DNA from: Acidobacteriota bacterium
GTDB lineage: Bacteria > Acidobacteriota > UBA4820 > DSQY01
Direction: 5' to 3'
DNA: 64,000 nucleotides
NCBI GenBank assembly: GCA_049591295.1
Contig: JBAWEQ010000259.1
Location: forward strand, 25,812-89,811
The notes beneath the pieces are model-generated. The model was not told the DNA's origin and made no database searches. It saw only the letters and a program-made list of their open reading frames with translations. This document shows positions 1 through 64,000 of this stretch, piece after piece. The translations under genes and the position numbers were made by a program. Every line of letters starts with the position of its first letter. Positions within the stretch are counted from its first letter, which is position 1.

Positions 1-1025
1 TTGGGCTTGAGGACCTTGCGAAGGATGACGGCCTCGGGCAGGCTCAGGCCGATGACGGCCATCATGAAGGCCAGCACCGTGCCCAGCGCCGCGCCCTTCT
101 CCATGAGGGCCTGGACGATGGGGATGATGCCGGCGGCGTTGGAGTACATGGGGACTCCGATGAGCACGGCCGCGGGCACGGCCCACCAGGCGCTCCTGCC
201 CATGAGGTGTGCCATGGCGTTGGTCGGAACGTAGCCGTGGATGCCCGCCCCCACGGCGATGCCCGCGAGGACGTAGGGCCAGACCCGGCCCACGATGTCG
301 CGCACCGCCTGCAGGCCAGCGCTGACGCGGTCGGCCCAGGTGATCTGCTCCTCCGTGTCCATCCCCGCCCCGGCCGACGTGGCATAGACCCACTCCTCCA
401 CCCATCCCTCCAGTTTCAACCTGCCGATGACGAAGCCCGCGAAGATGGCGATGATGAGGCCAGTCCCGGCATAGATGGCCGCCACCTTCCAGCCGAAGAG
501 GCCGAAGAGGAGGACGAGGGCCACCTCGTTCACCATGGGCGAGGCCACGAGGAAGGAGAGCGTCACGCCCAGGGGCACACCCGCCGTCACGAAACCGATG
601 AAGAGCGGCACTGCGGAGCAGGAGCAGAAGGGCGTGGGCACGCCCAGGAGAGCCGCGAGCACGTTCCCCGCCGACTCCCGCCTGCCCGCCAGGATGCGCC
701 GCGTGCGCTCCGGCGTGAAGAAGCTGCGGAGGATGCCCACGCCGAAGACCACGAGCAGCAGGAGCATGAGAACCTTGGGGGCCTCGAAAAGGAAGAACTG
801 CACCGCCATCCCGAAGCGCGAGATCTCGGCCAGGCCCGCCAGATCGAAGGCTACCCATTTGGAAAAAGGCTCCAGGACCCAGTAGAGGGCTATCCAGATG
901 GCCAGCGCTGGGATGCCGGCGAGAAGGTAGCGACCCGGGCCCCGGTTTAGCCGGGGAGAGGCCTCGCTGGGGCGTCCGGTTCCGGTTGCGCCCGAGGGTT
1001 CGGCGGGTATTTCTTGAGCTCTCAC
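1..1025 (-). CDS. arsP: ArsP-type permease (DUF318/COG0701), C-terminus runs off the left edge of the window; probable GTG start at 1025
   Basis: Reverse-strand translation gives a multi-TM protein with the TPFCSCSAVP motif that is diagnostic of ArsP organoarsenical efflux permeases. The gene was found by manual translation and is not in the ORF track because it has no ATG start. Hydrophobic helices continue throughout. Confidence 0.65.
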   Translation of the reverse strand, partial: MRAQEIPAEPSGATGTGRPSEASPRLNRGPGRYLLAGIPALAIWIALYWVLEPFSKWVAFDLAGLAEISRFGMAVQFFLFEAPKVLMLLLLVVFGVGILRSFFTPERTRRILAGRRESAGNVLAALLGVPTPFCSCSAVPLFIGFVTAGVPLGVTLSFLVASPMVNEVALVLLFGLFGWKVAAIYAGTGLIIAIFAGFVIGRLKLEGWVEEWVYATSAGAGMDTEEQITWADRVSAGLQAVRDIVGRVWPYVLAGIAVGAGIHGYVPTNAMAHLMGRSAWWAVPAAVLIGVPMYSNAAGIIPIVQALMEKGAALGTVLAFMMAVIGLSLPEAVILRKVLKP

Positions 1026-1038
1026 TTCCTGCCCTTTC

Positions 1039-1758
1039 TCAGCGTCCGTGGTCGCCACAGCGCGCCTTGGCCGCATCTGGCCGCTCTCCCGTCACGGGGT
1101 ACGGGAAGGCAGGCAGCACGGTCACCTCGTAGAGCGAAGCGGGCGGCGAGGCAAGCAACCGATGGATGAACGTCAGCTGAAGGCCCTGCACCCGGGCGAT
1201 GAGCGGCCCGTCGCACCCGGCAGCCCTCAATGTCTTCTCCATGGCCGGCAGGCCGGCCGGCTTGACGCCCGGCTTGAGGCGCACCGCTACGGCCTTGCCC
1301 GTGGAGCGGCGCACCAGAATCCATTCGTCGCCGAGGGTCTTGTCGATCACCAGGGTTCCGTAGAGGGTTCTGGCCCCGGTCAGGTAGGCCGCCACGTCAG
1401 AGTAACAGGGCGAGGCGTTCGTCGCGGCGGCCACGTCGGTGCGGTCCACGATCCCGCCCGGGAAGAGCGTCTTGAGCCCCAGGGTAATGCCCTGTGCCGC
1501 GGCGATCAGTCCGTCGCACGGATGCCCGTGGAACCGAACCAGATCCGCCAGCGTCACCTCCTGCGGCGTTTCCGACATGGGGCCAAGGCTCGACTCGGTG
1601 TCCAGCACACGAATCAGAACCCGCGAGGCCGCATGCGGCGTCAGCGGGGCATAGCCGGCTGTCCCTCCGGCGGACGCCACGACGCGGCTGGCCGTCACCG
1701 AGACGCCCAGGAGAACGGCCGCCAGTCCCAGGAAGGCCTGAATGGCTCGCCGGCTCAC
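1039..1758 (-). CDS. Secreted FmdE/FwdE-domain protein
   Basis: N-terminal signal-like hydrophobic segment and an FHGHPCDG motif typical of the formylmethanofuran dehydrogenase subunit E domain. Its 4-nt overlap with the upstream Trx gene indicates an operon. Confidence 0.55.
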   Translation of the reverse strand: MSRRAIQAFLGLAAVLLGVSVTASRVVASAGGTAGYAPLTPHAASRVLIRVLDTESSLGPMSETPQEVTLADLVRFHGHPCDGLIAAAQGITLGLKTLFPGGIVDRTDVAAATNASPCYSDVAAYLTGARTLYGTLVIDKTLGDEWILVRRSTGKAVAVRLKPGVKPAGLPAMEKTLRAAGCDGPLIARVQGLQLTFIHRLLASPPASLYEVTVLPAFPYPVTGERPDAAKARCGDHGR

Positions 1759-2006
1759 GACCGCATGGCCTCCAAGATCAACCCTTTCACGATCCCCACG
1801 CTGGGCAGCTTGCCCTGGAGGACGGCCTTGCCGTTGATGATGAGGCCGGGCGTGGTGAGGATTCCCAGGGCCGCGATGTCCTTGAAGTCGGTCACCTTCA
1901 CGACCGTGGCCTCCACCTGGAGATCTTCGAGCGCCTTGATCACCCGGGCTTCGAGTTCCTGGCAGTTCCGGCAGCCGGGGCCTGCCACGCGAATATCGAG
2001 GTTCAT
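1755..2006 (-). CDS. Small thioredoxin-fold redox-active disulfide protein (Trx_3 family)
   Basis: 83 aa with a CRNC CxxC motif and a GILTTPGLIINGK segment. Its 4-nt overlaps at both ends indicate an operon. Confidence 0.7.
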   Translation of the reverse strand: MNLDIRVAGPGCRNCQELEARVIKALEDLQVEATVVKVTDFKDIAALGILTTPGLIINGKAVLQGKLPSVGIVKGLILEAMRS

Positions 2007-2031
2007 GGATGGACTCCTTTCTTCGAAAAGT

Positions 2032-2739
2032 TCAGGCTCCCCCCATCAGGGGCGCCCCGATGACGTACAGGCCAAGACACAGGATCAGCGCCCCAGCTCC
2101 GCGGCGCAGCCAGAGATTGGCGCTGGCCCATCGGCGGCTTGACAGCAGCCCTCTCACGGCACCCATGGAAACGCCTGCCAGGAGCACGAGCATGCAGTGG
2201 CCGAGGGCGTAAGTCAGCAACAGGCCCCCTCCGTAAAGGACGCTTCCCTTGGCGGCGATGAAGGCCAGGAGCACGGCCAGGATGGGCACCGCGCAGGGCG
2301 TCGAGATGACGCCGAAGAGAATGCCCAGGAGGAAGGCGCCCAGGGCGCCCCGGCTACGAGGCCTGAGGGGCAGCGCCAGGCCCAGGCGCAGCGGGAGCCA
2401 TCCCAGCATGTGCAGCCCCATCACGAGGCAGACTCCCCCGATGAGGTAGGGCCAGAATCGCCCCTGGACGCCGAAGAGCCTGCCCAGCAGGGCCGCGGCT
2501 AGGCCCAGGACGGTGAAGGTCAGGGCCAGCCCCGCCACCATCGAGAGGGCGTAGAGCATGGATCGCCTGAGCGACGAGGCCTGCTCGCTGCCCCCGACAT
2601 AAGCCAGAACGAGCGGGATGCTCACGAGCACGCACGGGTTGCTCGCGGTCAGGAGCCCGCCCAGGAAGGCCGCCCCGAAGGCAAGCACGGGCGCCGTCTC
2701 GATGAGATTCCCGAACTGGCTCAAAAGCCCTTCCATCAA
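2032..2739 (-). CDS. ccdA: CcdA/DsbD-family transmembrane thiol-disulfide electron transporter
   Basis: Polytopic membrane protein with conserved Cys in the first TM segment (ASNPCVL) and in the core (STPCAVP), which is the DsbD_2 architecture. Confidence 0.75.
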   Translation of the reverse strand: MMEGLLSQFGNLIETAPVLAFGAAFLGGLLTASNPCVLVSIPLVLAYVGGSEQASSLRRSMLYALSMVAGLALTFTVLGLAAALLGRLFGVQGRFWPYLIGGVCLVMGLHMLGWLPLRLGLALPLRPRSRGALGAFLLGILFGVISTPCAVPILAVLLAFIAAKGSVLYGGGLLLTYALGHCMLVLLAGVSMGAVRGLLSSRRWASANLWLRRGAGALILCLGLYVIGAPLMGGA

Positions 2740-3158
2740 TGGCTCCGCTCGACACCCATCTTAGTGAAGATCTTCTCCACCTCCTCGAAGGGCAGGTAGC
2801 CCACGTGCCGTTCGAACTCTTTCCCGTCGGCAGTGAAAAAGATCTGCGTAGGGATCATCATGATCTTATACTCCCGGGCCGCCTCAGGCTTCTTGTCCAG
2901 GTCGATGAATTCGATGACCGCCTTGCCTTTGTAGCGGAGCTCGGCCTCCTGGAGAACCGCCACCATCTGCTTGCACGGGATGCACCACGTCTTGCCCAGA
3001 TCCACCATCCGGGGCAGGGCCCGGGGATCCGCCGGCCTCCCGGCGGCCGTCTTCTCCGGCGGAGGCGCCGCCTTCCCGCCCCGAACTCCAGCCATAACCC
3101 ACACCGACATCAGGATCAAAACCAGGAATACCGCACCCGCGACGACTCTCCTCATCAT
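2736..3158 (-). CDS. Membrane-anchored TlpA-like thioredoxin
   Basis: N-terminal TM anchor followed by a thioredoxin fold with a WCIPC active site. Its 4-nt overlap with ccdA indicates an operon. Confidence 0.7.
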   Translation of the reverse strand: MMRRVVAGAVFLVLILMSVWVMAGVRGGKAAPPPEKTAAGRPADPRALPRMVDLGKTWCIPCKQMVAVLQEAELRYKGKAVIEFIDLDKKPEAAREYKIMMIPTQIFFTADGKEFERHVGYLPFEEVEKIFTKMGVERSH

Positions 3159-3478
3159 TGGTCCCTCCTCTTGGTCATTCTCTTCGACGGGACGCCACCA
3201 CCGGCGCAGGGAAGTCCGGCGGCGCGAAGCACGGCCCGCGCGTTTTCATCCGTGATCCGATAGAAGACCATGGCCCCCTCGCGCTCATCCACGATGATGC
3301 CGTGATCCCTCAAGATGGTCAGGTGCCGGGCCAGGGTCGGCTGGGGAACCCGGAGCTCCGGCAGCATGCGGCACGAGCACTGCCGGCCCTCCCGCGCCAG
3401 AAGGCAGAGGATCCTCAGGCGCAACGGATGACCCAGGTCTCGAAATAATCTGGCTTGTGAAGCGAGCGATTCGGCCAC
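3155..3478 (-). CDS. ArsR/SmtB-family transcriptional repressor (GTG start)
   Basis: HTH_5 signature (LRLRILCLL...QPTLARHLTILRDHGII) and a GGAGGG RBS 5 nt upstream. It is the first gene of the operon. Confidence 0.75.
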   Translation of the reverse strand: MAESLASQARLFRDLGHPLRLRILCLLAREGRQCSCRMLPELRVPQPTLARHLTILRDHGIIVDEREGAMVFYRITDENARAVLRAAGLPCAGGGVPSKRMTKRRDQ

Positions 3479-3498
3479 TTTCCCTCCAAAAATCCAAT

Positions 3499-3516
3499 TA
3501 TTCGGATATCCGAATA
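3499..3516. promoter_or_regulatory. Perfect 18-bp palindrome TATTCGGATATCCGAATA, candidate ArsR operator
   Basis: Exact inverted repeat about 20 nt upstream of the arsR-like start codon, in a region that is otherwise non-palindromic. Confidence 0.6.
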
Positions 3517-3670
3517 TAAAGTCAAGGCCGGCGCTGATCCGCCGAGGGTGGGGGACTACAAGACCCCATCGGTTCGGTGCCGGCGGCTGGTGAACCGCCG
3601 CCTTTCTGGCGTAAGGTCACCAGCTCCGAAAGACCGATCTTCGAGCTTGCGCAGATTCTCGATCCGAGCC

Positions 3671-3703
3671 AAAAAAAGAAAGGGGGCCCCGAAGGGCCCC
3701 GGC
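3671..3703 (-). terminator. Rho-independent terminator downstream of the OMP gene
   Basis: On the minus strand the sequence reads GGGGCCC-TTCG-GGGCCCC followed by CTTCTTTTTTT, a GC stem with a UUCG tetraloop and a U tract. It lies about 47 nt after the OMP stop codon. Confidence 0.65.
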
Positions 3704-3749
3704 CAAGGGAAGGAAGGAAAGAAGAGAGGAAGGTGGGGAGGAGCGTCTG

Positions 3750-4322
3750 TCAGAAACGCACCACCAAGCCGATGCGTGCATCGCCGATGTCCGTCTTGTC
3801 GCTCACGTAACGGACGGAGTCAAAGCCCATATGCGTGTAGGTGAGCTGGAAAGACATGCCCACATTCGGCGTGAAAAAGCGCCGGTAGCCGAAGCCCACC
3901 TCCCCCGCCCACTTGGTCTGAGAAGGCTGATGGACGTACAGGGCACGGCCGCCGTCATGGATCCAGTAGTCCTTCGACTGCATCTCAGCAACGCCCGTGC
4001 CGACGAAGACGAAGAACTGGTCCTTGTCGGTCAGGTTGTAGTCGTACTCGGGGGCGATGGTGAAGGTCCAGATGTTGTTGGTCGTGCTGTTCAGACTGTC
4101 CTTGATCTTGCCGTCCCAGTAGGTGGCGTGGAAGGCGAGCTTCCAGTTGTCGGTGAAGTTGTAGGCGATGCCGGTGCTCGTGTTCCAGTCGCTGTTCATG
4201 AAGTTGCTGGAGGTGTAGTAGCCGCCCTGCAGCTCCCACGTCCAGGGGTTCTTCGGCGCTTGTGCCATGAGCGCCAGGCCGGTCGTCATAAGGGCCAATA
4301 CCGCGATCACGAGCTTTTTCAT
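3750..4322 (-). CDS. Outer-membrane beta-barrel protein (OmpW/OmpA-like porin family)
   Basis: Signal peptide MKKLVIAVLALMTTGLALMAQA, alternating aromatic/hydrophilic beta-strand pattern, C-terminal Phe, and a strong GGAGG RBS. Confidence 0.7.
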   Translation of the reverse strand: MKKLVIAVLALMTTGLALMAQAPKNPWTWELQGGYYTSSNFMNSDWNTSTGIAYNFTDNWKLAFHATYWDGKIKDSLNSTTNNIWTFTIAPEYDYNLTDKDQFFVFVGTGVAEMQSKDYWIHDGGRALYVHQPSQTKWAGEVGFGYRRFFTPNVGMSFQLTYTHMGFDSVRYVSDKTDIGDARIGLVVRF

Positions 4323-5964
4323 GGTCTACCTCCTTGCTTCGAGGCCCAGGGTCTGATCCCCCTTTCATCCGGCGGGACCCTCCTCGGCGGCCCCTGCCGT
4401 GCCTCTCTAAGTCCAAGGTTAGTTCCATCAGGATCTCGCGGCCTTGACGCCCATCAAGTGTGGAGTGAAGCCGGGCGCCCCCCCTAAGGGGCTCGCCCGC
4501 CGGAGCGGCCGGCTTGGCTGGCGCGGGGGCCACCCGGCAGGCCGCGGCTGCGGGGAGGGGCTTGTAGAGCAGGAAGTTGAGGAGGTTGTCCCAGAAGGTC
4601 CAGTTCTTGACGAGCTTCATGTGCTCTTCGCAGATGAAGCCCGAGAGGGCGTAGGGCAGGTCGGTGTGGGGCTCGCACAGGGCGCTTGCGGGCACCTCGG
4701 CCAGCAGGCTCGATTTGGTCACGTCGCCATCGCCTGGTCCGTAAAAGAGACTGCGAAGATCCACCCCCTGCACCGGATGCCGCACCTCCTCCGGCTTGCG
4801 GCGCACCACCCAGCGGCCGCCCTCCCATTCCACCACGAGGCCGCGCAGCGTCGGGGTGCAGTCTCCCCCCAGCAGGAGCGTCTGGATGGAGGCCGACACC
4901 GGTCCGGCCTCCAGGGCCAGGTGAAAAGCCTTCGCCTGGTGGAGAAGGACGCCGAAATGCGCCTGCAGTTCTCGCAGGTACGCGCGGGCCTGCTCCTCGC
5001 CCTCGCCGGGGTGGAGGTCGAGATAGCGCCGGAGGATGCCGGGGCGCTTTCGTGGATCGAAGATGCCCCAGCGCTCCCGCTCCCAGGTTTTCACGTCGTA
5101 GATGTCCAGGGGGGCGGGTTCGCCCGCCGCCGTGAAGAGCACCTGGTCCGAGGGCGAGGGCATCAGCTCGATCATGGAGGGCATGGTGGCGACGAGGTCG
5201 GGCGGGATGCGGGCCATTCCCACGCGGCTCCCGTCGATGAGCGCCAGGAGGCTGGAGACGGCGCCCATGTTGGGCGTCCCCAGCATGATGAGTTTGCGGA
5301 CGTGCGCCGCCCCGGCATCCGTGGGAATGGGCGTCTCCTCCCCCAGCACGTCCTTGCCGCCGTAGAGGATGTAGTAGCGGGCGATGAGGCCGCCCATGGA
5401 GTGGGCTACGATGTCCACCTTGATGGAAGGGTCGTGGCACCGCCCGGCGATGCTGCGGATGAAGGCCGCCAGCCTCCCGGCATTCTCCACGCAGCTCAGG
5501 CGCCAGTCGTAGGCGAAGGGGAAGAAAGGGGCCTCGGGCATGGCCCCAGGCCCCTTTACCATAGTGTAGCCACCGTCCTGGGTGAGCGTCTGCACAATGC
5601 CCGCGTAGACCTCCACCCCGCCGACCTTTTTGATGGAGCCCACGGCCACGAGGTTCGTCTCCTCACCCGGTCCGATGGGCAAGGCCAGACGCATGTCGGC
5701 GGTCGTCGAGAAGAGGTCGCGCACCTTGCCCCACAGGATTTTCCCCGTCTTTGGGTCCACGATCTCCGAGCCCATGAGGCCATGGATGCCCACGAGCGGT
5801 GGCCGGCCCTGCTTCTGTTGAGCCCAGTCGTGGTAGAGGAGCCCCAGGTCGGGCTCGCGGTGTGCGCAGCCCTCGGCGGCCAGGAACAGCAGACAGAGGC
5901 CGATGAACCATCGAACCCCTCTCGATGACCGGACCCGGATCGGGCTTGGCGCCTTGCTCCTCAT
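3985..5964 (-). CDS. Secreted alpha/beta-hydrolase lipase (LCAT/PGAP1-like). The ORF as written reads through into the OMP gene, so the true C-terminus is probably near 4480-4530
   Basis: N-terminal signal peptide, an AHSMGG nucleophile elbow and a GxSxG lipase fold. The final ~160 codons are low-complexity and overlap the intact OMP gene on the same strand by 337 nt. Confidence 0.5.
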   Translation of the reverse strand: MRSKAPSPIRVRSSRGVRWFIGLCLLFLAAEGCAHREPDLGLLYHDWAQQKQGRPPLVGIHGLMGSEIVDPKTGKILWGKVRDLFSTTADMRLALPIGPGEETNLVAVGSIKKVGGVEVYAGIVQTLTQDGGYTMVKGPGAMPEAPFFPFAYDWRLSCVENAGRLAAFIRSIAGRCHDPSIKVDIVAHSMGGLIARYYILYGGKDVLGEETPIPTDAGAAHVRKLIMLGTPNMGAVSSLLALIDGSRVGMARIPPDLVATMPSMIELMPSPSDQVLFTAAGEPAPLDIYDVKTWERERWGIFDPRKRPGILRRYLDLHPGEGEEQARAYLRELQAHFGVLLHQAKAFHLALEAGPVSASIQTLLLGGDCTPTLRGLVVEWEGGRWVVRRKPEEVRHPVQGVDLRSLFYGPGDGDVTKSSLLAEVPASALCEPHTDLPYALSGFICEEHMKLVKNWTFWDNLLNFLLYKPLPAAAACRVAPAPAKPAAPAGEPLRGGARLHSTLDGRQGREILMELTLDLERHGRGRRGGSRRMKGGSDPGPRSKEVDHEKARDRGIGPYDDRPGAHGTSAEEPLDVGAAGRLLHLQQLHEQRLEHEHRHRLQLHRQLEARLPRHLLGRQDQGQSEQHDQQHLDLHHRPRVRLQPDRQGPVLRLRRHGRC

Positions 5965-5997
5965 GGCGGCCCCTCCCTTAACCCCTGCCTCGCTCTC

Positions 5998-6477
5998 CTA
6001 CAGGGGTATCACCAGGGCCACACGAACCGACTCGGTGCCGGGGTTGTGGCGGGCCACACCGCCGTTCGAGTAGTGGAAGACCCCAATCCCCAGCCGGTAC
6101 CCCCTGCCGAGATGATAGAACAGCTCCAGTCCCGACCGGAACTCCAGGTGGCTCCCCAGGTCGTAGTGGTGATCCGAATAGCGGCCGGGGCCGGAGGTCA
6201 GAGACGCGCTCCAGCGGTCTGAAAAAACGTACTGAAGGGTCAGATTGAGCCCCTCGTAATTCTCTAGAGAACTGACGTCCAGCACGCCACCGGCGCCCCA
6301 AGAGAGCTTCCCCCAGGAATGAAAGAGGTGGCGCAGTTCCAGAGACCCGTAAAGGTGCCGGTTCTGGTTCTGGACGTTGCCCACGGCGGGACCCACCAGC
6401 ACGAAGGTCTCTCCCGCCAAGGCCGGCCAGCCTACGATGAACAGCGCGGCCATGAGAAGCCTCTTCATCCTCAGCAT
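5998..6477 (-). CDS. PagL-like outer-membrane lipid A 3-O-deacylase
   Basis: Signal peptide, a small beta-barrel, and a C-terminal FHYSNGG motif containing the His-Ser catalytic pair of PagL. Confidence 0.55.
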   Translation of the reverse strand: MLRMKRLLMAALFIVGWPALAGETFVLVGPAVGNVQNQNRHLYGSLELRHLFHSWGKLSWGAGGVLDVSSLENYEGLNLTLQYVFSDRWSASLTSGPGRYSDHHYDLGSHLEFRSGLELFYHLGRGYRLGIGVFHYSNGGVARHNPGTESVRVALVIPL

Positions 6478-6535
6478 GATCAGCCTCCTTTCTATCCGGC
6501 GCTGCTTTTGGCAAAAAGGCTGGCCGGCTGATGCC

Positions 6536-7813
6536 TTAGGCGAGCCACCCCGCGGCGCCCAGAAGCGCCCCCGCGGCCAGGGGGAAGACGGGATGCACCT
6601 TGAACTTCAGGAGCAACAGGAGGGCCAGGGCCATGAGCGCCCAACCGGGCAGGCCGTGGAGGGCCGAAGGGCCGAGGAGCACGGCCGCACCCACGATGAG
6701 CCCGGCTACGGCGGGCGAGACCCCCGCGAGGAAGTCCTCGAAGCGCGCGTTGCCCTTGAAGCGCACGTATCCCAGCGTGAGCACCGTCATGAGGGCCATG
6801 GCGGGGGCGAAGAGGGCCAGGGTGGCCGCGAGCGCCCCGCTCACGCCGTGCAGATGGTAGCCGGCGAAGGTGGCGAGGACGGCGATCGGGCCGGGCGTGA
6901 GGTTGCTGATGGCTACGCCATCCAAAAATTCGCGGTTGTTGAGCCAGTGGAGCTGGGTCACGAGTTTCTGGTGGAGGATGGGTATGAGGACGAAGCCGCC
7001 CCCGAAGAAGACGAGGCCCACCTTGAGGAAGGTCCAGACCAGGGCCGCCAGGGACGTGCCAGCCGCGGCCTGTGACGCGCCTGGGACGGTGAAGGCCTGA
7101 ATAGGGAGGACGGGAGAGCGGGAGGGTAACTCCTGGGGCATTCCCGGCTCTCCTCCTCCCCTCTCTTCCTCCTTGTGAACAGATCCTCCGCCCGTGCCGC
7201 CCGCCTTCGGGGGGCTTCCGCCGCCCAGCCGCCGATTGCCCGTCAGAAGCCCCAACGCGCCAGCCGTGGCCAGCACGTAGACGGCGTTGACCTTGAGCAG
7301 CGAAAGGGCCAAGGCCAGGAGGGCCACCACCACGGCGGGCCAGCTTCGGAGGGCCTTCCGCCCCAGGGACCAGGCGGCGGCCACGATGAGGGCGATGACC
7401 ACCGGCCCCACACCCTGCACCGCAGCCTGGAGCGAAGGGATGCTGTGGTAGGCGAAGTAGAGCCAGGACAGGAGGATCACGAGAAGCACTGAAGGCACCA
7501 TGAAGGCGCCCGCGCACAGGAGCCCCCCCAACGGCCCGAAGAGCCTGCACCCCACGAAAAAGGCCGTGTTGACCGCGAAGGGGCCAAGGAGCTGGCTGAA
7601 GCCCACGCCGTGCAGGAACTCCTCCGCCGGGAGAAGCCGGCGCTTCAGGACCAGATCCCTCTCCATCAGCGCGATCACCGCCATCCCACCGCCGAAACCA
7701 ATGGCACCGATGATCAGGAAACGGAGCATCAGCGAAGGGAGGGAAGCGCTGGACGCCGCTTGATCGCCCTCGTTCCCTGTCGGAGATTCTGGCTCGGCCT
7801 TCATCCTGCGCAC
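6536..7813 (-). CDS. chrA: Chromate transporter ChrA (duplicated CHR domains)
   Basis: Two homologous halves, each with FGGG motifs (IGFGGGMAVIAL and LVFFGGGFVLIPIL). A 425-aa polytopic membrane protein. Confidence 0.8.
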   Translation of the reverse strand: MRRMKAEPESPTGNEGDQAASSASLPSLMLRFLIIGAIGFGGGMAVIALMERDLVLKRRLLPAEEFLHGVGFSQLLGPFAVNTAFFVGCRLFGPLGGLLCAGAFMVPSVLLVILLSWLYFAYHSIPSLQAAVQGVGPVVIALIVAAAWSLGRKALRSWPAVVVALLALALSLLKVNAVYVLATAGALGLLTGNRRLGGGSPPKAGGTGGGSVHKEEERGGGEPGMPQELPSRSPVLPIQAFTVPGASQAAAGTSLAALVWTFLKVGLVFFGGGFVLIPILHQKLVTQLHWLNNREFLDGVAISNLTPGPIAVLATFAGYHLHGVSGALAATLALFAPAMALMTVLTLGYVRFKGNARFEDFLAGVSPAVAGLIVGAAVLLGPSALHGLPGWALMALALLLLLKFKVHPVFPLAAGALLGAAGWLA

Positions 7814-7817
7814 CCTC

Positions 7818-8912
7818 TCAGCGGCCCATCCGCAAGCTTGTCAGCAGCACGTACTGAATCTGAAAGCGCCACGTGTGGGTGTAGGCTTCGCTCCCACCGC
7901 GCGGCGAGAGGTAGTCGGCCACCAGGCGCAGCGGCACGCGGCGAAAGTCGTAGGTAACGCTGGAGTCCCATTGCCTCAGCGACGGGGCCGAGCCGGCGTG
8001 CAGGTCGGGCGTGAACCATTCGTAGCGCAGGGCGAGGATGATCTGCCGGATCGGCAGGTACGCCACCTGGCCGTAAGCGCCGTGGGCGATGATCTCTCCG
8101 CCCCGGTCGGGGGAGAGCCAGGCGCGGAAGTATTCGGCCTGGCTGCGCACCTTGCCCCAGCCCGCTTCCGCGAAGGCGTTGAGGCGGCTGTCGCGGCCGG
8201 CGAAGCGGCTCGTGAGCTTCTTGCTGAGCCCCGTCAGCTCGGAGGAAAGATTCATGTCCGCGTCGTGCCGGTCCGAGGCAGCCAGCCCCGTTCGCCAGAA
8301 CCACGGCGTGCCGCCGTCCAGCCCCTTCCCGCCGTAGCTGAGGCGCGCCACGCCAAGGGGGCCGTTGCCTTTACCATTCATGTTGGCGCCTTCGCCCTGG
8401 AAGAGGCCGGCGGAGAATTCCCAGCCGCCGTGGTTGAAGTCGCCCTCTACCCCCCGGTCGCGGGCAAAACTCTTGCCGAGGTTTCCGTTCACGACCATGC
8501 GGTTGGTCAGGTCGGTCCGGTCGATGAGGTCGAGGGCCGAATCGGGCTCAAAGCGTTCAAGGCCGAAGGGGGGCACGAACTGGCCCACCTTGAAGGCGAG
8601 GCCGCGGGATTCCGGCACCACGACGTAGGCGTCTTGAAGGTAGATCTGGTCGTCGGTGGAGCTTGAGAGGTTGGTCTTGTAGACGAATTGCACGTGGTAG
8701 TGGAGGCCGTCCTGGGGACCACCGTCCAGCATGGCCTTGAAGCGGCGGATCGCCCACGCATCATCCCCCTTGCTCGGATCGGTGTAGCGGAACTGGATGT
8801 AGGAGCTGAGCACGGGCAGGTAGGGCGGGGAGGCCGTCGCGCCGTCGGCGAACACCGCCGTTCCGCTGACGGTGAGGACAAGGAGAACGACCAGGCCGAT
8901 GCGCGATCTCAT
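7818..8912 (-). CDS. Phosphate/oxyanion-selective porin (OprO/OprP family)
   Basis: Internal start MRSRIGLVVLLVLTVSGTAVFA is a signal peptide, and the beta-barrel carries Porin_O_P-like motifs. The ATG overlaps the stop codon of the upstream CDF gene (ATGA). Confidence 0.65.
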   Translation of the reverse strand: MRSRIGLVVLLVLTVSGTAVFADGATASPPYLPVLSSYIQFRYTDPSKGDDAWAIRRFKAMLDGGPQDGLHYHVQFVYKTNLSSSTDDQIYLQDAYVVVPESRGLAFKVGQFVPPFGLERFEPDSALDLIDRTDLTNRMVVNGNLGKSFARDRGVEGDFNHGGWEFSAGLFQGEGANMNGKGNGPLGVARLSYGGKGLDGGTPWFWRTGLAASDRHDADMNLSSELTGLSKKLTSRFAGRDSRLNAFAEAGWGKVRSQAEYFRAWLSPDRGGEIIAHGAYGQVAYLPIRQIILALRYEWFTPDLHAGSAPSLRQWDSSVTYDFRRVPLRLVADYLSPRGGSEAYTHTWRFQIQYVLLTSLRMGR

Positions 8913-9832
8913 ACGTGATCCTCCCAATGGCCCAGCAGTTCTGTCTCCCCGTAGCCCGTCACTTCGGGCTCCAGCGTTGCGTGGGTGATGGCCCACTCCT
9001 CGTGCAGGTGCTCCCGGATCTCGTCGAAGAGCTTCTCGGCGGCGCTGGCCGCCATGTCTTGCTCCAAGGCCACGTGGGCCGTGAGCAGGCGCTGACCGGG
9101 GCCGTTCTGCCAGACGTGGAGGTGGTGGAGCCGCACCGTAGGGAAGGCCCTGCCCACGGCCTGGGCGATGGCCTCGGGGTCGGCGCCGGATGGCGCCCCC
9201 TCCATGAGCGTGGAGACGGTCTCCCATACGAGTGACAGGGCGCTGCGCAGGACGGCGAGGCCCACCAGGAGCGCCGCCGCCGGGTCCACGTAGGGCCCCA
9301 TGCGCGTGTGGGCCAGGAGAGCGGCGATGACCACCGCAAGAGAGGCCAGCGCGTCCTGGGCCATATGGAGAAAGGCGCTGCGCACGTTGACGTCGTCTTT
9401 GTCATGGTGTTTCAACAGGAAGACCGACCCCACGTTGGCGAAGAGCGCCACGAGCGCCACGGCAAGCATGAGCCCCTGCTGGACCGGCTCCGGGTGCGCA
9501 AAGCGCACGAAGGCCTCGCGGGCGATGAGAACGGTGATGGCGATGAGGACGACGGCGTTCGAGAGGGCCGCGAGCACCTCCGCCCGCTTGAAGCCGTAGG
9601 TGTGGCGCGCCGTCGGCGCGCGCCGCCCGAAGCGCCGGGCCCAGAGGGCCAGCACCACCGCCGCCACGTCGCTCAGGTTGTGAGCCGCGTCCGACAGAAG
9701 CGCCAGGCTGCCTGATAAGAGGCCGCCGAAGAATTCGGCCAGCGTGATGGCCCCGTTGAGGGCCGCGCTCGCCCAGAGTCTCCGGTCCATGAAGCCGTTT
9801 TCGGGGATCTCGTGGCTGTGGTTATGACTCAT
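8909..9832 (-). CDS. Cation diffusion facilitator family transporter (CzcD/ZitB-like)
   Basis: His-rich N-terminus (MSHNHSHE), six TM helices with an HNLSD motif, and a C-terminal cytoplasmic domain (HLHVWQ). Confidence 0.8.
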   Translation of the reverse strand: MSHNHSHEIPENGFMDRRLWASAALNGAITLAEFFGGLLSGSLALLSDAAHNLSDVAAVVLALWARRFGRRAPTARHTYGFKRAEVLAALSNAVVLIAITVLIAREAFVRFAHPEPVQQGLMLAVALVALFANVGSVFLLKHHDKDDVNVRSAFLHMAQDALASLAVVIAALLAHTRMGPYVDPAAALLVGLAVLRSALSLVWETVSTLMEGAPSGADPEAIAQAVGRAFPTVRLHHLHVWQNGPGQRLLTAHVALEQDMAASAAEKLFDEIREHLHEEWAITHATLEPEVTGYGETELLGHWEDHV

Positions 9833-9863
9833 GATCCGGCGCCCCTCCTGGAATCCCGTCTCC

Positions 9864-9882
9864 GATTTCTGCTTTTCGAATT
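9864..9882. promoter_or_regulatory. TTTTCGAATTCCGAATTTT motif upstream of the CDF gene, candidate ArsR/SmtB-type operator
   Basis: Shares a TCCGAAT half-site with the perfect palindrome at 3499-3516 and sits about 30 nt upstream of the CDF start codon. Confidence 0.3.
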
Positions 9883-9895
9883 CCGAATTTTCCGC

Positions 9896-10507
9896 CTACC
9901 CCTTGTACCCCGAGCACGGGATGCAGTACGGCTTGCCGTCCTTCGTGCGCACGTAGCGTTCGAAAACGAGTTCGCCGCAGCCCGTGCAGATGGCGCTGGC
10001 GAAGGAGCCCTTGGGCGGCTGGTAGTGGAAGTCGGGCCGCTCGGCCACGGAGTAGATCGTCTCACCGGGCAGGCTCAGGCCCCAGTCGATGACCTGCTGG
10101 GTGACGGCCTCCGGGATGCCCGAGGGCTCGATTCCCTTTTTCCGGTAAGTGAAGAATTCGAATCCGCCCATCTCCTTGAGAAACGCGGGTTTCAGGTTGT
10201 AGCGGACGGGGGTCTTGCCTGGATACCAGAAGGTCGCCGCGAGCTTGCCCCAGTAGGTTCTCTCGATGAGAGTCTTGCCGAAAGTGGCGCCCGTGGCGAT
10301 CTGGATGCCGTCCATCAGGCACGTCTGGGGATGCCCCTCGCCCAGCTCGCAGACGACGTGAAGGGCGTGATCCTTCTCCCGCTCGACGCCGAGCTTCTCG
10401 ATCGCCAGGATGCCCATGCGGTAGCCCAACGGCATAAAGGGGCACTTGTGGCCGTGGAACTGGAAAGCCCAGTCGGGTGGCACGAAGTGTTGGTTGGCTT
10501 GAGTCAT
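9896..10507 (-). CDS. FmdE/FwdE-domain protein with C-terminal zinc ribbon
   Basis: FHGHKCPFMPLG motif of the FwdE family, plus a C-terminal CTGCGE...CIPC double CxxC. Confidence 0.65.
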   Translation of the reverse strand: MTQANQHFVPPDWAFQFHGHKCPFMPLGYRMGILAIEKLGVEREKDHALHVVCELGEGHPQTCLMDGIQIATGATFGKTLIERTYWGKLAATFWYPGKTPVRYNLKPAFLKEMGGFEFFTYRKKGIEPSGIPEAVTQQVIDWGLSLPGETIYSVAERPDFHYQPPKGSFASAICTGCGELVFERYVRTKDGKPYCIPCSGYKG

Positions 10508-10540
10508 GATGTAGTCCTCCTTGCTTGATTCTTGGGACGA

Positions 10541-10561
10541 CCCGACGGCCCCTCACCGTGA
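10541..10561. repeat. Perfect 10-bp inverted repeat (GGCCCCTCAC c GTGAGGGGCC), an intercistronic stem-loop
   Basis: Exact palindrome between the AhpD-like gene stop and the FmdE gene RBS. No U tract follows it, so it is more likely an mRNA processing/stability element than a terminator. Confidence 0.5.
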
Positions 10562-10578
10562 GGGGCCTTCCCCCCGGG

Positions 10579-10953
10579 TCAGCGCGCCAAATCCTTGAGC
10601 AGTTCCTCGGCGAACCCGAAGGTCGCAGAGGCCATCAAGTGCCGGGTGATGCGCACGGCGTCGAGGATCTCCGCCTGCGTGGCCCCCGCCTCCCGGGCGA
10701 TGTGGGCCTGTGATCGCGCGCAGAGCGCATCTCCGCGGCCGAGAGCCGCCGCCGTCGCGATGAGGTGGCGGTACTTGGACGGAATGGTGCTGGCCTCCCG
10801 GTTCACGCTCTGGGCCGAATTCATGCCCGTCGCGACGAGCAGATCGGGCGCGAGCCGGTGCAGGAGATCCCCCCACGCCGGGGCGGTGGCTCCCATCTTC
10901 CCTTTCATCATGCCGAGAACCTGGTCGGCGGTCGGCGGCGTCTTCATCTCCAT
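10579..10953 (-). CDS. Carboxymuconolactone decarboxylase / AhpD-like family protein
   Basis: 124-aa all-alpha protein with CMD-family signature residues (ALCARSQAH). Confidence 0.55.
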   Translation of the reverse strand: MEMKTPPTADQVLGMMKGKMGATAPAWGDLLHRLAPDLLVATGMNSAQSVNREASTIPSKYRHLIATAAALGRGDALCARSQAHIAREAGATQAEILDAVRITRHLMASATFGFAEELLKDLAR

Positions 10954-11061
10954 CGTCGTTCTCCCTTTCGATCTTTAGCTTTTGACGGCAGGCCTCTTTA
11001 GGGGCAGGTTCGCCGTTCGTCCGCCACGGGTCGCGCTCTGGAGAGCGCCCCTGCAGCGTCA

Positions 11062-14000
11062 TCAGGAATCTGTCTTCCTCCCAAATCTCCCAGCCACCTT
11101 GGTTTGCAGCGTGTCGAACAGTTCGTAGAACACGGGAACGTAGATCAGCGTCAAGAAGGTGGAGACCGTGAGGCCGCCGATGGCCACCACCGCGAGAGGG
11201 CTGAGCCGCTCCAGGCCGATGGCCCACTGCAGGGCGATGGGAAGCATGCCCACGGCGGTGCCGACGGCGGTCATGAGGATGGGGCGGGTCCTGACTCTTA
11301 CCGAGCCCACCAGGGCGTCGTGGCGGCTCTCCCCGCGAGCCCGCGCCTCCAGGATGAAGTCGATGAGCAGGATGGAGTTCTTCACCACGATGCCCGCCAG
11401 CAGGATCATTCCCATGAAGGAGGGCATGCACGAGTGCTTGCCCGTCAGCAGCATGGCCCACGCGGCGCCGATGATGCCAAGAGGGATGGCCACCATGATG
11501 GTGAGCGGGTGCAGGAAGGACTTGAAGGCCGGCACGAGGGAGAAGTAGAGCAGGATCAGGCCCAGGAGCAGCGCCTTCATGAGGGCCGAAAAGGCTTCAT
11601 CCATGGTCTTGCGCTCGCCCTCGTCCTGAATGGTATACCCCGGCGGCAGCTTCAGCCCCTTGAGCGCGGCTGCCACGTTGTCGTTGATGTGGGTCACGGC
11701 CGCGGTGCTGCGGTAGCCGAGCACGTCCACCGTCTCCTGAAGGTTCTGCCGGGTGTGGAGCGTGGGGACGAAGTCCCGCTCCACGCGGCCCAGGGAGGAG
11801 AGCGGGATGGGGCCGCGCGGGGTGAGGATGGGCAGGGTCGTCAGGTCCTGCGGGTTCTGGCGCCGCTGGGCCCGGGCCTGCACCCAGACGGCGAAGGAGT
11901 CCTGGCCGGGCACCCGGAAGAGCGTGGCCGGAAAACCCTTCACCTGGGCGCTGACTTGGGCCGCGACCATGGCCGCGTCGGTGCCGTAGATGGCCATGCG
12001 GTCGGCGTCGGGGAAGAACCGGTATTCCAGGCGGTCCAGGGTCCACGTCGGGACCACGGCGGTGAGGCCTCCGACCGTCTTGACCCGCTTCGCCACCTCC
12101 TGCTGGAGCTGGGACAGCACCTTGGGATCGGGACCCGAGATCATGAGGTCCACGGTGGAACGGATGGTCGAGAGAGGGGTGGCGCCATAGTCGAACGCGG
12201 CCGGGAAGCGGATCCCGGGGATCTTGAGAAGCCGGTCCTCCACCGCCTTCTCGATCTGCCACATCGTCTCCTTGCGCTGGAAGCGGTTCACGAGGTGCAC
12301 GGTAATGAAGGCCTGCTGGGGGTTTCGGCCGGAGCCGAAGGAGAGGATGCCCGGTTCGGAGCCAAGGGTGGACGAGATCATGGTCACGCCAGGCTGCTTC
12401 TGGATCGCGCCCTCCACCTTCGAGAGCAGGGCCTCCGTCTCCTCCAGGGAGGTGTTGGGGTAGGCCTCGAAGGTGACGCGGAAAATGCCCGTGTCCATGG
12501 GCGGCATGAGGTCCCGCCCGATGAGGGGCATGAGCACCCGGCCCGTCAGCACGAGCAGCATCATGGCCGGAAGGATGAAGAAGATTTTGTGCCCTAGGGC
12601 GAAATCCACGGCCGAAACGAAGAACTCCTGGATGCCATGGAGGATCTTGCCCGTCACGATCTGGTCGAGCTTCAGCTCCCACTTCCATCGCTCCACGCGA
12701 CCGCCGAGCCTGAGGATGAAGGGGGCCAGGATGGGCAGGATGGTCACGGACACGATGTACGAGGCGACGAGTGCGATGGAGAGCGTGAGGCTCAATGGCC
12801 TCAAGACCGTCTGGACAAAGCCGCCGATGAAGATGATGGGGAGGAGTACCACCACGGTGGCGTAAGTGCCCGAGAGGATGGCGAGCATGACCTCCTGCGT
12901 GCCGCCGATGGTCGCCTCCCGGATGTCCTTGCCGAGCTTGTGGTAGTGCCGCTCGATGTTCTCCAGGACGACGATGGCGTCATCCAGGAGCATGCCTACG
13001 CCGAGGATGACCCCCGTCAGCGTCACCAGGTCGAACTCGAAGCCGAAGAGCCACATGAAGGCGAAGGTGATGAGGTAGGTGAAGGGGATGGAGATGCCCG
13101 CCAGCATCATGCCGCGCACGTCCGCGAGGAAGAGAAAGATGACGATGATCGTCATGAGGATGGCGTCGCGCAGGGCGTCCACCATGTTGGAGACGCTCGT
13201 GTGGATCAGTTCGCCCTGCGTGTCGGCGATGGCGAAGTGAATCCCGGGGTACTGCCGCTCAAGGGTGGGCAGTTGGGCCGTCACCGAGGCGATGGTGGGC
13301 AGGGCGTAACCCGACAGGGCCCGCTGGATGTTGATGCCGATGGCCGCCGCCCCGTTGCCGTGGAAGGCCGACAGCCGCTCCTGGATGCTTCTCTCCACCG
13401 TGGCCACGTCGCGGAGGTAGATGGGCGGTCCGGCCCCCGCGCTCACGACGACGTCGCTCACCTCCTCGGGCCGCTTGAACTCCCCCTCGTTCTTGAGGAG
13501 AATGTGGCTCTGGTCCGTGACGAGAAGGCCCTCGGGAGTATTGCGGTTCCAGGCGTTCAGCGCCTGCACGACCTGGCCTGGGCTCAGGTGGTAGGCCTGG
13601 AGCTTGTTCGGGTCCAGTGTGACGCGGATGACCGGCTGGTAAGCCCCGAATACCTCCACGTTGGCCACGTCGGGAAGGCGCAGCAGCGCCTCCTTGATGG
13701 GGTTGTCGGCGAGCTGGCGGATCATGGAGAGGTCCAGGTGGGAGCCTTCCTTGGGCGTCAGCGCGAGGGTGAGGACCGCCGGCGTGGCCGAGGAGACCTT
13801 GTAGACCTGGAAGGGGCGGATGTCCGGGGGCAGGAGGGGCCGGATCTTGTTGAGCGAGTTCGAGACGTCCGTGGCCGCAGAGTCGAGGCCCTTCCTGTAG
13901 CGGAACTCGGCCATGACCACCGAGACCTCGTCGTTGGAGGTGGAGGTCACGCGGCGCACGAGTTCGACGGTCTTCAGCTCCTTCTCGATGACCCGGCTGA

Positions 14001-14187
14001 CGTCCGAATCCACGTCGTCGGCCGAGGCGCCGGGCCAGACGGTGACCACGGCGATCTGGGGCCGCTCGCTGTCCGGGAAGAGGTTGACGGGGAGCTTGAA
14101 GAAGCCCACCACGCCCACCACCGCCAGCAGCAGGACGATGGAGAGGAGCAGGTGGGGCTTCTTGACGTAGCTTTCCACCAGGCGCAT
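11062..14187 (-). CDS. RND efflux transporter permease subunit (AcrB/CzcA superfamily)
   Basis: 1041 aa with 12 TM helices and two large periplasmic loops. The N-terminus reads MRLVESYVKKPHLLLSIVLLLAVVG...FPDSERPQI. Confidence 0.85.
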   Translation of the reverse strand: MRLVESYVKKPHLLLSIVLLLAVVGVVGFFKLPVNLFPDSERPQIAVVTVWPGASADDVDSDVSRVIEKELKTVELVRRVTSTSNDEVSVVMAEFRYRKGLDSAATDVSNSLNKIRPLLPPDIRPFQVYKVSSATPAVLTLALTPKEGSHLDLSMIRQLADNPIKEALLRLPDVANVEVFGAYQPVIRVTLDPNKLQAYHLSPGQVVQALNAWNRNTPEGLLVTDQSHILLKNEGEFKRPEEVSDVVVSAGAGPPIYLRDVATVERSIQERLSAFHGNGAAAIGINIQRALSGYALPTIASVTAQLPTLERQYPGIHFAIADTQGELIHTSVSNMVDALRDAILMTIIVIFLFLADVRGMMLAGISIPFTYLITFAFMWLFGFEFDLVTLTGVILGVGMLLDDAIVVLENIERHYHKLGKDIREATIGGTQEVMLAILSGTYATVVVLLPIIFIGGFVQTVLRPLSLTLSIALVASYIVSVTILPILAPFILRLGGRVERWKWELKLDQIVTGKILHGIQEFFVSAVDFALGHKIFFILPAMMLLVLTGRVLMPLIGRDLMPPMDTGIFRVTFEAYPNTSLEETEALLSKVEGAIQKQPGVTMISSTLGSEPGILSFGSGRNPQQAFITVHLVNRFQRKETMWQIEKAVEDRLLKIPGIRFPAAFDYGATPLSTIRSTVDLMISGPDPKVLSQLQQEVAKRVKTVGGLTAVVPTWTLDRLEYRFFPDADRMAIYGTDAAMVAAQVSAQVKGFPATLFRVPGQDSFAVWVQARAQRRQNPQDLTTLPILTPRGPIPLSSLGRVERDFVPTLHTRQNLQETVDVLGYRSTAAVTHINDNVAAALKGLKLPPGYTIQDEGERKTMDEAFSALMKALLLGLILLYFSLVPAFKSFLHPLTIMVAIPLGIIGAAWAMLLTGKHSCMPSFMGMILLAGIVVKNSILLIDFILEARARGESRHDALVGSVRVRTRPILMTAVGTAVGMLPIALQWAIGLERLSPLAVVAIGGLTVSTFLTLIYVPVFYELFDTLQTKVAGRFGRKTDS

Positions 14188-14189
14188 GG

Positions 14190-15278
14190 CTACCTCCCCC
14201 GGGGGGCCAGCGGCGTTCCGGCGGTCAGGGCCATGAGTTCGCTAGGCAGGCCCGTCACCAGGACGTCTCCCGGCTGAATGGCGCCGCTCACCGTGGCCTC
14301 GGAGCCGCTTTCGCCCGTCACCGCGACGGGCACGGGATCGCTTTTGCCATCCTTCAAGCGGATCACGAGGGTCTCGCCGAGCCCCTGGAGGAGAGCCGAG
14401 GAGGGCACCACGAGACCGCTCTTGGGGGTGGAGGCATAGTGCGCGGCGAGGGTGGCACCCGGCTGGAGTCCGAATGGAGCCTGGGGCAGATCGGTTTCCA
14501 CCGTCCCCAGGTGCGCCGCGTCGAGCGCGGGATAGATTCGTGAGGTTTGGGCGGTCAGGCTCTGGCCTGCGCCGGAAAAGGTCACGGCGTCACCCGCCCG
14601 GAGCGCCGCCAGGGTCTCCTGGGAGAGCTTGGAGATGAGCTTCACCGAACCGGGGACCTGAAGGGTATAGAGCGGTTTTCCGGGAGCGGCCAGATCGCCG
14701 GGCTCCACGAGCCGCGCCGTCACCACGCCCGAGTAAGGGGCGGGCACGTTGGCGTAGCCGCGGAAGGTCCTGACGCTCTGGAGGGCCTTCTCGGCGCCGA
14801 CCTCGGCGGCCTTAACGGCCGCGAGCTGCGCCCCGCTGACGTCGAAGGCCTGTTTGGCGACGGCCTGGTTGTCGAAGAGGATCTTGTCGCGGTCGTAGAT
14901 GGCTTGTTGTTTGGCCAGATCCTCCTTCGCTGCGGAGAGGCGGGCCTGGGCCGCCTGGACGGAGTCCTCCAGCACGCTGGGGTCGATGCGGGCCATGACC
15001 TCGCCCTTCTTGACCGCGTCGCCCTCGCGGAAGCGGACCTCCAGGAGCGCCCCAGACACCTGGGCCGAAACCGTGGCCGAGGTTTCCGAGACGACGAGGG
15101 CCACGGTGTCCACCGCGCTTCCCACGGAACCGTCCTTGACCACCGCCGTGTTCACCGGAATCGGGGGATTGGGCGGCGGCAGCAGATGCCTCAGGACGTA
15201 TCGCTTATGAACGATGACGGCCGCCCCGGCGGCTATGACCGCCACGACGATCAGGATGGCGAGCAGCTTCTTATTCAT
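14190..15278 (-). CDS. RND efflux periplasmic adaptor (membrane fusion protein, HlyD family)
   Basis: N-terminal TM anchor, coiled coil, lipoyl and beta-barrel domains. Lies 3 nt from the RND gene. Confidence 0.8.
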   Translation of the reverse strand: MNKKLLAILIVVAVIAAGAAVIVHKRYVLRHLLPPPNPPIPVNTAVVKDGSVGSAVDTVALVVSETSATVSAQVSGALLEVRFREGDAVKKGEVMARIDPSVLEDSVQAAQARLSAAKEDLAKQQAIYDRDKILFDNQAVAKQAFDVSGAQLAAVKAAEVGAEKALQSVRTFRGYANVPAPYSGVVTARLVEPGDLAAPGKPLYTLQVPGSVKLISKLSQETLAALRAGDAVTFSGAGQSLTAQTSRIYPALDAAHLGTVETDLPQAPFGLQPGATLAAHYASTPKSGLVVPSSALLQGLGETLVIRLKDGKSDPVPVAVTGESGSEATVSGAIQPGDVLVTGLPSELMALTAGTPLAPRGR

Positions 15279-16608
15279 GATCTCCTCCCCGTGCGGTCAC
15301 GAAGGCCAGGTAGTCGACGGCGCTCTGGTAGGCGTAGAGGCCCCGCCAGTAGGCCGTTTCCCCCGCCAGCTCCTCTCCCCTCGCGGCCAGGTAGTCCTCC
15401 ATCTTCCCCGTTCCCTGCTCCAGCTTTAGGTGCTCTACGCGGGCCACCTCCCGGCCCAGACCCCGCTGCGCCTTCCCCGCCTGGTAGAGCGCCTTGGCGG
15501 CTTCGAGGCGGCCCTGGGCGTCGGCCACCTGGGTGGTGATTTCCAGCTCCTTGGCGCGCTCCCGCTGCTTGGCTGCCAAGAGAGTGGCATCCGCCTCCTG
15601 GATGGCGTAGACGCGGCTCAGGCCGTTGAACAGTGGCACCTTCAGCATGAGGGTCCACTCCCTCGTGTCGAGGGGATCCCTGAGCGACGGCGCGTCGTTG
15701 CGGAGGTAGGTGGCCTGCAGGACGAGCTGCGGCGAGAAGGCCTCCAGCGCCAGGTGCTTTTTGTGTTCGAAGATGCGCGTGGCGTCCCGTGAGGCGAGCA
15801 GGTCGCCCCGTCCCGAAAGGGCTGCCCGGGTATTGGCATCCGGAGACGCGGCGGGCGCCGGTGGCTCTCCCTCGACCTCCTCCAGGTCGTAGCCTCCGGC
15901 GGGAGGCTCCCGGCCCATGAGAGCCGCGAGGGTGGCCTGGGCCGTTTCCGACTGGGCGGCGAACTCGGCCACCTGCGCCTCGGCCCCGCGCAGAGCGTAG
16001 GTGACCTTGGCCGCGTCCACGGGAGCCCACGCCCCGACCTTGACCTTGAGCTGCGCGTCGGACTCATCCTTCTCCAGCGCCGCCCGATAGGCCTGCGCCG
16101 CTTCCATGGCGTGCTGGACGATGAGCGCGTTACGGTAGGCCGCGCGGACGTTGTAGCGGATCTGGTCCCGCGTGAAGAGGGCCAGGTGCTCGGAGGCGTT
16201 TCGCGAGAGCCTCGCGATGCGGTCGCCCTCGTGGAGCCCCCCGGCCGCCAGGAGTGGGACCTGCCAGGTGAGGCCGTAGTGGACCTGGTTGCGGTCCCAC
16301 GGAAGCTGGCTCATGCCCAGGGCGGGAACCACGAAGAGCTCCTCGGCCATGGGCACGACGATGCGGTCTCGCTCGAAGTGGTTGTAGACGCCGACCACAT
16401 CCAGCTCGCCGAAGTGGCGCCCGAAGGTCTCCGCCGTTCGCTTTCCGGCCGCCACCGCATCCAGCTTCGCCGCCTGCAATGCGGGATTGGCTGAGAGCGC
16501 CGTGCTTTCGGCTTGCGCAAGGCTCAACGGCTCGGCCGCATGAACCGGCATACAAATCACCGCGGCCAGCAGGCACGCGCCCGCCGCCGCCCTCCAGACT
16601 CTGTTCAT
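15271..16608 (-). CDS. TolC-like outer-membrane efflux protein
   Basis: Signal peptide and the duplicated OEP repeat architecture. Overlaps the MFP gene. Confidence 0.8.
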   Translation of the reverse strand: MNRVWRAAAGACLLAAVICMPVHAAEPLSLAQAESTALSANPALQAAKLDAVAAGKRTAETFGRHFGELDVVGVYNHFERDRIVVPMAEELFVVPALGMSQLPWDRNQVHYGLTWQVPLLAAGGLHEGDRIARLSRNASEHLALFTRDQIRYNVRAAYRNALIVQHAMEAAQAYRAALEKDESDAQLKVKVGAWAPVDAAKVTYALRGAEAQVAEFAAQSETAQATLAALMGREPPAGGYDLEEVEGEPPAPAASPDANTRAALSGRGDLLASRDATRIFEHKKHLALEAFSPQLVLQATYLRNDAPSLRDPLDTREWTLMLKVPLFNGLSRVYAIQEADATLLAAKQRERAKELEITTQVADAQGRLEAAKALYQAGKAQRGLGREVARVEHLKLEQGTGKMEDYLAARGEELAGETAYWRGLYAYQSAVDYLAFVTARGGDHE

Positions 16609-16952
16609 GGCCCCTCCTGCTTCAGGCGTGTCCTGCCCTGATCCGGTCCTACTATTTTGCTGCAGTTTAGGATGGCCGACGCTCTCGGGTCAACGACCTG
16701 GTAGAAGACCTTCGCCCCCTCGCGGCGGTCCGCCACGACCCCGTGGTCCTTCAGGATTCGCAAGTGCCGCGAGAGCGTCGGCTGGTCCGCGCGGCAAGAG
16801 TGCGCCAGGCTGCAGACGCACTCCTTCTCCACCGACAGCAGCCGGATCACGATGGCCAGCCGCAGCGGATGCGACAGATCCCCGAAGAGACGCGCCAGGC
16901 TCTCCCGGCTCCCCGCCCCCTGAAGCTGTCGTGGCCATATATCCATAACCAT
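16605..16952 (-). CDS. ArsR/SmtB-family metalloregulator (alternative longer start at 17000)
   Basis: HTH_5 domain with an ECVCSLAHS metal-site motif like SmtB/CzrA/CadC. A GGAG RBS lies before the MVMDIW start. Its 4-nt overlap with tolC indicates an operon. Confidence 0.65.
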   Translation of the reverse strand: MVMDIWPRQLQGAGSRESLARLFGDLSHPLRLAIVIRLLSVEKECVCSLAHSCRADQPTLSRHLRILKDHGVVADRREGAKVFYQVVDPRASAILNCSKIVGPDQGRTRLKQEGP

Positions 16953-17045
16953 ATGTTCTCCGTCCTTGAAAAAGGCGCCCAAGCGCGCCTTCGGTCTCAA
17001 GGTGCGCCTCGGCGGCGCCGGGCGCCTTGACGCCCGTCAAGAAGG

Positions 17046-17090
17046 GAGAGGTGGGATTGGGGACTACGGATTTTCGATTTGGGAGTTGGG
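17046..17090. repeat. G-rich dispersed motif copy A (GAGAGGTGGGATTGGGGACTACGGATTTTCGATTTGGGAG)
   Basis: 15/16 identity to GAGGTTGGATTGGGGA at 59411. It shares the GGATTTT and GATTTGGG submotifs with that copy and GGTGGG..GGGGACTAC with 3545-3559. Confidence 0.55.
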
Positions 17091-17124
17091 CAGAAGAGGG
17101 TTCTTCGCCTCGCTCCTCCGCCCT

Positions 17125-20100
17125 CTACTCTCCACCCTCCATCGTCTTTCGCGTCCCCTGCTCGCTTCCACCCACCATCAGCGGAAGCACGACGGTGAAG
17201 GTGGAACCGGGCGGCGGATCGTTGTTGACGGCGTGGACGGTGCCGTGATGGGCCTGGACGATCTTTCGAACGATGGCGAGCCCCAGCCCAGTGCCCCCCT
17301 GGCGGCCCGTCTGGAAGGGCTGGAAGAGCCTGGGAAACAGCTCGCCTGCAATGCCCGGGCCCTCGTCGGCGACGGTGACGACGGCGTGCTCCTCCTCGCA
17401 CCGGGCGTGGACCATCACCCGCCCCCCGGGCGGCGTGAAGGAGACGGCATTTTCCATCAGGTTCAGAAATACCTGGACGAGCTTGTCGGAGGAGCCCATG
17501 ACCGCGAGCGGCCCGGAGGGCAGTTCCAGCGCGCACGGGCATTCCCCTGAGGCGCTCTTGAGCGCCAGCTCGAAGCACTGGCGCAGAACCTCTTCCAGGC
17601 GCACGGGCACGAAGGCCGCCTCTTCCACGGGTCTGCCGAGGGTGAGCAGGTCGTTCATGAGCGTGTTCAGGCGGCGGGTCTGGTCGAGGATGTGGCCGAC
17701 GTACTCGCCGAACTCTCGGTGGTCTTTGAGCTTGCGCTCCAGCGCCGTGACGATGGTCGTGATAGCGAAGAGGGGGTTGCGCACTTCGTGGGCCACGCCG
17801 CCGGCGATCATCCCCACCGTCTCCAGGTTCTTGGCGCGGGCCAGCGCCTCCTCCAGCTCCTTGCGCTCCGTGATATCGATGCAGGTCCCCTCGATGAGCG
17901 GAGGGCCTCCCGCCTCGTCCTCCACCAGGGCGGCGCTCTCCAGGAGCCAGAGAGGGCGGCCGTCCCTTCGCCGGTAGCGCATTTCGAGGTTGGTCACGGT
18001 CCGCTCGCGCAGCATCTTCTCCCGAAAGGCCGCGAGGTCAGCCGGAGCCGCGTAAAAGGACTCCGCCGGGAGGAGTACGGCCTCGTCGGGAGACTCGAAA
18101 CCGAACATCTTGGCGAAGGCCTGGTTGCACTCCGTGAGACCCCCACCCATCCTGCTGCGGTAGATTCCCGCGACGTTCCGTTCGAAGAAGTGGCGGTAGC
18201 GCCGCTCCGATTCCGCGAGCCGCTCCTCGGCCCGCTTGCGTTCGGTGATGTCGTAAGCGGTACAGAGAACGGCCTTCTCGCCGCGCAGGTCGCAGGCCGC
18301 GGCGGTGAAGTCGATCCAGCGAGCCTGTCCCCCCTTCGCCACCACGCGGAACTCGTAGCGCGGCGATGCGCTTCCTCCCCGCCCGCGGACCTGAAGGTTT
18401 GCCCGCACCATGGGCAGATCTTCGGGGTGGACGATGGAGAGCACGCTTCGGCCCAGCAGCTCCTCCGCTTCGTAGCCCGTGAGGCGGCAGACCTCGGGGT
18501 TGGCATAGACGAACTCTTCGCCGCGGTAGACGAAGATGGCGGCGTGGGCCGACTCGGCGAGCGTCTGGAAGGTGGCCCGGCTCTCCTCCAGCTCGGCCTC
18601 GGCCTTCGCCCGCTTCAGCCGGTCCTCCAGCGCCTCCTCGGCGAAGGCGAGGTCGGAGACGAGGCCCGAGAGCAGCTCCACGAGCTCGGGAAAGTAGGCC
18701 TCGCGCTCGCCCGAGTAGACGGCCAGCACCCCCTCCACCTCGCCGCGCACCACGATGGGGAAGCTCGCCACCGAGCGAAAGCCGTGGCGCTCCATGATGC
18801 TGCTCCACGGCGAGAAGCGCGCCTCGCTCAGAAGGTCCTGGTGGAGCGAGGGGCGCTCCGTCCTCGCGGCGGTCCCCATGGAGCCCTGGCCGAGGGGGCT
18901 CTCGTCCCAGCTGACCTCGATGGTCTGGATCTCCTCCAGCGTCATGCCGTAGGCAGCGGCCGGGGCCAGCCGAAAGGTGCCAGGCTGTTTGAGGCCGATC
19001 CAGGCCATCTTCAGCCCCGCCTCCTGCACGAGCAGGCGGCAGACGGTCTGACGCAGCACCTCGATGCTCCCGGCCCTCACCATGGCCTGCTGAGCCTGCA
19101 CCTGCGTGGCCAGCACGCGGGCCAGGAGGGCCTCGCGTGCCTGGGTCCGCTCGCGTTCGGCGAGGGTCCGGCCCAGCTCCAGGAGGCGCCTGTGCCGCAA
19201 GTAGGCGTATAGGAACGCGCCGCCGATGAGGAAGACGGCGAGAAGAAGGAAGGAGCCGACCGCCAGGGCGCGGCGATAGGGGGCCATGGCCTCCCAGCGC
19301 CCCACTTTGACGACGAGCCCCCAACCGGGCCCGGGAAGATATTTCGTGGCAGCCAGCACCTCCGTGCCATCCAGATCGTGGAACAGGCCGAAGGTCTCCG
19401 TGCCCGCAGCGGCCTTGGAGACCGCCAAGGAGGCGGCCGGCTCCGCCACGAGCCGTCCCGCTGCGCCCTCGCGCGAGGGGCTCAACAGGCGCACCCCCGC
19501 CCCCTCCCGCTTCACCAGCAGGCACTCGCCGCTCCCCGTGGGGAAGGGCTGCTTGGCCAAGAAGGGAAACAGCCAGTGCGCAGGGTCCGACAGAAGAAGC
19601 AGCGCCACTGGGCCGGCGGGCTCTCGCACCACCTGCACCGTTGCCACCAGAGGTCGTCCCGTCTCGTCCAGGAAACGCTGCCGGGGAGCGGTGTCACTCT
19701 CACCAGCCTCCCGTGCGAAGGCAAGCGCCTGCCGGGAGGGCCGCATCCCCGCCCACGTCACCGGGTCTCCGCCGCTTCCCACGAGCGCCGCTCCCACGTA
19801 GTGGTCGTGGCGGACCATGTCCGCGAGGATCTCCCGCAGATGAGCGGCTTCCGCTTCTTGCTCCGGTCCCGCGGAAGCGGTGGCCAGGTGGCGGACGATG
19901 GGAAAGAAGGAGAGCGTCACGGCGTCCTCTTGCCGCTCGTCGAGCCACCGAAGAACCGTAGCCTCGCGGTCCTGCGCCACGGCCGTGAGCCGCCCCTGCC
20001 AGAGGGCGAGAGTCTGAAGGCGTTGCCAGTGGGCGAAGAGAAGGAATAGCACCACCGCCAACGACGCGCCGCCCAAGAGCAGGGCCGCCCCTCTCGGTAC

Positions 20101-20148
20101 AGATTCTGGGGGCCGTTCCGTGGCGGGTTGTCCCGACCTTTCCCCCAT
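17125..20148 (-). CDS. Multi-sensor signal transduction histidine kinase (periplasmic sensor, GAF, PAS x2, HisKA, HATPase_c)
   Basis: 1007 aa with an N-terminal TM-flanked sensor, PAS/GAF blocks, an H-box, and N/G1/G2 boxes at the C-terminus (GGTGLGLAIVRKIV). No response regulator is adjacent. Confidence 0.8.
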   Translation of the reverse strand: MGERSGQPATERPPESVPRGAALLLGGASLAVVLFLLFAHWQRLQTLALWQGRLTAVAQDREATVLRWLDERQEDAVTLSFFPIVRHLATASAGPEQEAEAAHLREILADMVRHDHYVGAALVGSGGDPVTWAGMRPSRQALAFAREAGESDTAPRQRFLDETGRPLVATVQVVREPAGPVALLLLSDPAHWLFPFLAKQPFPTGSGECLLVKREGAGVRLLSPSREGAAGRLVAEPAASLAVSKAAAGTETFGLFHDLDGTEVLAATKYLPGPGWGLVVKVGRWEAMAPYRRALAVGSFLLLAVFLIGGAFLYAYLRHRRLLELGRTLAERERTQAREALLARVLATQVQAQQAMVRAGSIEVLRQTVCRLLVQEAGLKMAWIGLKQPGTFRLAPAAAYGMTLEEIQTIEVSWDESPLGQGSMGTAARTERPSLHQDLLSEARFSPWSSIMERHGFRSVASFPIVVRGEVEGVLAVYSGEREAYFPELVELLSGLVSDLAFAEEALEDRLKRAKAEAELEESRATFQTLAESAHAAIFVYRGEEFVYANPEVCRLTGYEAEELLGRSVLSIVHPEDLPMVRANLQVRGRGGSASPRYEFRVVAKGGQARWIDFTAAACDLRGEKAVLCTAYDITERKRAEERLAESERRYRHFFERNVAGIYRSRMGGGLTECNQAFAKMFGFESPDEAVLLPAESFYAAPADLAAFREKMLRERTVTNLEMRYRRRDGRPLWLLESAALVEDEAGGPPLIEGTCIDITERKELEEALARAKNLETVGMIAGGVAHEVRNPLFAITTIVTALERKLKDHREFGEYVGHILDQTRRLNTLMNDLLTLGRPVEEAAFVPVRLEEVLRQCFELALKSASGECPCALELPSGPLAVMGSSDKLVQVFLNLMENAVSFTPPGGRVMVHARCEEEHAVVTVADEGPGIAGELFPRLFQPFQTGRQGGTGLGLAIVRKIVQAHHGTVHAVNNDPPPGSTFTVVLPLMVGGSEQGTRKTMEGGE

Positions 20149-20416
20149 CGCCCCCTCGCCTGGAAAGTTTGCCCATCAGGGTCTATCGAGACTTTCTGCC
20201 GGCTCCCTGGGGTCCATCCGGTTGTGCGGCTATCGTAACACCAATGGCCTCTGCCCACTCAAGGCGGGGCCTTGGCCCCAAATCCCGCGATGCCATTTCG
20301 CCCGTGGGAGCGCCGCCCCGGCGCGACAGGCCGTTTACGAGGCGCCGGTCATGGTTCTGAGGGCGGCACGACTCTGCCTACTAGCCTTACTCCCCTTGTC
20401 CCCCGTCCCCTGTCCC

Positions 20417-21127
20417 CTATTCCCCCGCTATTCGCCTCAGCTCTTCCACGTCCAGCAGGCGGAAACAGCCCCTGCCTTCTCGTTCGATGAGGCCCTCCCG
20501 CCGAAGTCTGGCGAGGGCGCGGGAGAGGTTTTCCGGAGCCAGGTGGAGCGTGCGTGCGAACTCTTCCTGCGTGAAGGGGAGCCGGGCGTAGGCGACTCCG
20601 ATGCCGGAGGCCGTGCTTTCAACGAGGGCGAGCAGTCCCCGCGCCGTCCGATCGAGAGCTCCCTGTTGCCCCACGAGGCTGAGCTGGTCCAGACAGCCCC
20701 GCAGCCGGCCGGCGAGGTAGGCCATGAGGTGGGTGCAGAAGGTGGGGTTCTCGTGGATGAAGCCCAGGAAGGCCGCCCGGTCGAGTTCCTGAATCGCCGA
20801 TGGCTCGAGAGCCTCCACGGAGAGCGGCCTGGGGCCGCCATCCAAGAGCGGAAGGAAACCGAAGAACTCCCTGGGCTTGATCACGAAGACCGTGATCTCA
20901 CGGCCGTCGGGCAGGCGCCGGAAGGCCTTCAGGCGCCCGTCGGCCACGACGAAGAAGGAACCCCCGGTCTCTCCCTCCAGGAAGACGACGGCTCCTTTAT
21001 CCAGTCGCCTGGGCCTGAAGAGGGCAGCCAGGCTCCGCGACCCTTCCGGCCCTAGATGGGCGAAGGGCGTCTGTGCGATCAATTCCAACAACGGTACTTC
21101 GGGCGTCATCTCGCCTCTCTCCTCCAC
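20417..21127 (-). CDS. Crp/Fnr-family transcriptional regulator
   Basis: cNMP-binding beta-roll followed by a C-terminal HTH (EEFARTLHLAPENLSRALARLRREGLI). Confidence 0.8.
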   Translation of the reverse strand: MEERGEMTPEVPLLELIAQTPFAHLGPEGSRSLAALFRPRRLDKGAVVFLEGETGGSFFVVADGRLKAFRRLPDGREITVFVIKPREFFGFLPLLDGGPRPLSVEALEPSAIQELDRAAFLGFIHENPTFCTHLMAYLAGRLRGCLDQLSLVGQQGALDRTARGLLALVESTASGIGVAYARLPFTQEEFARTLHLAPENLSRALARLRREGLIEREGRGCFRLLDVEELRRIAGE

Positions 21128-21239
21128 CCGGCTCCTTTCCCTTTGGCATATCTCCCAATCCCGCGGCGCGTCGGGAGCCTCCTCCCGGCCCGCGCGCGAC
21201 CTCCCGCCTCGCTCCGGATTGGCAGGGAGCCGTCCGGCT

Positions 21240-22067
21240 TCACGTCCCCTTCACGGCCCTGACCTTCACGCTCACCACCGATTCGGCGGCCGTGGCCACG
21301 TCCTCGGCGGGCAGTCCCTCGGCCAGCGCGGCCAGCTCCGAGGTGTCGGGATTGCTGGAACCGATGGAGTAGGGAGCCTCGCCCACCAGCTCGACCTCGC
21401 TGAAGCCGGCCTCGGCCATGGCTCGGAGGTACTCCTCCTTGAGCATGGCTCCCGAAATGCAGCCGGCGTAGGCTTCGACGGATCCTCGGACGCTCTCGGG
21501 TAGTGGCCGCAAGAGCACGAGATCGGACACCATGAGCCGGCCGCCCGCCTTGAGGACCCGCAAGGCCTCGCGGAAGACTTGCGGCTTGTCGGTGGAGAGG
21601 TTGATGACGCAGTTGGAGATGATCATGTCGGCGGAGGCGTCCGCCACGGGCAGGTGCTCGATCTCGCCCAGGCGGAACTCCACGTTGGCAAGGCCGGCCT
21701 TCGAGGCGTTGGCTCGGGCCCGCTCGATCATCTCCGGAGTCATGTCCACTCCGATGACGCGCCCTGCCGTCCCCACGCGGTGCGCGGCGAGGAAGCAGTC
21801 GAAGCCCGCTCCAGAACCCAGGTCCACTACCGTTTCGCCCTCCCTGAGGTCCGACAGGGCCAGGGGGTTCCCGCAGCCCAGGCCCAGATTGGCGCCCTCC
21901 GGCACCGCACTCAGGTCTTCCCGGCTGTAGCCGATGGCCTCGCCCACTGCGCTGGCGGAACCGGGACCGCAACAGCCCGGCGCGGCTGGGCCGCAGCACG
22001 GCGAGCCACCCCTGGCCACATCAGCGTAGTGCTCTCGAACCGACCTCTTGATCGAATCATCGTTCAT
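21240..22067 (-). CDS. arsM: Arsenite S-adenosylmethionine methyltransferase
   Basis: The N-terminal MNDDSIKRSVREHYADVAR matches the ArsM family. It has paired Cys (CCGP...CCGP), SAM-binding motif I (VVDLGSGAGFD), and a conserved Cys near residue 170 (SNCVINL). Confidence 0.8.
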   Translation of the reverse strand: MNDDSIKRSVREHYADVARGGSPCCGPAAPGCCGPGSASAVGEAIGYSREDLSAVPEGANLGLGCGNPLALSDLREGETVVDLGSGAGFDCFLAAHRVGTAGRVIGVDMTPEMIERARANASKAGLANVEFRLGEIEHLPVADASADMIISNCVINLSTDKPQVFREALRVLKAGGRLMVSDLVLLRPLPESVRGSVEAYAGCISGAMLKEEYLRAMAEAGFSEVELVGEAPYSIGSSNPDTSELAALAEGLPAEDVATAAESVVSVKVRAVKGT

Positions 22068-22216
22068 GCCGGACTCCCTTCACGATCTCTCAGTGCACTC
22101 CAACCTGTTCAAGGAGGAGACGGAGAGAGGAGAAAATGGTTCTCCGCCGCCTCGCCCTTCCGCCGCTCCCTTGTTGCGATTCTCCTCCCTCATTCCCCAC
22201 GGTGCGGCCTCTTTCG

Positions 22217-22641
22217 TCACAGCGCCAGCTCGCGCCGCACGAGGGGCACGACCTTCTCGCGGATCAGGTCGCGCACGCGCCGGAATTCCGTGAGCGCCGC
22301 TTCTCCCTGGGTGCCGAAGGGAGCCGGATCGGGGATGGATGCGTGGACCTGCCGGGCCGCCCCCGGAAAGGCCGGGCACGCCTCATGGGCGGCATCGCAG
22401 ACGGTGGCCACCAGATCGAAGGACTGTTCCCAGTATTCCGAGACCGATTTGCTGCGGTGGCCGCAGAGGTCCACACCCGCCTCGGCCATGACCGCCACGG
22501 CGAGGGGGTGGACCGCGGTGGGTTTTGTGCCCGCGGAAAACACCTCGACGAAATCTCCCAGATCGTGGCGCACCCAACCTTCAGCCATTTGAGACCGGCA
22601 GGAGTTGCCGGTGCACAGGATCAACACGCGCCTTTTCCCGC

Positions 22642-22645
<4 letters not shown>
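22217..22645 (-). CDS. arsC: Arsenate reductase, LMW-PTP/thioredoxin-coupled type
   Basis: 142 aa with a CTGNSCRS P-loop and downstream Cys82/Cys89-type residues. It is the C-terminal portion of the 366-aa ORF in the track. Its ATG overlaps the acr3 stop (ATGA). Confidence 0.8.
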
Positions 22646-23702
<1,057 letters not shown>

Positions 23703-23706
<4 letters not shown>

Positions 23707-24113
23707 GGCCGGCCTCCAGCCGAGACGACGCCCGCCTTGCTCCGTGGACTGGATTCGTCGGAGCATCTTGCCGGCCGATCCTTCGCCTTCTCCCGCCCGG
23801 CCTGTTTGAGGTCCCGCCCGGCTTCCGGATCCTTGACCAGCGCCTTCTCGATGAGCCTCAGCAGCCGCCTCCGCGCGGGATCCTTCTTGATCCCCCTGGC
23901 GATCTCGTAGAAGACCCACTTGCCCCGCTTCTCGTCCTCGATGAGGCACGCGTTCTTGAGCACCGACAGGTGCTTGCTGATAGTGGGCTGGGTGAGATCT
24001 AGAACCGCCACGATCTGGCAGACGCATAGCGGGCCTTCGGCCAGCATATGGAGGATCCGAAGCCTGCTGCGATCCCCGGCCGCCTTTAGCGTGCTTTCCA
24101 GTTCCCTGTACAT
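23703..24113 (-). CDS. arsR: ArsR-family arsenic-responsive repressor
   Basis: HTH_5 domain with an LCVCQI metal(loid)-binding motif. Its 4-nt overlap with acr3 indicates an operon. Confidence 0.8.
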
Positions 24114-24285
24114 TGGTCCTCCTCATATCGTCATATTGGAATATAACGGTGCAAACGGAGGAAGGCAAGTGATGATTTTGCCAGAGGACCCGCTATGCGC
24201 TCCGGGCGAGGCCATCCCCCACTCGGGCACAGCCCGCATCACGGCCTGCGGGTCGTCGCGGAGGGGAAGACTCTGGAAATACCCC

Positions 24286-24987
24286 CTAGGTTCGCCAGCC
24301 GCAGCCGAAGGCGATGGGAAGCCGGACGCGTGATGGCCCGCCCATCTCCATGGCCTTCCGCAGAAGGGTCCCCTCCTCGCTGCCCAGCGTTCCCGTGGAG
24401 ACGAGGAACTCGATCTCCCAGTCGGTCTCCTGTGGATCCTCTGTGGATACCCACTCCCCTGGTGTTTCGCACAGGTCCGGCCTGAATGCCGCTTGCCAAA
24501 GCCAGCCAGCCAGCCGGCTTCCCGCGTCGGGGTGCCCCCCGGCTCTTCGGACGGCGGCCCTCAGGGCCGCGCCCAGTCCGGCGTCCGGCTCATCCTCGCG
24601 GCGAGTGAGATCGGGCTCGGAAAGGATCATCGCCACGCCGCCCGGCGCGAGCACGCGGTGGGCCTCCCTCAGGCAGGCGACTGGATCATTCAACCAGAGG
24701 AGCACGAAGTGGAAGGCCACCGCGTCGAAGGACCCGTCGGCGAAGGGCAGGGCCGCCGCCGTGCCCGCGACCGGGATGACTCCGGCCGCCCCGTGAATGG
24801 CCGGTTCCAGGTCCAGCGCCCATACCTTCCGGCCCATGCGGGAGGCCATCTCCGCCGCGACCTCTCCGCCTCCGGCTCCCACATCGAGGACTCGGCGCCG
24901 CAAGGAGAGCCGGGCCTTCCGGTAGACGGCCAGGCGAATGGGGCGGGTCCGAGCGAACTGATACGGCGACGGCCTGAGCGTATTCAA
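24286..24987 (-). CDS. Class I SAM-dependent methyltransferase (Methyltransf_11-like)
   Basis: Motif I VLDVGAGGG and the post-I acidic residue pattern; 233 aa. Confidence 0.65.
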   Translation of the reverse strand: MNTLRPSPYQFARTRPIRLAVYRKARLSLRRRVLDVGAGGGEVAAEMASRMGRKVWALDLEPAIHGAAGVIPVAGTAAALPFADGSFDAVAFHFVLLWLNDPVACLREAHRVLAPGGVAMILSEPDLTRREDEPDAGLGAALRAAVRRAGGHPDAGSRLAGWLWQAAFRPDLCETPGEWVSTEDPQETDWEIEFLVSTGTLGSEEGTLLRKAMEMGGPSRVRLPIAFGCGWRT

Positions 24988-25020
24988 CTTCCCTCCCCGG
25001 GCCGCTACCTGGCTCGCCCC

Positions 25021-25818
25021 CTATCGGAAGAAGTAGAGTCCGAAGGCCGCCGCCACGACGAAGCGGTAGTAGGCGAAGGGGGTGAGCTTCACCCGCACCA
25101 GGAGGCGCAGGAACCAGACCACGGCCAGCCACCCGACGACGAAGGAGACCAGGAAGCCCACCGCGAACATCCCGACGTCCGAGGAGGGCAGGCTCGAGGC
25201 GCTCTTGAAGAGGTCGAGGCCCGTGGCGGCCACCATGACGGGCACGGCAAGCATGAAGGAGAAGTCCGCCGCGGCGCGCAACCCGAGGCCGAGCAGGAGG
25301 GCCCCCGCGATGGTGGCGCCCGAGCGCGAGAAGCCCGGCCAGAGGGCGAGGCACTGGAAGCAGCCGATGCCGAGGGCCTGGAGGTAGGTGACGGAATCCG
25401 CCGTGGGGGCGGAGACCGGCCGCGGGAACCGTTCCACGAGAATCATCCAGATCCCCCCTCCCACGAGGCCTATGAGGACCGTGGTGGGTGTGAATAGGTA
25501 GGCCTTGATGGCGTGGAAGCCCAGCAACCCGACCACCGAGGCGGGAATCATGCCGAGGGCCATGTGCCAGACGTTGAGCCCCCCCTGGTCCCGCTTGAAG
25601 TGCCAGCGCCAAAGGATCTGCCAGAGGTGTCGCCGGTAGAGCCAGGCCACCGCCAGGATGGCGCCGAGCTGGATGAAGATCTCGAAACTCTTGGAGGCCT
25701 CGCCGGTGAAGCCCAGAAGGCTACCGGTGAGGATCAGGTGGCCAGTGGACGAGACGGGGATGAACTCCGTGAGTCCCTCCACGATGCCCTGGATGATCGC
25801 GATGAGATAGGGATTCAT
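25021..25818 (-). CDS. uppP: Undecaprenyl-diphosphate phosphatase
   Basis: BacA/UppP family with FIPVSSTGHL and SRSGATI motifs and eight TM helices. Confidence 0.85.
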   Translation of the reverse strand: MNPYLIAIIQGIVEGLTEFIPVSSTGHLILTGSLLGFTGEASKSFEIFIQLGAILAVAWLYRRHLWQILWRWHFKRDQGGLNVWHMALGMIPASVVGLLGFHAIKAYLFTPTTVLIGLVGGGIWMILVERFPRPVSAPTADSVTYLQALGIGCFQCLALWPGFSRSGATIAGALLLGLGLRAAADFSFMLAVPVMVAATGLDLFKSASSLPSSDVGMFAVGFLVSFVVGWLAVVWFLRLLVRVKLTPFAYYRFVVAAAFGLYFFR

Positions 25819-25947
25819 GGGACCTGCCTCCCTCCGTGCACCCCGCGCCGACGTCGGAGGCCAACTCGGCGCCCCTGGCCGGGAACAGGCTACTTTATCC
25901 CGCGGCCCCTGGCTTGAAAAGGTGGCGCCCCGCCGGCCATCTCGGCC

Positions 25948-27633
25948 TCAGGGCCTCGGTACGGCCTTGGCCATCCAACGCTTCACCGAGCGGTAGAGGC
26001 CGGGAGGGAAAGCCCCATTCATGAGCGGCGGCCAGCCTACCGCGCCGCCGGGCCCCATCACGACGGGCCCGCCCGCTTCGCCCAGCGGAAAGGGGGCGTA
26101 GATCAGATCCGCCGATCCCAAAGCGAACTCCGTGGTCATCAGGAGGCGCAGGACCATGGGGTTGAGCCGCACCTGCGCCTGGTTCGGCAGGAACTCCGCC
26201 AGCAGGCGAGGCGCCAGCGGAACCCAATCGGCGGGTTCGAGCGCCGGCGGAAGGACCCGGTCCGTCTTACCCAGCGCTATCTCCAGGACGAGCCGGGCCT
26301 CCTCCGCCTCCGCGGCCGGGGCGGCCAGGCCCGCAGCCGCCGAGAGCGACCAGCCGCCGTATCCCTGATACGCCAGCGTGTCGAAGGCGGGTACGCAGAA
26401 GGCGCCTGACAGGCCGGCAGGAGCCGCTCCCTCCCCGAGCACGGCATCCAGCAACTGGAAGGGCGTCGAGTACCGCTTGCCGTCCAGCGTGAAGGTGCCC
26501 TCGATCCGCCAGAAGGGGAGCCAGGCACGGCCCCCTTCGCCGGGCGCGTCGCCGAACCAGCCCTGTCCGACGGTGCGATAGGGAATCACCTGGAGCCCGC
26601 CGGGCGCCGCCCGCAGCATCCGCCCGCAGTTGCCGCATAGCTGATGCTCCGTACCTCCCTGCGGGCTTACGTCCCATCCGCACTCAGGGCAGCGGAAGGC
26701 CACCACGTGGATCGCGGGCGGCCGGACGTCATCGGGGCCCATCACCGGCCAGTCCTTCGCTGCAGCGCGCTCCACCTCCTCCGCTTTGGGGTAACCCGCC
26801 AGCGTGCGGAATTGACCGTCCAGGAGGAACCAGCCCAATCCCTCCGGCGTGCTCGCCTGCACGTAGTAGTAGGGCCGGTAGACCCACCATGCATGAGAAG
26901 CGAACACTTCGGAGTCAAAGAAGATGGGCGCAAGATCGGGTTCCAGGAGCCTGCCCTGCCGCAGCCAGCGTTTCGCGACGCGGCCGGGGTCCGCGTCGGC
27001 CGCCTGGGGCCGCATGAAGCGATGCTTCGCCAGGTCCTCGCCGGACAGGGGACGGAAGCGGAGGTGGGAGACCCACAGACCGGCATCCCTGAAATTCCAA
27101 TCGCTTCCGTAGGCGGGCAACAGATCATCGGCCACGTAAAAGAGGGATTGGAAGGCCTTCCGATCCGCCGGCGGCACGCGACCCAGAACGTGAAAGCCCA
27201 GGGACACCGACACCATGAGGTAGGGCGCGTAGATCCTGGTGTAGCCCCTGAGGGCGAACAGGCCCCGGCGCTTCGCCTTGATCTCGGCCAGGGCTGGAAG
27301 GTTTGCCTCCTGCATGTCCGTCAGGAGCGAGGGGGCATCGTTGCGCCGCGACTGTTGTTGGGCGATCCCAGCCAGGCGCGCCTGCTCCCGGACGGCGTCG
27401 TAGGTCTGGAGCACGTCGAGCAAGTCGTCCCGGGATCGGATGCGGTCCTCGGCCAGAAGGAAGCGCCTCTCTCCCTCCGGTTCCGGCCAGAGGAGGCGCG
27501 AGTCGCAGTAGGAGCAGACGTTCAGCCGCTGCAGAAGCCCCCAGCGGTTCTCTCCCCCGCAGTTGGGACAGGCCGCCCAGACCTCGTGATCGAGCGCCCC
27601 TGATCCCTCTCCCCGTCCCGCCTCCTCCGCCAT
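25948..27633 (-). CDS. Hypothetical protein with two zinc-ribbon modules (start at MAEEAGRG with a strong GGAGGGA RBS; ORF maximum extends to 27831)
   Basis: CPNCGG...CSYC near the N-terminus and CPECGW...CGNCG mid-protein. No recognisable catalytic motifs. Codon bias is consistent with a coding sequence. Confidence 0.5.
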   Translation of the reverse strand: MAEEAGRGEGSGALDHEVWAACPNCGGENRWGLLQRLNVCSYCDSRLLWPEPEGERRFLLAEDRIRSRDDLLDVLQTYDAVREQARLAGIAQQQSRRNDAPSLLTDMQEANLPALAEIKAKRRGLFALRGYTRIYAPYLMVSVSLGFHVLGRVPPADRKAFQSLFYVADDLLPAYGSDWNFRDAGLWVSHLRFRPLSGEDLAKHRFMRPQAADADPGRVAKRWLRQGRLLEPDLAPIFFDSEVFASHAWWVYRPYYYVQASTPEGLGWFLLDGQFRTLAGYPKAEEVERAAAKDWPVMGPDDVRPPAIHVVAFRCPECGWDVSPQGGTEHQLCGNCGRMLRAAPGGLQVIPYRTVGQGWFGDAPGEGGRAWLPFWRIEGTFTLDGKRYSTPFQLLDAVLGEGAAPAGLSGAFCVPAFDTLAYQGYGGWSLSAAAGLAAPAAEAEEARLVLEIALGKTDRVLPPALEPADWVPLAPRLLAEFLPNQAQVRLNPMVLRLLMTTEFALGSADLIYAPFPLGEAGGPVVMGPGGAVGWPPLMNGAFPPGLYRSVKRWMAKAVPRP

Positions 27634-28028
27634 GCTCCCTCCGCCGGATCCCATCGGGGTCCGGGCCTTGAGGTTAGCACAGTCGGTGTCATCAGCGATG
27701 GCCGCCGATCCTGCCGAGGGCCTCCTGGAAATGGGGAGAGCCCCTGTTCTCCACGTGGGTTCCGCCATCCAGGGCAGCCCTCCCTTCGTCCGTTCCGACC
27801 CATCCTCGATGGGTGTGCCGCTTCGGCACATCCGGGCCCCGATGCCCCGGCCGCTTTGGCACGGTTCATCCCTTCACATTTCACAATGAGCTGAAAAAAC
27901 GTCATTTCCCCTCCTCGGGGGAACTGGCATGCGTGATGCATTCAAGAAAACCTTCGGTGCCGAGGACAACGTCCCAGGCGCCGAGAGGTTCGGCCCCTCC
28001 GAACCCAATCCCTCCCTCCCCTTCCACA

Positions 28029-28050
28029 GGCCCGCCCGCAAGGGCGGGCC
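28029..28050 (+). other. GC-rich stem-loop GCCCGCCC-GCAA-GGGCGGGC (GNRA-like loop) within a long intergenic region
   Basis: 8-bp perfect stem with a GCAA tetraloop followed by CGCCCCATTTCT. No upstream gene on either strand for it to terminate. Confidence 0.35.
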
Positions 28051-28135
28051 GCCCCATTTCTAGGGGCGTGCCCCGTGCTTGAGGAAGAGACTCGGCCCCG
28101 CTTTCGATCACCAGCCGCGCGCTGGGCCCGTGCTA

Positions 28136-28335
28136 GTGCGCTGTCTCTAAAATGGGTTGACCATTGAAGCATGTGAGAGACAGCACACGGAGGGGTGCTG
28201 GGAGGAAGCCTCCCCGCTCCTTCGGGGTAACAGCCCCCGCGGGCGGACGCCCTAGGGGCGGAGCCCCTTGGGAAGTGTTGTGTCCCAGGAAAAAGCCATG
28301 GTAAACACAATCCAGGGACACAACACTAGCATGGA
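28136..28335 (+). ncRNA. Candidate structured RNA / 5' leader upstream of 28353 (series of stable hairpins, two mutually exclusive)
   Basis: Hairpin 28140-28184 (GCTGTCTCT...AGAGACAGC), GGGAGG-aagc-CCTCCC at 28198-28214 competing with CCCCG-ctcctt-CGGGG at 28212-28227, and a 15-bp stem GTGTTGTGTCCCAGG/CCAGGGACACAACAC at 28275-28326 ending 9 nt before the RBS. None of the ORFs in this region look like genes. Confidence 0.35.
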
Positions 28336-28352
28336 AGGCCGAGGAGCGAAGC

Positions 28353-28715
28353 ATGGATGATCTGCACGTGAGGGCCGTCACGGCCGATGAACAGGAACGG
28401 TTGGTCAGCTGCCTGCTCTGCGGAGAACTCTTCGAGGCCGGCTCCGAGGCCGCCGTGCTCTACGATGGCGATGAGCCGATGGGTGAACTCTGCCCCGCCT
28501 GCCTCCGGTCAGGCCCGAGAGAGGCGGCCCTGCGCGCACGCGAGTATGCCGCACAGCTCCACGCCATGGCCGAAGGCTACCTCGGATTGGCGGAGCAGGT
28601 GGAGTCTTTGGACGGATGGATGAACCGCCGTGGCGAAGCCCCTGGCCGGCTCTCGTCCGTTGAGACCGAGAAACATCCCCCTCCCAACGATCCCCGACGT
28701 TACAAACCGGTCTAG
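28353..28715 (+). CDS. Hypothetical small protein with CxxC...CxxC
   Basis: 120 aa, GAGGAG RBS, GC3-rich codons, and a zinc-ribbon-like CLLCGE...CPAC pattern. Confidence 0.4.
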   Translation: MDDLHVRAVTADEQERLVSCLLCGELFEAGSEAAVLYDGDEPMGELCPACLRSGPREAALRAREYAAQLHAMAEGYLGLAEQVESLDGWMNRRGEAPGRLSSVETEKHPPPNDPRRYKPV

Positions 28716-28782
28716 GAGGGCCTGGCCGGGTGACGGGTCCCTCTTCCTGGCCCCCTTCTCCCCGCCTTACTCCCCGCCACGT

Positions 28783-28876
28783 CTTGCGGCGGCTCCGCTA
28801 TCTCCCTCACCCCCCGCTGGCCACCTCCCGGCAGATCAGCTTCTGGTGCGCCGCCTCCAGCGGACACCCGCCGCCG
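28783..28876 (-). repeat. Direct repeat duplicating the 3' end of the radical SAM/SPASM gene (copy of 29020-29112)
   Basis: The minus strand encodes GGGCPLEAAHQKLICREVASGG-stop, versus CGGGCPLEAAHQKLYCREVASGG-stop at the genuine C-terminus. About 90% nt identity over ~90 nt, and the similarity continues into the 3' flank (GAGCCGCCGCA). Confidence 0.7.
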
Positions 28877-29042
28877 CGTCGCGCAAGCGCTCCCCAAGGA
28901 GGGCCTCGGCCGGCCCTCCTCGGCGCTCCCCCGGCCTTCGCCGGGCTCGCTGCTCCTCTCTGCTCTTGCGCGGGTTGCCCTCTGCGCGGGGGAACCTCTC
29001 CGTTCCCCCGCTCCCCCTCGCCCTGCGGCGGCTCCCTTCCCC

Positions 29043-30389
29043 TCACCCCCCGCTGGCCACTTCCCGGCAATAGAGCTTCTGATGGGCCGCCTCCAGCGGA
29101 CACCCGCCGCCGCAGAGGCTGAGGTGCTCACAGGCCTCGCACTCGGGCAGGGGCTTCTGGGGCTGACGGAGCTTGAGGCAGAGGGGGTGGTTCCAGATGG
29201 ACTCCCACGAATCGGTCAGAAGGTTGCCTACGCCTTCGTAATAGGATTGGCAGGGGATGACCGTTCCGTCCGGCTCCACCGCCATGCTCAGCCTCGCCGC
29301 CGTGCACTGCTTGACGCCGAGCGCCATCTCCACGGGGTTCAACTCGCAGTACCGCGTCGGGGTGTACCAGACGAAGCGGAGCCGCTTTTCGCGGGCCTGA
29401 CGGGCCAGCGTTTCCAGAACGGGTGCGACCTCCCGCGAGGTGAGGTCGATGCCCGAGCTCTTGCCCTTGCCCGAGTAGATCATCCCGTTGACGGCAAAGG
29501 TGCCGAGACCTTCGGCGGCCACCAGATCCACGAGGTTCTCGATGCCGGGCAGGTTGACCCGCGTGAGCGTGGTGTTGGTCAGGGTGAAGAGGCCCGAAGC
29601 CTTGGACTGGCGGAGCCCGGCCAGGGTCTCCTCGAAGGAGTCGGATCGGGTCAGGGCGTTGTGGAGGCTCGGATCGGCCGACTCCAGGGTGATCTGGACG
29701 TGATCCAGACCGGCCTCCCGAAGCGCCCCCGTGTAGGCGGCGTCCCGCAGGCGCCGCCCGTTGGTGTTGAGGCCCGTGACCAGCCCAAGCTCTCCGGCGT
29801 AGGCCACCAGCGCGGGCAGGTCGTCGCGGAGCGTGGGCTCGCCTCCCGTGAAGACCACGTGCGGTATGCCCGCCGACTCGCAGGCGTCCAGCACCCGCCT
29901 CCAACCAGCCGTGTCTAGCTCGGAGACCTGCCTGGATTCCTGGTTGTAGCAGTGGCTGCACCGGTTCTGGCAACGGTAGGTGAGGGCCAGGTCCATGCGC
30001 AGCGGGGCGCTCATGGCGGTTGAGAAGGGCTCGATGAGCTCGATCCCCAGGTCCGACAGGGGACAGACCTGGTCCGTGGCGGAGAGCCTACGCACCGCCT
30101 GGAGGATGCGCGAGAGGTCCGGTTCCAGCACCGCGCGCTTTACGCGATAGCGCCGGGCCATGAGATCCACCGTCTCGGCCTCGCTCAATCCGTCCACCAG
30201 GTGCTTCACCATCTCCGCCGCGGTGGGGTTCAGGTGGAGGATGCGGCTGGCGTCGAGGGTAAGGACTCCGGCTCCCGAGGGCTCGACCCGGAGGTGGATC
30301 CGGTGGGTGGTCCCCTCCACGATGAGGGTCCCCGGGTAGAGTCCCACCTTGACCCGCTCGGGTCTCCTGAAGAGGTCTCTCAGCCCCAT
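29043..30389 (-). CDS. Radical SAM/SPASM-domain peptide-modifying enzyme with N-terminal PqqD-like RRE domain
   Basis: CQNRCSHC (CxxxCxxC) radical SAM cluster motif. The N-terminal ~110 aa resemble a PqqD/RiPP-recognition element (LHLNPTAAEMVKHLVDG...). The C-terminal SPASM Cys array is CEACEHLSLCGGGCP. Confidence 0.8.
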   Translation of the reverse strand: MGLRDLFRRPERVKVGLYPGTLIVEGTTHRIHLRVEPSGAGVLTLDASRILHLNPTAAEMVKHLVDGLSEAETVDLMARRYRVKRAVLEPDLSRILQAVRRLSATDQVCPLSDLGIELIEPFSTAMSAPLRMDLALTYRCQNRCSHCYNQESRQVSELDTAGWRRVLDACESAGIPHVVFTGGEPTLRDDLPALVAYAGELGLVTGLNTNGRRLRDAAYTGALREAGLDHVQITLESADPSLHNALTRSDSFEETLAGLRQSKASGLFTLTNTTLTRVNLPGIENLVDLVAAEGLGTFAVNGMIYSGKGKSSGIDLTSREVAPVLETLARQAREKRLRFVWYTPTRYCELNPVEMALGVKQCTAARLSMAVEPDGTVIPCQSYYEGVGNLLTDSWESIWNHPLCLKLRQPQKPLPECEACEHLSLCGGGCPLEAAHQKLYCREVASGG

Positions 30390-30450
30390 GGCATCCTCCC
30401 TTTGCCCTCACTCCTGCGCACCAGGTCGAGCCTATTTCCCTTCGGGCCGT

Positions 30451-31989
30451 TCATCTTCCGCCTCCCGCGCAGGCGCAGGCGCAGCCAGCGCAAGCGCAAG
30501 CACAGGCGCAGCCTCCTCCCGAGGCGTGGCCCGAAGACTGCGGCACGGGATTCGTCTGCTGGGTGACCTTGGTGGCGAGGCCGGGGACGCTGTTCACCAG
30601 GTCGTGGGCGAACCCCTCCAGCCCCGTCACGACGGTGTTGGCCGCCGCCACGGGGCTCGGAGCGGGCACTCCTCCCCCCGCCGTTCCGGCCGTATGGCCG
30701 GTGTATAAGGGCACCCACCAGACGGGGAGCGGCATGGGGTTGTTCCCGAAACGCTGCGCGGCCTGCTGGCCGAACTCCTTGTCCAGGAGCATCCATTCGA
30801 AGGCCTGGGCGTAGTCCTGGCTCCCCACCTGCTCCCACGCCTTCCTCATGATCTCGCGGTAGTAGAGGACGCTCTTCTTCCGGCTGAAGCCCTTCATCTT
30901 CTCCTGGACCCGCTTGATGAGGTCCGTCAGGACCGCCACCGCCTCCTTCTCGCTGATTCGGCCGTCGTCCTGAACGGCCTTGGCGAAGGCCTGCTCGTAG
31001 TCCGCGGCCGGGGCCTCCCCCGGTACCAGCTCCAGCTTCAGCGGCGCTCGTCCCACCACCTTCAGGAGGTTCTTCCGTATCATGCCGAAGAGGAGGAGGG
31101 CCATCACCTTGTCCACGGGCTCCTCCATGAGGACGGCTACCTCGGGCACCGTCAGCCCCCTCCGCACCTCCACTCCCTCCATCCCGATGCTGGGCGGCAG
31201 GTATTTGAGGCGCCGACGCCGCGACTGGACGATCACCAGGATGAAGAGGCCGAAGAAACCAGCCATGAAGACGCAGGGCAAGGCACCGAGGATGAGCTGC
31301 CCCAGGGCTGCCGCCATCCTGGCGGCCGGCCCCGGCCCCTTCGGAACGGCAGCCAGCCGCTCCATGACCTTGGCCGGGAACGACGCCCCGAAGGTGACCT
31401 GGCGGGAGGGAGAGGCGTTCGGCATGTCCCACGTGTAGATGACCCGGCCTTGCTCCACCCGGGCCGAAGTGAAAGGCGTACCGTGGTAGCGGGGGTCGTC
31501 GGGCCCCACGCCCTCGGGGAAAACGAAGCTGCAGACCAGGAGAGTGGTCCCCGAGGTGTACTGGGAGCCGTACCAGGTGGGACTGAATTCCAGGCTGGCG
31601 TAGGAGGAGTCCTTGCTGTCGGGGAACACCCTGTTCCTGGCCACGGCCGAGAGGTGCAGCGTTCCCTCGGAGCCTGCGGGAATGGCCCTCTCGCCCAGAT
31701 GGACCTCCACCCCATACTGGAGGTAGGAAGAGGGCCGGATATCCGTCAGGGCCGCCCCATCCAGGTCGGCCTTCACCCCCTTCAGATCGTACTGGCCGTC
31801 GGGGAGGCCCACGTCGATGACGTCGATCGGCTGTCCCTGGTTCCGGAAGGTGATGGCGTACCGAATGGTGATGGAGGCGTCGCGATTCACCTCGACGACG
31901 CTGCGGTTCTGCGGTACCTCGAACCGGTAATCGGCCAGGACAGCGAGGCCCACCGCCAGGGCCACCAGGGCAACGAACAGTCTCTTCAT
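30451..31989 (-). CDS. DUF2207-like membrane protein with C-terminal (Cys-Ala)n tail (start at MKRLFVAL after a GGAGGGGG RBS; ORF maximum extends to 32028)
   Basis: Signal peptide, an extracytoplasmic N-domain (YRFEVPQNRSVVEVNRDASITIRYAITF), TM helices, a cytoplasmic domain, and the terminal GGGCACACACAGCACACAGGGR. Confidence 0.6.
   Translation of the reverse strand: MKRLFVALVALAVGLAVLADYRFEVPQNRSVVEVNRDASITIRYAITFRNQGQPIDVIDVGLPDGQYDLKGVKADLDGAALTDIRPSSYLQYGVEVHLGERAIPAGSEGTLHLSAVARNRVFPDSKDSSYASLEFSPTWYGSQYTSGTTLLVCSFVFPEGVGPDDPRYHGTPFTSARVEQGRVIYTWDMPNASPSRQVTFGASFPAKVMERLAAVPKGPGPAARMAAALGQLILGALPCVFMAGFFGLFILVIVQSRRRRLKYLPPSIGMEGVEVRRGLTVPEVAVLMEEPVDKVMALLLFGMIRKNLLKVVGRAPLKLELVPGEAPAADYEQAFAKAVQDDGRISEKEAVAVLTDLIKRVQEKMKGFSRKKSVLYYREIMRKAWEQVGSQDYAQAFEWMLLDKEFGQQAAQRFGNNPMPLPVWWVPLYTGHTAGTAGGGVPAPSPVAAANTVVTGLEGFAHDLVNSVPGLATKVTQQTNPVPQSSGHASGGGCACACACAGCACACAGGGR
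30456..30516. repeat. Simple sequence repeat (GCAGGC/GCAAGC hexamer units) encoding the Cys-Ala tail
   Basis: Minus-strand sequence tgc gcc tgt gct tgc gct tgc gct ggc tgc gcc tgc gcc tgc, imperfect 6-nt tandem units. Confidence 0.6.
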
Positions 31990-32226
31990 GACCTTTTCCC
32001 CCTCCGAAGCGGTCGGCCTTCGCCGCACCTTCCCGGTACCCTCAGCGGCGGGGCGCCGCTTTGCGAGTCATCCCCGTCGCTCTCCCTCCAAGAGAAGCCC
32101 TTCCGACGGGTCGCGGGTTCTATGTACTCCGCGCTACCGCCCATACTGCCCAACCGGCACCACCCGATCGCTCCGGGGACCGCCTTCGAGGAAACCCTCG
32201 AGATGGTGATGTCGGCTTCGCCGCGA

Positions 32227-32676
32227 TCACCACTTGGGCTCCTCTTGGATCAGGAAGGAGCCTTTGCAGTAGGGACAGGTGAGGGTGAGCGTCCCCTCGG
32301 GATTCAGGCGCGCCGTGGAGGCATCCACCTGGCCGCCGCAGTGCGGGCAGTTGAGCGCCTTGAGATTGATCTCTCCCGGCGGCTCCTGCCCCCGGGCCAC
32401 GCCGCCGGAGAGATCCCCCGGCTGGCCGGTGCTCCGCGAGGCGTTGCGGGCGAGGACCACGGCCAGGGCCGCCAGCAGCAGGCCTCCCAGCAGGAGGATC
32501 CCGCCGATCGCCGCCCTGGGAAGGCTCTTGCCCTGCGCCACCGCGTCGGGGTGAAAGGCCGAGAGGACGAAGATCGTCCCCAGGAAGAGCAGGGGCAGGC
32601 ACAGCACCACCGCCAACAGGACCAGCAGCCAGATCAGGGCGGGGAATGTCGTCGAACCTCGGCTCATGTGCCTCAT
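32227..32676 (-). CDS. Membrane protein with C-terminal zinc ribbon
   Basis: Two TM helices followed by CPHCGG...CPYCKG. Its 4-nt overlap with the upstream phosphatase gene indicates an operon. Confidence 0.5.
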   Translation of the reverse strand: MRHMSRGSTTFPALIWLLVLLAVVLCLPLLFLGTIFVLSAFHPDAVAQGKSLPRAAIGGILLLGGLLLAALAVVLARNASRSTGQPGDLSGGVARGQEPPGEINLKALNCPHCGGQVDASTARLNPEGTLTLTCPYCKGSFLIQEEPKW

Positions 32677-33350
32677 TGTAGGCTTCCGGGGCCCGGTTGG
32701 GGGAGTTGGGGTCCGGCAGGAATCATCGGATCGGGCATTTCCCGCACCTCCCCGCGCAGCCTGGCCCTATCCAGCCCCGCTACGTAACGCCTGAGGTTCA
32801 AAAAGACCGGGTGGAAGCCGAAGTTCGGCAACTCCGCTTCCGCCAGTGCCGGATCCCAATCCTGAACCACCACGCGGTAGGCCGCGACCATGACGCCGGT
32901 GCGGTCGGAACCGTGCTGGCAGTGCACGAAGACCGGCTGGCAGGCCGCGTCGGTGGCCAGCTTCAGGAAGAGGACCACGGGGGCATCATTTATGCGCCAG
33001 GCGTCGCAGGGAATCTCCACGTACCGAATGCCTAGGTCCGCCAGAAGCGGGGCATCGCTGTGGTGGTCCCGAAGGTTGATGACCGTTCGCACACCCATGG
33101 CTTTCAGGCTTTCGAACCCTTCCCGCGTGGGCTGGGCGCCCCGATAGAGGCCGTCGGACACCCGGGCGAAGTTGGGTAGGCCGGAGAGATCTCCTCGCGG
33201 CACGGCCAGGCCGCCGAGGTAGGAGGGGGTCGCTTTCAGCGAACGGGCTCCTGCTGCGGCGAGCAACAGGCAGAGCACCGCCGCACCCGCCGCCAGGACG
33301 GGAAGCGAGGTTCCTGGCCCGTTCCCCTTTGCGCGTGGGTCTTCCCTCAT
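32673..33350 (-). CDS. Protein-tyrosine/dual-specificity phosphatase (CX5R)
   Basis: HCQHGSDRTG active-site loop, with an N-terminal signal/anchor. Confidence 0.7.
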   Translation of the reverse strand: MREDPRAKGNGPGTSLPVLAAGAAVLCLLLAAAGARSLKATPSYLGGLAVPRGDLSGLPNFARVSDGLYRGAQPTREGFESLKAMGVRTVINLRDHHSDAPLLADLGIRYVEIPCDAWRINDAPVVLFLKLATDAACQPVFVHCQHGSDRTGVMVAAYRVVVQDWDPALAEAELPNFGFHPVFLNLRRYVAGLDRARLRGEVREMPDPMIPAGPQLPQPGPGSLQ

Positions 33351-33363
33351 GGCAGCGCCTCCC

Positions 33364-34935
33364 TCAGAGCTTGGACCAGAAGCGCCCGAACACCACGGTG
33401 GTCAGGATGAAGCCCAGCGGCACGTTGACGAGCACGCCGATGGTGAAGGCCCAGAACGGCTTGAGGCCGAAGGTCGCCAGGTCTCGGAAGCGCGTAGAGA
33501 GGCCGATGCAGAGGAAGCACAGCACGAAGGCCCAGGAGCGCAACTTCTTGATGGGGGCGATCACCTTGGGCGTGAGAACGCTCTCGAACCAGTTGCTCGA
33601 ACGGGCCAGCGCGGCGATGGCCCAGCGCTGGTCCTGGGTTGTGGCCGCCTCCTCCAGAAGCCGCTGCTCTTCGCGGGTCATGGTCCCCGAAAAGCCAAGC
33701 TCCCCCTTCACGGCGTCAATCGTGAACTTGCCGGCCAGCGAGGGCGGCACTGCGAAGGAGGAGAAGTCCGCCTGGTGGGCCGCGCCCTGAAATCGCCCCT
33801 CCATCCTCGCCGCCCCTCCATGGCCGGTCGGAGGACGGCCCGCGACCAGGCTCATGACCACCGACGCCAGGAGAAATCCGATCACGAACTTCGGGAAGCG
33901 TTCCCAAACGATGCCTGCTCCCACCCGCCCCTTGGCCCCACCGCCGTCCTCCCAGAAAACCACCGACACCACGGAGAGGATGAGGCACCAGATCCCGATC
34001 CAGATGTCCCGGCCGATGACCTTCATCAGCGTGAAAGCGTTGATGGGGGCATCACCGAAGCGGGTGGCCAGCTCGGCCACTACCGCGAATCCGGCGGCGT
34101 CGGCGAACTCCGAGTTGCCCACCCAGGCCCCCGCCTCCCCCGGCGAGATGGGGTTGGGAACGGTGTGCTTCAGGATGATGGTGAGGGCGAAGATCATGAC
34201 GATGGCCCAGACGGTCACCACGGCGATGGCGATGGAGATGTGGTCCTTCTTGGCCTTCACGGCCCCGCCTACGGCGATGGAGGCGGAGACACCGCAGACG
34301 GCCCCTGCTGCTCCCAGCACGGCTCCGAATTTGGGCTCCAGTTTGAAGAGCCGGGTCGCGGCCAGGTAGATCGTCAGCCACGTTGTAACGGAGACGATGG
34401 TGGCCTGCAGGAAGGCCACGGGACCCGCCGAGAAGACGAGGGTAAGGGGAAGGGTTGCGCCGAGAAGCACGATGCCCGTCTTGATGTAGTACTCGGTGCA
34501 GAGGCACTCCTTGCACCACTCGGGAATGCCCAGCGTATTGGAGATGACCAGCCCCGCGATGAGGGCGAGGAGAGGGGCCTCCACGTTGAACTCCTCCATC
34601 ACCTTCCAGCCCGCCGCGTAGAAGATCACCAGGGAGCCGACGAAGAGAAGGGCGAAACCCGGGACGAACCTCCTGGGGGAGTGGCCCATGATGGCCATGG
34701 ATAGGGAGAAGACCACTCCGAAGAGCAGGAAGATGGCCAGGTAACCGGCGGCGTGTTGCGCCAGATCCTGGGGGACGGCCGAAAGGTGTGTCCACTTGGG
34801 AGGCGTCACCGCCCACCCTTGGATGGACCCCCCGGACCAGAAGGCGGCGAGGGCGAAGAGAACCAGCCCCATGCCAAACCATACGGACCACCAGTCCTCG
34901 GTCTTCCACAGTTTCTCGATCCCGCCGGGCGCCAT
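33364..34935 (-). CDS. Polytopic membrane transporter, UPF0324/YeiH-like (putative sulfate exporter family)
   Basis: 523 aa, 10+ TM helices, and duplicated Gly-rich helices typical of YeiH/PSE-like proteins. Confidence 0.5.
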   Translation of the reverse strand: MAPGGIEKLWKTEDWWSVWFGMGLVLFALAAFWSGGSIQGWAVTPPKWTHLSAVPQDLAQHAAGYLAIFLLFGVVFSLSMAIMGHSPRRFVPGFALLFVGSLVIFYAAGWKVMEEFNVEAPLLALIAGLVISNTLGIPEWCKECLCTEYYIKTGIVLLGATLPLTLVFSAGPVAFLQATIVSVTTWLTIYLAATRLFKLEPKFGAVLGAAGAVCGVSASIAVGGAVKAKKDHISIAIAVVTVWAIVMIFALTIILKHTVPNPISPGEAGAWVGNSEFADAAGFAVVAELATRFGDAPINAFTLMKVIGRDIWIGIWCLILSVVSVVFWEDGGGAKGRVGAGIVWERFPKFVIGFLLASVVMSLVAGRPPTGHGGAARMEGRFQGAAHQADFSSFAVPPSLAGKFTIDAVKGELGFSGTMTREEQRLLEEAATTQDQRWAIAALARSSNWFESVLTPKVIAPIKKLRSWAFVLCFLCIGLSTRFRDLATFGLKPFWAFTIGVLVNVPLGFILTTVVFGRFWSKL

Positions 34936-35208
34936 GATCCCCTCCCCTCAGCCGGCGGTCCCGCTCCGCGGAGCTGTTCGGCCCTCGCTCCCGCGGCCCC
35001 CGGACAACGCGCCGGTCCTGTCATCGAAGATCCCACCGAAGTGTAGCACGGAGGTGACCTCTCCCCACACCGGACGGCCCATCGAGCCTCGCACCGGCCA
35101 ATACCCCATGAAGAGACGATCGGCCAACCTTCGCTCCAGTGTGGACCGCTCTTCGTAAGCCGGGAATATACTTCAAGTCGAAACGATTTAATGTGATCTT
35201 ACGACGAG

Positions 35209-35697
35209 GTGATCATGCCAACCCGCTACCGGGGCACGGAAGAGGAAGAGAGAGCGCTGAACGCCTTCATCACGCTCATGCGGGCCGGGGAGTCGCTCTC
35301 CGCCCGTCTGACCCGCGATCTGGCGGGCAAGGGTCTGACCATGACTCAGTTCGGGGCTCTTGAGGCCCTGCTCCATCTGGGCCCGCTCTGCCAGCGTGAT
35401 CTGGGGAGCAAGCTGCTCAGGAGCGGCGGCAACATCACCCTCGTCGTGGACAACCTGGAGAAGCAGGGCTTGGTCCGCCGCGATCGGGACGGATCGGACC
35501 GCCGCTACGTCACGGTGAGCCTCACGTTCGAGGGCCGGCGCCTCATCGAGCGCGTCTTCAGGGAGCACCTGACACTCATCGTAGGCGAGATGGCCGTTCT
35601 CTCACCGCGAGAACAGGAGAATCTGCGCAGGCTCTGTCGTTCCCTCGGCCTGGGCGTGAAACAGCACAAGGGGGGCACCGAGCCCCCAAAGGAGTGA
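35209..35697 (+). CDS. MarR-family transcriptional regulator
   Basis: Winged HTH (TMTQFGALEALLHLGPLCQRDLGSKLL...DRRYVTVSLT). Confidence 0.8.
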   Translation: MIMPTRYRGTEEEERALNAFITLMRAGESLSARLTRDLAGKGLTMTQFGALEALLHLGPLCQRDLGSKLLRSGGNITLVVDNLEKQGLVRRDRDGSDRRYVTVSLTFEGRRLIERVFREHLTLIVGEMAVLSPREQENLRRLCRSLGLGVKQHKGGTEPPKE

Positions 35698-35700
35698 AAC

Positions 35701-36114
35701 ATGGATCGGTCATTGGAACGCTACGCCCCTCTGATCGGAAGGATCTTGCTCTCCGTCATCTTCTTGTTCTCGGCCTTTGGCAAGGTCACCCACTTCTCGG
35801 GTATGGAGCAGTTCATGGCCTCCAAGGGCATGCCGGCGGTGCCGGTGCTGCTCGTGCTGGCCCTGCTCACGGAGGCGCTGGGAGGGCTCTCTCTCCTGTT
35901 GGGATTCAAGGCCAGGTGGGGAGCGCTTCTGCTCTTCTTGTTCCTCATTCCGACCACGCTGATCTTCCATGACTTCTGGGCCCTCACGGGAGCCATGCGG
36001 CAGGACATGCAGATCCACTTCCTCAAGAACCTTGCCATCATGGGCGGCCTCTTGATGGTCGCCGCCAACGGCCCCGGGGCCTTCAGCCTGGACAAGCCGG
36101 CCAAGGGTCGCTGA
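35701..36114 (+). CDS. DoxX-family membrane protein
   Basis: 137 aa with four TM helices and a DoxX pattern. Confidence 0.7.
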   Translation: MDRSLERYAPLIGRILLSVIFLFSAFGKVTHFSGMEQFMASKGMPAVPVLLVLALLTEALGGLSLLLGFKARWGALLLFLFLIPTTLIFHDFWALTGAMRQDMQIHFLKNLAIMGGLLMVAANGPGAFSLDKPAKGR

Positions 36115-36210
36115 GCACCCCATGAACTTCTGGGCAGGCGTGATGAACAGGGCCCTCTCGCCTGCCTTATTCGCTGTTCCCCTGGCCCTATCCAGAAAAG
36201 GAGTCATTCC

Positions 36211-36825
36211 ATGAAGGTCTACGTCGTTTTCTACAGCATGTACGGCCACATTTACCGCATGGCGGAAGCCGTGGCCGAAGGGGCACGGCAGGTTCCCGGA
36301 GCCGAAGTGAAGCTCTTCCAGGTCCCCGAGCTCGTCCCCCCGGAAGTCCTGGAGAAGAGCGGTGCGACGGCGGCCCGCAAGACCTTCGCCCACGTCCCCG
36401 TCATCGCCCCCGATCAGCTCGCGGAGGCCGACGCCATCCTCTTCGGCGCTCCCACGCGGTTCGGGAACATGTGCGCCCAGATGCGCAACTTCCTCGACCA
36501 GACCGGCGGCCTCTGGGCCGCGGGCGCCCTCATCGGCAAGGTGGGCAGCGTCTTCACGGCCACGGCCACCCAGCACGGCGGCCAGGAGAGCACGATCCTG
36601 AGCTTCCACACCACGCTGCTGCATCACGGGATGATGGTGGTGGGCGTCCCCTACTCCGAGGCCCGGCAGATGACGCTCGACGAGATCACCGGAGGATCTC
36701 CCTACGGCGCCTCCACGATCACGGGCGGCCAGGGCCAGCGCCAGCCCAGCGAGAACGAGCTGGCTATCGCCCGCTTCCAGGGCAAACACGTGGCCGAGAT
36801 CGCCGCTAGGCTGTGCGCCAAGTGA
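36211..36825 (+). CDS. wrbA: NAD(P)H:quinone oxidoreductase, type IV (WrbA)
   Basis: Flavodoxin-like fold: [13 protein letters not shown]...[10 protein letters not shown]...[24 protein letters not shown]. Confidence 0.85.
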
Positions 36826-36854
36826 TCTGGAGCGAGAAAGGGGCGAGGTGAAGC

Positions 36855-37295
36855 ATGCGCGTCAAGCGGCTCGGCCACGTGGTCCTGAGGGTCCGGGAAC
36901 TGGAGCGCTCGGTCCGCTTCTACGGGGAGGTGCTCGGCCTCAGAGAGGTGGCGCGCTATGGGGGCCGGATGGCCTTCTTCTCTCTGGGCGAGAACCATCA
37001 TGATCTGGCCCTGCAGGAAGTGGGGGCGGGGGCTCCTTCGCCCCACCCCCGCTCCGTGGGCCTATACCACGTGGCCTTCAAGGTGGGCGACAGCATCGAG
37101 GAACTGCGCGCCTGGCGGGATCGCCTCGAAAGCCACGGCGTCCCGATCCTGGGCGCGAGCGACCACCGGGTGAGCCAGGCGCTCTACGTGACCGATCCCG
37201 ACGGCATCGAGATCGAACTCTACGTGGACGCGGACCCCGCCGTGTGGCGGAATGACCCCTCGGCCGTGGCCACCATCGAACCCATCGATCTTTAG
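36855..37295 (+). CDS. VOC-family (glyoxalase/bleomycin-resistance/dioxygenase) protein
   Basis: GHVVLRV...LGL N-terminal motif and paired beta-alpha-beta-beta-beta modules. Confidence 0.75.
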   Translation: MRVKRLGHVVLRVRELERSVRFYGEVLGLREVARYGGRMAFFSLGENHHDLALQEVGAGAPSPHPRSVGLYHVAFKVGDSIEELRAWRDRLESHGVPILGASDHRVSQALYVTDPDGIEIELYVDADPAVWRNDPSAVATIEPIDL

Positions 37296-37425
37296 GCGGA
37301 ACGCAGGCGGCACGGAAGGCAGCAGAGGGAGACTTCCGGCATCATCCTCGACTTTCGCTCCGGCAGCCGGCCGGGCCGCCAGGTTACGGCGGCCCAGACC
37401 TTCGCGGCTGTCGGATCACCGCAAT

Positions 37426-38136
37426 ATGGAGGCGGACATGATCACCACACGCAAAGCAAGCGACCGAGGCCACTTCGACCACGGCTGGCTCGATACCTAT
37501 CACAGTTTCTCTTTCGCCGGTTATTTCGATCCCAGCCACATGGGCTTTCGAGTCCTGCGGGTCATCAACGAGGACCGGGTGGCGCCGGGAGAAGGGTTCG
37601 ACACCCACCCGCACAACGACATGGAGATCATCACCCTCGTCCTGGAGGGCGCCCTGCGCCACCAGGACAGCATGGGCAACGGCTCGGTCATCCGGCCCGG
37701 CGAGGTGCAGCGGATGAGCGCCGGCACCGGCGTGACCCACAGCGAATTCAACGCCTCCGAGACGGAGCCCGTTCACCTCTACCAGATCTGGATCCTTCCG
37801 GAACGGAAGGGGTTGCCGCCGAGCTACGAGCAGAAGGCCTTTCCCCCCGACCCGACGGCTGGGGGCCTGCAACTCGTGGCCTCGCGCGACGGCCGCGAAG
37901 GCTCCGTCACCATCCACCAGGACGCCAGCCTCTACCTGGCGAAGTTGGAGAAGGGGGAGAGCGTGAAGCACCCCCTTGCGCCCGGCCGCCACGCCTGGGT
38001 TCAGGTGGCCACGGGCGCGGTGGAGGTGAACGGCCTCGACCTGCGATCGGGCGACGGGCTGGCGGTGAGCGGCGAGGAGTCCCTCCACCTCTCCGCCTCG
38101 CCTGCTGGGGAGCTTCTCCTCTTCGATCTGCCCTGA
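37426..38136 (+). CDS. Pirin-family protein
   Basis: The cupin HPHNDMEIIT...E metal site matches pirin. The true start is internal to the 294-aa ORF. Confidence 0.8.
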   Translation: MEADMITTRKASDRGHFDHGWLDTYHSFSFAGYFDPSHMGFRVLRVINEDRVAPGEGFDTHPHNDMEIITLVLEGALRHQDSMGNGSVIRPGEVQRMSAGTGVTHSEFNASETEPVHLYQIWILPERKGLPPSYEQKAFPPDPTAGGLQLVASRDGREGSVTIHQDASLYLAKLEKGESVKHPLAPGRHAWVQVATGAVEVNGLDLRSGDGLAVSGEESLHLSASPAGELLLFDLP

Positions 38137-38172
38137 GGGCCGCCGGTACGCCCGCCTGACAGAAGCCCAGAA

Positions 38173-38202
38173 ACGAACAGGGGGCCTCGCGGCCCCCCAT
38201 CG
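38173..38202. terminator. Bidirectional rho-independent terminator between the convergent pirin and pepF genes
   Basis: GGGGGCC-tcgc-GGCCCCC stem flanked by T/U-rich runs on both strands (CGTTTCCGTTTGG on plus, TGTTCGTTTCTGG on minus). Confidence 0.6.
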
Positions 38203-38221
38203 CGTTTCCGTTTGGCTTGCG

Positions 38222-40132
38222 CTATTTGCCGGCCGGAGCGGCCTTTTTCTTGGCGTCCATCTTGTTGAGAATGGCTTCCATCTGGTCCATCGCCCTGTTC
38301 ATGGCCTTCATGGTGATGTCGAAGGGGGCATCGGTGGTCATATCGACGCCGGCCACCTTGAGCTCCTCCACCGGGGGCAGGGAGCTTCCGAGGGTGAGGA
38401 ACTTCCGGTAGTCCTTCACGGCGTCCGGCTTGCCCTCCATGATCATCTGCGAGATGGCCGTGGACGCCGTGATGGAAGTGGCGTAGCTATAGACGTAGAA
38501 ATTGTAGTAGAAGTGCGGGATGAAGGCCCACTCGGAGTAGCAGACCGGGTTGATCTCGGTGATCCCCTTGTCCACCCCGTAGTAATCGTTGATGATGCCG
38601 GCGTAGGCCTTGTTGAGGTTCTCGCCCGTGAGCGGCTGGCCGCTCTCCACCATCTGGTGGATCTTCAGCTCGAACTCGGCGAACTGCGCCTGCCGGAAGA
38701 GCGTCTGGCGGATGTTGTCCACGTAGCTGCCCAGCAGGAAGAGCTTCATGGCGTCGCTGTCGGTGTGCTTGAGCATGTAGTCCATGAGAAGGTTCTCGTT
38801 GCACGTGCTCGCCACCTCGGCCACGAAGATGGTGTAGTCGCTCGTGGGGAACGGCTGGGTCTTGTTGGAGTAATAGCTGTGCATGGTGTGGCCCGATTCG
38901 TGGGCCAGGGTCGAGACGTCCTCGTAGCTGCCGTTGAAATTGAGAAGCATGAAGGGGTGGACGTCGTAGGCCGCGCCGTTGCTGTAGGCGCCGCTGTGCT
39001 TGCCCGGCGAGGGGTAGAAGTCAACCCAGCGATGCGCGTACCCGTTCTTCAGCACGTCCACGTAGTCCTGGCCCAGAGGCGCCACGGCCTTCAGGACCAG
39101 GTCCTTGGCCTGGTCCGCCGTGTACTTCTCGTCCACCTCTTTGATGATGGGCGCGTAGAGGTCCGAGTAGCGGAGCTGGTCCAGCCCCATGATCCGCTGG
39201 CGCAGCTTGAGGTAGCGCCAGAGGGTGGGCAGGTTCTTGTGGACGTTCTTGAGGAGGTTGGTGTAGACCACCGTCGGGATGTTGGGCCCGTCGAGGGCCG
39301 AGCTGAGGCAGTCTTTGTAGTTGCGGGCCTTGGCGAAGAAGAGGTCCTTGTCCACCTCGCCGTTCAGGAGGGTGCCGTAGGTGCCCTTGAACTGGTCCAG
39401 GTTGCCGAAGAAGGCCTGGAAGACGGACTCGCGGTCCCACCGGTTGGGCACGGCCCGGTATTTGGTGTAGGCCGATGCGTCCAGCTTGACCGTCTCGCCG
39501 TTGCTGAGGGTCACCGTGGCCCTCGGGTTGTCGGCGTCCGAGAAGACGCTGAAGATGGAATCCGGCGTTCCCGACACCAGCGAGGCATCGGCCATGATCT
39601 TCTCCTCGGCCGGCGAGAGCGTGTGCGGCTTGAGGCGGATGATGTCCTCGATGACCGGCTTGTAGATCGCGAGACCGGGCTCCTCCTTCAGGAAGGCCTC
39701 GATCTTGGCGCTCGGGATCTCCAGGATCTCCGGATCCACCCACGCCGTCTTGGCTCCGAACTCCGCGCCCAGGGGATCCAGGGACTGTCTCATCTCCATG
39801 GCGTGGGCGTCCCGGACGTCGAGGTCCGATTTCTGGGAGGCGTAGGTGGCCAGGCGAGTGAACTCCTTCTTCAGATCGAAGAGGAGGTTCATGCAGCCTA
39901 GCAGTTCCTTCGGGGAACTACCTAGCTTGCCCTTGTACTGGGCCACCTCGGGGAGCCGCTTCTCGAGGTCCTTCTTGGCCGATTCCCACGCGGCGTCCGT
40001 CGGATAGACATCCGAAAGGTCCCACTTGTCCTGGTCGGGTATCTTGGAACGGTCCATAGCCTGGACGGACGCCCCCGCCAAGAAGAGGGACGCCACCGCG
40101 GCGGCCATCAGAGACGTTACGGTGCATTTCAT
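38222..40132 (-). CDS. pepF: Secreted M3-family oligoendopeptidase F
   Basis: Signal peptide, an HESGH zinc-binding motif, and M3B length and layout. Confidence 0.8.
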   Translation of the reverse strand: MKCTVTSLMAAAVASLFLAGASVQAMDRSKIPDQDKWDLSDVYPTDAAWESAKKDLEKRLPEVAQYKGKLGSSPKELLGCMNLLFDLKKEFTRLATYASQKSDLDVRDAHAMEMRQSLDPLGAEFGAKTAWVDPEILEIPSAKIEAFLKEEPGLAIYKPVIEDIIRLKPHTLSPAEEKIMADASLVSGTPDSIFSVFSDADNPRATVTLSNGETVKLDASAYTKYRAVPNRWDRESVFQAFFGNLDQFKGTYGTLLNGEVDKDLFFAKARNYKDCLSSALDGPNIPTVVYTNLLKNVHKNLPTLWRYLKLRQRIMGLDQLRYSDLYAPIIKEVDEKYTADQAKDLVLKAVAPLGQDYVDVLKNGYAHRWVDFYPSPGKHSGAYSNGAAYDVHPFMLLNFNGSYEDVSTLAHESGHTMHSYYSNKTQPFPTSDYTIFVAEVASTCNENLLMDYMLKHTDSDAMKLFLLGSYVDNIRQTLFRQAQFAEFELKIHQMVESGQPLTGENLNKAYAGIINDYYGVDKGITEINPVCYSEWAFIPHFYYNFYVYSYATSITASTAISQMIMEGKPDAVKDYRKFLTLGSSLPPVEELKVAGVDMTTDAPFDITMKAMNRAMDQMEAILNKMDAKKKAAPAGK

Positions 40133-40257
40133 GCGCTACCTCCCTTTCACAAACTGCCTGTGTTCCCGCTTTCCGAGCCCCAGGCCGAGACGCACCCAGG
40201 CCCGCCGGGTGCATTTCGGCCACTTGGTAGTATACGCCCGCCATACGGGCAAGGGTT

Positions 40258-41052
40258 TCAGAGAGAGCGGACCGGCGCCGCCTCCCTGGCCAGGTGGGCC
40301 GCGCCCAGGGCGCCGGTGAGCTGGGGGCGTTCGGGGATCCGGAAGGAGACGCCGAGGAACTCCTCCAGGCACCGGACCAGATCTACGTTGAGCGCCCCCC
40401 CTCCCGTGAAGACGGCCGGTTCCCCCACGCCCGCCTGGCGGACCAGCCCGGCGAGCCGCTTGGCCATGGCGCGGTGGACGGCGTGGGCGATGTCGGGCAC
40501 CGCCTCGCCCCGGGCGATGAGCGAGATGACCTCGCTCTCGGCGAAGACCGTGCAGGTGGAGGACATGGCCAGCTCGCGCGTGCTGTTGTTCCCCGCGGGG
40601 CCGAGCCCCTCGATGCCCGTGCGGAGCGTCGCGGCCATGGCGTTGAGGAACCGGCCCGTGCCCGCGGCGCACTTGTCGTTCATGGCGAAGGCGAGCACCC
40701 GGCCCGAGGCCTCCAGCCTGATGGCCTTGCTGTCCTGTCCCCCCACGTCCACCACGAGGGCGGCGCCCGGAAAGAGGGCGCAGGCCCCCCGGGCGTGACA
40801 GGTGATCTCCGTCACCCGCTTCTGGACGAAAGGAAGGGCCTCGCGCCCGTAGCCCGTGCCCACCACGAACGCCAGATCTTCGCTCCGTGCCCCCGCCGCG
40901 GAGACGGCCCCATCGAGCGCATCCCTCCCGCAGACGGCGAGCTGGGGCGTGGTCTCGGCCATCCCCCAGCCCAGCAGCCGCCCCTCCGCGTCCAGGACCA
41001 CCGCCTTGGCCGTCATGGAGCCCACGTCCAGTCCGCCGTAGAGGGAGGCCAT
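40258..41052 (-). CDS. BadF/BadG/BcrA/BcrD-type ATPase (HgdC-like activase of 2-hydroxyacyl-CoA dehydratase)
   Basis: The true start MASLYGGLDVGSMTAKAVVLD is an actin-like ATPase phosphate-1 motif. Conserved Cys for the bridging [4Fe-4S]. Internal to the 408-aa ORF. The start codon abuts the upstream dehydratase stop. Confidence 0.75.
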   Translation of the reverse strand: MASLYGGLDVGSMTAKAVVLDAEGRLLGWGMAETTPQLAVCGRDALDGAVSAAGARSEDLAFVVGTGYGREALPFVQKRVTEITCHARGACALFPGAALVVDVGGQDSKAIRLEASGRVLAFAMNDKCAAGTGRFLNAMAATLRTGIEGLGPAGNNSTRELAMSSTCTVFAESEVISLIARGEAVPDIAHAVHRAMAKRLAGLVRQAGVGEPAVFTGGGALNVDLVRCLEEFLGVSFRIPERPQLTGALGAAHLAREAAPVRSL

Positions 41053-42365
41053 CACGCCGCCTCCAGGGATTCGATGAAGGCCATCAGCCGGGTCCGCGCC
41101 GCCGCCTCGGCCCAGCTCCTGAAGTCCGTCATGTCCGCCTCCAGAACTACGCTCCTGACGCCCAGCCGCTCCTCCAAGGCGCGCTGAATGCCGTATTGCC
41201 CGAGGGAGTATGGTTTGCACGAACGGGCCGAGTGGAGCACGAGCCCGTCCACGGAGAAATCCTTTGCGATCTGCTCCATGAGATTCAGCCTGTTCTCCAG
41301 GTCCCGGTTGAGAAAGATGAGCCCGTAGGCCCGGGCCAGCGAGCCCCATGGCTCCTTCTCGTCGATGCGCACAGCGGGCTCGGCCCAGGCGTGCGTGTAG
41401 GTGCCCGCCACCAGGGCGCAGCCGTTCTCGGCGAAGAGGCGGGAGAGCGGCTGGAGAGCGAACCACACGGCGATGTTGTCCCACAGGAGCCGGTGGCGCT
41501 CTCCCGGCACCGCCGCCACACCCCTCTCCACCCGCTCCTTCAGCTCCTTGAGGAGCCCCTCGTAGTAGCGCTCGCAGACGGGGAGACCGCGCAGGGCCAC
41601 CACCGGCGCGAGGTGGACGAAGGCGTCGAAGAGGGTCATGGGGGTTGGCCTCGCCTGGAGCGTGGAAAGCACCTCACCCCACAGCGCGGCGCTCCTGCGG
41701 GAGGAGAGGAGAACCTCCCGGAAGCGCTCCTCCCTGAAATCGGTGCCGGTGATACGCTCCAGCTCGGGCACAAGGGCCCGGAGCTGGTCGCCCACGTATC
41801 GCAGGGCGGCCTCATCCGGCTCGCCGTGGACGTAGGGCGTGTCCACGAGGAGGAACGGGATGCGGTAATGGTGAGCCAGGGCCTTGAACCAGTAGAGGAC
41901 GGTCTGGCAGATATTGTTGGTGCAGAAGAGCAGATCGGGCGCCGGAAGCTTCCCCACCGGGGTTCTGCCCGAGAGGGCGTGGCCGAGGTCAACCTTGGCG
42001 TAGGAGCAGAGGTCCAGGGAGTATCCGGCCTCCTCGGCCACCTCGCAGAGCTCGGGGCCCATGCGGCGGGCGCCGCAGACCGCCGAGTGGTTCTCCGGAT
42101 ACAGGGTGTAGCAGCCGAAGGCCCTGAGCAGCTCCACCGGCGCCCCGCTCGTGACCCACGCCACGGGCCGCACCCCCTTGACGTACCGGGCCAGCCCGTA
42201 GTGCCGGGTCATGATCCGGCGCAGCTCGTGCCGGCTCTCTAGCGGAGGCCCGAAGAAGGGCTCCCGGGACGCCGGCGGACGGCGGGGCCCCGACGAGAGG
42301 CGCGTCATCCAGTCCAGCCCGGCCCCCCTCATGAAGGCGAAGCGCAGATCCGACCAGGGTTTCAT
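41052..42365 (-). CDS. 2-hydroxyacyl-CoA dehydratase family subunit (HgdA/BcrC-like)
   Basis: 437 aa with HGD-D family conserved Cys and DTPYV-like motifs. Its 4-nt overlap with the next gene indicates an operon. Confidence 0.7.
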   Translation of the reverse strand: MKPWSDLRFAFMRGAGLDWMTRLSSGPRRPPASREPFFGPPLESRHELRRIMTRHYGLARYVKGVRPVAWVTSGAPVELLRAFGCYTLYPENHSAVCGARRMGPELCEVAEEAGYSLDLCSYAKVDLGHALSGRTPVGKLPAPDLLFCTNNICQTVLYWFKALAHHYRIPFLLVDTPYVHGEPDEAALRYVGDQLRALVPELERITGTDFREERFREVLLSSRRSAALWGEVLSTLQARPTPMTLFDAFVHLAPVVALRGLPVCERYYEGLLKELKERVERGVAAVPGERHRLLWDNIAVWFALQPLSRLFAENGCALVAGTYTHAWAEPAVRIDEKEPWGSLARAYGLIFLNRDLENRLNLMEQIAKDFSVDGLVLHSARSCKPYSLGQYGIQRALEERLGVRSVVLEADMTDFRSWAEAAARTRLMAFIESLEAA

Positions 42366-43516
42366 GGAATTGACTCCAGGAAGGCCTGGATCCGCGTCAC
42401 GAGCGAAGCGGGCGGTTCAGGCTCCAGCTCGCTCTCGGCCTGGAGGAGGGGCACCCCCTCCGCGCGCAAGGCTTCGACTAGGGCCGGCCGCTCGAAGCCC
42501 TCGGGTTCGCAGAATTTCATGGCCAGAAAGATCACGCCCCGGGCGTCCGAGCGCTCCACCAGGCGGCGCAGGAACGCGATGCGCTCCGGAAGGGGCGAGC
42601 CGGCGGTGGAGCAGGGGGGCCAGGCGAGCTGGCGCCGGGCCAGGGCCGCCCACGGATCTGTTGGCAACTCCGGGGGCTCGCGAAGGACCCTTCGCCCGCA
42701 CGCGATCAGGTCGTCCTCGGCGATCCGTATCCCTTCCCCGTCCAGCCACCGAAGAAGCGAAGCCGGGGCGGGCAGCACCCCGGAGAGGAGGATGGGCACC
42801 CCCTCCTTCAGGGGCTGCTCAGCGCGGCGCTCGCGCAGAAAGGCCTCCAGCCGGGCCAGCGCCTCCTCCGGCCAGAGGTACTCGCAGGAGCGGACCGCCT
42901 CGTAGAACTCGGTGGCGCTGGCGCGGAGCCTTGCCTCCGCTCGCAAGCGGTAAAGGTCCCGCAAGAGGCCGTCCCGGCGCGCTCCCCACGCCACGGCCTC
43001 CTCCAGCGCCCCATCCCGCATGGGCCCCGTCACTCGGTCGAGCGCCTGGGAGAGGCTCGCCAGCTGGCTCTCGGCGTAGGCCAGTGCCTGCGGTCCCGAG
43101 CCCCTCGGCGGATACCAGGCGAGGCAGGGCTTTTCTTCGCGAAGCAGATCCTTCACCAGCGATGAGAGGTTCTGCAGGCTGTCGCAGGTGTGGGGAAATA
43201 CAAAGAGGTCCACGGGGGCGAGCGTTCCGGAGAGATAGAGGCCCAGCCCCCTCTTGACCACGGGGCAGACGAAGCTCTGGAGGTGGGCTAAGGTCAGCTC
43301 CACATCCCCGGGCGGATCCCACACCTCGCCGGCGCAGAGTCCGTGGGCCCACAGCAGCTCCGCCGGATAGCGCGCCGGCCACACCGCGGCCAGGCCCCGC
43401 CCGTTAATCCTCTTTTGCTCCGTGAGGTACGCCCTCCGGCCCATCATCGGCTCCGGGGGTGTCCGGTGCACCGACCGGCCGGTGGCGGCAGCGGCCGGTT
43501 CAGGCTGAAGCCCCAT
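42362..43516 (-). CDS. 2-hydroxyacyl-CoA dehydratase family subunit (HgdB-like); alternative start at 43447 (MMGRRAYL)
   Basis: 384 aa, homologous to the partner subunit, with conserved Cys residues (C...C...C). Confidence 0.65.
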   Translation of the reverse strand: MGLQPEPAAAATGRSVHRTPPEPMMGRRAYLTEQKRINGRGLAAVWPARYPAELLWAHGLCAGEVWDPPGDVELTLAHLQSFVCPVVKRGLGLYLSGTLAPVDLFVFPHTCDSLQNLSSLVKDLLREEKPCLAWYPPRGSGPQALAYAESQLASLSQALDRVTGPMRDGALEEAVAWGARRDGLLRDLYRLRAEARLRASATEFYEAVRSCEYLWPEEALARLEAFLRERRAEQPLKEGVPILLSGVLPAPASLLRWLDGEGIRIAEDDLIACGRRVLREPPELPTDPWAALARRQLAWPPCSTAGSPLPERIAFLRRLVERSDARGVIFLAMKFCEPEGFERPALVEALRAEGVPLLQAESELEPEPPASLVTRIQAFLESIP

Positions 43517-43550
43517 GCTAGACTGGGCTTCCGTGAAGAAGGAGGTGGGG

Positions 43551-45422
43551 ATGCGTTGGTCATGGTTGGTTATGTTGATCTCCCTCTGCCTGCCGCTGCT
43601 GGCCTCGGCCGGGGACGCGTTCGATCCCCTGCCCGGCGACCAGCGCCGGCTCTACCGGTTCGACCTCGCCAGGAACTTCTACGCCGACCGGGCGGCCTGG
43701 CAGGCCGACGTGGACCGGGCCAAGGCCCTGATCGGCCGCGTCGAATCCTATAGGGGCAAGCTTCTGGACGGCCCAGAGTCCCTTCTCGCCGTCATGGAAC
43801 TCCAGCGCGACCTGGAGGACCTGACCACGAAATTATACGCCTACGGCGAATTCCGCGCCGCCGTGAACACCTCCGACCGGGAGGCTTACGAGGCTTACCA
43901 GAGGCTGATGGCCGATCTGGAGGCCAGGACCAGCTTCATCCGCGTGGAGCTGCTCGGCCTCACGGAGTCCCGGCTGAAGGCCTTGGAGGGAGCGGAGCCG
44001 CGGCTTTCTTCCTATCGCTACCTGCTCGAGGAGACGGTGCGGATGGGACCGCACACGCTCTCCGAGCGCGAGGAATCCCTCCTCGCCTCGCTGGGCCCAG
44101 ACCTCACCGCCTGGCAGCCCGTGCTTTTCCAGAAGGCCTTCGACCGATACCCCTTCCCCTCCATCCGCGTGGGAGAGAAGTCCCTTAATGTCCACTCGGA
44201 CTTCGAGACCCTCATCAGGAACCCCGACCGCTCCATCCGCGAGCGGGCCTTCCGTCAGTACTACGACGCCCTCCGCCAGAGCAGCGACTTGGCCGGCTTC
44301 GGCCTCCTGCGCGAAATGAAGGCCTACAACGAAGTCGCTCGGCTCAGGGGCTTCCCGACCTACTACGACGAGACCCTCTTCGAGCGCTTTCTCACCCGGC
44401 CCCAGATCCTCAACCTCTTCGGCCAGATCGAGAAACGCCTGGCTCTCTACAGGGCTTACCAGGAGTGGCGCATGAAGGAGGTGGAGGCCCAGACGGGGGT
44501 GGCCCGCGCGGAGATCTGGGACATGGAGCTCCCGCCGGACGATCTTCCCCAGCCGCGCACCACCGCGGATCAGGCGGTGGGGCTCGTGGAGGAGAGCCTC
44601 GCCGTCCTGGGGCCGGAGTACTCCGCCGACCTGCGCCGCTTGCTCGATCCCCGCCACGGCTCCATCGACATCGCCGGCGGGCCGGGCCGGGGCCAGGGCG
44701 CCTTCACCGAGGGCAACCTCGGCTTCTTCATGGACAACTTCCAGGGCTACCTCGGCGACGCCTCCACTATCGCCCACGAGTCCGGCCACGCCGTCCACTA
44801 CCAGCTCGTGAAGGACCACCGGGGCTCCCTCCTCTTCGCCCGCGGCCCCTCCTACATGACCGAGTCCTTCGCCATGTTCAACGAGTGGCTGCTGCGCGAC
44901 CACCTCCTCAAGACCGCCAAGGACCCCGCCCTCCGCGAGATGGTCCGCAGGGACTCGCTCAACGAGATGATGTATCTCTGGGAGCTGGCGCGGCGCGCGA
45001 AGTTCGAGATGGTGGCCTACGACCGGGTCGCCGCGGGGGAGATCACGGACGAGAGGGGTTTCGACAAGGCCTGCGAGGACACGGGCCGCCTCTACGATTC
45101 CTGGTTCCAGCGGTATCCGGAGCTGGAGGTGCACTGGATGCGCAAGCACCACTACTGGACCGTGCCCACCTACTACGTGAACTACGTCCTGGCCCACCTG
45201 CTGGCCCTCAAGTACTACCAGCTCTACCTGGAGGACCCCGCGGGCTTTGCCCCGCGCTACGTCGCCATGGTGGAGAACGGGTTCCCCGAACCCGCGGCGG
45301 AGATCCTGAAGAAGAGCCTGGGGATCCACCTCGGAGACCCGGACCTCCTCGCCGGCACCTTCGCGCTGATCCAGAAGCGCTTCGACGAAGAGAGGGCGCG
45401 GGGCGCCTCACCGGCCGGGTGA
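43551..45422 (+). CDS. Secreted M3-family oligoendopeptidase F paralog
   Basis: AAGGAGGTG RBS, signal peptide MRWSWLVMLISLCLPLLASA, and an HESGH motif. Confidence 0.8.
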   Translation: MRWSWLVMLISLCLPLLASAGDAFDPLPGDQRRLYRFDLARNFYADRAAWQADVDRAKALIGRVESYRGKLLDGPESLLAVMELQRDLEDLTTKLYAYGEFRAAVNTSDREAYEAYQRLMADLEARTSFIRVELLGLTESRLKALEGAEPRLSSYRYLLEETVRMGPHTLSEREESLLASLGPDLTAWQPVLFQKAFDRYPFPSIRVGEKSLNVHSDFETLIRNPDRSIRERAFRQYYDALRQSSDLAGFGLLREMKAYNEVARLRGFPTYYDETLFERFLTRPQILNLFGQIEKRLALYRAYQEWRMKEVEAQTGVARAEIWDMELPPDDLPQPRTTADQAVGLVEESLAVLGPEYSADLRRLLDPRHGSIDIAGGPGRGQGAFTEGNLGFFMDNFQGYLGDASTIAHESGHAVHYQLVKDHRGSLLFARGPSYMTESFAMFNEWLLRDHLLKTAKDPALREMVRRDSLNEMMYLWELARRAKFEMVAYDRVAAGEITDERGFDKACEDTGRLYDSWFQRYPELEVHWMRKHHYWTVPTYYVNYVLAHLLALKYYQLYLEDPAGFAPRYVAMVENGFPEPAAEILKKSLGIHLGDPDLLAGTFALIQKRFDEERARGASPAG

Positions 45423-45489
45423 GCCCGGTCCCCAGCCGGCCGCGAAGACCGGCGACCGCTGCCGCCGCACAAGGGGCCGGTCCCTCCCC

Positions 45490-45534
45490 TTGACAAGTTC
45501 TTCTCCCCTCGTTAAATTACCAAACAGTTGGTTT
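45490..45534 (+). promoter_or_regulatory. Sigma70-type promoter (TTGACA-17-TAAATT) with an overlapping ACCAA-N4-TTGGT inverted repeat, candidate TetR operator
   Basis: TTGACA at 45490-45495 and TAAATT at 45513-45518. The palindromic ACCAAacagTTGGT at 45519-45532 lies immediately upstream of the tetR-like gene. Confidence 0.55.
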
Positions 45535-45578
45535 AACCTTTTAGTTGAACCGGCCAGTTATCGATAGGAAGGAGAAGC

Positions 45579-46304
45579 ATGGCCGCCGCCGAAGAGTCGC
45601 AGCAGCAGGGAACCAGGACGGCCATCCTCGATGCCGCCGCCCGCGAATTCGCCGAGTCGGGCTTCGCAGGCGGTCGGGTAGACGAAATCGCCCGGCGCGC
45701 CGGCGTCAACAAGGCCATGCTCTACTACCACGTGGGCAACAAGTCGGCGCTCTACGAGGCCGTCCTGCTGCGGTGGATGGATCAGCTCTTCGAGGAACTC
45801 GACCGGCGAATCTCACCGGAGATGGAGGCAGAGGAGCAACTGGCCGCCCTGGCCGGAACCTTCGAAGCGCTCGTCGGGCGCAACCCTCAATACCCCCAGA
45901 TCCTGGTGCGGGAGTTCTCCACCGGCGGGCAGAACCTCTCCCCCCGCGTGATGACCAAGCTGCTGGAACTCTTCCGGAGGGAGGGCCGGATCCTGTCGGA
46001 GGGCAGACGGGCCGGAACGCTCAGGAAGGCCGGTCCCATCACGGTGCACATCCTCCTGGTCGTGGGCACCGTGATGCACCTCATGGGCCGCCAGATCCGC
46101 GAGCGGATCCTGGCCCTCAACCTGGGCGACATCCCGGAGATTCCCGCTTCTCCCTCGCAGATCGTCGTGGACCTGCTGCTCAATGGCCTCAAGGTGCGGC
46201 CACCTTGCGAAAAAGGCGCGGCGCGCCCCGGCGCGCCCCCATCGAAGGAGCGTCCTATCCGTCCCGCGGCCCATCCCCGCCGGCACAAGGAGAACTCACG
46301 ATGA
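45579..46304 (+). CDS. TetR/AcrR-family transcriptional regulator
   Basis: N-terminal HTH (TRTAILDAAAREFAESGFAGGRVDEIARRAGVNKAMLYYHV). Confidence 0.8.
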   Translation: MAAAEESQQQGTRTAILDAAAREFAESGFAGGRVDEIARRAGVNKAMLYYHVGNKSALYEAVLLRWMDQLFEELDRRISPEMEAEEQLAALAGTFEALVGRNPQYPQILVREFSTGGQNLSPRVMTKLLELFRREGRILSEGRRAGTLRKAGPITVHILLVVGTVMHLMGRQIRERILALNLGDIPEIPASPSQIVVDLLLNGLKVRPPCEKGAARPGAPPSKERPIRPAAHPRRHKENSR

Positions 46305-47290
46305 ACCGACGAACCACTCTCACGGCCTCCGGAGCCGCTCTGGCAGCGGTAGTGGCGCTGATCTCCTGCGGGCGCGGCGACGCGGGAGGAGCCATCAGGG
46401 TGTCCGGCAACATCGAAACCGACGAGACGCAGATCTCCTTCCGGGTCCCCGGGCGCATGGCCGTGCGTCTCGTGGACGAGGGCGACACGGTGAAGGCGGG
46501 CCAGGTGGTAGCACGCCTCGACGCCACCGACCTCAACCAGCAGGTGGCCCTCAGGCAGGCCGACGCAGACGCCGCGGCGGCCGCCCTCAAGGAGCTGCAG
46601 GACGGCTACCGCAAGGAGGACGTGGCTCAGGCCAAGGCGCGCCTCGACGCCGCCGAGGCCGAGGAGAACCGGCTCAAAGCCGACGACGCCCGCCAGCAGG
46701 ACCTGTTCAAGCGGGAGGTCATCTCGGCGCGCGAGTACGACGCCTCCCACGCCGCCCTTCTGACGGCCCAGGCGCAGAAGCGCGCCGCGGCCGAACAGTA
46801 CGCCCTCATGAAGAGCGGCTACCGGAGGGAGCAGATCGACCAGGCCAAAGCCAGGCTCGATGCCGCAAATCAGGCCCTGGATCTGGCGAAGACCCAGCTC
46901 GGATACGCGACGGCCGTCTCTCCGCTCTCGGGAGTGGTCCTCTCCAAAAACGCCGAGCCAGGCGAGGTCCTCGCCGCGGGGGCTCCCGTGGTGACGGTGG
47001 GCGACATCAGGGACGTCTACCTCCGGGCCTACATCGACGAGGCCGACCTGGGGCGAGTCAAGCTCGGGCAGGAGGTGAAGGTCACCACCGACAGCTACCC
47101 GGGCAAAGCCTACAAGGGGCGCATCGTCTTCATCTCGCCGGAGGCCGAATTCACGCCGAAGATGGTCCAGACCCAGCGGGAGCGCGTCAAGCTCGTCTAC
47201 CGGATCAAGATCGACATCTCCAATCCCGACCAGGAACTCAAGCCCGGCATGCCGGCGGATGGGGAGATTGAGGTGGGGCGTCCGTCGTGA
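46301..47290 (+). CDS. HlyD-family membrane fusion protein (YbhG-like)
   Basis: The ATG overlaps the tetR stop (ATGA). Lipoprotein-like N-terminus, long coiled coil, and beta-barrel. Confidence 0.8.
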   Translation: MNRRTTLTASGAALAAVVALISCGRGDAGGAIRVSGNIETDETQISFRVPGRMAVRLVDEGDTVKAGQVVARLDATDLNQQVALRQADADAAAAALKELQDGYRKEDVAQAKARLDAAEAEENRLKADDARQQDLFKREVISAREYDASHAALLTAQAQKRAAAEQYALMKSGYRREQIDQAKARLDAANQALDLAKTQLGYATAVSPLSGVVLSKNAEPGEVLAAGAPVVTVGDIRDVYLRAYIDEADLGRVKLGQEVKVTTDSYPGKAYKGRIVFISPEAEFTPKMVQTQRERVKLVYRIKIDISNPDQELKPGMPADGEIEVGRPS

Positions 47291-47318
47291 AGCCCCGAAC
47301 GGAGAGCCGGAGCCGCCC

Positions 47319-48257
47319 ATGAGCCAGAGCGAATCAGCGCCCGCCATCCAGACCGTCGGCCTGACCCGCGCCTTCGGGGAGCTCGTCGCGGTGAACGGGC
47401 TCACCCTCTCCGTAGCCGAGGGCGAAATCTTCGGGCTCGTGGGGCCGGACGGGGCAGGCAAGACGACCACCATGCGGATGCTCACGGGCATTCTGGATCC
47501 GACCGAGGGCGAAGTGTTCGTCACCGGTCTCGACGTCCGCCAGGAGCCCGAGGCCGTCAAGGAACGCATCGGCTACATGAGCCAGCGCTTCGGCCTCTAC
47601 CCCGACCTCACGGTGATGGAAAACATCGACTTCTACGCGGAGCTCTACGGCGTCCCGAAGAAGGGGCGCGGGGCGCAGGTGGAGCGCCTGCTCGCCTTCA
47701 GCAACCTGACACCCTTCAAGCGCCGGAGGGCAGGCAACCTCTCCGGCGGCATGAAACAGAAGCTCGGACTGGCCTGCGCCCTGGTGCACACCCCGAGGGT
47801 CCTCTTCCTGGACGAGCCAACCAACGGCGTGGACCCCGTCTCCCGCCGGGACTTCTGGCGCATCCTCTACCAGCTGCTCAAGGAGCGCGTCACGATCTTC
47901 GTCTCCACGGCCTATCTGGACGAGGCCGAGCGCTGCAACCGAATCGGCCTCATGCACAAGGGGAGCCTACTGGCGTACGACACGCCCGACGGCGTCAAGG
48001 GTCTCCTCAAGGGAAGCCTGCTCGAGATCCGCTGCGGGGAGTGCAGGCAGTCCTCCAAGGTGCTTCGCGCGGCCCGTATCGGCTCGGTGGCGGTCTTCGG
48101 AGACAAGGTGCACCTGCTGGTCCAGGACGCGGAGAGGGGCCGATCGGCCGCGGAGGCGGCCCTCCGCGCGGCCGGCGCCTCCCTCTTCGAAATCCGGGTG
48201 GCCGAGCCGTCCCTGGAGGACGTCTTCATTGCCACCGTCAGCGGAGGAGCGGCATGA
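47319..48257 (+). CDS. ABC transporter ATP-binding protein
   Basis: Walker A GPDGAGKTT, signature LSGGMKQKL, and Walker B LFLDEP. Confidence 0.85.
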   Translation: MSQSESAPAIQTVGLTRAFGELVAVNGLTLSVAEGEIFGLVGPDGAGKTTTMRMLTGILDPTEGEVFVTGLDVRQEPEAVKERIGYMSQRFGLYPDLTVMENIDFYAELYGVPKKGRGAQVERLLAFSNLTPFKRRRAGNLSGGMKQKLGLACALVHTPRVLFLDEPTNGVDPVSRRDFWRILYQLLKERVTIFVSTAYLDEAERCNRIGLMHKGSLLAYDTPDGVKGLLKGSLLEIRCGECRQSSKVLRAARIGSVAVFGDKVHLLVQDAERGRSAAEAALRAAGASLFEIRVAEPSLEDVFIATVSGGAA

Positions 48258-49237
48258 ACGGCGACCTGCCCGGAAAGCTCGCACTCGCCGTGACGCTCAA
48301 GGAACTGAGCCGAAGATTTGGCGATTTCGTGGCGGTGGACCGCGTCAGCCTGGAGGTGGCGAGAGGGGAGATCTTCGGCTTCCTGGGCCCCAACGGTGCC
48401 GGAAAGTCCACCACCATCCGCATGCTCTGCGGCCTGCTCGAACCGACCTCGGGCACCGGGACGGTGGCGGGCTTCGACATCACGACCCAGCCGGAGGCGA
48501 TCAAGCAGAATATCGGCTACATGAGCCAGAAGTTCTCCCTCTACGAAGATCTGACGGTGGAGGAGAACATCGACTTCTACAGCGGCATCTACCGCATCCC
48601 CCGCGAGAAGAAAGCCGCCCGCAAGGCCTGGGTGCTGGAGATGGCGGGCCTCGAGCCGCACCGCCGGATGCGGACGGGTCTCCTTCCCGGCGGCTGGAAG
48701 CAGCGGCTCTCCCTCGGCTGCGCGCTGCTCCATGAGCCCCCGGTGCTCTTCCTGGACGAGCCCACCTCCGGCGTGGACCCCATCAGCCGCCGGAGCTTCT
48801 GGGACCTCATCTACGAGCTGGCGGCGGGGGGGGTAACCATCTTCGTGACCACCCACTACATGGAGGAGGCCGAGTACTGCGACCGGCTGGGGCTGATCTA
48901 CCGCGGCCAGCTCATCGCGCTGGGCACGCCGGGTGCGCTCAAGGGCCGCTTCATGCAGGAACAGGTCCTCCAGGTGAGCTGCAGCGCGCCTCAGGACGCC
49001 CTGGAGTTGGTGGAGCGGGTGGCCGGAGTCAAAGAGGCGGCCATCTTCGGGAAGGATCTCCACGTCATCGCCAGCGACGCCGCGGCCATCTCCCAGCCGC
49101 TCAGGGCCGCCCTTGAATCGGCGGGCCATTCGGTCATGCGCATCGAGCGCATCGTTCCGAGCCTGGAGGACGTCTTCGTCTCCCTCATCGAACAGCGGGA
49201 CCGCGAAGAGGGCAGCCAGAAGGAGTTCGCGCGATGA
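48254..49237 (+). CDS. ABC transporter ATP-binding protein (second ATPase)
   Basis: Walker A GPNGAGKST and Walker B LFLDEP. The start codon overlaps the previous gene's stop. Confidence 0.85.
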   Translation: MNGDLPGKLALAVTLKELSRRFGDFVAVDRVSLEVARGEIFGFLGPNGAGKSTTIRMLCGLLEPTSGTGTVAGFDITTQPEAIKQNIGYMSQKFSLYEDLTVEENIDFYSGIYRIPREKKAARKAWVLEMAGLEPHRRMRTGLLPGGWKQRLSLGCALLHEPPVLFLDEPTSGVDPISRRSFWDLIYELAAGGVTIFVTTHYMEEAEYCDRLGLIYRGQLIALGTPGALKGRFMQEQVLQVSCSAPQDALELVERVAGVKEAAIFGKDLHVIASDAAAISQPLRAALESAGHSVMRIERIVPSLEDVFVSLIEQRDREEGSQKEFAR

Positions 49238-50367
49238 ACCTCCGCCGAACCCTGGCCGTGGCCCGGAAGGAGACCCTGCACGTCCTCAGGGATCCACGAG
49301 CGCTGGGCATTGCCATCGCCCTGCCGCTCTTCCTCCTCCTGCTCTTCGGCTACGCCCTCACCCTGGACGTGGACCACGTGCCGCTCGTGGTGTGGGACCA
49401 GAGCAACACGCCGCAGAGCCGGGAACTCGTCAGCCGCTTCTCGGGCTCCCGCTATTTCGACGTCAAGGCCCACGTGGAGGGATACGGCGCCATCGAGGAC
49501 GCCATCCTCAATGGGCGCACCCTGATGGCCCTCGTCATACCGCCCGACTACGCTCGCTGGCTGGATTCGGGGCGGTCGGCGGAGGTCCAGCTCATCACCG
49601 ACGGCAGCGATGCCAACACGGCCGCGATCGCCATGGGCTACGCGGAGACGGTGGTCCAGGGTTACTCGCAGCAGCTCCGGGTGGCCCTCGCGCGCCGGAC
49701 CCTGGGGCGGGCCCTCAAACCGCCTCTGGATGTGCGTGCGCGGGTCTGGTTCAACACCGAGATGGAGTCGAAGAACTTCATCGTGCCCGGCCTCATCGCC
49801 GTGATCATGATGCTCATCGCGGCACTCCTGACCTCCCTCACGGTGTCCCGCGAGTGGGAGACCGGGACCATGGAGCAGCTCATCTCCACGCCCCTCAGGG
49901 GATCGGAACTGGTGATCGGCAAGCTGGTCCCCTACTTCGGGGTGGGGATGCTCGACATGGTCCTGTCGGTGATGGCGGGCAGGTTCCTCTTCAGCGTTCC
50001 ACTGCGGGGCAGCGTGCTCCTGGTCTTCGCCATGGCGGCCATCTACCTGCTCGGCTCTCTCTCCATGGGCATGCTCATCAGCATCGTGGCCAAGAACCAG
50101 CTTCTCGCCAACCAGATGGCCTTCATGACCACCTTCCTGCCCGCCTTCCTCCTCTCGGGATTCATGTTCGACATCTCCAACATGCCCAAGGTGCTCCAGC
50201 TCGTGACCTACCTCGTGCCGGCGCGCTACTGCATCTTCCTGCTCAGAAGTCTGTACCTCAAGGGCGTGGGGCCCTCCATGCTCTGGAGCGAGGGTGTTTT
50301 CCTGCTCGCCTTCGCGGCTCTGATGCTGGGCCTCTCGCTGATCATATTCAAGAAGAAGCTGGAGTGA
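49234..50367 (+). CDS. ABC-2 family transporter permease (YbhS-like)
   Basis: N-terminal cytoplasmic segment, a large periplasmic loop, then six TM helices. The start overlaps the ATPase gene's stop. Confidence 0.8.
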   Translation: MNLRRTLAVARKETLHVLRDPRALGIAIALPLFLLLLFGYALTLDVDHVPLVVWDQSNTPQSRELVSRFSGSRYFDVKAHVEGYGAIEDAILNGRTLMALVIPPDYARWLDSGRSAEVQLITDGSDANTAAIAMGYAETVVQGYSQQLRVALARRTLGRALKPPLDVRARVWFNTEMESKNFIVPGLIAVIMMLIAALLTSLTVSREWETGTMEQLISTPLRGSELVIGKLVPYFGVGMLDMVLSVMAGRFLFSVPLRGSVLLVFAMAAIYLLGSLSMGMLISIVAKNQLLANQMAFMTTFLPAFLLSGFMFDISNMPKVLQLVTYLVPARYCIFLLRSLYLKGVGPSMLWSEGVFLLAFAALMLGLSLIIFKKKLE

Positions 50368-50374
50368 GGCGGCC

Positions 50375-51505
50375 ATGCTCGAGCGTTTGAGGCACATGCT
50401 CAGGAAGGAGTTCATCCAGGTCCTCAGGGACCCGCGGATGCGCGCGGTGATCATCGTGGTGCCCATCTTCCAGGTCCTCATCTTCGGCTACGCCGTGACC
50501 ACGGACGTGCGCGACATACGCACGGCCGTCTACGACCTGGACAACACGCCGCAGAGCCGCGACCTTCTCGATCGCTTCGTCGCCTCGGGGTACTTCGACG
50601 TGGTGGCCCGCCTTCACGATGAGGCCCAGGTGCGGGACGTCCTGGACCGCGGAACCGCCAAGGCCGTCCTGCGTGTGGACCGGGGCTTCGGAGGGGCCAT
50701 CGCAGCCGGGCGGCAGGCCTCCCTCCAGATCCTCCTCGACGGCACCGACTCGAACACCGCGAGCCTCGTCCTCAAATATGCCGGTCAGATCACCGCCGGC
50801 TATAACGAGAGGGCCCTCACCAAGGAGGTCCTCCGCATGACGGGCCAGCCGCCGCCGCCCCCTCCCGTGGTCCTGTCCGAACGGGCTTGGTTCAATCCCA
50901 ATCTCGAGAGCCGCGACTACTTCGTGCCGGGCGTCATCGCGCTGCTCGTGATGGTCATCTCCATCCTCCTCTCCAGCATGGCCATCGTGCGCGAGAAGGA
51001 GATCGGGACCATCGAGCAGATCATGGTCACGCCCATCGGCCGGCTCGAATTCATCCTCGGCAAGACCATCCCCTTCGCCCTCATCGGCTTTCTGGACGTC
51101 ATCCTCATCAGCCTCGTGGCGGTCTTCTGGTTCGACGTGCCCATCGAGGGTGATCCTCTCCTGCTCTTCTTCTCCACCGGCCTGTACCTCATGAGCACCC
51201 TCGGGGTGGGCCTGTTCATCTCGACGGTGAGCCGCACGCAGCAGCAGGCCATGATGACGGCCTTCTTCTTCATGCAGCCGGCCATCCTGCTGTCGGGGTT
51301 CATCTACCCCATCGCCAACATGCCGGTGGTCGTGCAGTGGTTCACTTACCTGAATCCCCTCCGCTATTTCCTGGTGATCATCCGCGGCGTGTTCCTCAAG
51401 GGGGTCGGGCTTTCCGTGCTCTGGCCCCAGATGGCCGCCCTGGCGGTCCTCGGAACGGTCCTGCTTCTTCTGGCGTCGACCCGGTTCCGGAAGACCCTGG
51501 CCTAA
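50375..51505 (+). CDS. ABC-2 family transporter permease (YbhR-like)
   Basis: Paralog of the previous gene with the same topology. Confidence 0.8.
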   Translation: MLERLRHMLRKEFIQVLRDPRMRAVIIVVPIFQVLIFGYAVTTDVRDIRTAVYDLDNTPQSRDLLDRFVASGYFDVVARLHDEAQVRDVLDRGTAKAVLRVDRGFGGAIAAGRQASLQILLDGTDSNTASLVLKYAGQITAGYNERALTKEVLRMTGQPPPPPPVVLSERAWFNPNLESRDYFVPGVIALLVMVISILLSSMAIVREKEIGTIEQIMVTPIGRLEFILGKTIPFALIGFLDVILISLVAVFWFDVPIEGDPLLLFFSTGLYLMSTLGVGLFISTVSRTQQQAMMTAFFFMQPAILLSGFIYPIANMPVVVQWFTYLNPLRYFLVIIRGVFLKGVGLSVLWPQMAALAVLGTVLLLLASTRFRKTLA

Positions 51506-51517
51506 GGAGAGAGTTCC

Positions 51518-52882
51518 ATGCCCAAGCCCCTCGCCATCCCCATGCTGACCGCCGCCATGGTGGCCCTGGCCACCGCCGTCTTGGCCGCGACTCCCTCCGC
51601 CGGCGCCGCGCCGAACCCCTCGCCCGCCCTCTCTCTGGACTCGTGCATCCGCACGGCCCTGTCCAACAATCCGTCCCTCAAGGCCTCTCGGGCCGGCCTG
51701 ACGGCCGCCCTGGAGTCGGAGGGCAGGACGCGGTCCGCTTACTACCCCCAGCTCAGCCTCCAGGCCGGCTACAGCCGGTGGGAGAGCCACGCCTTCCTGC
51801 CCAACTCGATCCAGAACCTGCCGTTCGGTACCATCTCCCCGGTCATCGGCCCCACGAACCAATACAGCCTGGGCCTCCAGGGCAGCTACACCCTGTTCGA
51901 CAGCGGGCTGAGAAAGGCGGATGTGGCCGGCGCCAAGGCCACGCGCGAGGCCACTTCGGAGGTCAGCGCGCAGGACACGCAGGACCTCGTGCTCAACGTC
52001 ACCTCGTCCTACTACGGCCTGCTGGCGGCCGAGGCCAACCTCTCGGTGGAGAAGCAGAGCCTGAAGCGGAGCGAGGACCACCTCCGGCTGGCCCAGGACA
52101 GGAAGGCGGTGGGCGCTGTCCCTCTGGCGGACGTCCTCAGGGCCCGGGTGGAGGTGGCCAACGCTCGTCTCGCACAGGTGCATGCCGCCAGCGGCGTGGA
52201 GGTGGCCCGCGGAGCCCTCGCCGCCTCCATGGGACTCTCGCCCGATACGCCCCTGGCCATCCAGGACGCCGGGGAGGAAGTTCAACCTCCCACCCGCCTC
52301 GACGCTGGCCAGGCCCTCGATGAGGCCCAGGCCAATCGCCCCGAGGTCAAGGCCGCCGAACGGCGGGTGGAGGCGGGGCAGGCCAGCGTGAGGGCCGCCC
52401 GGAGTGCCTATGGGCCTACCGTCGAGCTCGACGCCTCCTACGGGCGCCTCGACAGCACCTATTTTCCCCAGGACAAGAACTGGTCCGCCGGGATCGTGCT
52501 CCGGCTTCCCGTCTTCACCGGTTTTGCCCGGAGCCACGCGCTCGCGCAGGCCCGGGCCGAGCTGGGCCGCTCCGAAGACCAGCGCGACCAGGCCGCCCTG
52601 GCCGTCCGCCAGGAGGTCTGGAACGCCCAGGCGAGGTTGCGGGAGGCTTACAACGCGGTCCTGGCCGTTAGGGCGCTCACCGCCGACGCGCAGGAGAGCC
52701 TGCGCATGGCCGACGAGCGGTACAAGGTGGGAGCCGGCACCATCACCGACCTGCTCGACGCCGAGACCAACCTGGCGCAGGCCCAGGCCCAGCAGGTGGA
52801 CGCCGATTTTCAGTACCATATCGCCGGGGCGAATCTCAAGCGGGCCCTCGGCGAGCTGGGGGCCCCGGAGGAGGGCCGGTAG
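51518..52882 (+). CDS. TolC-like outer-membrane efflux protein
   Basis: Signal peptide and duplicated OEP repeats. Confidence 0.8.
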   Translation: MPKPLAIPMLTAAMVALATAVLAATPSAGAAPNPSPALSLDSCIRTALSNNPSLKASRAGLTAALESEGRTRSAYYPQLSLQAGYSRWESHAFLPNSIQNLPFGTISPVIGPTNQYSLGLQGSYTLFDSGLRKADVAGAKATREATSEVSAQDTQDLVLNVTSSYYGLLAAEANLSVEKQSLKRSEDHLRLAQDRKAVGAVPLADVLRARVEVANARLAQVHAASGVEVARGALAASMGLSPDTPLAIQDAGEEVQPPTRLDAGQALDEAQANRPEVKAAERRVEAGQASVRAARSAYGPTVELDASYGRLDSTYFPQDKNWSAGIVLRLPVFTGFARSHALAQARAELGRSEDQRDQAALAVRQEVWNAQARLREAYNAVLAVRALTADAQESLRMADERYKVGAGTITDLLDAETNLAQAQAQQVDADFQYHIAGANLKRALGELGAPEEGR

Positions 52883-52929
52883 TGCAACGGGCCCGCACGC
52901 GCTACCATAGCGCGTGAGGAGGAGCAGTC

Positions 52930-53868
52930 GTGTCGCTCAACGGCCACTACTGGACCATCGCCCCGCGCCTGCGCCACGCCCTTCGTCCCTCGCCGGCCCC
53001 GCCGGCCAAACCTTGGAAAACCAGGGTTCCCGATTCCGATTTCGGCTCCGTCGAAATCACGGGCCTCTTGCGGGAGAAGCCCGAAGCGGACTCGGTGCTC
53101 ATCGTCATCCACGGGCTGGGCGGCTCCAGCGAGAGCAACTACGCGCTCCGGGCCGCCAGAGCCGCCGATGCGGCGGGGCTTTCGTGCCTGAGGATGAACC
53201 TCCGCGGCGCGGACGGAAGCGGGGAGGACCTCTACCACGCCGGCCTCACCGACGATCTGCGGGCGGCCATTTTAAGCCCGGAGATCCGAAAGTACCGGCG
53301 GGTCCTCGTCCTGGGCTATTCGCTCGGGGGCCACGTGGCCCTGCGCTATGCCGCCGAATACCCTGGTGACGGCGTCGCCGCCGTGGCGGCCGTCTCCTCG
53401 CCGCTCAACCTGGAGGTCTGCCAGGCCAACCTCGATTCCCCCGCGTTGTGGCTGTATCGAACCTACCTGCTCTCCGCCCTGAAGATCACCTACCGCGCCG
53501 TGGCGGCCAGGCGGCCACTCCCCAATCCCCCCGAGGCCATTCAGGCCATTTCCCGGCTTCGGGAGTTCGACGAGCTGGCCGTCGCCCCGCGGCACCACTT
53601 CGCCGGAGCGGACGATTACTACGCCAGGGCCAGCGTCTGGCCCCTGCTGCCCAGGCTGGAGGTGCCCGCCCTTCTCGTCGCGTCGAGAAACGACCCGATG
53701 GTCCCGCTGGAGGCGGTGGAACCCTGGGTGGGCCTGGCATCGCCAGCCCTCTCGGTGCGATGGGAAGACGGTGGAGGCCACGTGGGCTTTCCGCCCGACC
53801 TCGACCTCGGCGAGCCCTCGCCCAGGGGCCTCGAACCCCAGGTCCTGCACTGGCTGGCGACCCGCTGA
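52930..53868 (+). CDS. Alpha/beta hydrolase (YheT/abhydrolase-1-like)
   Basis: GYSLGG nucleophile elbow and an HGLGGS oxyanion region. Confidence 0.7.
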   Translation: MSLNGHYWTIAPRLRHALRPSPAPPAKPWKTRVPDSDFGSVEITGLLREKPEADSVLIVIHGLGGSSESNYALRAARAADAAGLSCLRMNLRGADGSGEDLYHAGLTDDLRAAILSPEIRKYRRVLVLGYSLGGHVALRYAAEYPGDGVAAVAAVSSPLNLEVCQANLDSPALWLYRTYLLSALKITYRAVAARRPLPNPPEAIQAISRLREFDELAVAPRHHFAGADDYYARASVWPLLPRLEVPALLVASRNDPMVPLEAVEPWVGLASPALSVRWEDGGGHVGFPPDLDLGEPSPRGLEPQVLHWLATR

Positions 53869-54358
53869 CTCCCCATGCGATTGGATCCCTCTCTCGATCT
53901 GCCCGTGGCTGTTATGGCAAATCCACAAAGAGCTCATGCAGCGCATCAGGTTTTCTGTGAATAGCGAGGATGCGGCGGCGCTGCCTCGTTCGGCAGAGAA
54001 CTCATCCAGAAGGACTTCTCAGGAAGCTGTTCCTTCCCAACCGCCTGAAGAGGCCTGTGGAATTCCCTGTGGAAAGTGGGGTTCAGCCCGGTTCCTAGAG
54101 GCCCCTCCGCTGACCGGTGCCCGCCCATCCAGGCCGGAATTATGCCATTATTTATCAACTCGTTGCGGCCACTGGCCTTGGAAGGACGGCGCGACCAGTC
54201 CTCTGCCGGCGCGGCGCTTCATCCATCTTCGGGCTGTGCAAAAGCCGTGGATCATCAGCCGGGCGGTGGTTTCGTAACGAGGAGGAGCCGGATCTCTCTT
54301 CCGTTTGAGGCCCCATTCGCCTTGACACGAGAGAAGCCGACCGGCCAGACTGCCTTGC

Positions 54359-55537
54359 ATGGAAAGAACCCTGAATCCCGCCGTAGCGCACATGGACGAA
54401 TCCCTGATCCGGGAGATGACGCGCGTGGCCGAGGAGTGCGGCGCGGTCAATCTGGCTCAGGGATTCCCCGACTACCCCACTCCCTTAGCCGTCCTCGATG
54501 CCGCCAGCACGGCTCTCCGGGAGGGCAGGAACGGCTACACCCGGACATGGGGCGACCCTGCCCTCCGTTCGGCCTTGGCCCGCCATCTCCGGGAATTCTG
54601 GGGACTCGCCTACGATGCCGAGGAGGAGTGCGTCATCACCTGCGGCGCCTCCGAGGCGATCATGGCGACGCTCCTCTCCCTTCTGGCCCCCGGAGAGACC
54701 ATCGTCGTTCCCGAGCCCATCTACGAGAATTATCTCCCCGCCTCCCGCCTGGCGCGGGCCGAAGTCAGGCTCCTCGAATTGGACCCCTTCACGGGTCGCT
54801 GGGACCCGACCGCCCTGGACGAGGCGCTCACCGGGGCCAAGGTGCTGGTGCTCAACACCCCAGCCAACCCAACGGGCAAGGTCTGGCGCCTCGAAGAACT
54901 GGAAACCCTGGCCGAGCTGCTCCGCCGCCACCACTGCCTTCTCGTGACCGATGAGACTTACGCCTTCATCACCCGGCCCGGCCTGCGCCACGTGCCGCCC
55001 GCCACGGTGGGCGACCTGAGGGGAAGGACCGTGACCATCGGCTCCTTCTCCAAGACCTACGCCGTGACGGGCTGGCGGGTGGGTTTCGCCTGCGCGCCGA
55101 GGCCGCTCATGGAGGGCATCCGCAGGGCCCACGACTTCTTCACCATCTGCGCGCCGGCCCCCTTTCAGGCGGCTTTGGTGGAGGCGCTGAAGCTTCCCGA
55201 GAGCTACTACACCGTTATGGCCGCCTCCTACCGGCGCCGGTGCGACCTGCTGCGCGCCGGTCTGGCCGAGACCGGCTTTATCCCCAGCGATCCCGACGGC
55301 AGCTACTTCCTCTTGGTCGACGTAAGCTCTCTGGGCATCGAGGATGACCGCTCCTGGGCCTCGGCCTTCGCGAGGGACCGGGGTGTGGCCGGCGTCGCGG
55401 GCTCCGCCTTCCTACTGAGGGGCATGCCGCGGGAGGACGGGCGCGCGCCGGACCGGCGCGGCACCTTCCTTCGGCTGAGTTTCGGCTCCTCCGAGGCGCG
55501 CATCGCCGAGGCCATCCGCAGGTTGAGGGGAGCCTGA
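54359..55537 (+). CDS. Pyridoxal-phosphate-dependent aminotransferase (class I/II)
   Basis: The SFSKTYAVTGWRVG motif contains the PLP-binding Lys, and the protein shows a fold-type I pattern. Confidence 0.8.
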   Translation: MERTLNPAVAHMDESLIREMTRVAEECGAVNLAQGFPDYPTPLAVLDAASTALREGRNGYTRTWGDPALRSALARHLREFWGLAYDAEEECVITCGASEAIMATLLSLLAPGETIVVPEPIYENYLPASRLARAEVRLLELDPFTGRWDPTALDEALTGAKVLVLNTPANPTGKVWRLEELETLAELLRRHHCLLVTDETYAFITRPGLRHVPPATVGDLRGRTVTIGSFSKTYAVTGWRVGFACAPRPLMEGIRRAHDFFTICAPAPFQAALVEALKLPESYYTVMAASYRRRCDLLRAGLAETGFIPSDPDGSYFLLVDVSSLGIEDDRSWASAFARDRGVAGVAGSAFLLRGMPREDGRAPDRRGTFLRLSFGSSEARIAEAIRRLRGA

Positions 55538-55604
55538 CCATCGTCAGCCCCCCGCGGGACATTTCCCGATGGGGCGGCTCCGCTCCGATTCCGGCGGGAG
55601 GGAG

Positions 55605-56288
55605 TCAGGAAATGGGCTGGCCGGACCGGCGGGCCTCGTTCACCGCCTCGTGGGCCTTTCGGATGGGCTCGGGGAGGCGGTAGCGGGGGGAGCAGGCGAG
55701 CACGAGCGAGACGGCGGTGGGCAGATCCGAGAGGTGGCCGGGTGAGACGTAGACCGGGCGCACCCGCTGGCGGGTCCTCAGGGCCGCGCCGACGGCGGTG
55801 CCGTCCAGCAGGATCGGCGACCACCCGCCCCTTTGCGGCGGCGGTTCGTCGTGACTCCCGCAGAGCAGGCTCTTGGCACTGCCCACCGTGGGCACCCCGA
55901 GCACGACGCCCAGGTGGGCCGCCGAGCCGAACATCCTGGGGTGCGCCGTTCCGTGCGCATCGACCAGGATCGCCTCCGGCTTGAGAGTGAGGGCTTCGAA
56001 GGCACGCGCCAGGACCGGGACTTCCCGGAAGCCCAGCAGCCCAGGGATGTAGGGGAAATCCACCTCCATCCTCACGATGGCCCGCTCCACGACCTGAAAC
56101 CCTTCCTGAGCGTCGCAAACCACCATTCCCCCCCAGAAGGTGGTGCCGTACAGGTGAAAGGAGACATCCGCCCCGCCGATCCAGCGGAGGGGCGAGGGCA
56201 GAGGGGATTCCCGCCGCTCCCTCCTGAGCCTCATCTGCTCCTCGATGGCCTCCTGGTAGCGTGGGTTTCGGTAGACGGGTTGCTTCAC
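55605..56288 (-). CDS. nfi: Endonuclease V (deoxyinosine 3' endonuclease); probable GTG start at 56288
   Basis: GADVSF, YIPGLLGFRE and VDAHGTAHPR motifs match Nfi. A GGGAG RBS precedes the GTG. The ATG-only ORF extends to 56423. Confidence 0.7.
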   Translation of the reverse strand: MKQPVYRNPRYQEAIEEQMRLRRERRESPLPSPLRWIGGADVSFHLYGTTFWGGMVVCDAQEGFQVVERAIVRMEVDFPYIPGLLGFREVPVLARAFEALTLKPEAILVDAHGTAHPRMFGSAAHLGVVLGVPTVGSAKSLLCGSHDEPPPQRGGWSPILLDGTAVGAALRTRQRVRPVYVSPGHLSDLPTAVSLVLACSPRYRLPEPIRKAHEAVNEARRSGQPIS

Positions 56289-56406
56289 GGCGGCTCCCGC
56301 GTGCTCGGTTGCAAGGCGAGGGTACCCCCGCTTCACTGGCGCCGCAAGTCGATCCGTGGCATAAAGTGAAGCGAATCGAGATTGTGAAAACGAGGAGGCG
56401 ATCGCA

Positions 56407-56613
56407 ATGGTCAGCGTCAACATTCATCCTATTGAGCGCGTGGTCCGGGGAGTTGTGGGGCTCTTCTTGATCAGCCTGATCTTCTGGGGGCCCAAGAGCC
56501 TCTGGGGGCTCGTCGGCCTCATCCCCCTGCTGACGGCCCTGTTCGGCTGGTGCCCGCCCTACAGCCTTCTGGGCATCAACACCTGCAACCTCGGGAAGAG
56601 GAAGGCCGCCTAG
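56407..56613 (+). CDS. DUF2892 (YgaP-like) small inner-membrane protein
   Basis: 68 aa with two TM helices and a conserved GWCP motif. Confidence 0.55.
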   Translation: MVSVNIHPIERVVRGVVGLFLISLIFWGPKSLWGLVGLIPLLTALFGWCPPYSLLGINTCNLGKRKAA

Positions 56614-57081
56614 CGCACCTTGCTTGGCTCGTCCCCTTCTTCATCCCGGCCAGGGGCTCGCCTTCCCATGGGGAGCCCCTGTTCCTGGCTGTTCAGCTAC
56701 TTCCAGCCCCCCTCTGGCGACCTGCCTTCCGGAGCGAGGCGGCGGCAGGCGCGGCCGAGGCCCAGCCGGGGTTCGGATCCGACAAGCCCCCCGCTGTGGA
56801 CGGGCATGCCTCTATACAGAGCTGCATCAGTGAATGCGCATAAGGTGGTGGGGCTTGGGGGTATGCCACTCTGTATTCGCGGGGAAGGCCCCATCCCTTG
56901 CGAGTGCGGCCCTGCGGGCCGCGCAAGGGCTGAGCCCTCCCCGCGGGCCCTACCGGGAGAGGCGCGGCGGCGCCTCCCCAGGACCCCCACCCGCAGACAG
57001 CGCGCCGGACTTCCGCCGCGCTGATAACCCTTGAATTTTCAGCTCATCGGGATGTATGCTTGGAGGCAAAGGAGAGTGAAC

Positions 57082-57921
57082 GTGCAAATTACTCCCACGG
57101 ACCAAACCCCCCGCATCGCCCTGTTCATCGACTTCGACAACGGGCAGCTGGACATCACGCGTGTCCTGAACGCGCTCAGGGAGCGGGGCATCATCATCCT
57201 GAAGAAGGCTTACGGGGACTGGGCCAAGTTCCCCCAGTTCCGCAAGACCCTGGCCGAAAACGGCGTGGACCTGGTGGAGCGGCCCACCATCTTCGCCGGA
57301 GGCGACAAGAACGGCGCCGACATCCAGCTCGCCGTGGATGCGCTGGAGGCCTGCCTGACGAACCACCACATCGACGTCTTCGCCGTGGTCAGCGGGGACA
57401 GCGACTTCCTGCCCCTCATCTCCCGCCTCCAGGCCTACAACAAGAAGGTAGTGATCATCGGGATGCGCCAGACCACCTCCTCGGTGGTCATGAAGAACTG
57501 CAACGAGTACCTCGCCTACGAGAACATCGTGGATCCTCTTCAGGCCACGGAGGCCATGGTCGGCGAGACCAAGGAGACCGACCCGAAGGACCTTCCCAAG
57601 GCCTTCGCCATCCTCAAGCGCGCCATCGCCCTGCTGGAGGACGAGGATCGTTCGGTGGACTCCTCCAACCTCAAGCAGAAGATGCTCCAGCTCAGCCCCA
57701 CCTTCGACGAGAAGAGCTTCGGCTTCAGCCAGTTCAAGGCCTTCCTCGCCGAGGCCCAGCGGCGCAAGATCATCCACATCGGCAAGAAGGTCGATGGCGC
57801 CTATCCCATCGTGCTGGGGCGGATGGGCCGGCTTCTGGAGGACGGAGAAGAGGAGGGCGAGGCCGAGGTGCAGGCCACGCCCGCCAAGAAGCCCAAGAAG
57901 CGCCGCAGCGGCAACCGCTGA
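57082..57921 (+). CDS. NYN-domain (LabA-like PIN nuclease fold) protein with C-terminal OST-HTH/LOTUS domain; GTG start after an AAGGAG RBS
   Basis: N-terminal IALFIDFDN...VVSGDSDF NYN signature, a central linker, and a C-terminal OST-HTH-like segment (KDLPKAFAILKRAIALL). Confidence 0.7.
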   Translation: MQITPTDQTPRIALFIDFDNGQLDITRVLNALRERGIIILKKAYGDWAKFPQFRKTLAENGVDLVERPTIFAGGDKNGADIQLAVDALEACLTNHHIDVFAVVSGDSDFLPLISRLQAYNKKVVIIGMRQTTSSVVMKNCNEYLAYENIVDPLQATEAMVGETKETDPKDLPKAFAILKRAIALLEDEDRSVDSSNLKQKMLQLSPTFDEKSFGFSQFKAFLAEAQRRKIIHIGKKVDGAYPIVLGRMGRLLEDGEEEGEAEVQATPAKKPKKRRSGNR

Positions 57922-57933
57922 AATACCGGGCGT

Positions 57934-59406
57934 TCACCGCGCGCTGGGTTTCGAGCCCTCGGAACCGCCCCAGGACACCTGGTCCACCGTGACGAAGCGG
58001 TAATTCTGTCTCTTGAGGGATTCGATCAGGGTGGGCAGGATCACGTCCGCCCGCATGTCGCCCTGCCGTTCGGTGCCTAGGTGCATGAGCACGATGCCTC
58101 CGTCCACTCCGTCGGGGGCCGTTGCGGCCCTCTTGAGAAGCCCGGCGAGGATCTGCTGCGGGGTGTGAAAGAGCGGGTTGGCCGGTGAGGCGACCCAATC
58201 CAAGGTATCCAGGTGGGGGGTCCAGTACACCGCGCTGAATCCCGCGTCATGGGCCCAGCCCAAGATCTCCGAGTTGAATTCGCCGAAGGGTGCCCGCCAG
58301 TAGGGTGCCATGGTCTTCCCCGTGATGAGCTTGTAGAGATCGGCGGCCTTCAGGAGCTGGTCGCGCACGAAGTCCTCCGTCACTCCCGGGAGCGTGGCCT
58401 GCCGGTGATCGAAGGAGTAGGTCGTCAGGTGGGGATGGCTGAAGGTGTGGTTGCCCACCACGTACCCCGCGTCCGCGATCCGCCGGACCAAATCGGGATA
58501 GTGCCGCATGTACATGCCGGTGAGGAAGAAGGTGGCGCGGACGTGCTCCTTCTGGAGATCGTCCAGGATGGCCTCGGTGGCGCTGTCGTTGGAGCCGCCG
58601 TCGAAGGTCAGGAGCACCTCGTGCTGTCCCACGGGCGCCCGGATCAGGTTGTAGCTGCCGCCCAGCGCTTCGTTGACAGCTTCCGTGGGCGCCTCCAGCC
58701 TGGCGGGCGCCGCCCGCAGATCGACCCGCACGGCGGGGCCGTAGGAGGAGTTGCCCCGGTTGTCGAAATACCTGGCCTGGAGGATGTTTCGGGGCTGGGT
58801 GAGCGGCACGGCCGCGAAGCTCCACTGTCCCTGCTTGCAGAGCTGGACGCTCACCCTCTGGCCGTTCATGTAGAGGCCCACCATGGCTTCGGGCGGCGCG
58901 TGCCCCCGGACCTCGATGGTATTCGTCGTCACCTCGGCGCCGTTCACCGGCTCGTCGATGACGATGGACCCGGGCGACTCCCAGTCCACTTTCTCTTGGT
59001 CGAGTTCACGCTCGTGCACCGTCCCGAACTTGGGAAGTACCGCCTCCGGCGCGGGCATGAAGCGGTCCGCGTTCATGGAGAACCACACCGCCAGACCGCC
59101 CCCCGCCAGCAGGCAGCCGAACAGGACGATCCGGAACCAGATTCCACCCAGGGCCGTCCGGTTCCACGCCTTCAGACGGTTCAGCCGCTCCTTCCTCCCG
59201 GTCAGCCTGGCGCACCGCCGCGAGCAGAAGATGTGGCCGGCGGTCCGGATCTGGCAGCTCGGGCAGATGGGTCTCCTGCACTCGTAGCATCTGCGGCGGG
59301 CCGTCTTGGTTGGGTGGCGGAAGCACGGCGCCCCCGCTGGACGCTCCTCGGTCATCCAGTTAGGATAGCGCGATTCCCGGAAGGCTTCTCTCCCTTCTTC
59401 CTGCAA
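57934..59406 (-). CDS. Polysaccharide deacetylase (NodB homology, CE4) with N-terminal Cys-rich zinc-ribbon/B-box segment and a TM helix
   Basis: TFDGGSND and HTFSHP CE4 motifs. The N-terminal segment reads CFRHP...CYECRRPICPSCQ...CSRRC. Confidence 0.7.
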   Translation of the reverse strand: MQEEGREAFRESRYPNWMTEERPAGAPCFRHPTKTARRRCYECRRPICPSCQIRTAGHIFCSRRCARLTGRKERLNRLKAWNRTALGGIWFRIVLFGCLLAGGGLAVWFSMNADRFMPAPEAVLPKFGTVHERELDQEKVDWESPGSIVIDEPVNGAEVTTNTIEVRGHAPPEAMVGLYMNGQRVSVQLCKQGQWSFAAVPLTQPRNILQARYFDNRGNSSYGPAVRVDLRAAPARLEAPTEAVNEALGGSYNLIRAPVGQHEVLLTFDGGSNDSATEAILDDLQKEHVRATFFLTGMYMRHYPDLVRRIADAGYVVGNHTFSHPHLTTYSFDHRQATLPGVTEDFVRDQLLKAADLYKLITGKTMAPYWRAPFGEFNSEILGWAHDAGFSAVYWTPHLDTLDWVASPANPLFHTPQQILAGLLKRAATAPDGVDGGIVLMHLGTERQGDMRADVILPTLIESLKRQNYRFVTVDQVSWGGSEGSKPSAR

Positions 59407-59407
59407 A

Positions 59408-59457
59408 GGGGAGGTTGGATTGGGGATTGGGGATTTTGGGGCATGGGATTTGGGGGG
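59408..59457. repeat. G-rich dispersed motif copy B (GGGGAGGTTGGATTGGGGATTGGGGATTTTGGGGCATGGGATTTGGGGGG); G-quadruplex-capable
   Basis: Six or more runs of G3-6 on the plus strand in a divergent intergenic region. It is related to the 17046 and 3545 copies. Confidence 0.6.
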
Positions 59458-59595
59458 TGCTGGCCATCACCCGCTGAGCGCCTTTAGGGCCTCCCGCTCC
59501 CTCGCCTCCCGCCTCCGGTTCTCGTACTCCCAAGCGGCGGCCACCCTGGTTGTACCTCCCGGCGACTCACCGTATAGTGCCCGCAGGAGGGATCC

Positions 59596-60003
59596 TTGGA
59601 GCTCAAGAAGATCATCCTCCACTACCTGGACGGGCGGATTGAGCGGGCCTACGCCCCCCTCTTCGAGGAGGGATGCGATCCGGTCCCCACGGTGGATCTC
59701 CAGGGGAGGCCCGAGATGGTCCCGCTGGAACACCTGAAGGCGGCCTTCTTTGTGAGGAGCTTCACCGGCAACCCGGCCTACGACCGGCCCTCCTCTCCCG
59801 AGGAGTGGGAGGTCGACACCGGCGGGAATCTCGTGGGCGTGCTGTTTCACGACGGCGAGACCATCTTCGGAGAGCTTCGGCCCGGAGCCGACGTGGCCAG
59901 GGGCTTCTACCTCACCGTCCTGGACGAACAGGACAACAATCTCCTCATCTACGTCAATCCGGCGAGCCTCCTGGCACCGCCTCGCGAGCCGGAGGCATGC
60001 TGA
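59596..60003 (+). CDS. Hypothetical protein
   Basis: 135 aa with coding-like composition and no recognisable motif. Confidence 0.45.
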   Translation: MELKKIILHYLDGRIERAYAPLFEEGCDPVPTVDLQGRPEMVPLEHLKAAFFVRSFTGNPAYDRPSSPEEWEVDTGGNLVGVLFHDGETIFGELRPGADVARGFYLTVLDEQDNNLLIYVNPASLLAPPREPEAC

Positions 60004-60028
60004 GAATCGGCTCCACCGGCCGTTTCTC

Positions 60029-60973
60029 ATGCAGAGGCGGGAGGGAATCCGCGTGAGCCGTTACGCCCTGGCACGCATCCTCCTGTTCTTTCCGACGCTG
60101 TGGGGCCTCCTGACCCTGGTCTTCTTCCTGAATCGCGCCATGCCCGGGGATCCGGTGGAGATCATGCTGGGAGAGAATGCCGTGCCGGCGCGCAGGATCC
60201 AGATGCGCCACGCCCTCGGGCTGGACCGGCCGCTGGCCGTCCAGTACGGCGATTACCTCGCGGGGCTGGCCACCGGCCGCCTCGGCCGCTCCCTGCGTAC
60301 CGGGCGCCCCGTCTCGGCCGAACTCGCCGACGCCTTTCCCAGAACCCTCGAGCTGGGGTGCTGCGCCATGCTCCTGGCCTTCCTCATCGCGGTGCCCCTG
60401 GGGACCGCGGCGGCCCGCAGACCGGGCGGTGCATGGGACGCCGCGGCCCGGTTCATCTCGAGCGCCGGTTTCTCGCTACCCTCCTTCTTTCTGGGTCCGC
60501 TGCTCATCCTCGCCTTCGCCGTGAAATACCCCTGGTTGCCGGTCTCCGGCGCGGACGCACCCGGCAGCATCGTGCTGCCCTCGCTGGCCCTGGGCCTCCC
60601 TCTCGCCGCCCTCCTCGTCAGGATCGTGCGGACTTCCGTGGGCGAGGAGGCCCATCGGGAGTACGTTCGGGCGGCCCTGGCGAGGGGCCTTCGGGAAGGA
60701 ACCGCCTTCCGACGCCACGCCCTGCGCAACGCCCTTCTCCCCGTGGTCACGGTGGCGGGCCTCCAGTTCGGCGCTGTCTTGACCGGGGCCATCATCACGG
60801 AGAAAATTTTCCGGTGGCCCGGCCTCGGAACGCTGGTCCTGACGGCCATCACGGGCCGTGATTACCCGGTGGTCCAGGGAGCGGTGCTCCTGTTTGCCGT
60901 GACGGTGCTGACCGTCAACCTCGGGACGGATCTCCTGTACGCCCGGATCGATCCGAGGGTGCGCTATGCCTAG
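60029..60973 (+). CDS. ABC transporter permease, OppB/DppB family
   Basis: BPD_transp_1 EAA-like loop (ALARGLREGTAFRRHALRNALLP) and six TM helices. Confidence 0.75.
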   Translation: MQRREGIRVSRYALARILLFFPTLWGLLTLVFFLNRAMPGDPVEIMLGENAVPARRIQMRHALGLDRPLAVQYGDYLAGLATGRLGRSLRTGRPVSAELADAFPRTLELGCCAMLLAFLIAVPLGTAAARRPGGAWDAAARFISSAGFSLPSFFLGPLLILAFAVKYPWLPVSGADAPGSIVLPSLALGLPLAALLVRIVRTSVGEEAHREYVRAALARGLREGTAFRRHALRNALLPVVTVAGLQFGAVLTGAIITEKIFRWPGLGTLVLTAITGRDYPVVQGAVLLFAVTVLTVNLGTDLLYARIDPRVRYA

Positions 60974-61781
60974 GAGGATGCTCGTGCTCATCATCCTGGG
61001 GCTCTGGCTCTTGAGCTCCCTCGCCGCGCCTCTCTTCATCGCGCGCTCCTACGCGAGCCTCGACCTTTCCGCCCGTCTTCAGGGCCCTTCCCTTCAACAC
61101 CCGTTGGGCACCGACGACCTGGGGAGGGATGTCCTGGCCCGCCTCTGCTACGGCGGACGCGTGTCTCTCGGCGTGGTGACCGCGAGCCTCTTCCTGGCTC
61201 TCTGCCTGGGCTCCCTCGTGGGCCTGGCGTCGGGCTATCTAGGAGGGTGGTGCGACCGTGGGACCGTCTTTCTCACCGACGTGCTCCTGGCCCTGCCGGG
61301 CATCCTGCTGGCGATTACCATCCTGGCCTACGTGGGACGCGGAGTAGTGCCGCTCATCTTGGCCCTCTCCTGCACGGCCTGGGTCGGTTACGCCCGCCTG
61401 GCCCGCTCCATGGCGCTCTCCCTCCGGCAGAGGGAGTACACCCAGGCGAGCCTGGCTTCGGGAGCGGGGCTCCCCCGCGTGCTCTTCCGCCACCTCCTGC
61501 CCAACTGCGCAGGCCTCCTCGCGGTCCAGGCCGCCGCGGGGGCCGCCAGCGTCCTGTTGGCGGAGGCCGGCCTCTCCTTCCTCGGTCTGGGCATTCAGCC
61601 GCCCATGCCTTCGTGGGGCGAGATGCTCTCCACCGGCTGCGACTATCTGCTGGAGGCGCCCCACCTCGCGCTCATCCCCGGGGCGGCCATCTTCCTCGTG
61701 ATCTGGGCACTGAATACGCTGGGCGAGGAGATGGCCGCATCCTTCGACCCGAAGGGGAAAGCGATTGCGCTGGCTTTATAG
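60966..61781 (+). CDS. ABC transporter permease, OppC/DppC family
   Basis: BPD_transp_1 signature (QASLASGAGLPRVLFRHLLPN). Overlaps the previous gene. Confidence 0.75.
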   Translation: MPRRMLVLIILGLWLLSSLAAPLFIARSYASLDLSARLQGPSLQHPLGTDDLGRDVLARLCYGGRVSLGVVTASLFLALCLGSLVGLASGYLGGWCDRGTVFLTDVLLALPGILLAITILAYVGRGVVPLILALSCTAWVGYARLARSMALSLRQREYTQASLASGAGLPRVLFRHLLPNCAGLLAVQAAAGAASVLLAEAGLSFLGLGIQPPMPSWGEMLSTGCDYLLEAPHLALIPGAAIFLVIWALNTLGEEMAASFDPKGKAIALAL

Positions 61782-63000
61782 GCTCCTCTCCGTACTCGCG
61801 GCGCCCCTGTGGCTCGCCTACCTCGCCCTGCGCCAGCGGGGAGCTCTCCGCCTCGCGGAGCGGCTCGGCTGCCTTCGACATCGAGAGGACGGCCCCGTGT
61901 GGATTCAGGCCGTTTCCGTCGGAGAGGTCCGAATCGCGCTTCGCTTTGCCCAGGCGCTGAAGGAGCGAGGCCTGCCGTCGGCCCTCACGGTCACGACCGC
62001 AGCCGGGCTCGCCCTGGCTCGTCGCGAGGGCCCTCCGGAGATGGACCCGCAGGCATTTCCCCTCGATCTCCGTTCCTGCGTACAAAGAGCCCTTCGCCGC
62101 CTCAGGCCCCGTGCTCTCGTGCTCGTGGAGACGGAGATCTGGCCCGAACTGTTTAGGGAGGCCACACGCTCCGGCATCCCCGTCCTCATCGTGAACGGCC
62201 GCCTTTCGGACCGCGCGCTGCGCCGGACCGTACGCTTGAGGGCCCTCTACAGCGGCGCGCTGAAGGACGTCCACGTGGCGGCCCAGAGCGAGGAGCACGC
62301 GGCGCGGTTCCGGACGCTGGGCGCCCATCCCGACCGCGTCAGGGTCTACGGAAATCTCAAGTACGACCTGACCCTCCCCCCCACCTTCGAGCAGGTCCGG
62401 ACCGAGCTGGCCGCCCTCGCCGGGCCGGGGCCCTGCTGGGTGGCCGGATCGGTGCGCGAAGGCGAGGAGCGGCTCGTCCTGGAGGCCCACGCGGCCGTGC
62501 GGGAGACCTGCCCTCAGGCCCGGCTCATCCTCGCCCCCCGGCACCTGGATCGGGTGCACGAGTGTCTCGAAGCCGCCGCCTCCCTCGGATTGGGGGCGGC
62601 GCGCCGCACGACCGGGCCCGCCCCAGGATGGGATGTCCTGATCCTGGATACGGTCGGAGAGCTCTGGCCGGCCTATGCCCTGGGGATCCTCGCCTTCGTG
62701 GGCGGCAGCCTTGTCCCCCTGGGCGGTCAGAACGTGCTGGAACCAGCCTTCGTGGGCCGCCCGGTGCTGTTCGGGCCACACACCGAGAACTTCCGGGAGG
62801 AGGCAGAACGGCTGCTGGCCTCGGGCGGCGCCTTCCGGACGGAGGACCCAAGGGAGCTGGCCTGGAGGGTCTCGGCGCTGCTCTCCGATCCGGCCCTGGC
62901 TCGGGCCTGCGGCGAGAAGGCCCTCCAAGCGGCGGAGCAGCACAAGGGGGCTGTCTCTCGCGCCTCCCAGTGGCTCGCCGACCTCCTGCCCGGCCTCTAG
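61765..63000 (+). CDS. waaA: 3-deoxy-D-manno-octulosonic acid (Kdo) transferase
   Basis: Glycos_transf_N motif VWIQAVSVGEV and C-terminal LILDTVGEL...FVGGSL. Confidence 0.8.
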   Translation: MRWLYRLLSVLAAPLWLAYLALRQRGALRLAERLGCLRHREDGPVWIQAVSVGEVRIALRFAQALKERGLPSALTVTTAAGLALARREGPPEMDPQAFPLDLRSCVQRALRRLRPRALVLVETEIWPELFREATRSGIPVLIVNGRLSDRALRRTVRLRALYSGALKDVHVAAQSEEHAARFRTLGAHPDRVRVYGNLKYDLTLPPTFEQVRTELAALAGPGPCWVAGSVREGEERLVLEAHAAVRETCPQARLILAPRHLDRVHECLEAAASLGLGAARRTTGPAPGWDVLILDTVGELWPAYALGILAFVGGSLVPLGGQNVLEPAFVGRPVLFGPHTENFREEAERLLASGGAFRTEDPRELAWRVSALLSDPALARACGEKALQAAEQHKGAVSRASQWLADLLPGL

Positions 63001-63077
63001 CCCGCGGCGCACGGCTGGAACAAATTCCCCTCCCGAGTGTTGGCACTCCTAGCGCCCAGTCTGGGCAGGAGGCCGCC

Positions 63078-64000
63078 GTGAAGGGGTTCAAGGTCTTCGT
63101 CCTCGTCGCCGCCGCATCCCTGGTGGGCCTGCTCCTCTGGAGCGGACGGCCTGCACAGGTGGGCAAGTCTGCACCCGACTTCCCCAAGGCCCAGTGGCTC
63201 AACAGCCCCCCGCTGACCCTTCGCGAGCTTCGCGGAAAGGTGGTCCTGGTGGACTTCTGGGAGTACACCTGCATCAACTGCATCCGCACCCTCCCGTACC
63301 TCAAGGAGTGGTACAAGCGCTACGCCCCCTACGGGCTGGTCATCGTGGGAGTCCACACGCCGGAGTTCCGCGCCTCTTCCATCCCCTCCAACGTGGAAGC
63401 CGCCGTGAAGCGGTTCGGGATCACCTATCCCGTCCTGCTGGACGACCGATACAAGGCCTGGAACGCCTACGGCAATTCCTATTGGCCCCGCGACTACCTC
63501 ATCGACCGGAAGGGTGTCATCCGGTTCGATCACGTGGGGGAGGGGGGCTACGGACGGACGGAGGAGGAGATCCAAGCGCTCCTGCGGGAGGGCGGCACCT
63601 GCCCCAACCTGCCCATCATGGCCCCTGTCCGAGCGACCGACCAGCCCGGCGCCGTCTGCTACCTCACCACGCCGGAGATCTACGTGGGCTCGAACCGCGG
63701 CCACCTCTCCAACCAAGGAGGTTACGCCGGGATCTTCGGCGGACCCGGGGGGGAGGCGGCCGGTGCACCCCAAGAGTCGCAGGGGAGCCCGAGCGGTGCT
63801 CCCTCCTCGATGCTCTCGCCGATGGTGTCCTCCGCCTCCGACCGCCCCTTTTCCGCTCCTCCCCCCGACCGAATCGCGGACGGGCTCCCGGCCCTCGATG
63901 GGCTGTGGGAACCCAGAGGGCAGTATTGCCAGTCGGGCGGGGCCTTCTCCAAGCTTCTCCTGAGGTATCACGCGGCGGGATGCTACGTGGTGGCCGACGC
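63078..64000 (+). CDS. Thiol-disulfide oxidoreductase (redoxin/TlpA-like), GTG start, 3' end beyond the window
   Basis: Found by manual translation: VKGFKVFVLVAAASLVG...GKVVLVDFWEYTCINCIRTLPYL has a CxxC active site in a thioredoxin fold. Not in the ORF track because it has no ATG start. Confidence 0.6.
   Translation, partial: MKGFKVFVLVAAASLVGLLLWSGRPAQVGKSAPDFPKAQWLNSPPLTLRELRGKVVLVDFWEYTCINCIRTLPYLKEWYKRYAPYGLVIVGVHTPEFRASSIPSNVEAAVKRFGITYPVLLDDRYKAWNAYGNSYWPRDYLIDRKGVIRFDHVGEGGYGRTEEEIQALLREGGTCPNLPIMAPVRATDQPGAVCYLTTPEIYVGSNRGHLSNQGGYAGIFGGPGGEAAGAPQESQGSPSGAPSSMLSPMVSSASDRPFSAPPPDRIADGLPALDGLWEPRGQYCQSGGAFSKLLLRYHAAGCYVVAD

Follow-up and report, generated by a model that had tools for sequence, protein, structure and literature searches.

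A candidate radical enzyme trio of the 2-hydroxyacyl-CoA dehydratase type in an Acidobacteriota bacterium, and its probably separate M3 peptidase neighbours

Among the characterised systems compared here, the closest relative of the gene trio that we describe is HadBC of Clostridioides difficile, an (R)-2-hydroxyisocaproyl-CoA dehydratase (PDB 3O3M, 4EHT) whose two HGD-D subunits form a heterodimer and are accompanied by one separate HgdC-type ATPase, HadI. The class I benzoyl-CoA reductases BzdNOPQ and MbdONPQ (PDB 8S02, 9G87/9GAI) have two distinct ATPase subunits, an O subunit with a three-cysteine catalytic cluster, and an N subunit whose [8Fe-9S] double cubane has six cysteine ligands. 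The HAD family also includes two oxygen-sensitive enzymes, plasmalogen synthase (PlsA-PlsR) and glycerol ester reductase (Ger); both are described as built of two activation and two reduction/dehydration domains, four modules in all, and as acting on the ester carbonyl beside glycerol (PMC12838417, PMC13159169). The authors of work on ether lipids consider that additional enzymes may take part (PMC11150832).

We analysed a 64-kb stretch of DNA, here called the window, and found all five genes that the original prediction had placed in it. Three lie on the minus strand in the order beta-alpha-activase: a HadC-like, single-cubane beta subunit (42362..43447, 361 amino acids), a HadB-like, catalytic alpha subunit (41052..42365, 437 amino acids) and an HgdC/HadI-type ATPase, the activase (40258..41052, 264 amino acids). 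The beta stop and alpha start overlap as ATGA (42365-42362), and the alpha stop and activase start as TGATG (41054-41050), with 1 base in common; the description of an overlapping three-gene unit is therefore correct, and we count these junctions as a sign of putative translational coupling. The peptidase gene pepF1 (38222..40132, 636 amino acids) lies downstream of the activase across a 125-nt spacer (40133..40257), and pepF2 (43551..45422, plus strand, 623 amino acids) lies beyond beta. The two had been described as convergent and divergent, respectively: pepF2 is indeed divergent, but pepF1 is in tandem with the trio, on the same strand. The most likely start of beta is the ATG at 43447, which gives 361 residues as in its homologues (the longer open reading frame has 384), and that of pepF2 is 43551, preceded by the ribosome-binding site AAGGAGGTG. 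These starts leave a divergent spacer of 103 nt, in agreement with the predicted control region at 43448-43550. It contains a GC-rich palindrome, ACCGGCCGGT (43474-43483), and is not conserved in L011, L012 or L093, three loci that share pepF2.

The assignment of the trio to HAD/HgdC-type radical enzymes held. PF06050 matches both large subunits (alpha, 246 bits; beta, 193 bits), and the activase, the only ATPase gene of the trio, matches PF01869 (188 bits) and, with 229 bits, TIGR00241 (cutoff 125). By sequence, alpha scores 214 bits with HadB (32% identity) and 121 with MbdO/BzdO; a profile of its clade scores 282 bits with HadB, and 188 and 173 with MbdO/BzdO. The top PDB match of its AlphaFold model (pLDDT 89) is 3o3m_A (TM 0.86/0.94, RMSD 1.7 Å), followed by MbdO/BzdO at TM 0.83 and RMSD 2.7-3.1 Å, and its cluster cysteines C120, C153 and C383 all align with those of HadB. 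Specific to the clade are an N-terminal extension of about 40 residues and the motif PENHxAxC97GA, in which H93 and the invariant C97 adjoin the active-site Glu; these features could be a sign of different chemistry. Beta is more distant, with 22% identity to HadC and matches of 82 bits for HadC, 58 for BzdN and 40 for DCCP. Its invariant C84, C111, C302 and C336 (numbered in the 384-residue frame) correspond to HadC C72, C99, C291 and C325. When we applied the double-cubane ligand criteria of PMC11971306 to the cysteine alignment, the [8Fe-9S] ligand set of BzdN was absent from beta: an invariant Pro occupies the position of ligand C36, and C263 is not conserved. The activase (MASLYGGLDVGS...) carries both cysteine motifs for a bridging [4Fe-4S] cluster (NDKCAAGTG and SSTCTVF), and these align with those of its PDB matches MbdQ (219 bits), HadI (196 bits) and HgdC (186 bits).

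Several sources label homologues of these proteins 'bcr-type benzoyl-CoA reductase subunit B', and we asked whether the trio could be a dearomatising reductase resembling class I benzoyl-CoA reductases, with its other subunits encoded elsewhere. The slightly better activase match to MbdQ than to HadI, and secondary matches of alpha and beta to the BcrB/BcrC and BzdO/BzdN models, point that way. The Bcr/Bzd equivalog scores, however, are far under their cutoffs (159 against 487, 77 against 421), and HadB is ahead of MbdO/BzdO in sequence, profile and fold. Moreover, beta lacks the six-cysteine ligand set, there is one ATPase gene instead of two, and neither the Pfam survey of the window (a second ATPase, ferredoxin and dienoyl-CoA pathway genes) nor the genes beside the beta-alpha-activase core in related loci revealed such partners. 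The grouping with BcrBC that had been named as refuting the prediction was not found by scores, profile, fold or cysteines, and neither was one with BzdNO. These scores, the fold, the beta cysteines and the single ATPase gene largely refute the benzoyl-CoA reductase reading, which we regard as very improbable, and the trio is of the 2-hydroxyacyl-CoA dehydratase type. A HAD-fold enzyme could also perform other reductive chemistry on a non-CoA substrate, such as a reductive dehydroxylation or the kind of small-molecule reduction known from double-cubane proteins. The deep branching from HadBC, the nearly equal scores of beta on HadC, BcrC and double-cubane models (79, 77 and 75 bits), the clade-specific C97/H93 beside the catalytic Glu and the location of the clade in housekeeping gene neighbourhoods are consistent with this idea; the HadB-type three-cysteine site and 1.7 Å fold match of alpha, the single-cubane ligands of beta and a gene context that gives no specific alternative substrate make it unlikely.

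Beyond the gene set, cluster ligands, fold and family placement, which the data show, we infer an electron path and a chemistry. Reduced ferredoxin or flavodoxin would donate one electron to the single activase, acting as a homodimer bridged by a [4Fe-4S] cluster. ATP hydrolysis would push this electron onto the single-cubane cluster of beta, from which it would pass to the three-cysteine cluster of alpha, whose open iron site may bind the substrate through its (thio)ester carbonyl. The resulting ketyl radical would eject the adjacent hydroxyl to give a 2-enoyl thioester or, in the reverse direction, water would be added to an enoyl thioester; the electron would be reused across many turnovers. 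Because the scores lie far under the NCBIfam equivalog cutoffs (259 against 750, 79 against 700), the reaction class is extrapolated. As a default guess, the substrate is an aliphatic 2-hydroxyacyl or enoyl thioester.

The two peptidases are genuine M3 enzymes and are probably exported. PepF1 clears the TIGR00181 cutoff of 490 with 588 bits, has both M3 domains (PF01432, PF08439) and carries HESGH at residue 411; its gene is preceded by the ribosome-binding site AGGGAGG. PepF2, with HESGH at residue 409, matches Peptidase_M3 and M3_N (PF01432, 53 bits; PF08439, 48 bits), but reaches only 225 bits on TIGR00181, and the two proteins are 25% identical. They had been called PepF-like paralogs: common family membership stands, as does the PepF assignment of pepF1, whereas pepF2 is a divergent M3B member and the pair are not recent paralogues. 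Secretion, also predicted, agrees with the signal-peptide-like N-termini that we recognised by inspection in both (MKCTVTSLMAAAVASLFLAGASVQA and MRWSWLVMLISLCLPLLASA). The spacer between activase and pepF1 contains a hairpin (40183-40221) with a 15-bp stem and no U tract, and its fold z-score of -1.5 is not significant; no consensus terminator was found in these 125 nt. Upstream of pepF1, the spacer also holds a conserved CGTATACT and a leader of about 85 nt; the leader is invariant in five close relatives, and in L009 about 170 nt are inserted between the activase and this leader. In 15 of the 19 determinable Acidobacteriota-type loci, and in five of seven Acidobacteriota lineage groups, pepF1 follows the trio, which is more than nothing; outside Acidobacteriota, no M3 gene adjoins the trio among more than 100 loci. 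pepF2 occupies its position only in the window, L011, L012, L092 and L093. The five closest relatives (L007, L008, L009, L089 and L090; those derived from genomes are 90-94% identical to the window in nucleotides) all lack it: their homology with the window ends cleanly at 43457, which is 10 nt before the beta ATG, and no remnant was found in the three examined for one (L007-L009).

In 185,579 species genomes, we confirmed 495 relatives, and the beta-alpha(-activase) order, the form in which the clade always occurs, is kept in about 130 loci. Most of the best-matching loci belong to Desulfobacterota and to Thermoanaerobaculia-like Acidobacteriota, and a handful come from other phyla. This lineage is strongly conserved and uncharacterised. 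As originally predicted, partner genes are lacking: a Pfam survey of the window (about 40 genes, with a few open reading frames left unmatched) revealed no CoA-transferase, 2-hydroxyacid dehydrogenase, acyl-CoA dehydrogenase/ETF or further Bcr genes. Across 144 distinct neighbour clusters (genes within two of the trio), each family turns up at most three times, and CoA-transferase, ligase, acyl-CoA dehydrogenase and 2-hydroxyacid dehydrogenase are absent from the 25 most frequent families; in most loci the neighbours are unrelated genes. The sole recurrent theme is glycerophospholipid synthesis, in five arrangements across two phyla, with the genes two or three genes away from the trio at most. 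These comprise a CDP-alcohol phosphatidyltransferase, a CdsA-like protein and a PlsC/OlsA-like acyltransferase (L001, L005, L015, L018, L095), with the acyltransferase stop overlapping the beta start in L001 and L005, where genes were called; a divergent glycerol kinase, GlpK (686 bits against a cutoff of 590; L013, L014, L016); a fused PgsA-PssA-like transferase 43 nt upstream (L027, L031); a PmtA-like phospholipid N-methyltransferase directly downstream of the activase (L024, L040, L069); and a divergent PlsC-like acyltransferase (seven loci). By a rough, post hoc estimate from partly dependent clusters, such neighbours occur in about 7 of 144 clusters, against a background of about 0.5-1% of genes.

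One option in the original prediction was that the peptidases feed the enzyme as a module. In such a peptide-fermentation scheme, resembling HadBC of C. difficile, exported PepF1 and PepF2 would free peptides, the amino acids would be transaminated and reduced, and the trio would dehydrate the resulting 2-hydroxyacyl-CoA. The relationship to HadBC and the retention of pepF1 agree with this, as do M20 peptidase-family genes near the trio in three Desulfobacterota clusters, AcrC-like acyl-CoA dehydrogenase and ETF genes after the trio in L038 and L065, and the predicted protein degradation, with secreted peptidases, of some marine Acidobacteriota studied alongside Thermoanaerobaculia (PMC8528874). 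Against it stand the missing CoA-transferase, 2-hydroxyacid dehydrogenase and acyl-CoA dehydrogenase/ETF genes, absent from the window and not recurrent beside the clade; the clean indel of pepF2; the separate leader of pepF1, set further apart by the L009 insertion; and the lack of M3 neighbours outside Acidobacteriota. In addition, the aminotransferase that Desulfobacterota carry close to the trio is part of a housekeeping block (PgeF-HU-aminotransferase-cmk-rpsA-sppA), and the probable export of the peptidases contrasts with the cytoplasmic location of the oxygen-sensitive enzyme. The functional link is weak, adjacency to peptidases adds nothing to the case for an amino-acid-derived substrate, which is conceivable, and we consider the scheme rather unlikely. 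A role in membrane glycerolipid metabolism is somewhat more plausible, though still doubtful: enzymes of the clade might interconvert 2-enoyl and 2-hydroxy fatty acyl thioesters for an adjacent acyltransferase, an oxygen-independent route to 2-hydroxyacyl lipids, or act on a lipid ester carbonyl as PlsAR and Ger do in ether-bond formation. The recurrent glycerolipid neighbours and their apparent enrichment, the precedent of PlsAR and Ger with the same four modules, and the scope for additional ether-lipid enzymes argue for it, but no lipid gene adjoins the trio in the window or its closest relatives, neighbours in most loci are unrelated, both subunits are plainly HGD-D by Pfam, and Ger and PlsA are not split. 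Gene context in relatives fits acyl chains for membrane lipids better than it fits classical amino-acid fermentation. We favour, by a modest margin over its being wrong, the reading that the trio encodes a complete and self-contained iron-sulfur radical enzyme, primed by ATP and belonging to an uncharacterised clade, and that pepF1 and pepF2 are lineage-specific neighbours in their own right, which probably do not work together with it.

Compared with known systems, pepF1 resembles PepF (MEROPS M3B, TIGR00181) in score, in its M3 N-terminal and catalytic domains and in HExxH; both peptidases differ from PepF in their signal-peptide-like N-termini, and pepF2 is too divergent to be an orthologue. 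The trio resembles PlsA-PlsR and Ger, by description, in its set of modules, and its relatives repeatedly adjoin glycerolipid genes, but it consists of three separate small genes rather than large fused proteins (Ger, 159 kDa), and in the window it has no adjacent lipid gene. With BzdNOPQ and MbdONPQ it shares superfamily and fold (TM 0.83), the catalytic cluster type of alpha and, in MbdQ, a related ATPase, the top PDB match of the activase; it differs in its lower similarity (24-27% identity), its single ATPase and the ligand positions of beta. From HadBC/HadI it differs in its low identity and sub-cutoff equivalog scores, its gene order, the lack of linked hadA CoA-transferase, ldhA, acdB and etfBA, the conserved N-terminal segment of alpha, PENHxAxCGA in place of PENQAAGVAA, and its Acidobacteriota and Desulfobacterota hosts, which are not amino-acid-fermenting clostridia. 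HadBC/HadI is nevertheless the best match for alpha in sequence, profile and fold (282 bits, RMSD 1.7 Å), and the trio likewise combines two HGD-D subunits with one separate ATPase; its alpha subunit has the three-cysteine catalytic cluster, and its beta subunit has cysteines of the HadC type.

Five genes at 38222-45422 were confirmed by ORF listing and family scans in the window, which has a GC content of about 67%. Three of these, all on the minus strand, make up the trio: beta (42362-43447; 361 amino acids; PF06050, 193 bits), alpha (41052-42365; 437 amino acids; PF06050, 246 bits) and activase (40258-41052; 264 amino acids; PF01869, 188 bits; TIGR00241, 229 bits against a cutoff of 125). 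The beta stop and the alpha start have an ATGA in common, and the alpha stop and activase start have one base in common within TGATG. These junctions bear out the predicted overlapping three-gene unit, and the overlaps indicate that the trio is translationally coupled. The trio is flanked by two M3 peptidase genes, pepF1 (38222-40132, minus strand, 636 amino acids) and pepF2 (43551-45422, plus strand, 623 amino acids). pepF1 had been described as convergent with the trio; we found instead that it lies in tandem on the same strand, 125 nt downstream of activase. The best-supported start of pepF2 is the ATG at 43551, with ribosome-binding site AAGGAGGTG, and that of beta is the ATG at 43447, which yields a 361-amino-acid protein that matches the length of its homologues. 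Together, these starts define a divergent spacer of 103 nt (43448-43550). This spacer contains GC-rich palindromes at 43463-43499 (ACCGGCCGGT and overlapping arms); a conserved operator was ruled out, as the spacer showed no conservation in the related loci L011, L012 and L093.

The alpha subunit most resembles HadB. Its score against Clostridioides difficile HadB was 214 bits, versus 121 bits against benzoyl-CoA reductase (BCR) subunits, and a profile built from 31 members of its clade of uncharacterised relatives scored 282 bits on HadB, 188 on MbdO and 173 on BzdO. Similarly, the AlphaFold model of alpha (pLDDT 89, pTM 0.90) superimposed on HadB (3o3m_A) with an RMSD of 1.7 Å and TM-scores of 0.86/0.94, and on MbdO/BzdO with an RMSD of 2.7-3.1 Å and a TM-score of 0.83. 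Residues C120, C153 and C383, which are invariant in the clade, align with the three cluster cysteines of HadB. Judged from the alignment and the model, alpha is predicted to possess the HadB-like fold and three-cysteine [4Fe-4S] site of a 2-hydroxyacyl-CoA dehydratase (HAD). The clade also has features of its own in alpha: a conserved N-terminal extension of about 40 amino acids, in which residues 2-24 are predicted to be helical, and an invariant H93/C97 within the motif PENHxAxCGA.

Beta scored about equally on HadC, BcrC and double-cubane models. We therefore relied on an alignment of 60 clade betas with HadC and BzdN, in which C84, C111, C302 and C336 (numbered from a long, 384-amino-acid ORF) are invariant and correspond to HadC C72, C99, C291 and C325. 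In the BzdNO structure, the [8Fe-9S] cluster is held by Cys36/73/100/263/293/327 (PMC11971306); beta has an invariant proline at the position of C36, and C263 is not conserved. Because the HadC cysteine set is kept and the C36 and C263 ligands are missing, we conclude that beta is a single-cubane, HadC-type subunit, and that a double cubane is ruled out despite the near-equal model scores.

The activase motifs NDKCAAGTG and SSTCTVF align with their counterparts in MbdQ and HadI, and the protein is thus predicted to provide two cysteines per monomer for a bridging [4Fe-4S] cluster. It scored 219 bits against MbdQ, 196 against HadI and 186 against HgdC. The operon holds one BcrAD_BadFG gene, as in single-activator HAD systems, and tblastn with the activase detected no further copy next to the beta-alpha-activase core of the related loci. 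The trio thus has the composition of the BCR/HAD superfamily, namely two HGD-D (PF06050) subunits and one BcrAD_BadFG (PF01869) ATPase. Taken together, a HadB-like alpha, a single-cubane beta and one ATPase indicate that the system is HAD-type and not a benzoyl-CoA reductase. From sequence, we predict that the trio constitutes a complete HAD-type, ATP-primed ketyl-radical system of an uncharacterised clade. Alpha and beta are only 32% and 22% identical to HadB and HadC, respectively, and reached 259 bits on the HadB equivalog model (cutoff 750) and 79 bits on that of HadC (cutoff 700). These identities, and scores far below the equivalog cutoffs, place the trio as a putative deep HAD branch, in a closest-relative comparison that covered HadBC and BCR subunits. 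By default, we would expect it to act on an aliphatic 2-hydroxyacyl or enoyl thioester.

Alpha has numerous homologues, at 53-97% identity. When 185,579 species genomes were scanned by motif, 495 relatives were confirmed, and a metagenome scan added 52 loci; this strongly conserved lineage kept the beta-alpha(-activase) order throughout. Among the best 80 of the 495, those at 66-97% identity were Acidobacteriota, some labelled Thermoanaerobaculia, and the rest were nearly all Desulfobacterota/delta-proteobacterial MAGs, with one MAG labelled Neomarinimicrobiota and one Anaerolineales. We found no paper on this clade; the only lead in the literature is a pair of stand-alone BCR/HGD subunits that are ketone-induced in Desulfosarcina cetonica (PMC7888143).

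We surveyed about 40 further genes of the 64-kb window with Pfam and NCBIfam and found no CoA-transferase, 2-hydroxyacid dehydrogenase, acyl-CoA dehydrogenase (ACAD)/ETF or extra Bcr subunit, in agreement with the original prediction that pathway partners are missing near the trio. We also clustered the ORFs of the fetched loci, using greedy longest-ORF gene calls that are noisy in GC-rich DNA, and ran Pfam on a single representative per cluster for the 144 distinct clusters lying no more than two genes from the trio. These clusters matched 180 Pfam families, none of which occurred in more than three clusters, and CoA-transferase, CoA ligase, acyl-CoA dehydrogenase and hydroxyacid dehydrogenase were absent from the top 25. 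Members of the clade form a stand-alone unit, in many cases within housekeeping neighbourhoods (PgeF, HU, aminotransferase, cmk, rpsA, sppA, dsrMKJOP, recBCD), and lack any canonical pathway partner.

Several candidate partners were considered and rejected. In several Desulfobacterota, the gene after the activase encodes a YbdL-like aminotransferase; L088 places this gene in a housekeeping block, PgeF-HU-aminotransferase-cmk-rpsA-sppA, and we read its position beside the trio as inherited synteny. A link to biotin was likewise dismissed, as BioB stands beside the pair only in L087, where a clade member of 61% identity occurs: there, a bona fide biotin synthase (L087:5602-6603) is divergent to the beta-alpha pair, with an ECF transporter and FeoAB nearby. 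For ACAD/ETF and for acyl-CoA synthetase genes, about six loci each had them within 10 kb, roughly what we would expect for fatty-acid-oxidising Desulfobacterota. L038 (12795-15769) and L065, both from Desulfobacterota, were the only loci with a trio-ACAD-ETF arrangement and the only Had-operon-like context observed. In these, the first gene after the trio, on the same strand, encodes an AcrC-like acyl-CoA dehydrogenase, which at 443 bits stays under the cutoff of the acryloyl-CoA reductase model; two more genes come next, at least one of them ETF-like (ETF-alpha match).

The remaining surroundings in the window are varied. Upstream, on the plus strand, 35209-38136 encodes MarR, DoxX, a WrbA-type NAD(P)H:quinone oxidoreductase (332 bits), a glyoxalase and a pirin, and looks like a quinone/electrophile stress cluster without relation to the trio. 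The pirin gene (37252-38136) is kept in L008, L011 and L012 but missing from the otherwise collinear loci L007 and L009 (segment 37293-38121); the segment adjoining the trio is generally variable. Directly after pepF2, genes for TetR, an unassigned ORF, two ABC ATPases, two ABC-2 permeases and an outer-membrane efflux protein (45579-52882) form a probable efflux operon. A radical-SAM/SPASM protein gene with a PqqD-like domain (29043-30389) adjoins a 525-amino-acid ORF with no Pfam match (30451-32028), and a second ORF without a match (25948-27831, 627 amino acids) lies about 1.2 kb away from the radical-SAM gene on the other side; these genes could be a peptide-modification cluster. Elsewhere, the window contains transporters, peptide-permease genes and an aminotransferase 12 kb away.

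The two peptidases had been proposed to feed the trio through peptide degradation. Both have signal-peptide-like N-termini and an HESGH motif, and they share only 25% identity. pepF1 is an Oligoendopeptidase F, with 588 bits on TIGR00181 (cutoff 490) and HESGH at residue 411; pepF2, which also contains HESGH, scored 53 bits on Peptidase_M3 and 225 bits on TIGR00181, below that equivalog cutoff. Of the 19 Acidobacteriota-type loci in which this could be determined, 15, covering 5 of 7 lineage groups, had pepF1 immediately downstream of the trio in the same orientation; the gene was missing from L006, L013, L014 and L016, and lay beside the trio in none of the more than 100 other loci. pepF2 occupied the divergent position only in the window, L011, L012, L092 and L093. 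None of the five closest relatives (L007, L008, L009, L089 and L090) had it; of these, L007-L009 have flanks of 90-94% nucleotide identity and the metagenome loci L089 and L090 have alphas that are 95% identical. The loci that carry pepF2 are more distant than these relatives that do not. In L007-L009, window positions 43457-45613 give way to a short sequence of no relation, about 376 nt long in L007, and the breakpoint falls 10 nt before the start codon of beta; this is a clean presence/absence difference, and no pepF2 remnant was found in these loci.

The spacer between activase and pepF1 holds an inverted repeat at 40183-40221 (15-nt arms, 87% complementary, 9-nt loop, no U tract; fold z-score -1.5). 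A consensus scan found no terminator between the two genes, and the hairpin could be a GC-rich-type terminator or a leader structure. CGTATACT and the leader are invariant in close relatives, and a repeat-rich (GAAAAGT/AAAAGTG) insertion of about 170 nt between activase and pepF1 in L009 (12090-12267) lies just upstream of the CGTATACT element, which suggests that pepF1 has its own promoter. From the patchy distribution of both peptidases and the separate pepF1 leader, we conclude that the adjacency, which is real in this lineage, is lineage-specific synteny; it is compatible with functional coupling to the trio but does not count as evidence for it, and the proposed supply of peptide-derived substrate gains little from it. 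Even a striking adjacency, such as two peptidases bracketing an operon, can thus be a lineage-specific accident.

Glycerophospholipid genes recur beside the trio of related loci in five different arrangements. Genes for a CDP-alcohol phosphatidyltransferase, a CdsA-like protein and a PlsC/OlsA-like acyltransferase are located upstream on the same strand in L001 (6566-8922), L005 (6584-8937), L015, L018 and L095; a fused PgsA-PssA-like transferase gene lies 43 nt upstream on the same strand in L027 and L031 (7552-8856); a PmtA-like phospholipid N-methyltransferase gene follows the activase on the same strand in L024 (2695-3327), L040 and L069; a glycerol kinase gene (GlpK) is divergent in L013 (1546-3051), L014 and L016; and a PlsC-like acyltransferase gene is divergent, with one gene between, in seven loci, including L054 (3097-3684). 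The last four arrangements come from different lineages. L001 and L005 have gene calls, and in both the stop codon of the acyltransferase gene overlaps the start of beta. The L001-type set, a divergent CDP-alcohol phosphatidyltransferase gene with the CdsA-like and acyltransferase genes directly upstream of the trio, stands beside an mraZ-dcw cluster. Lipid genes made up about 7 of the 144 neighbour clusters, roughly ten times a crude genomic background, in a post hoc count of clusters that are not independent; none adjoined the trio in the window or in the closest relatives. As a hint of function, this context is suggestive only.

The BCR/HAD family performs some of the hardest reductive radical chemistry in anaerobes, and to our knowledge substrates have been assigned to just a handful of its members. 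Nor do we know of classical amino-acid fermentation as a trait of Acidobacteriota or Desulfobacterota. It is conceivable, though on balance unlikely, that the clade represents a HAD-family enzyme, split into three proteins, that serves anaerobic membrane-lipid biosynthesis rather than amino-acid fermentation. Such an enzyme could add water to 2-enoyl fatty acyl thioesters and supply the neighbouring acyltransferases with the resulting 2-hydroxyacyl thioesters; if true, 2-hydroxyacyl lipids would be made by a route that is independent of oxygen. Alternatively, by analogy, it could be a candidate counterpart of PlsAR/Ger that reduces lipid ester bonds. Either role, if true, would bear on the ether and branched tetraether lipids of Acidobacteriota and Desulfobacterota. 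If the association is real, the clade would provide a new enzyme for anaerobic bacterial lipid biosynthesis, a process that matters for reading ether/tetraether lipid biomarkers.

Comparison with known systems separates the trio from each of its better-studied relatives. Class I benzoyl-CoA reductases employ two different ATPase subunits and a six-cysteine [8Fe-9S] cluster in the BzdN/BcrC-type subunit, whereas the trio has one ATPase gene and a beta without that cluster. The Bcr/Bzd equivalogs were likewise not reached (bits/cutoff: BcrB 159/487, BzdO 121/449, BcrC 77/421, BzdQ 171/380), and class I benzoyl-CoA reductase is ruled out by cluster ligands, ATPase number and scores alike. A double-cubane cluster protein, which is built from a homodimeric subunit with six cluster cysteines, was also rejected: NF040772 gave 61 and 75 bits against a cutoff of 350, the enzyme of the trio is a heteromer, and it lacks the distal ligands. 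PlsAR and Ger belong to the HAD family, have the same four modules and act on lipid esters (PMC12838417; PMC13159169). Their activation domains are fused into one large polypeptide (159 kDa in Ger), whereas the activase of the trio is a separate protein of 264 amino acids.
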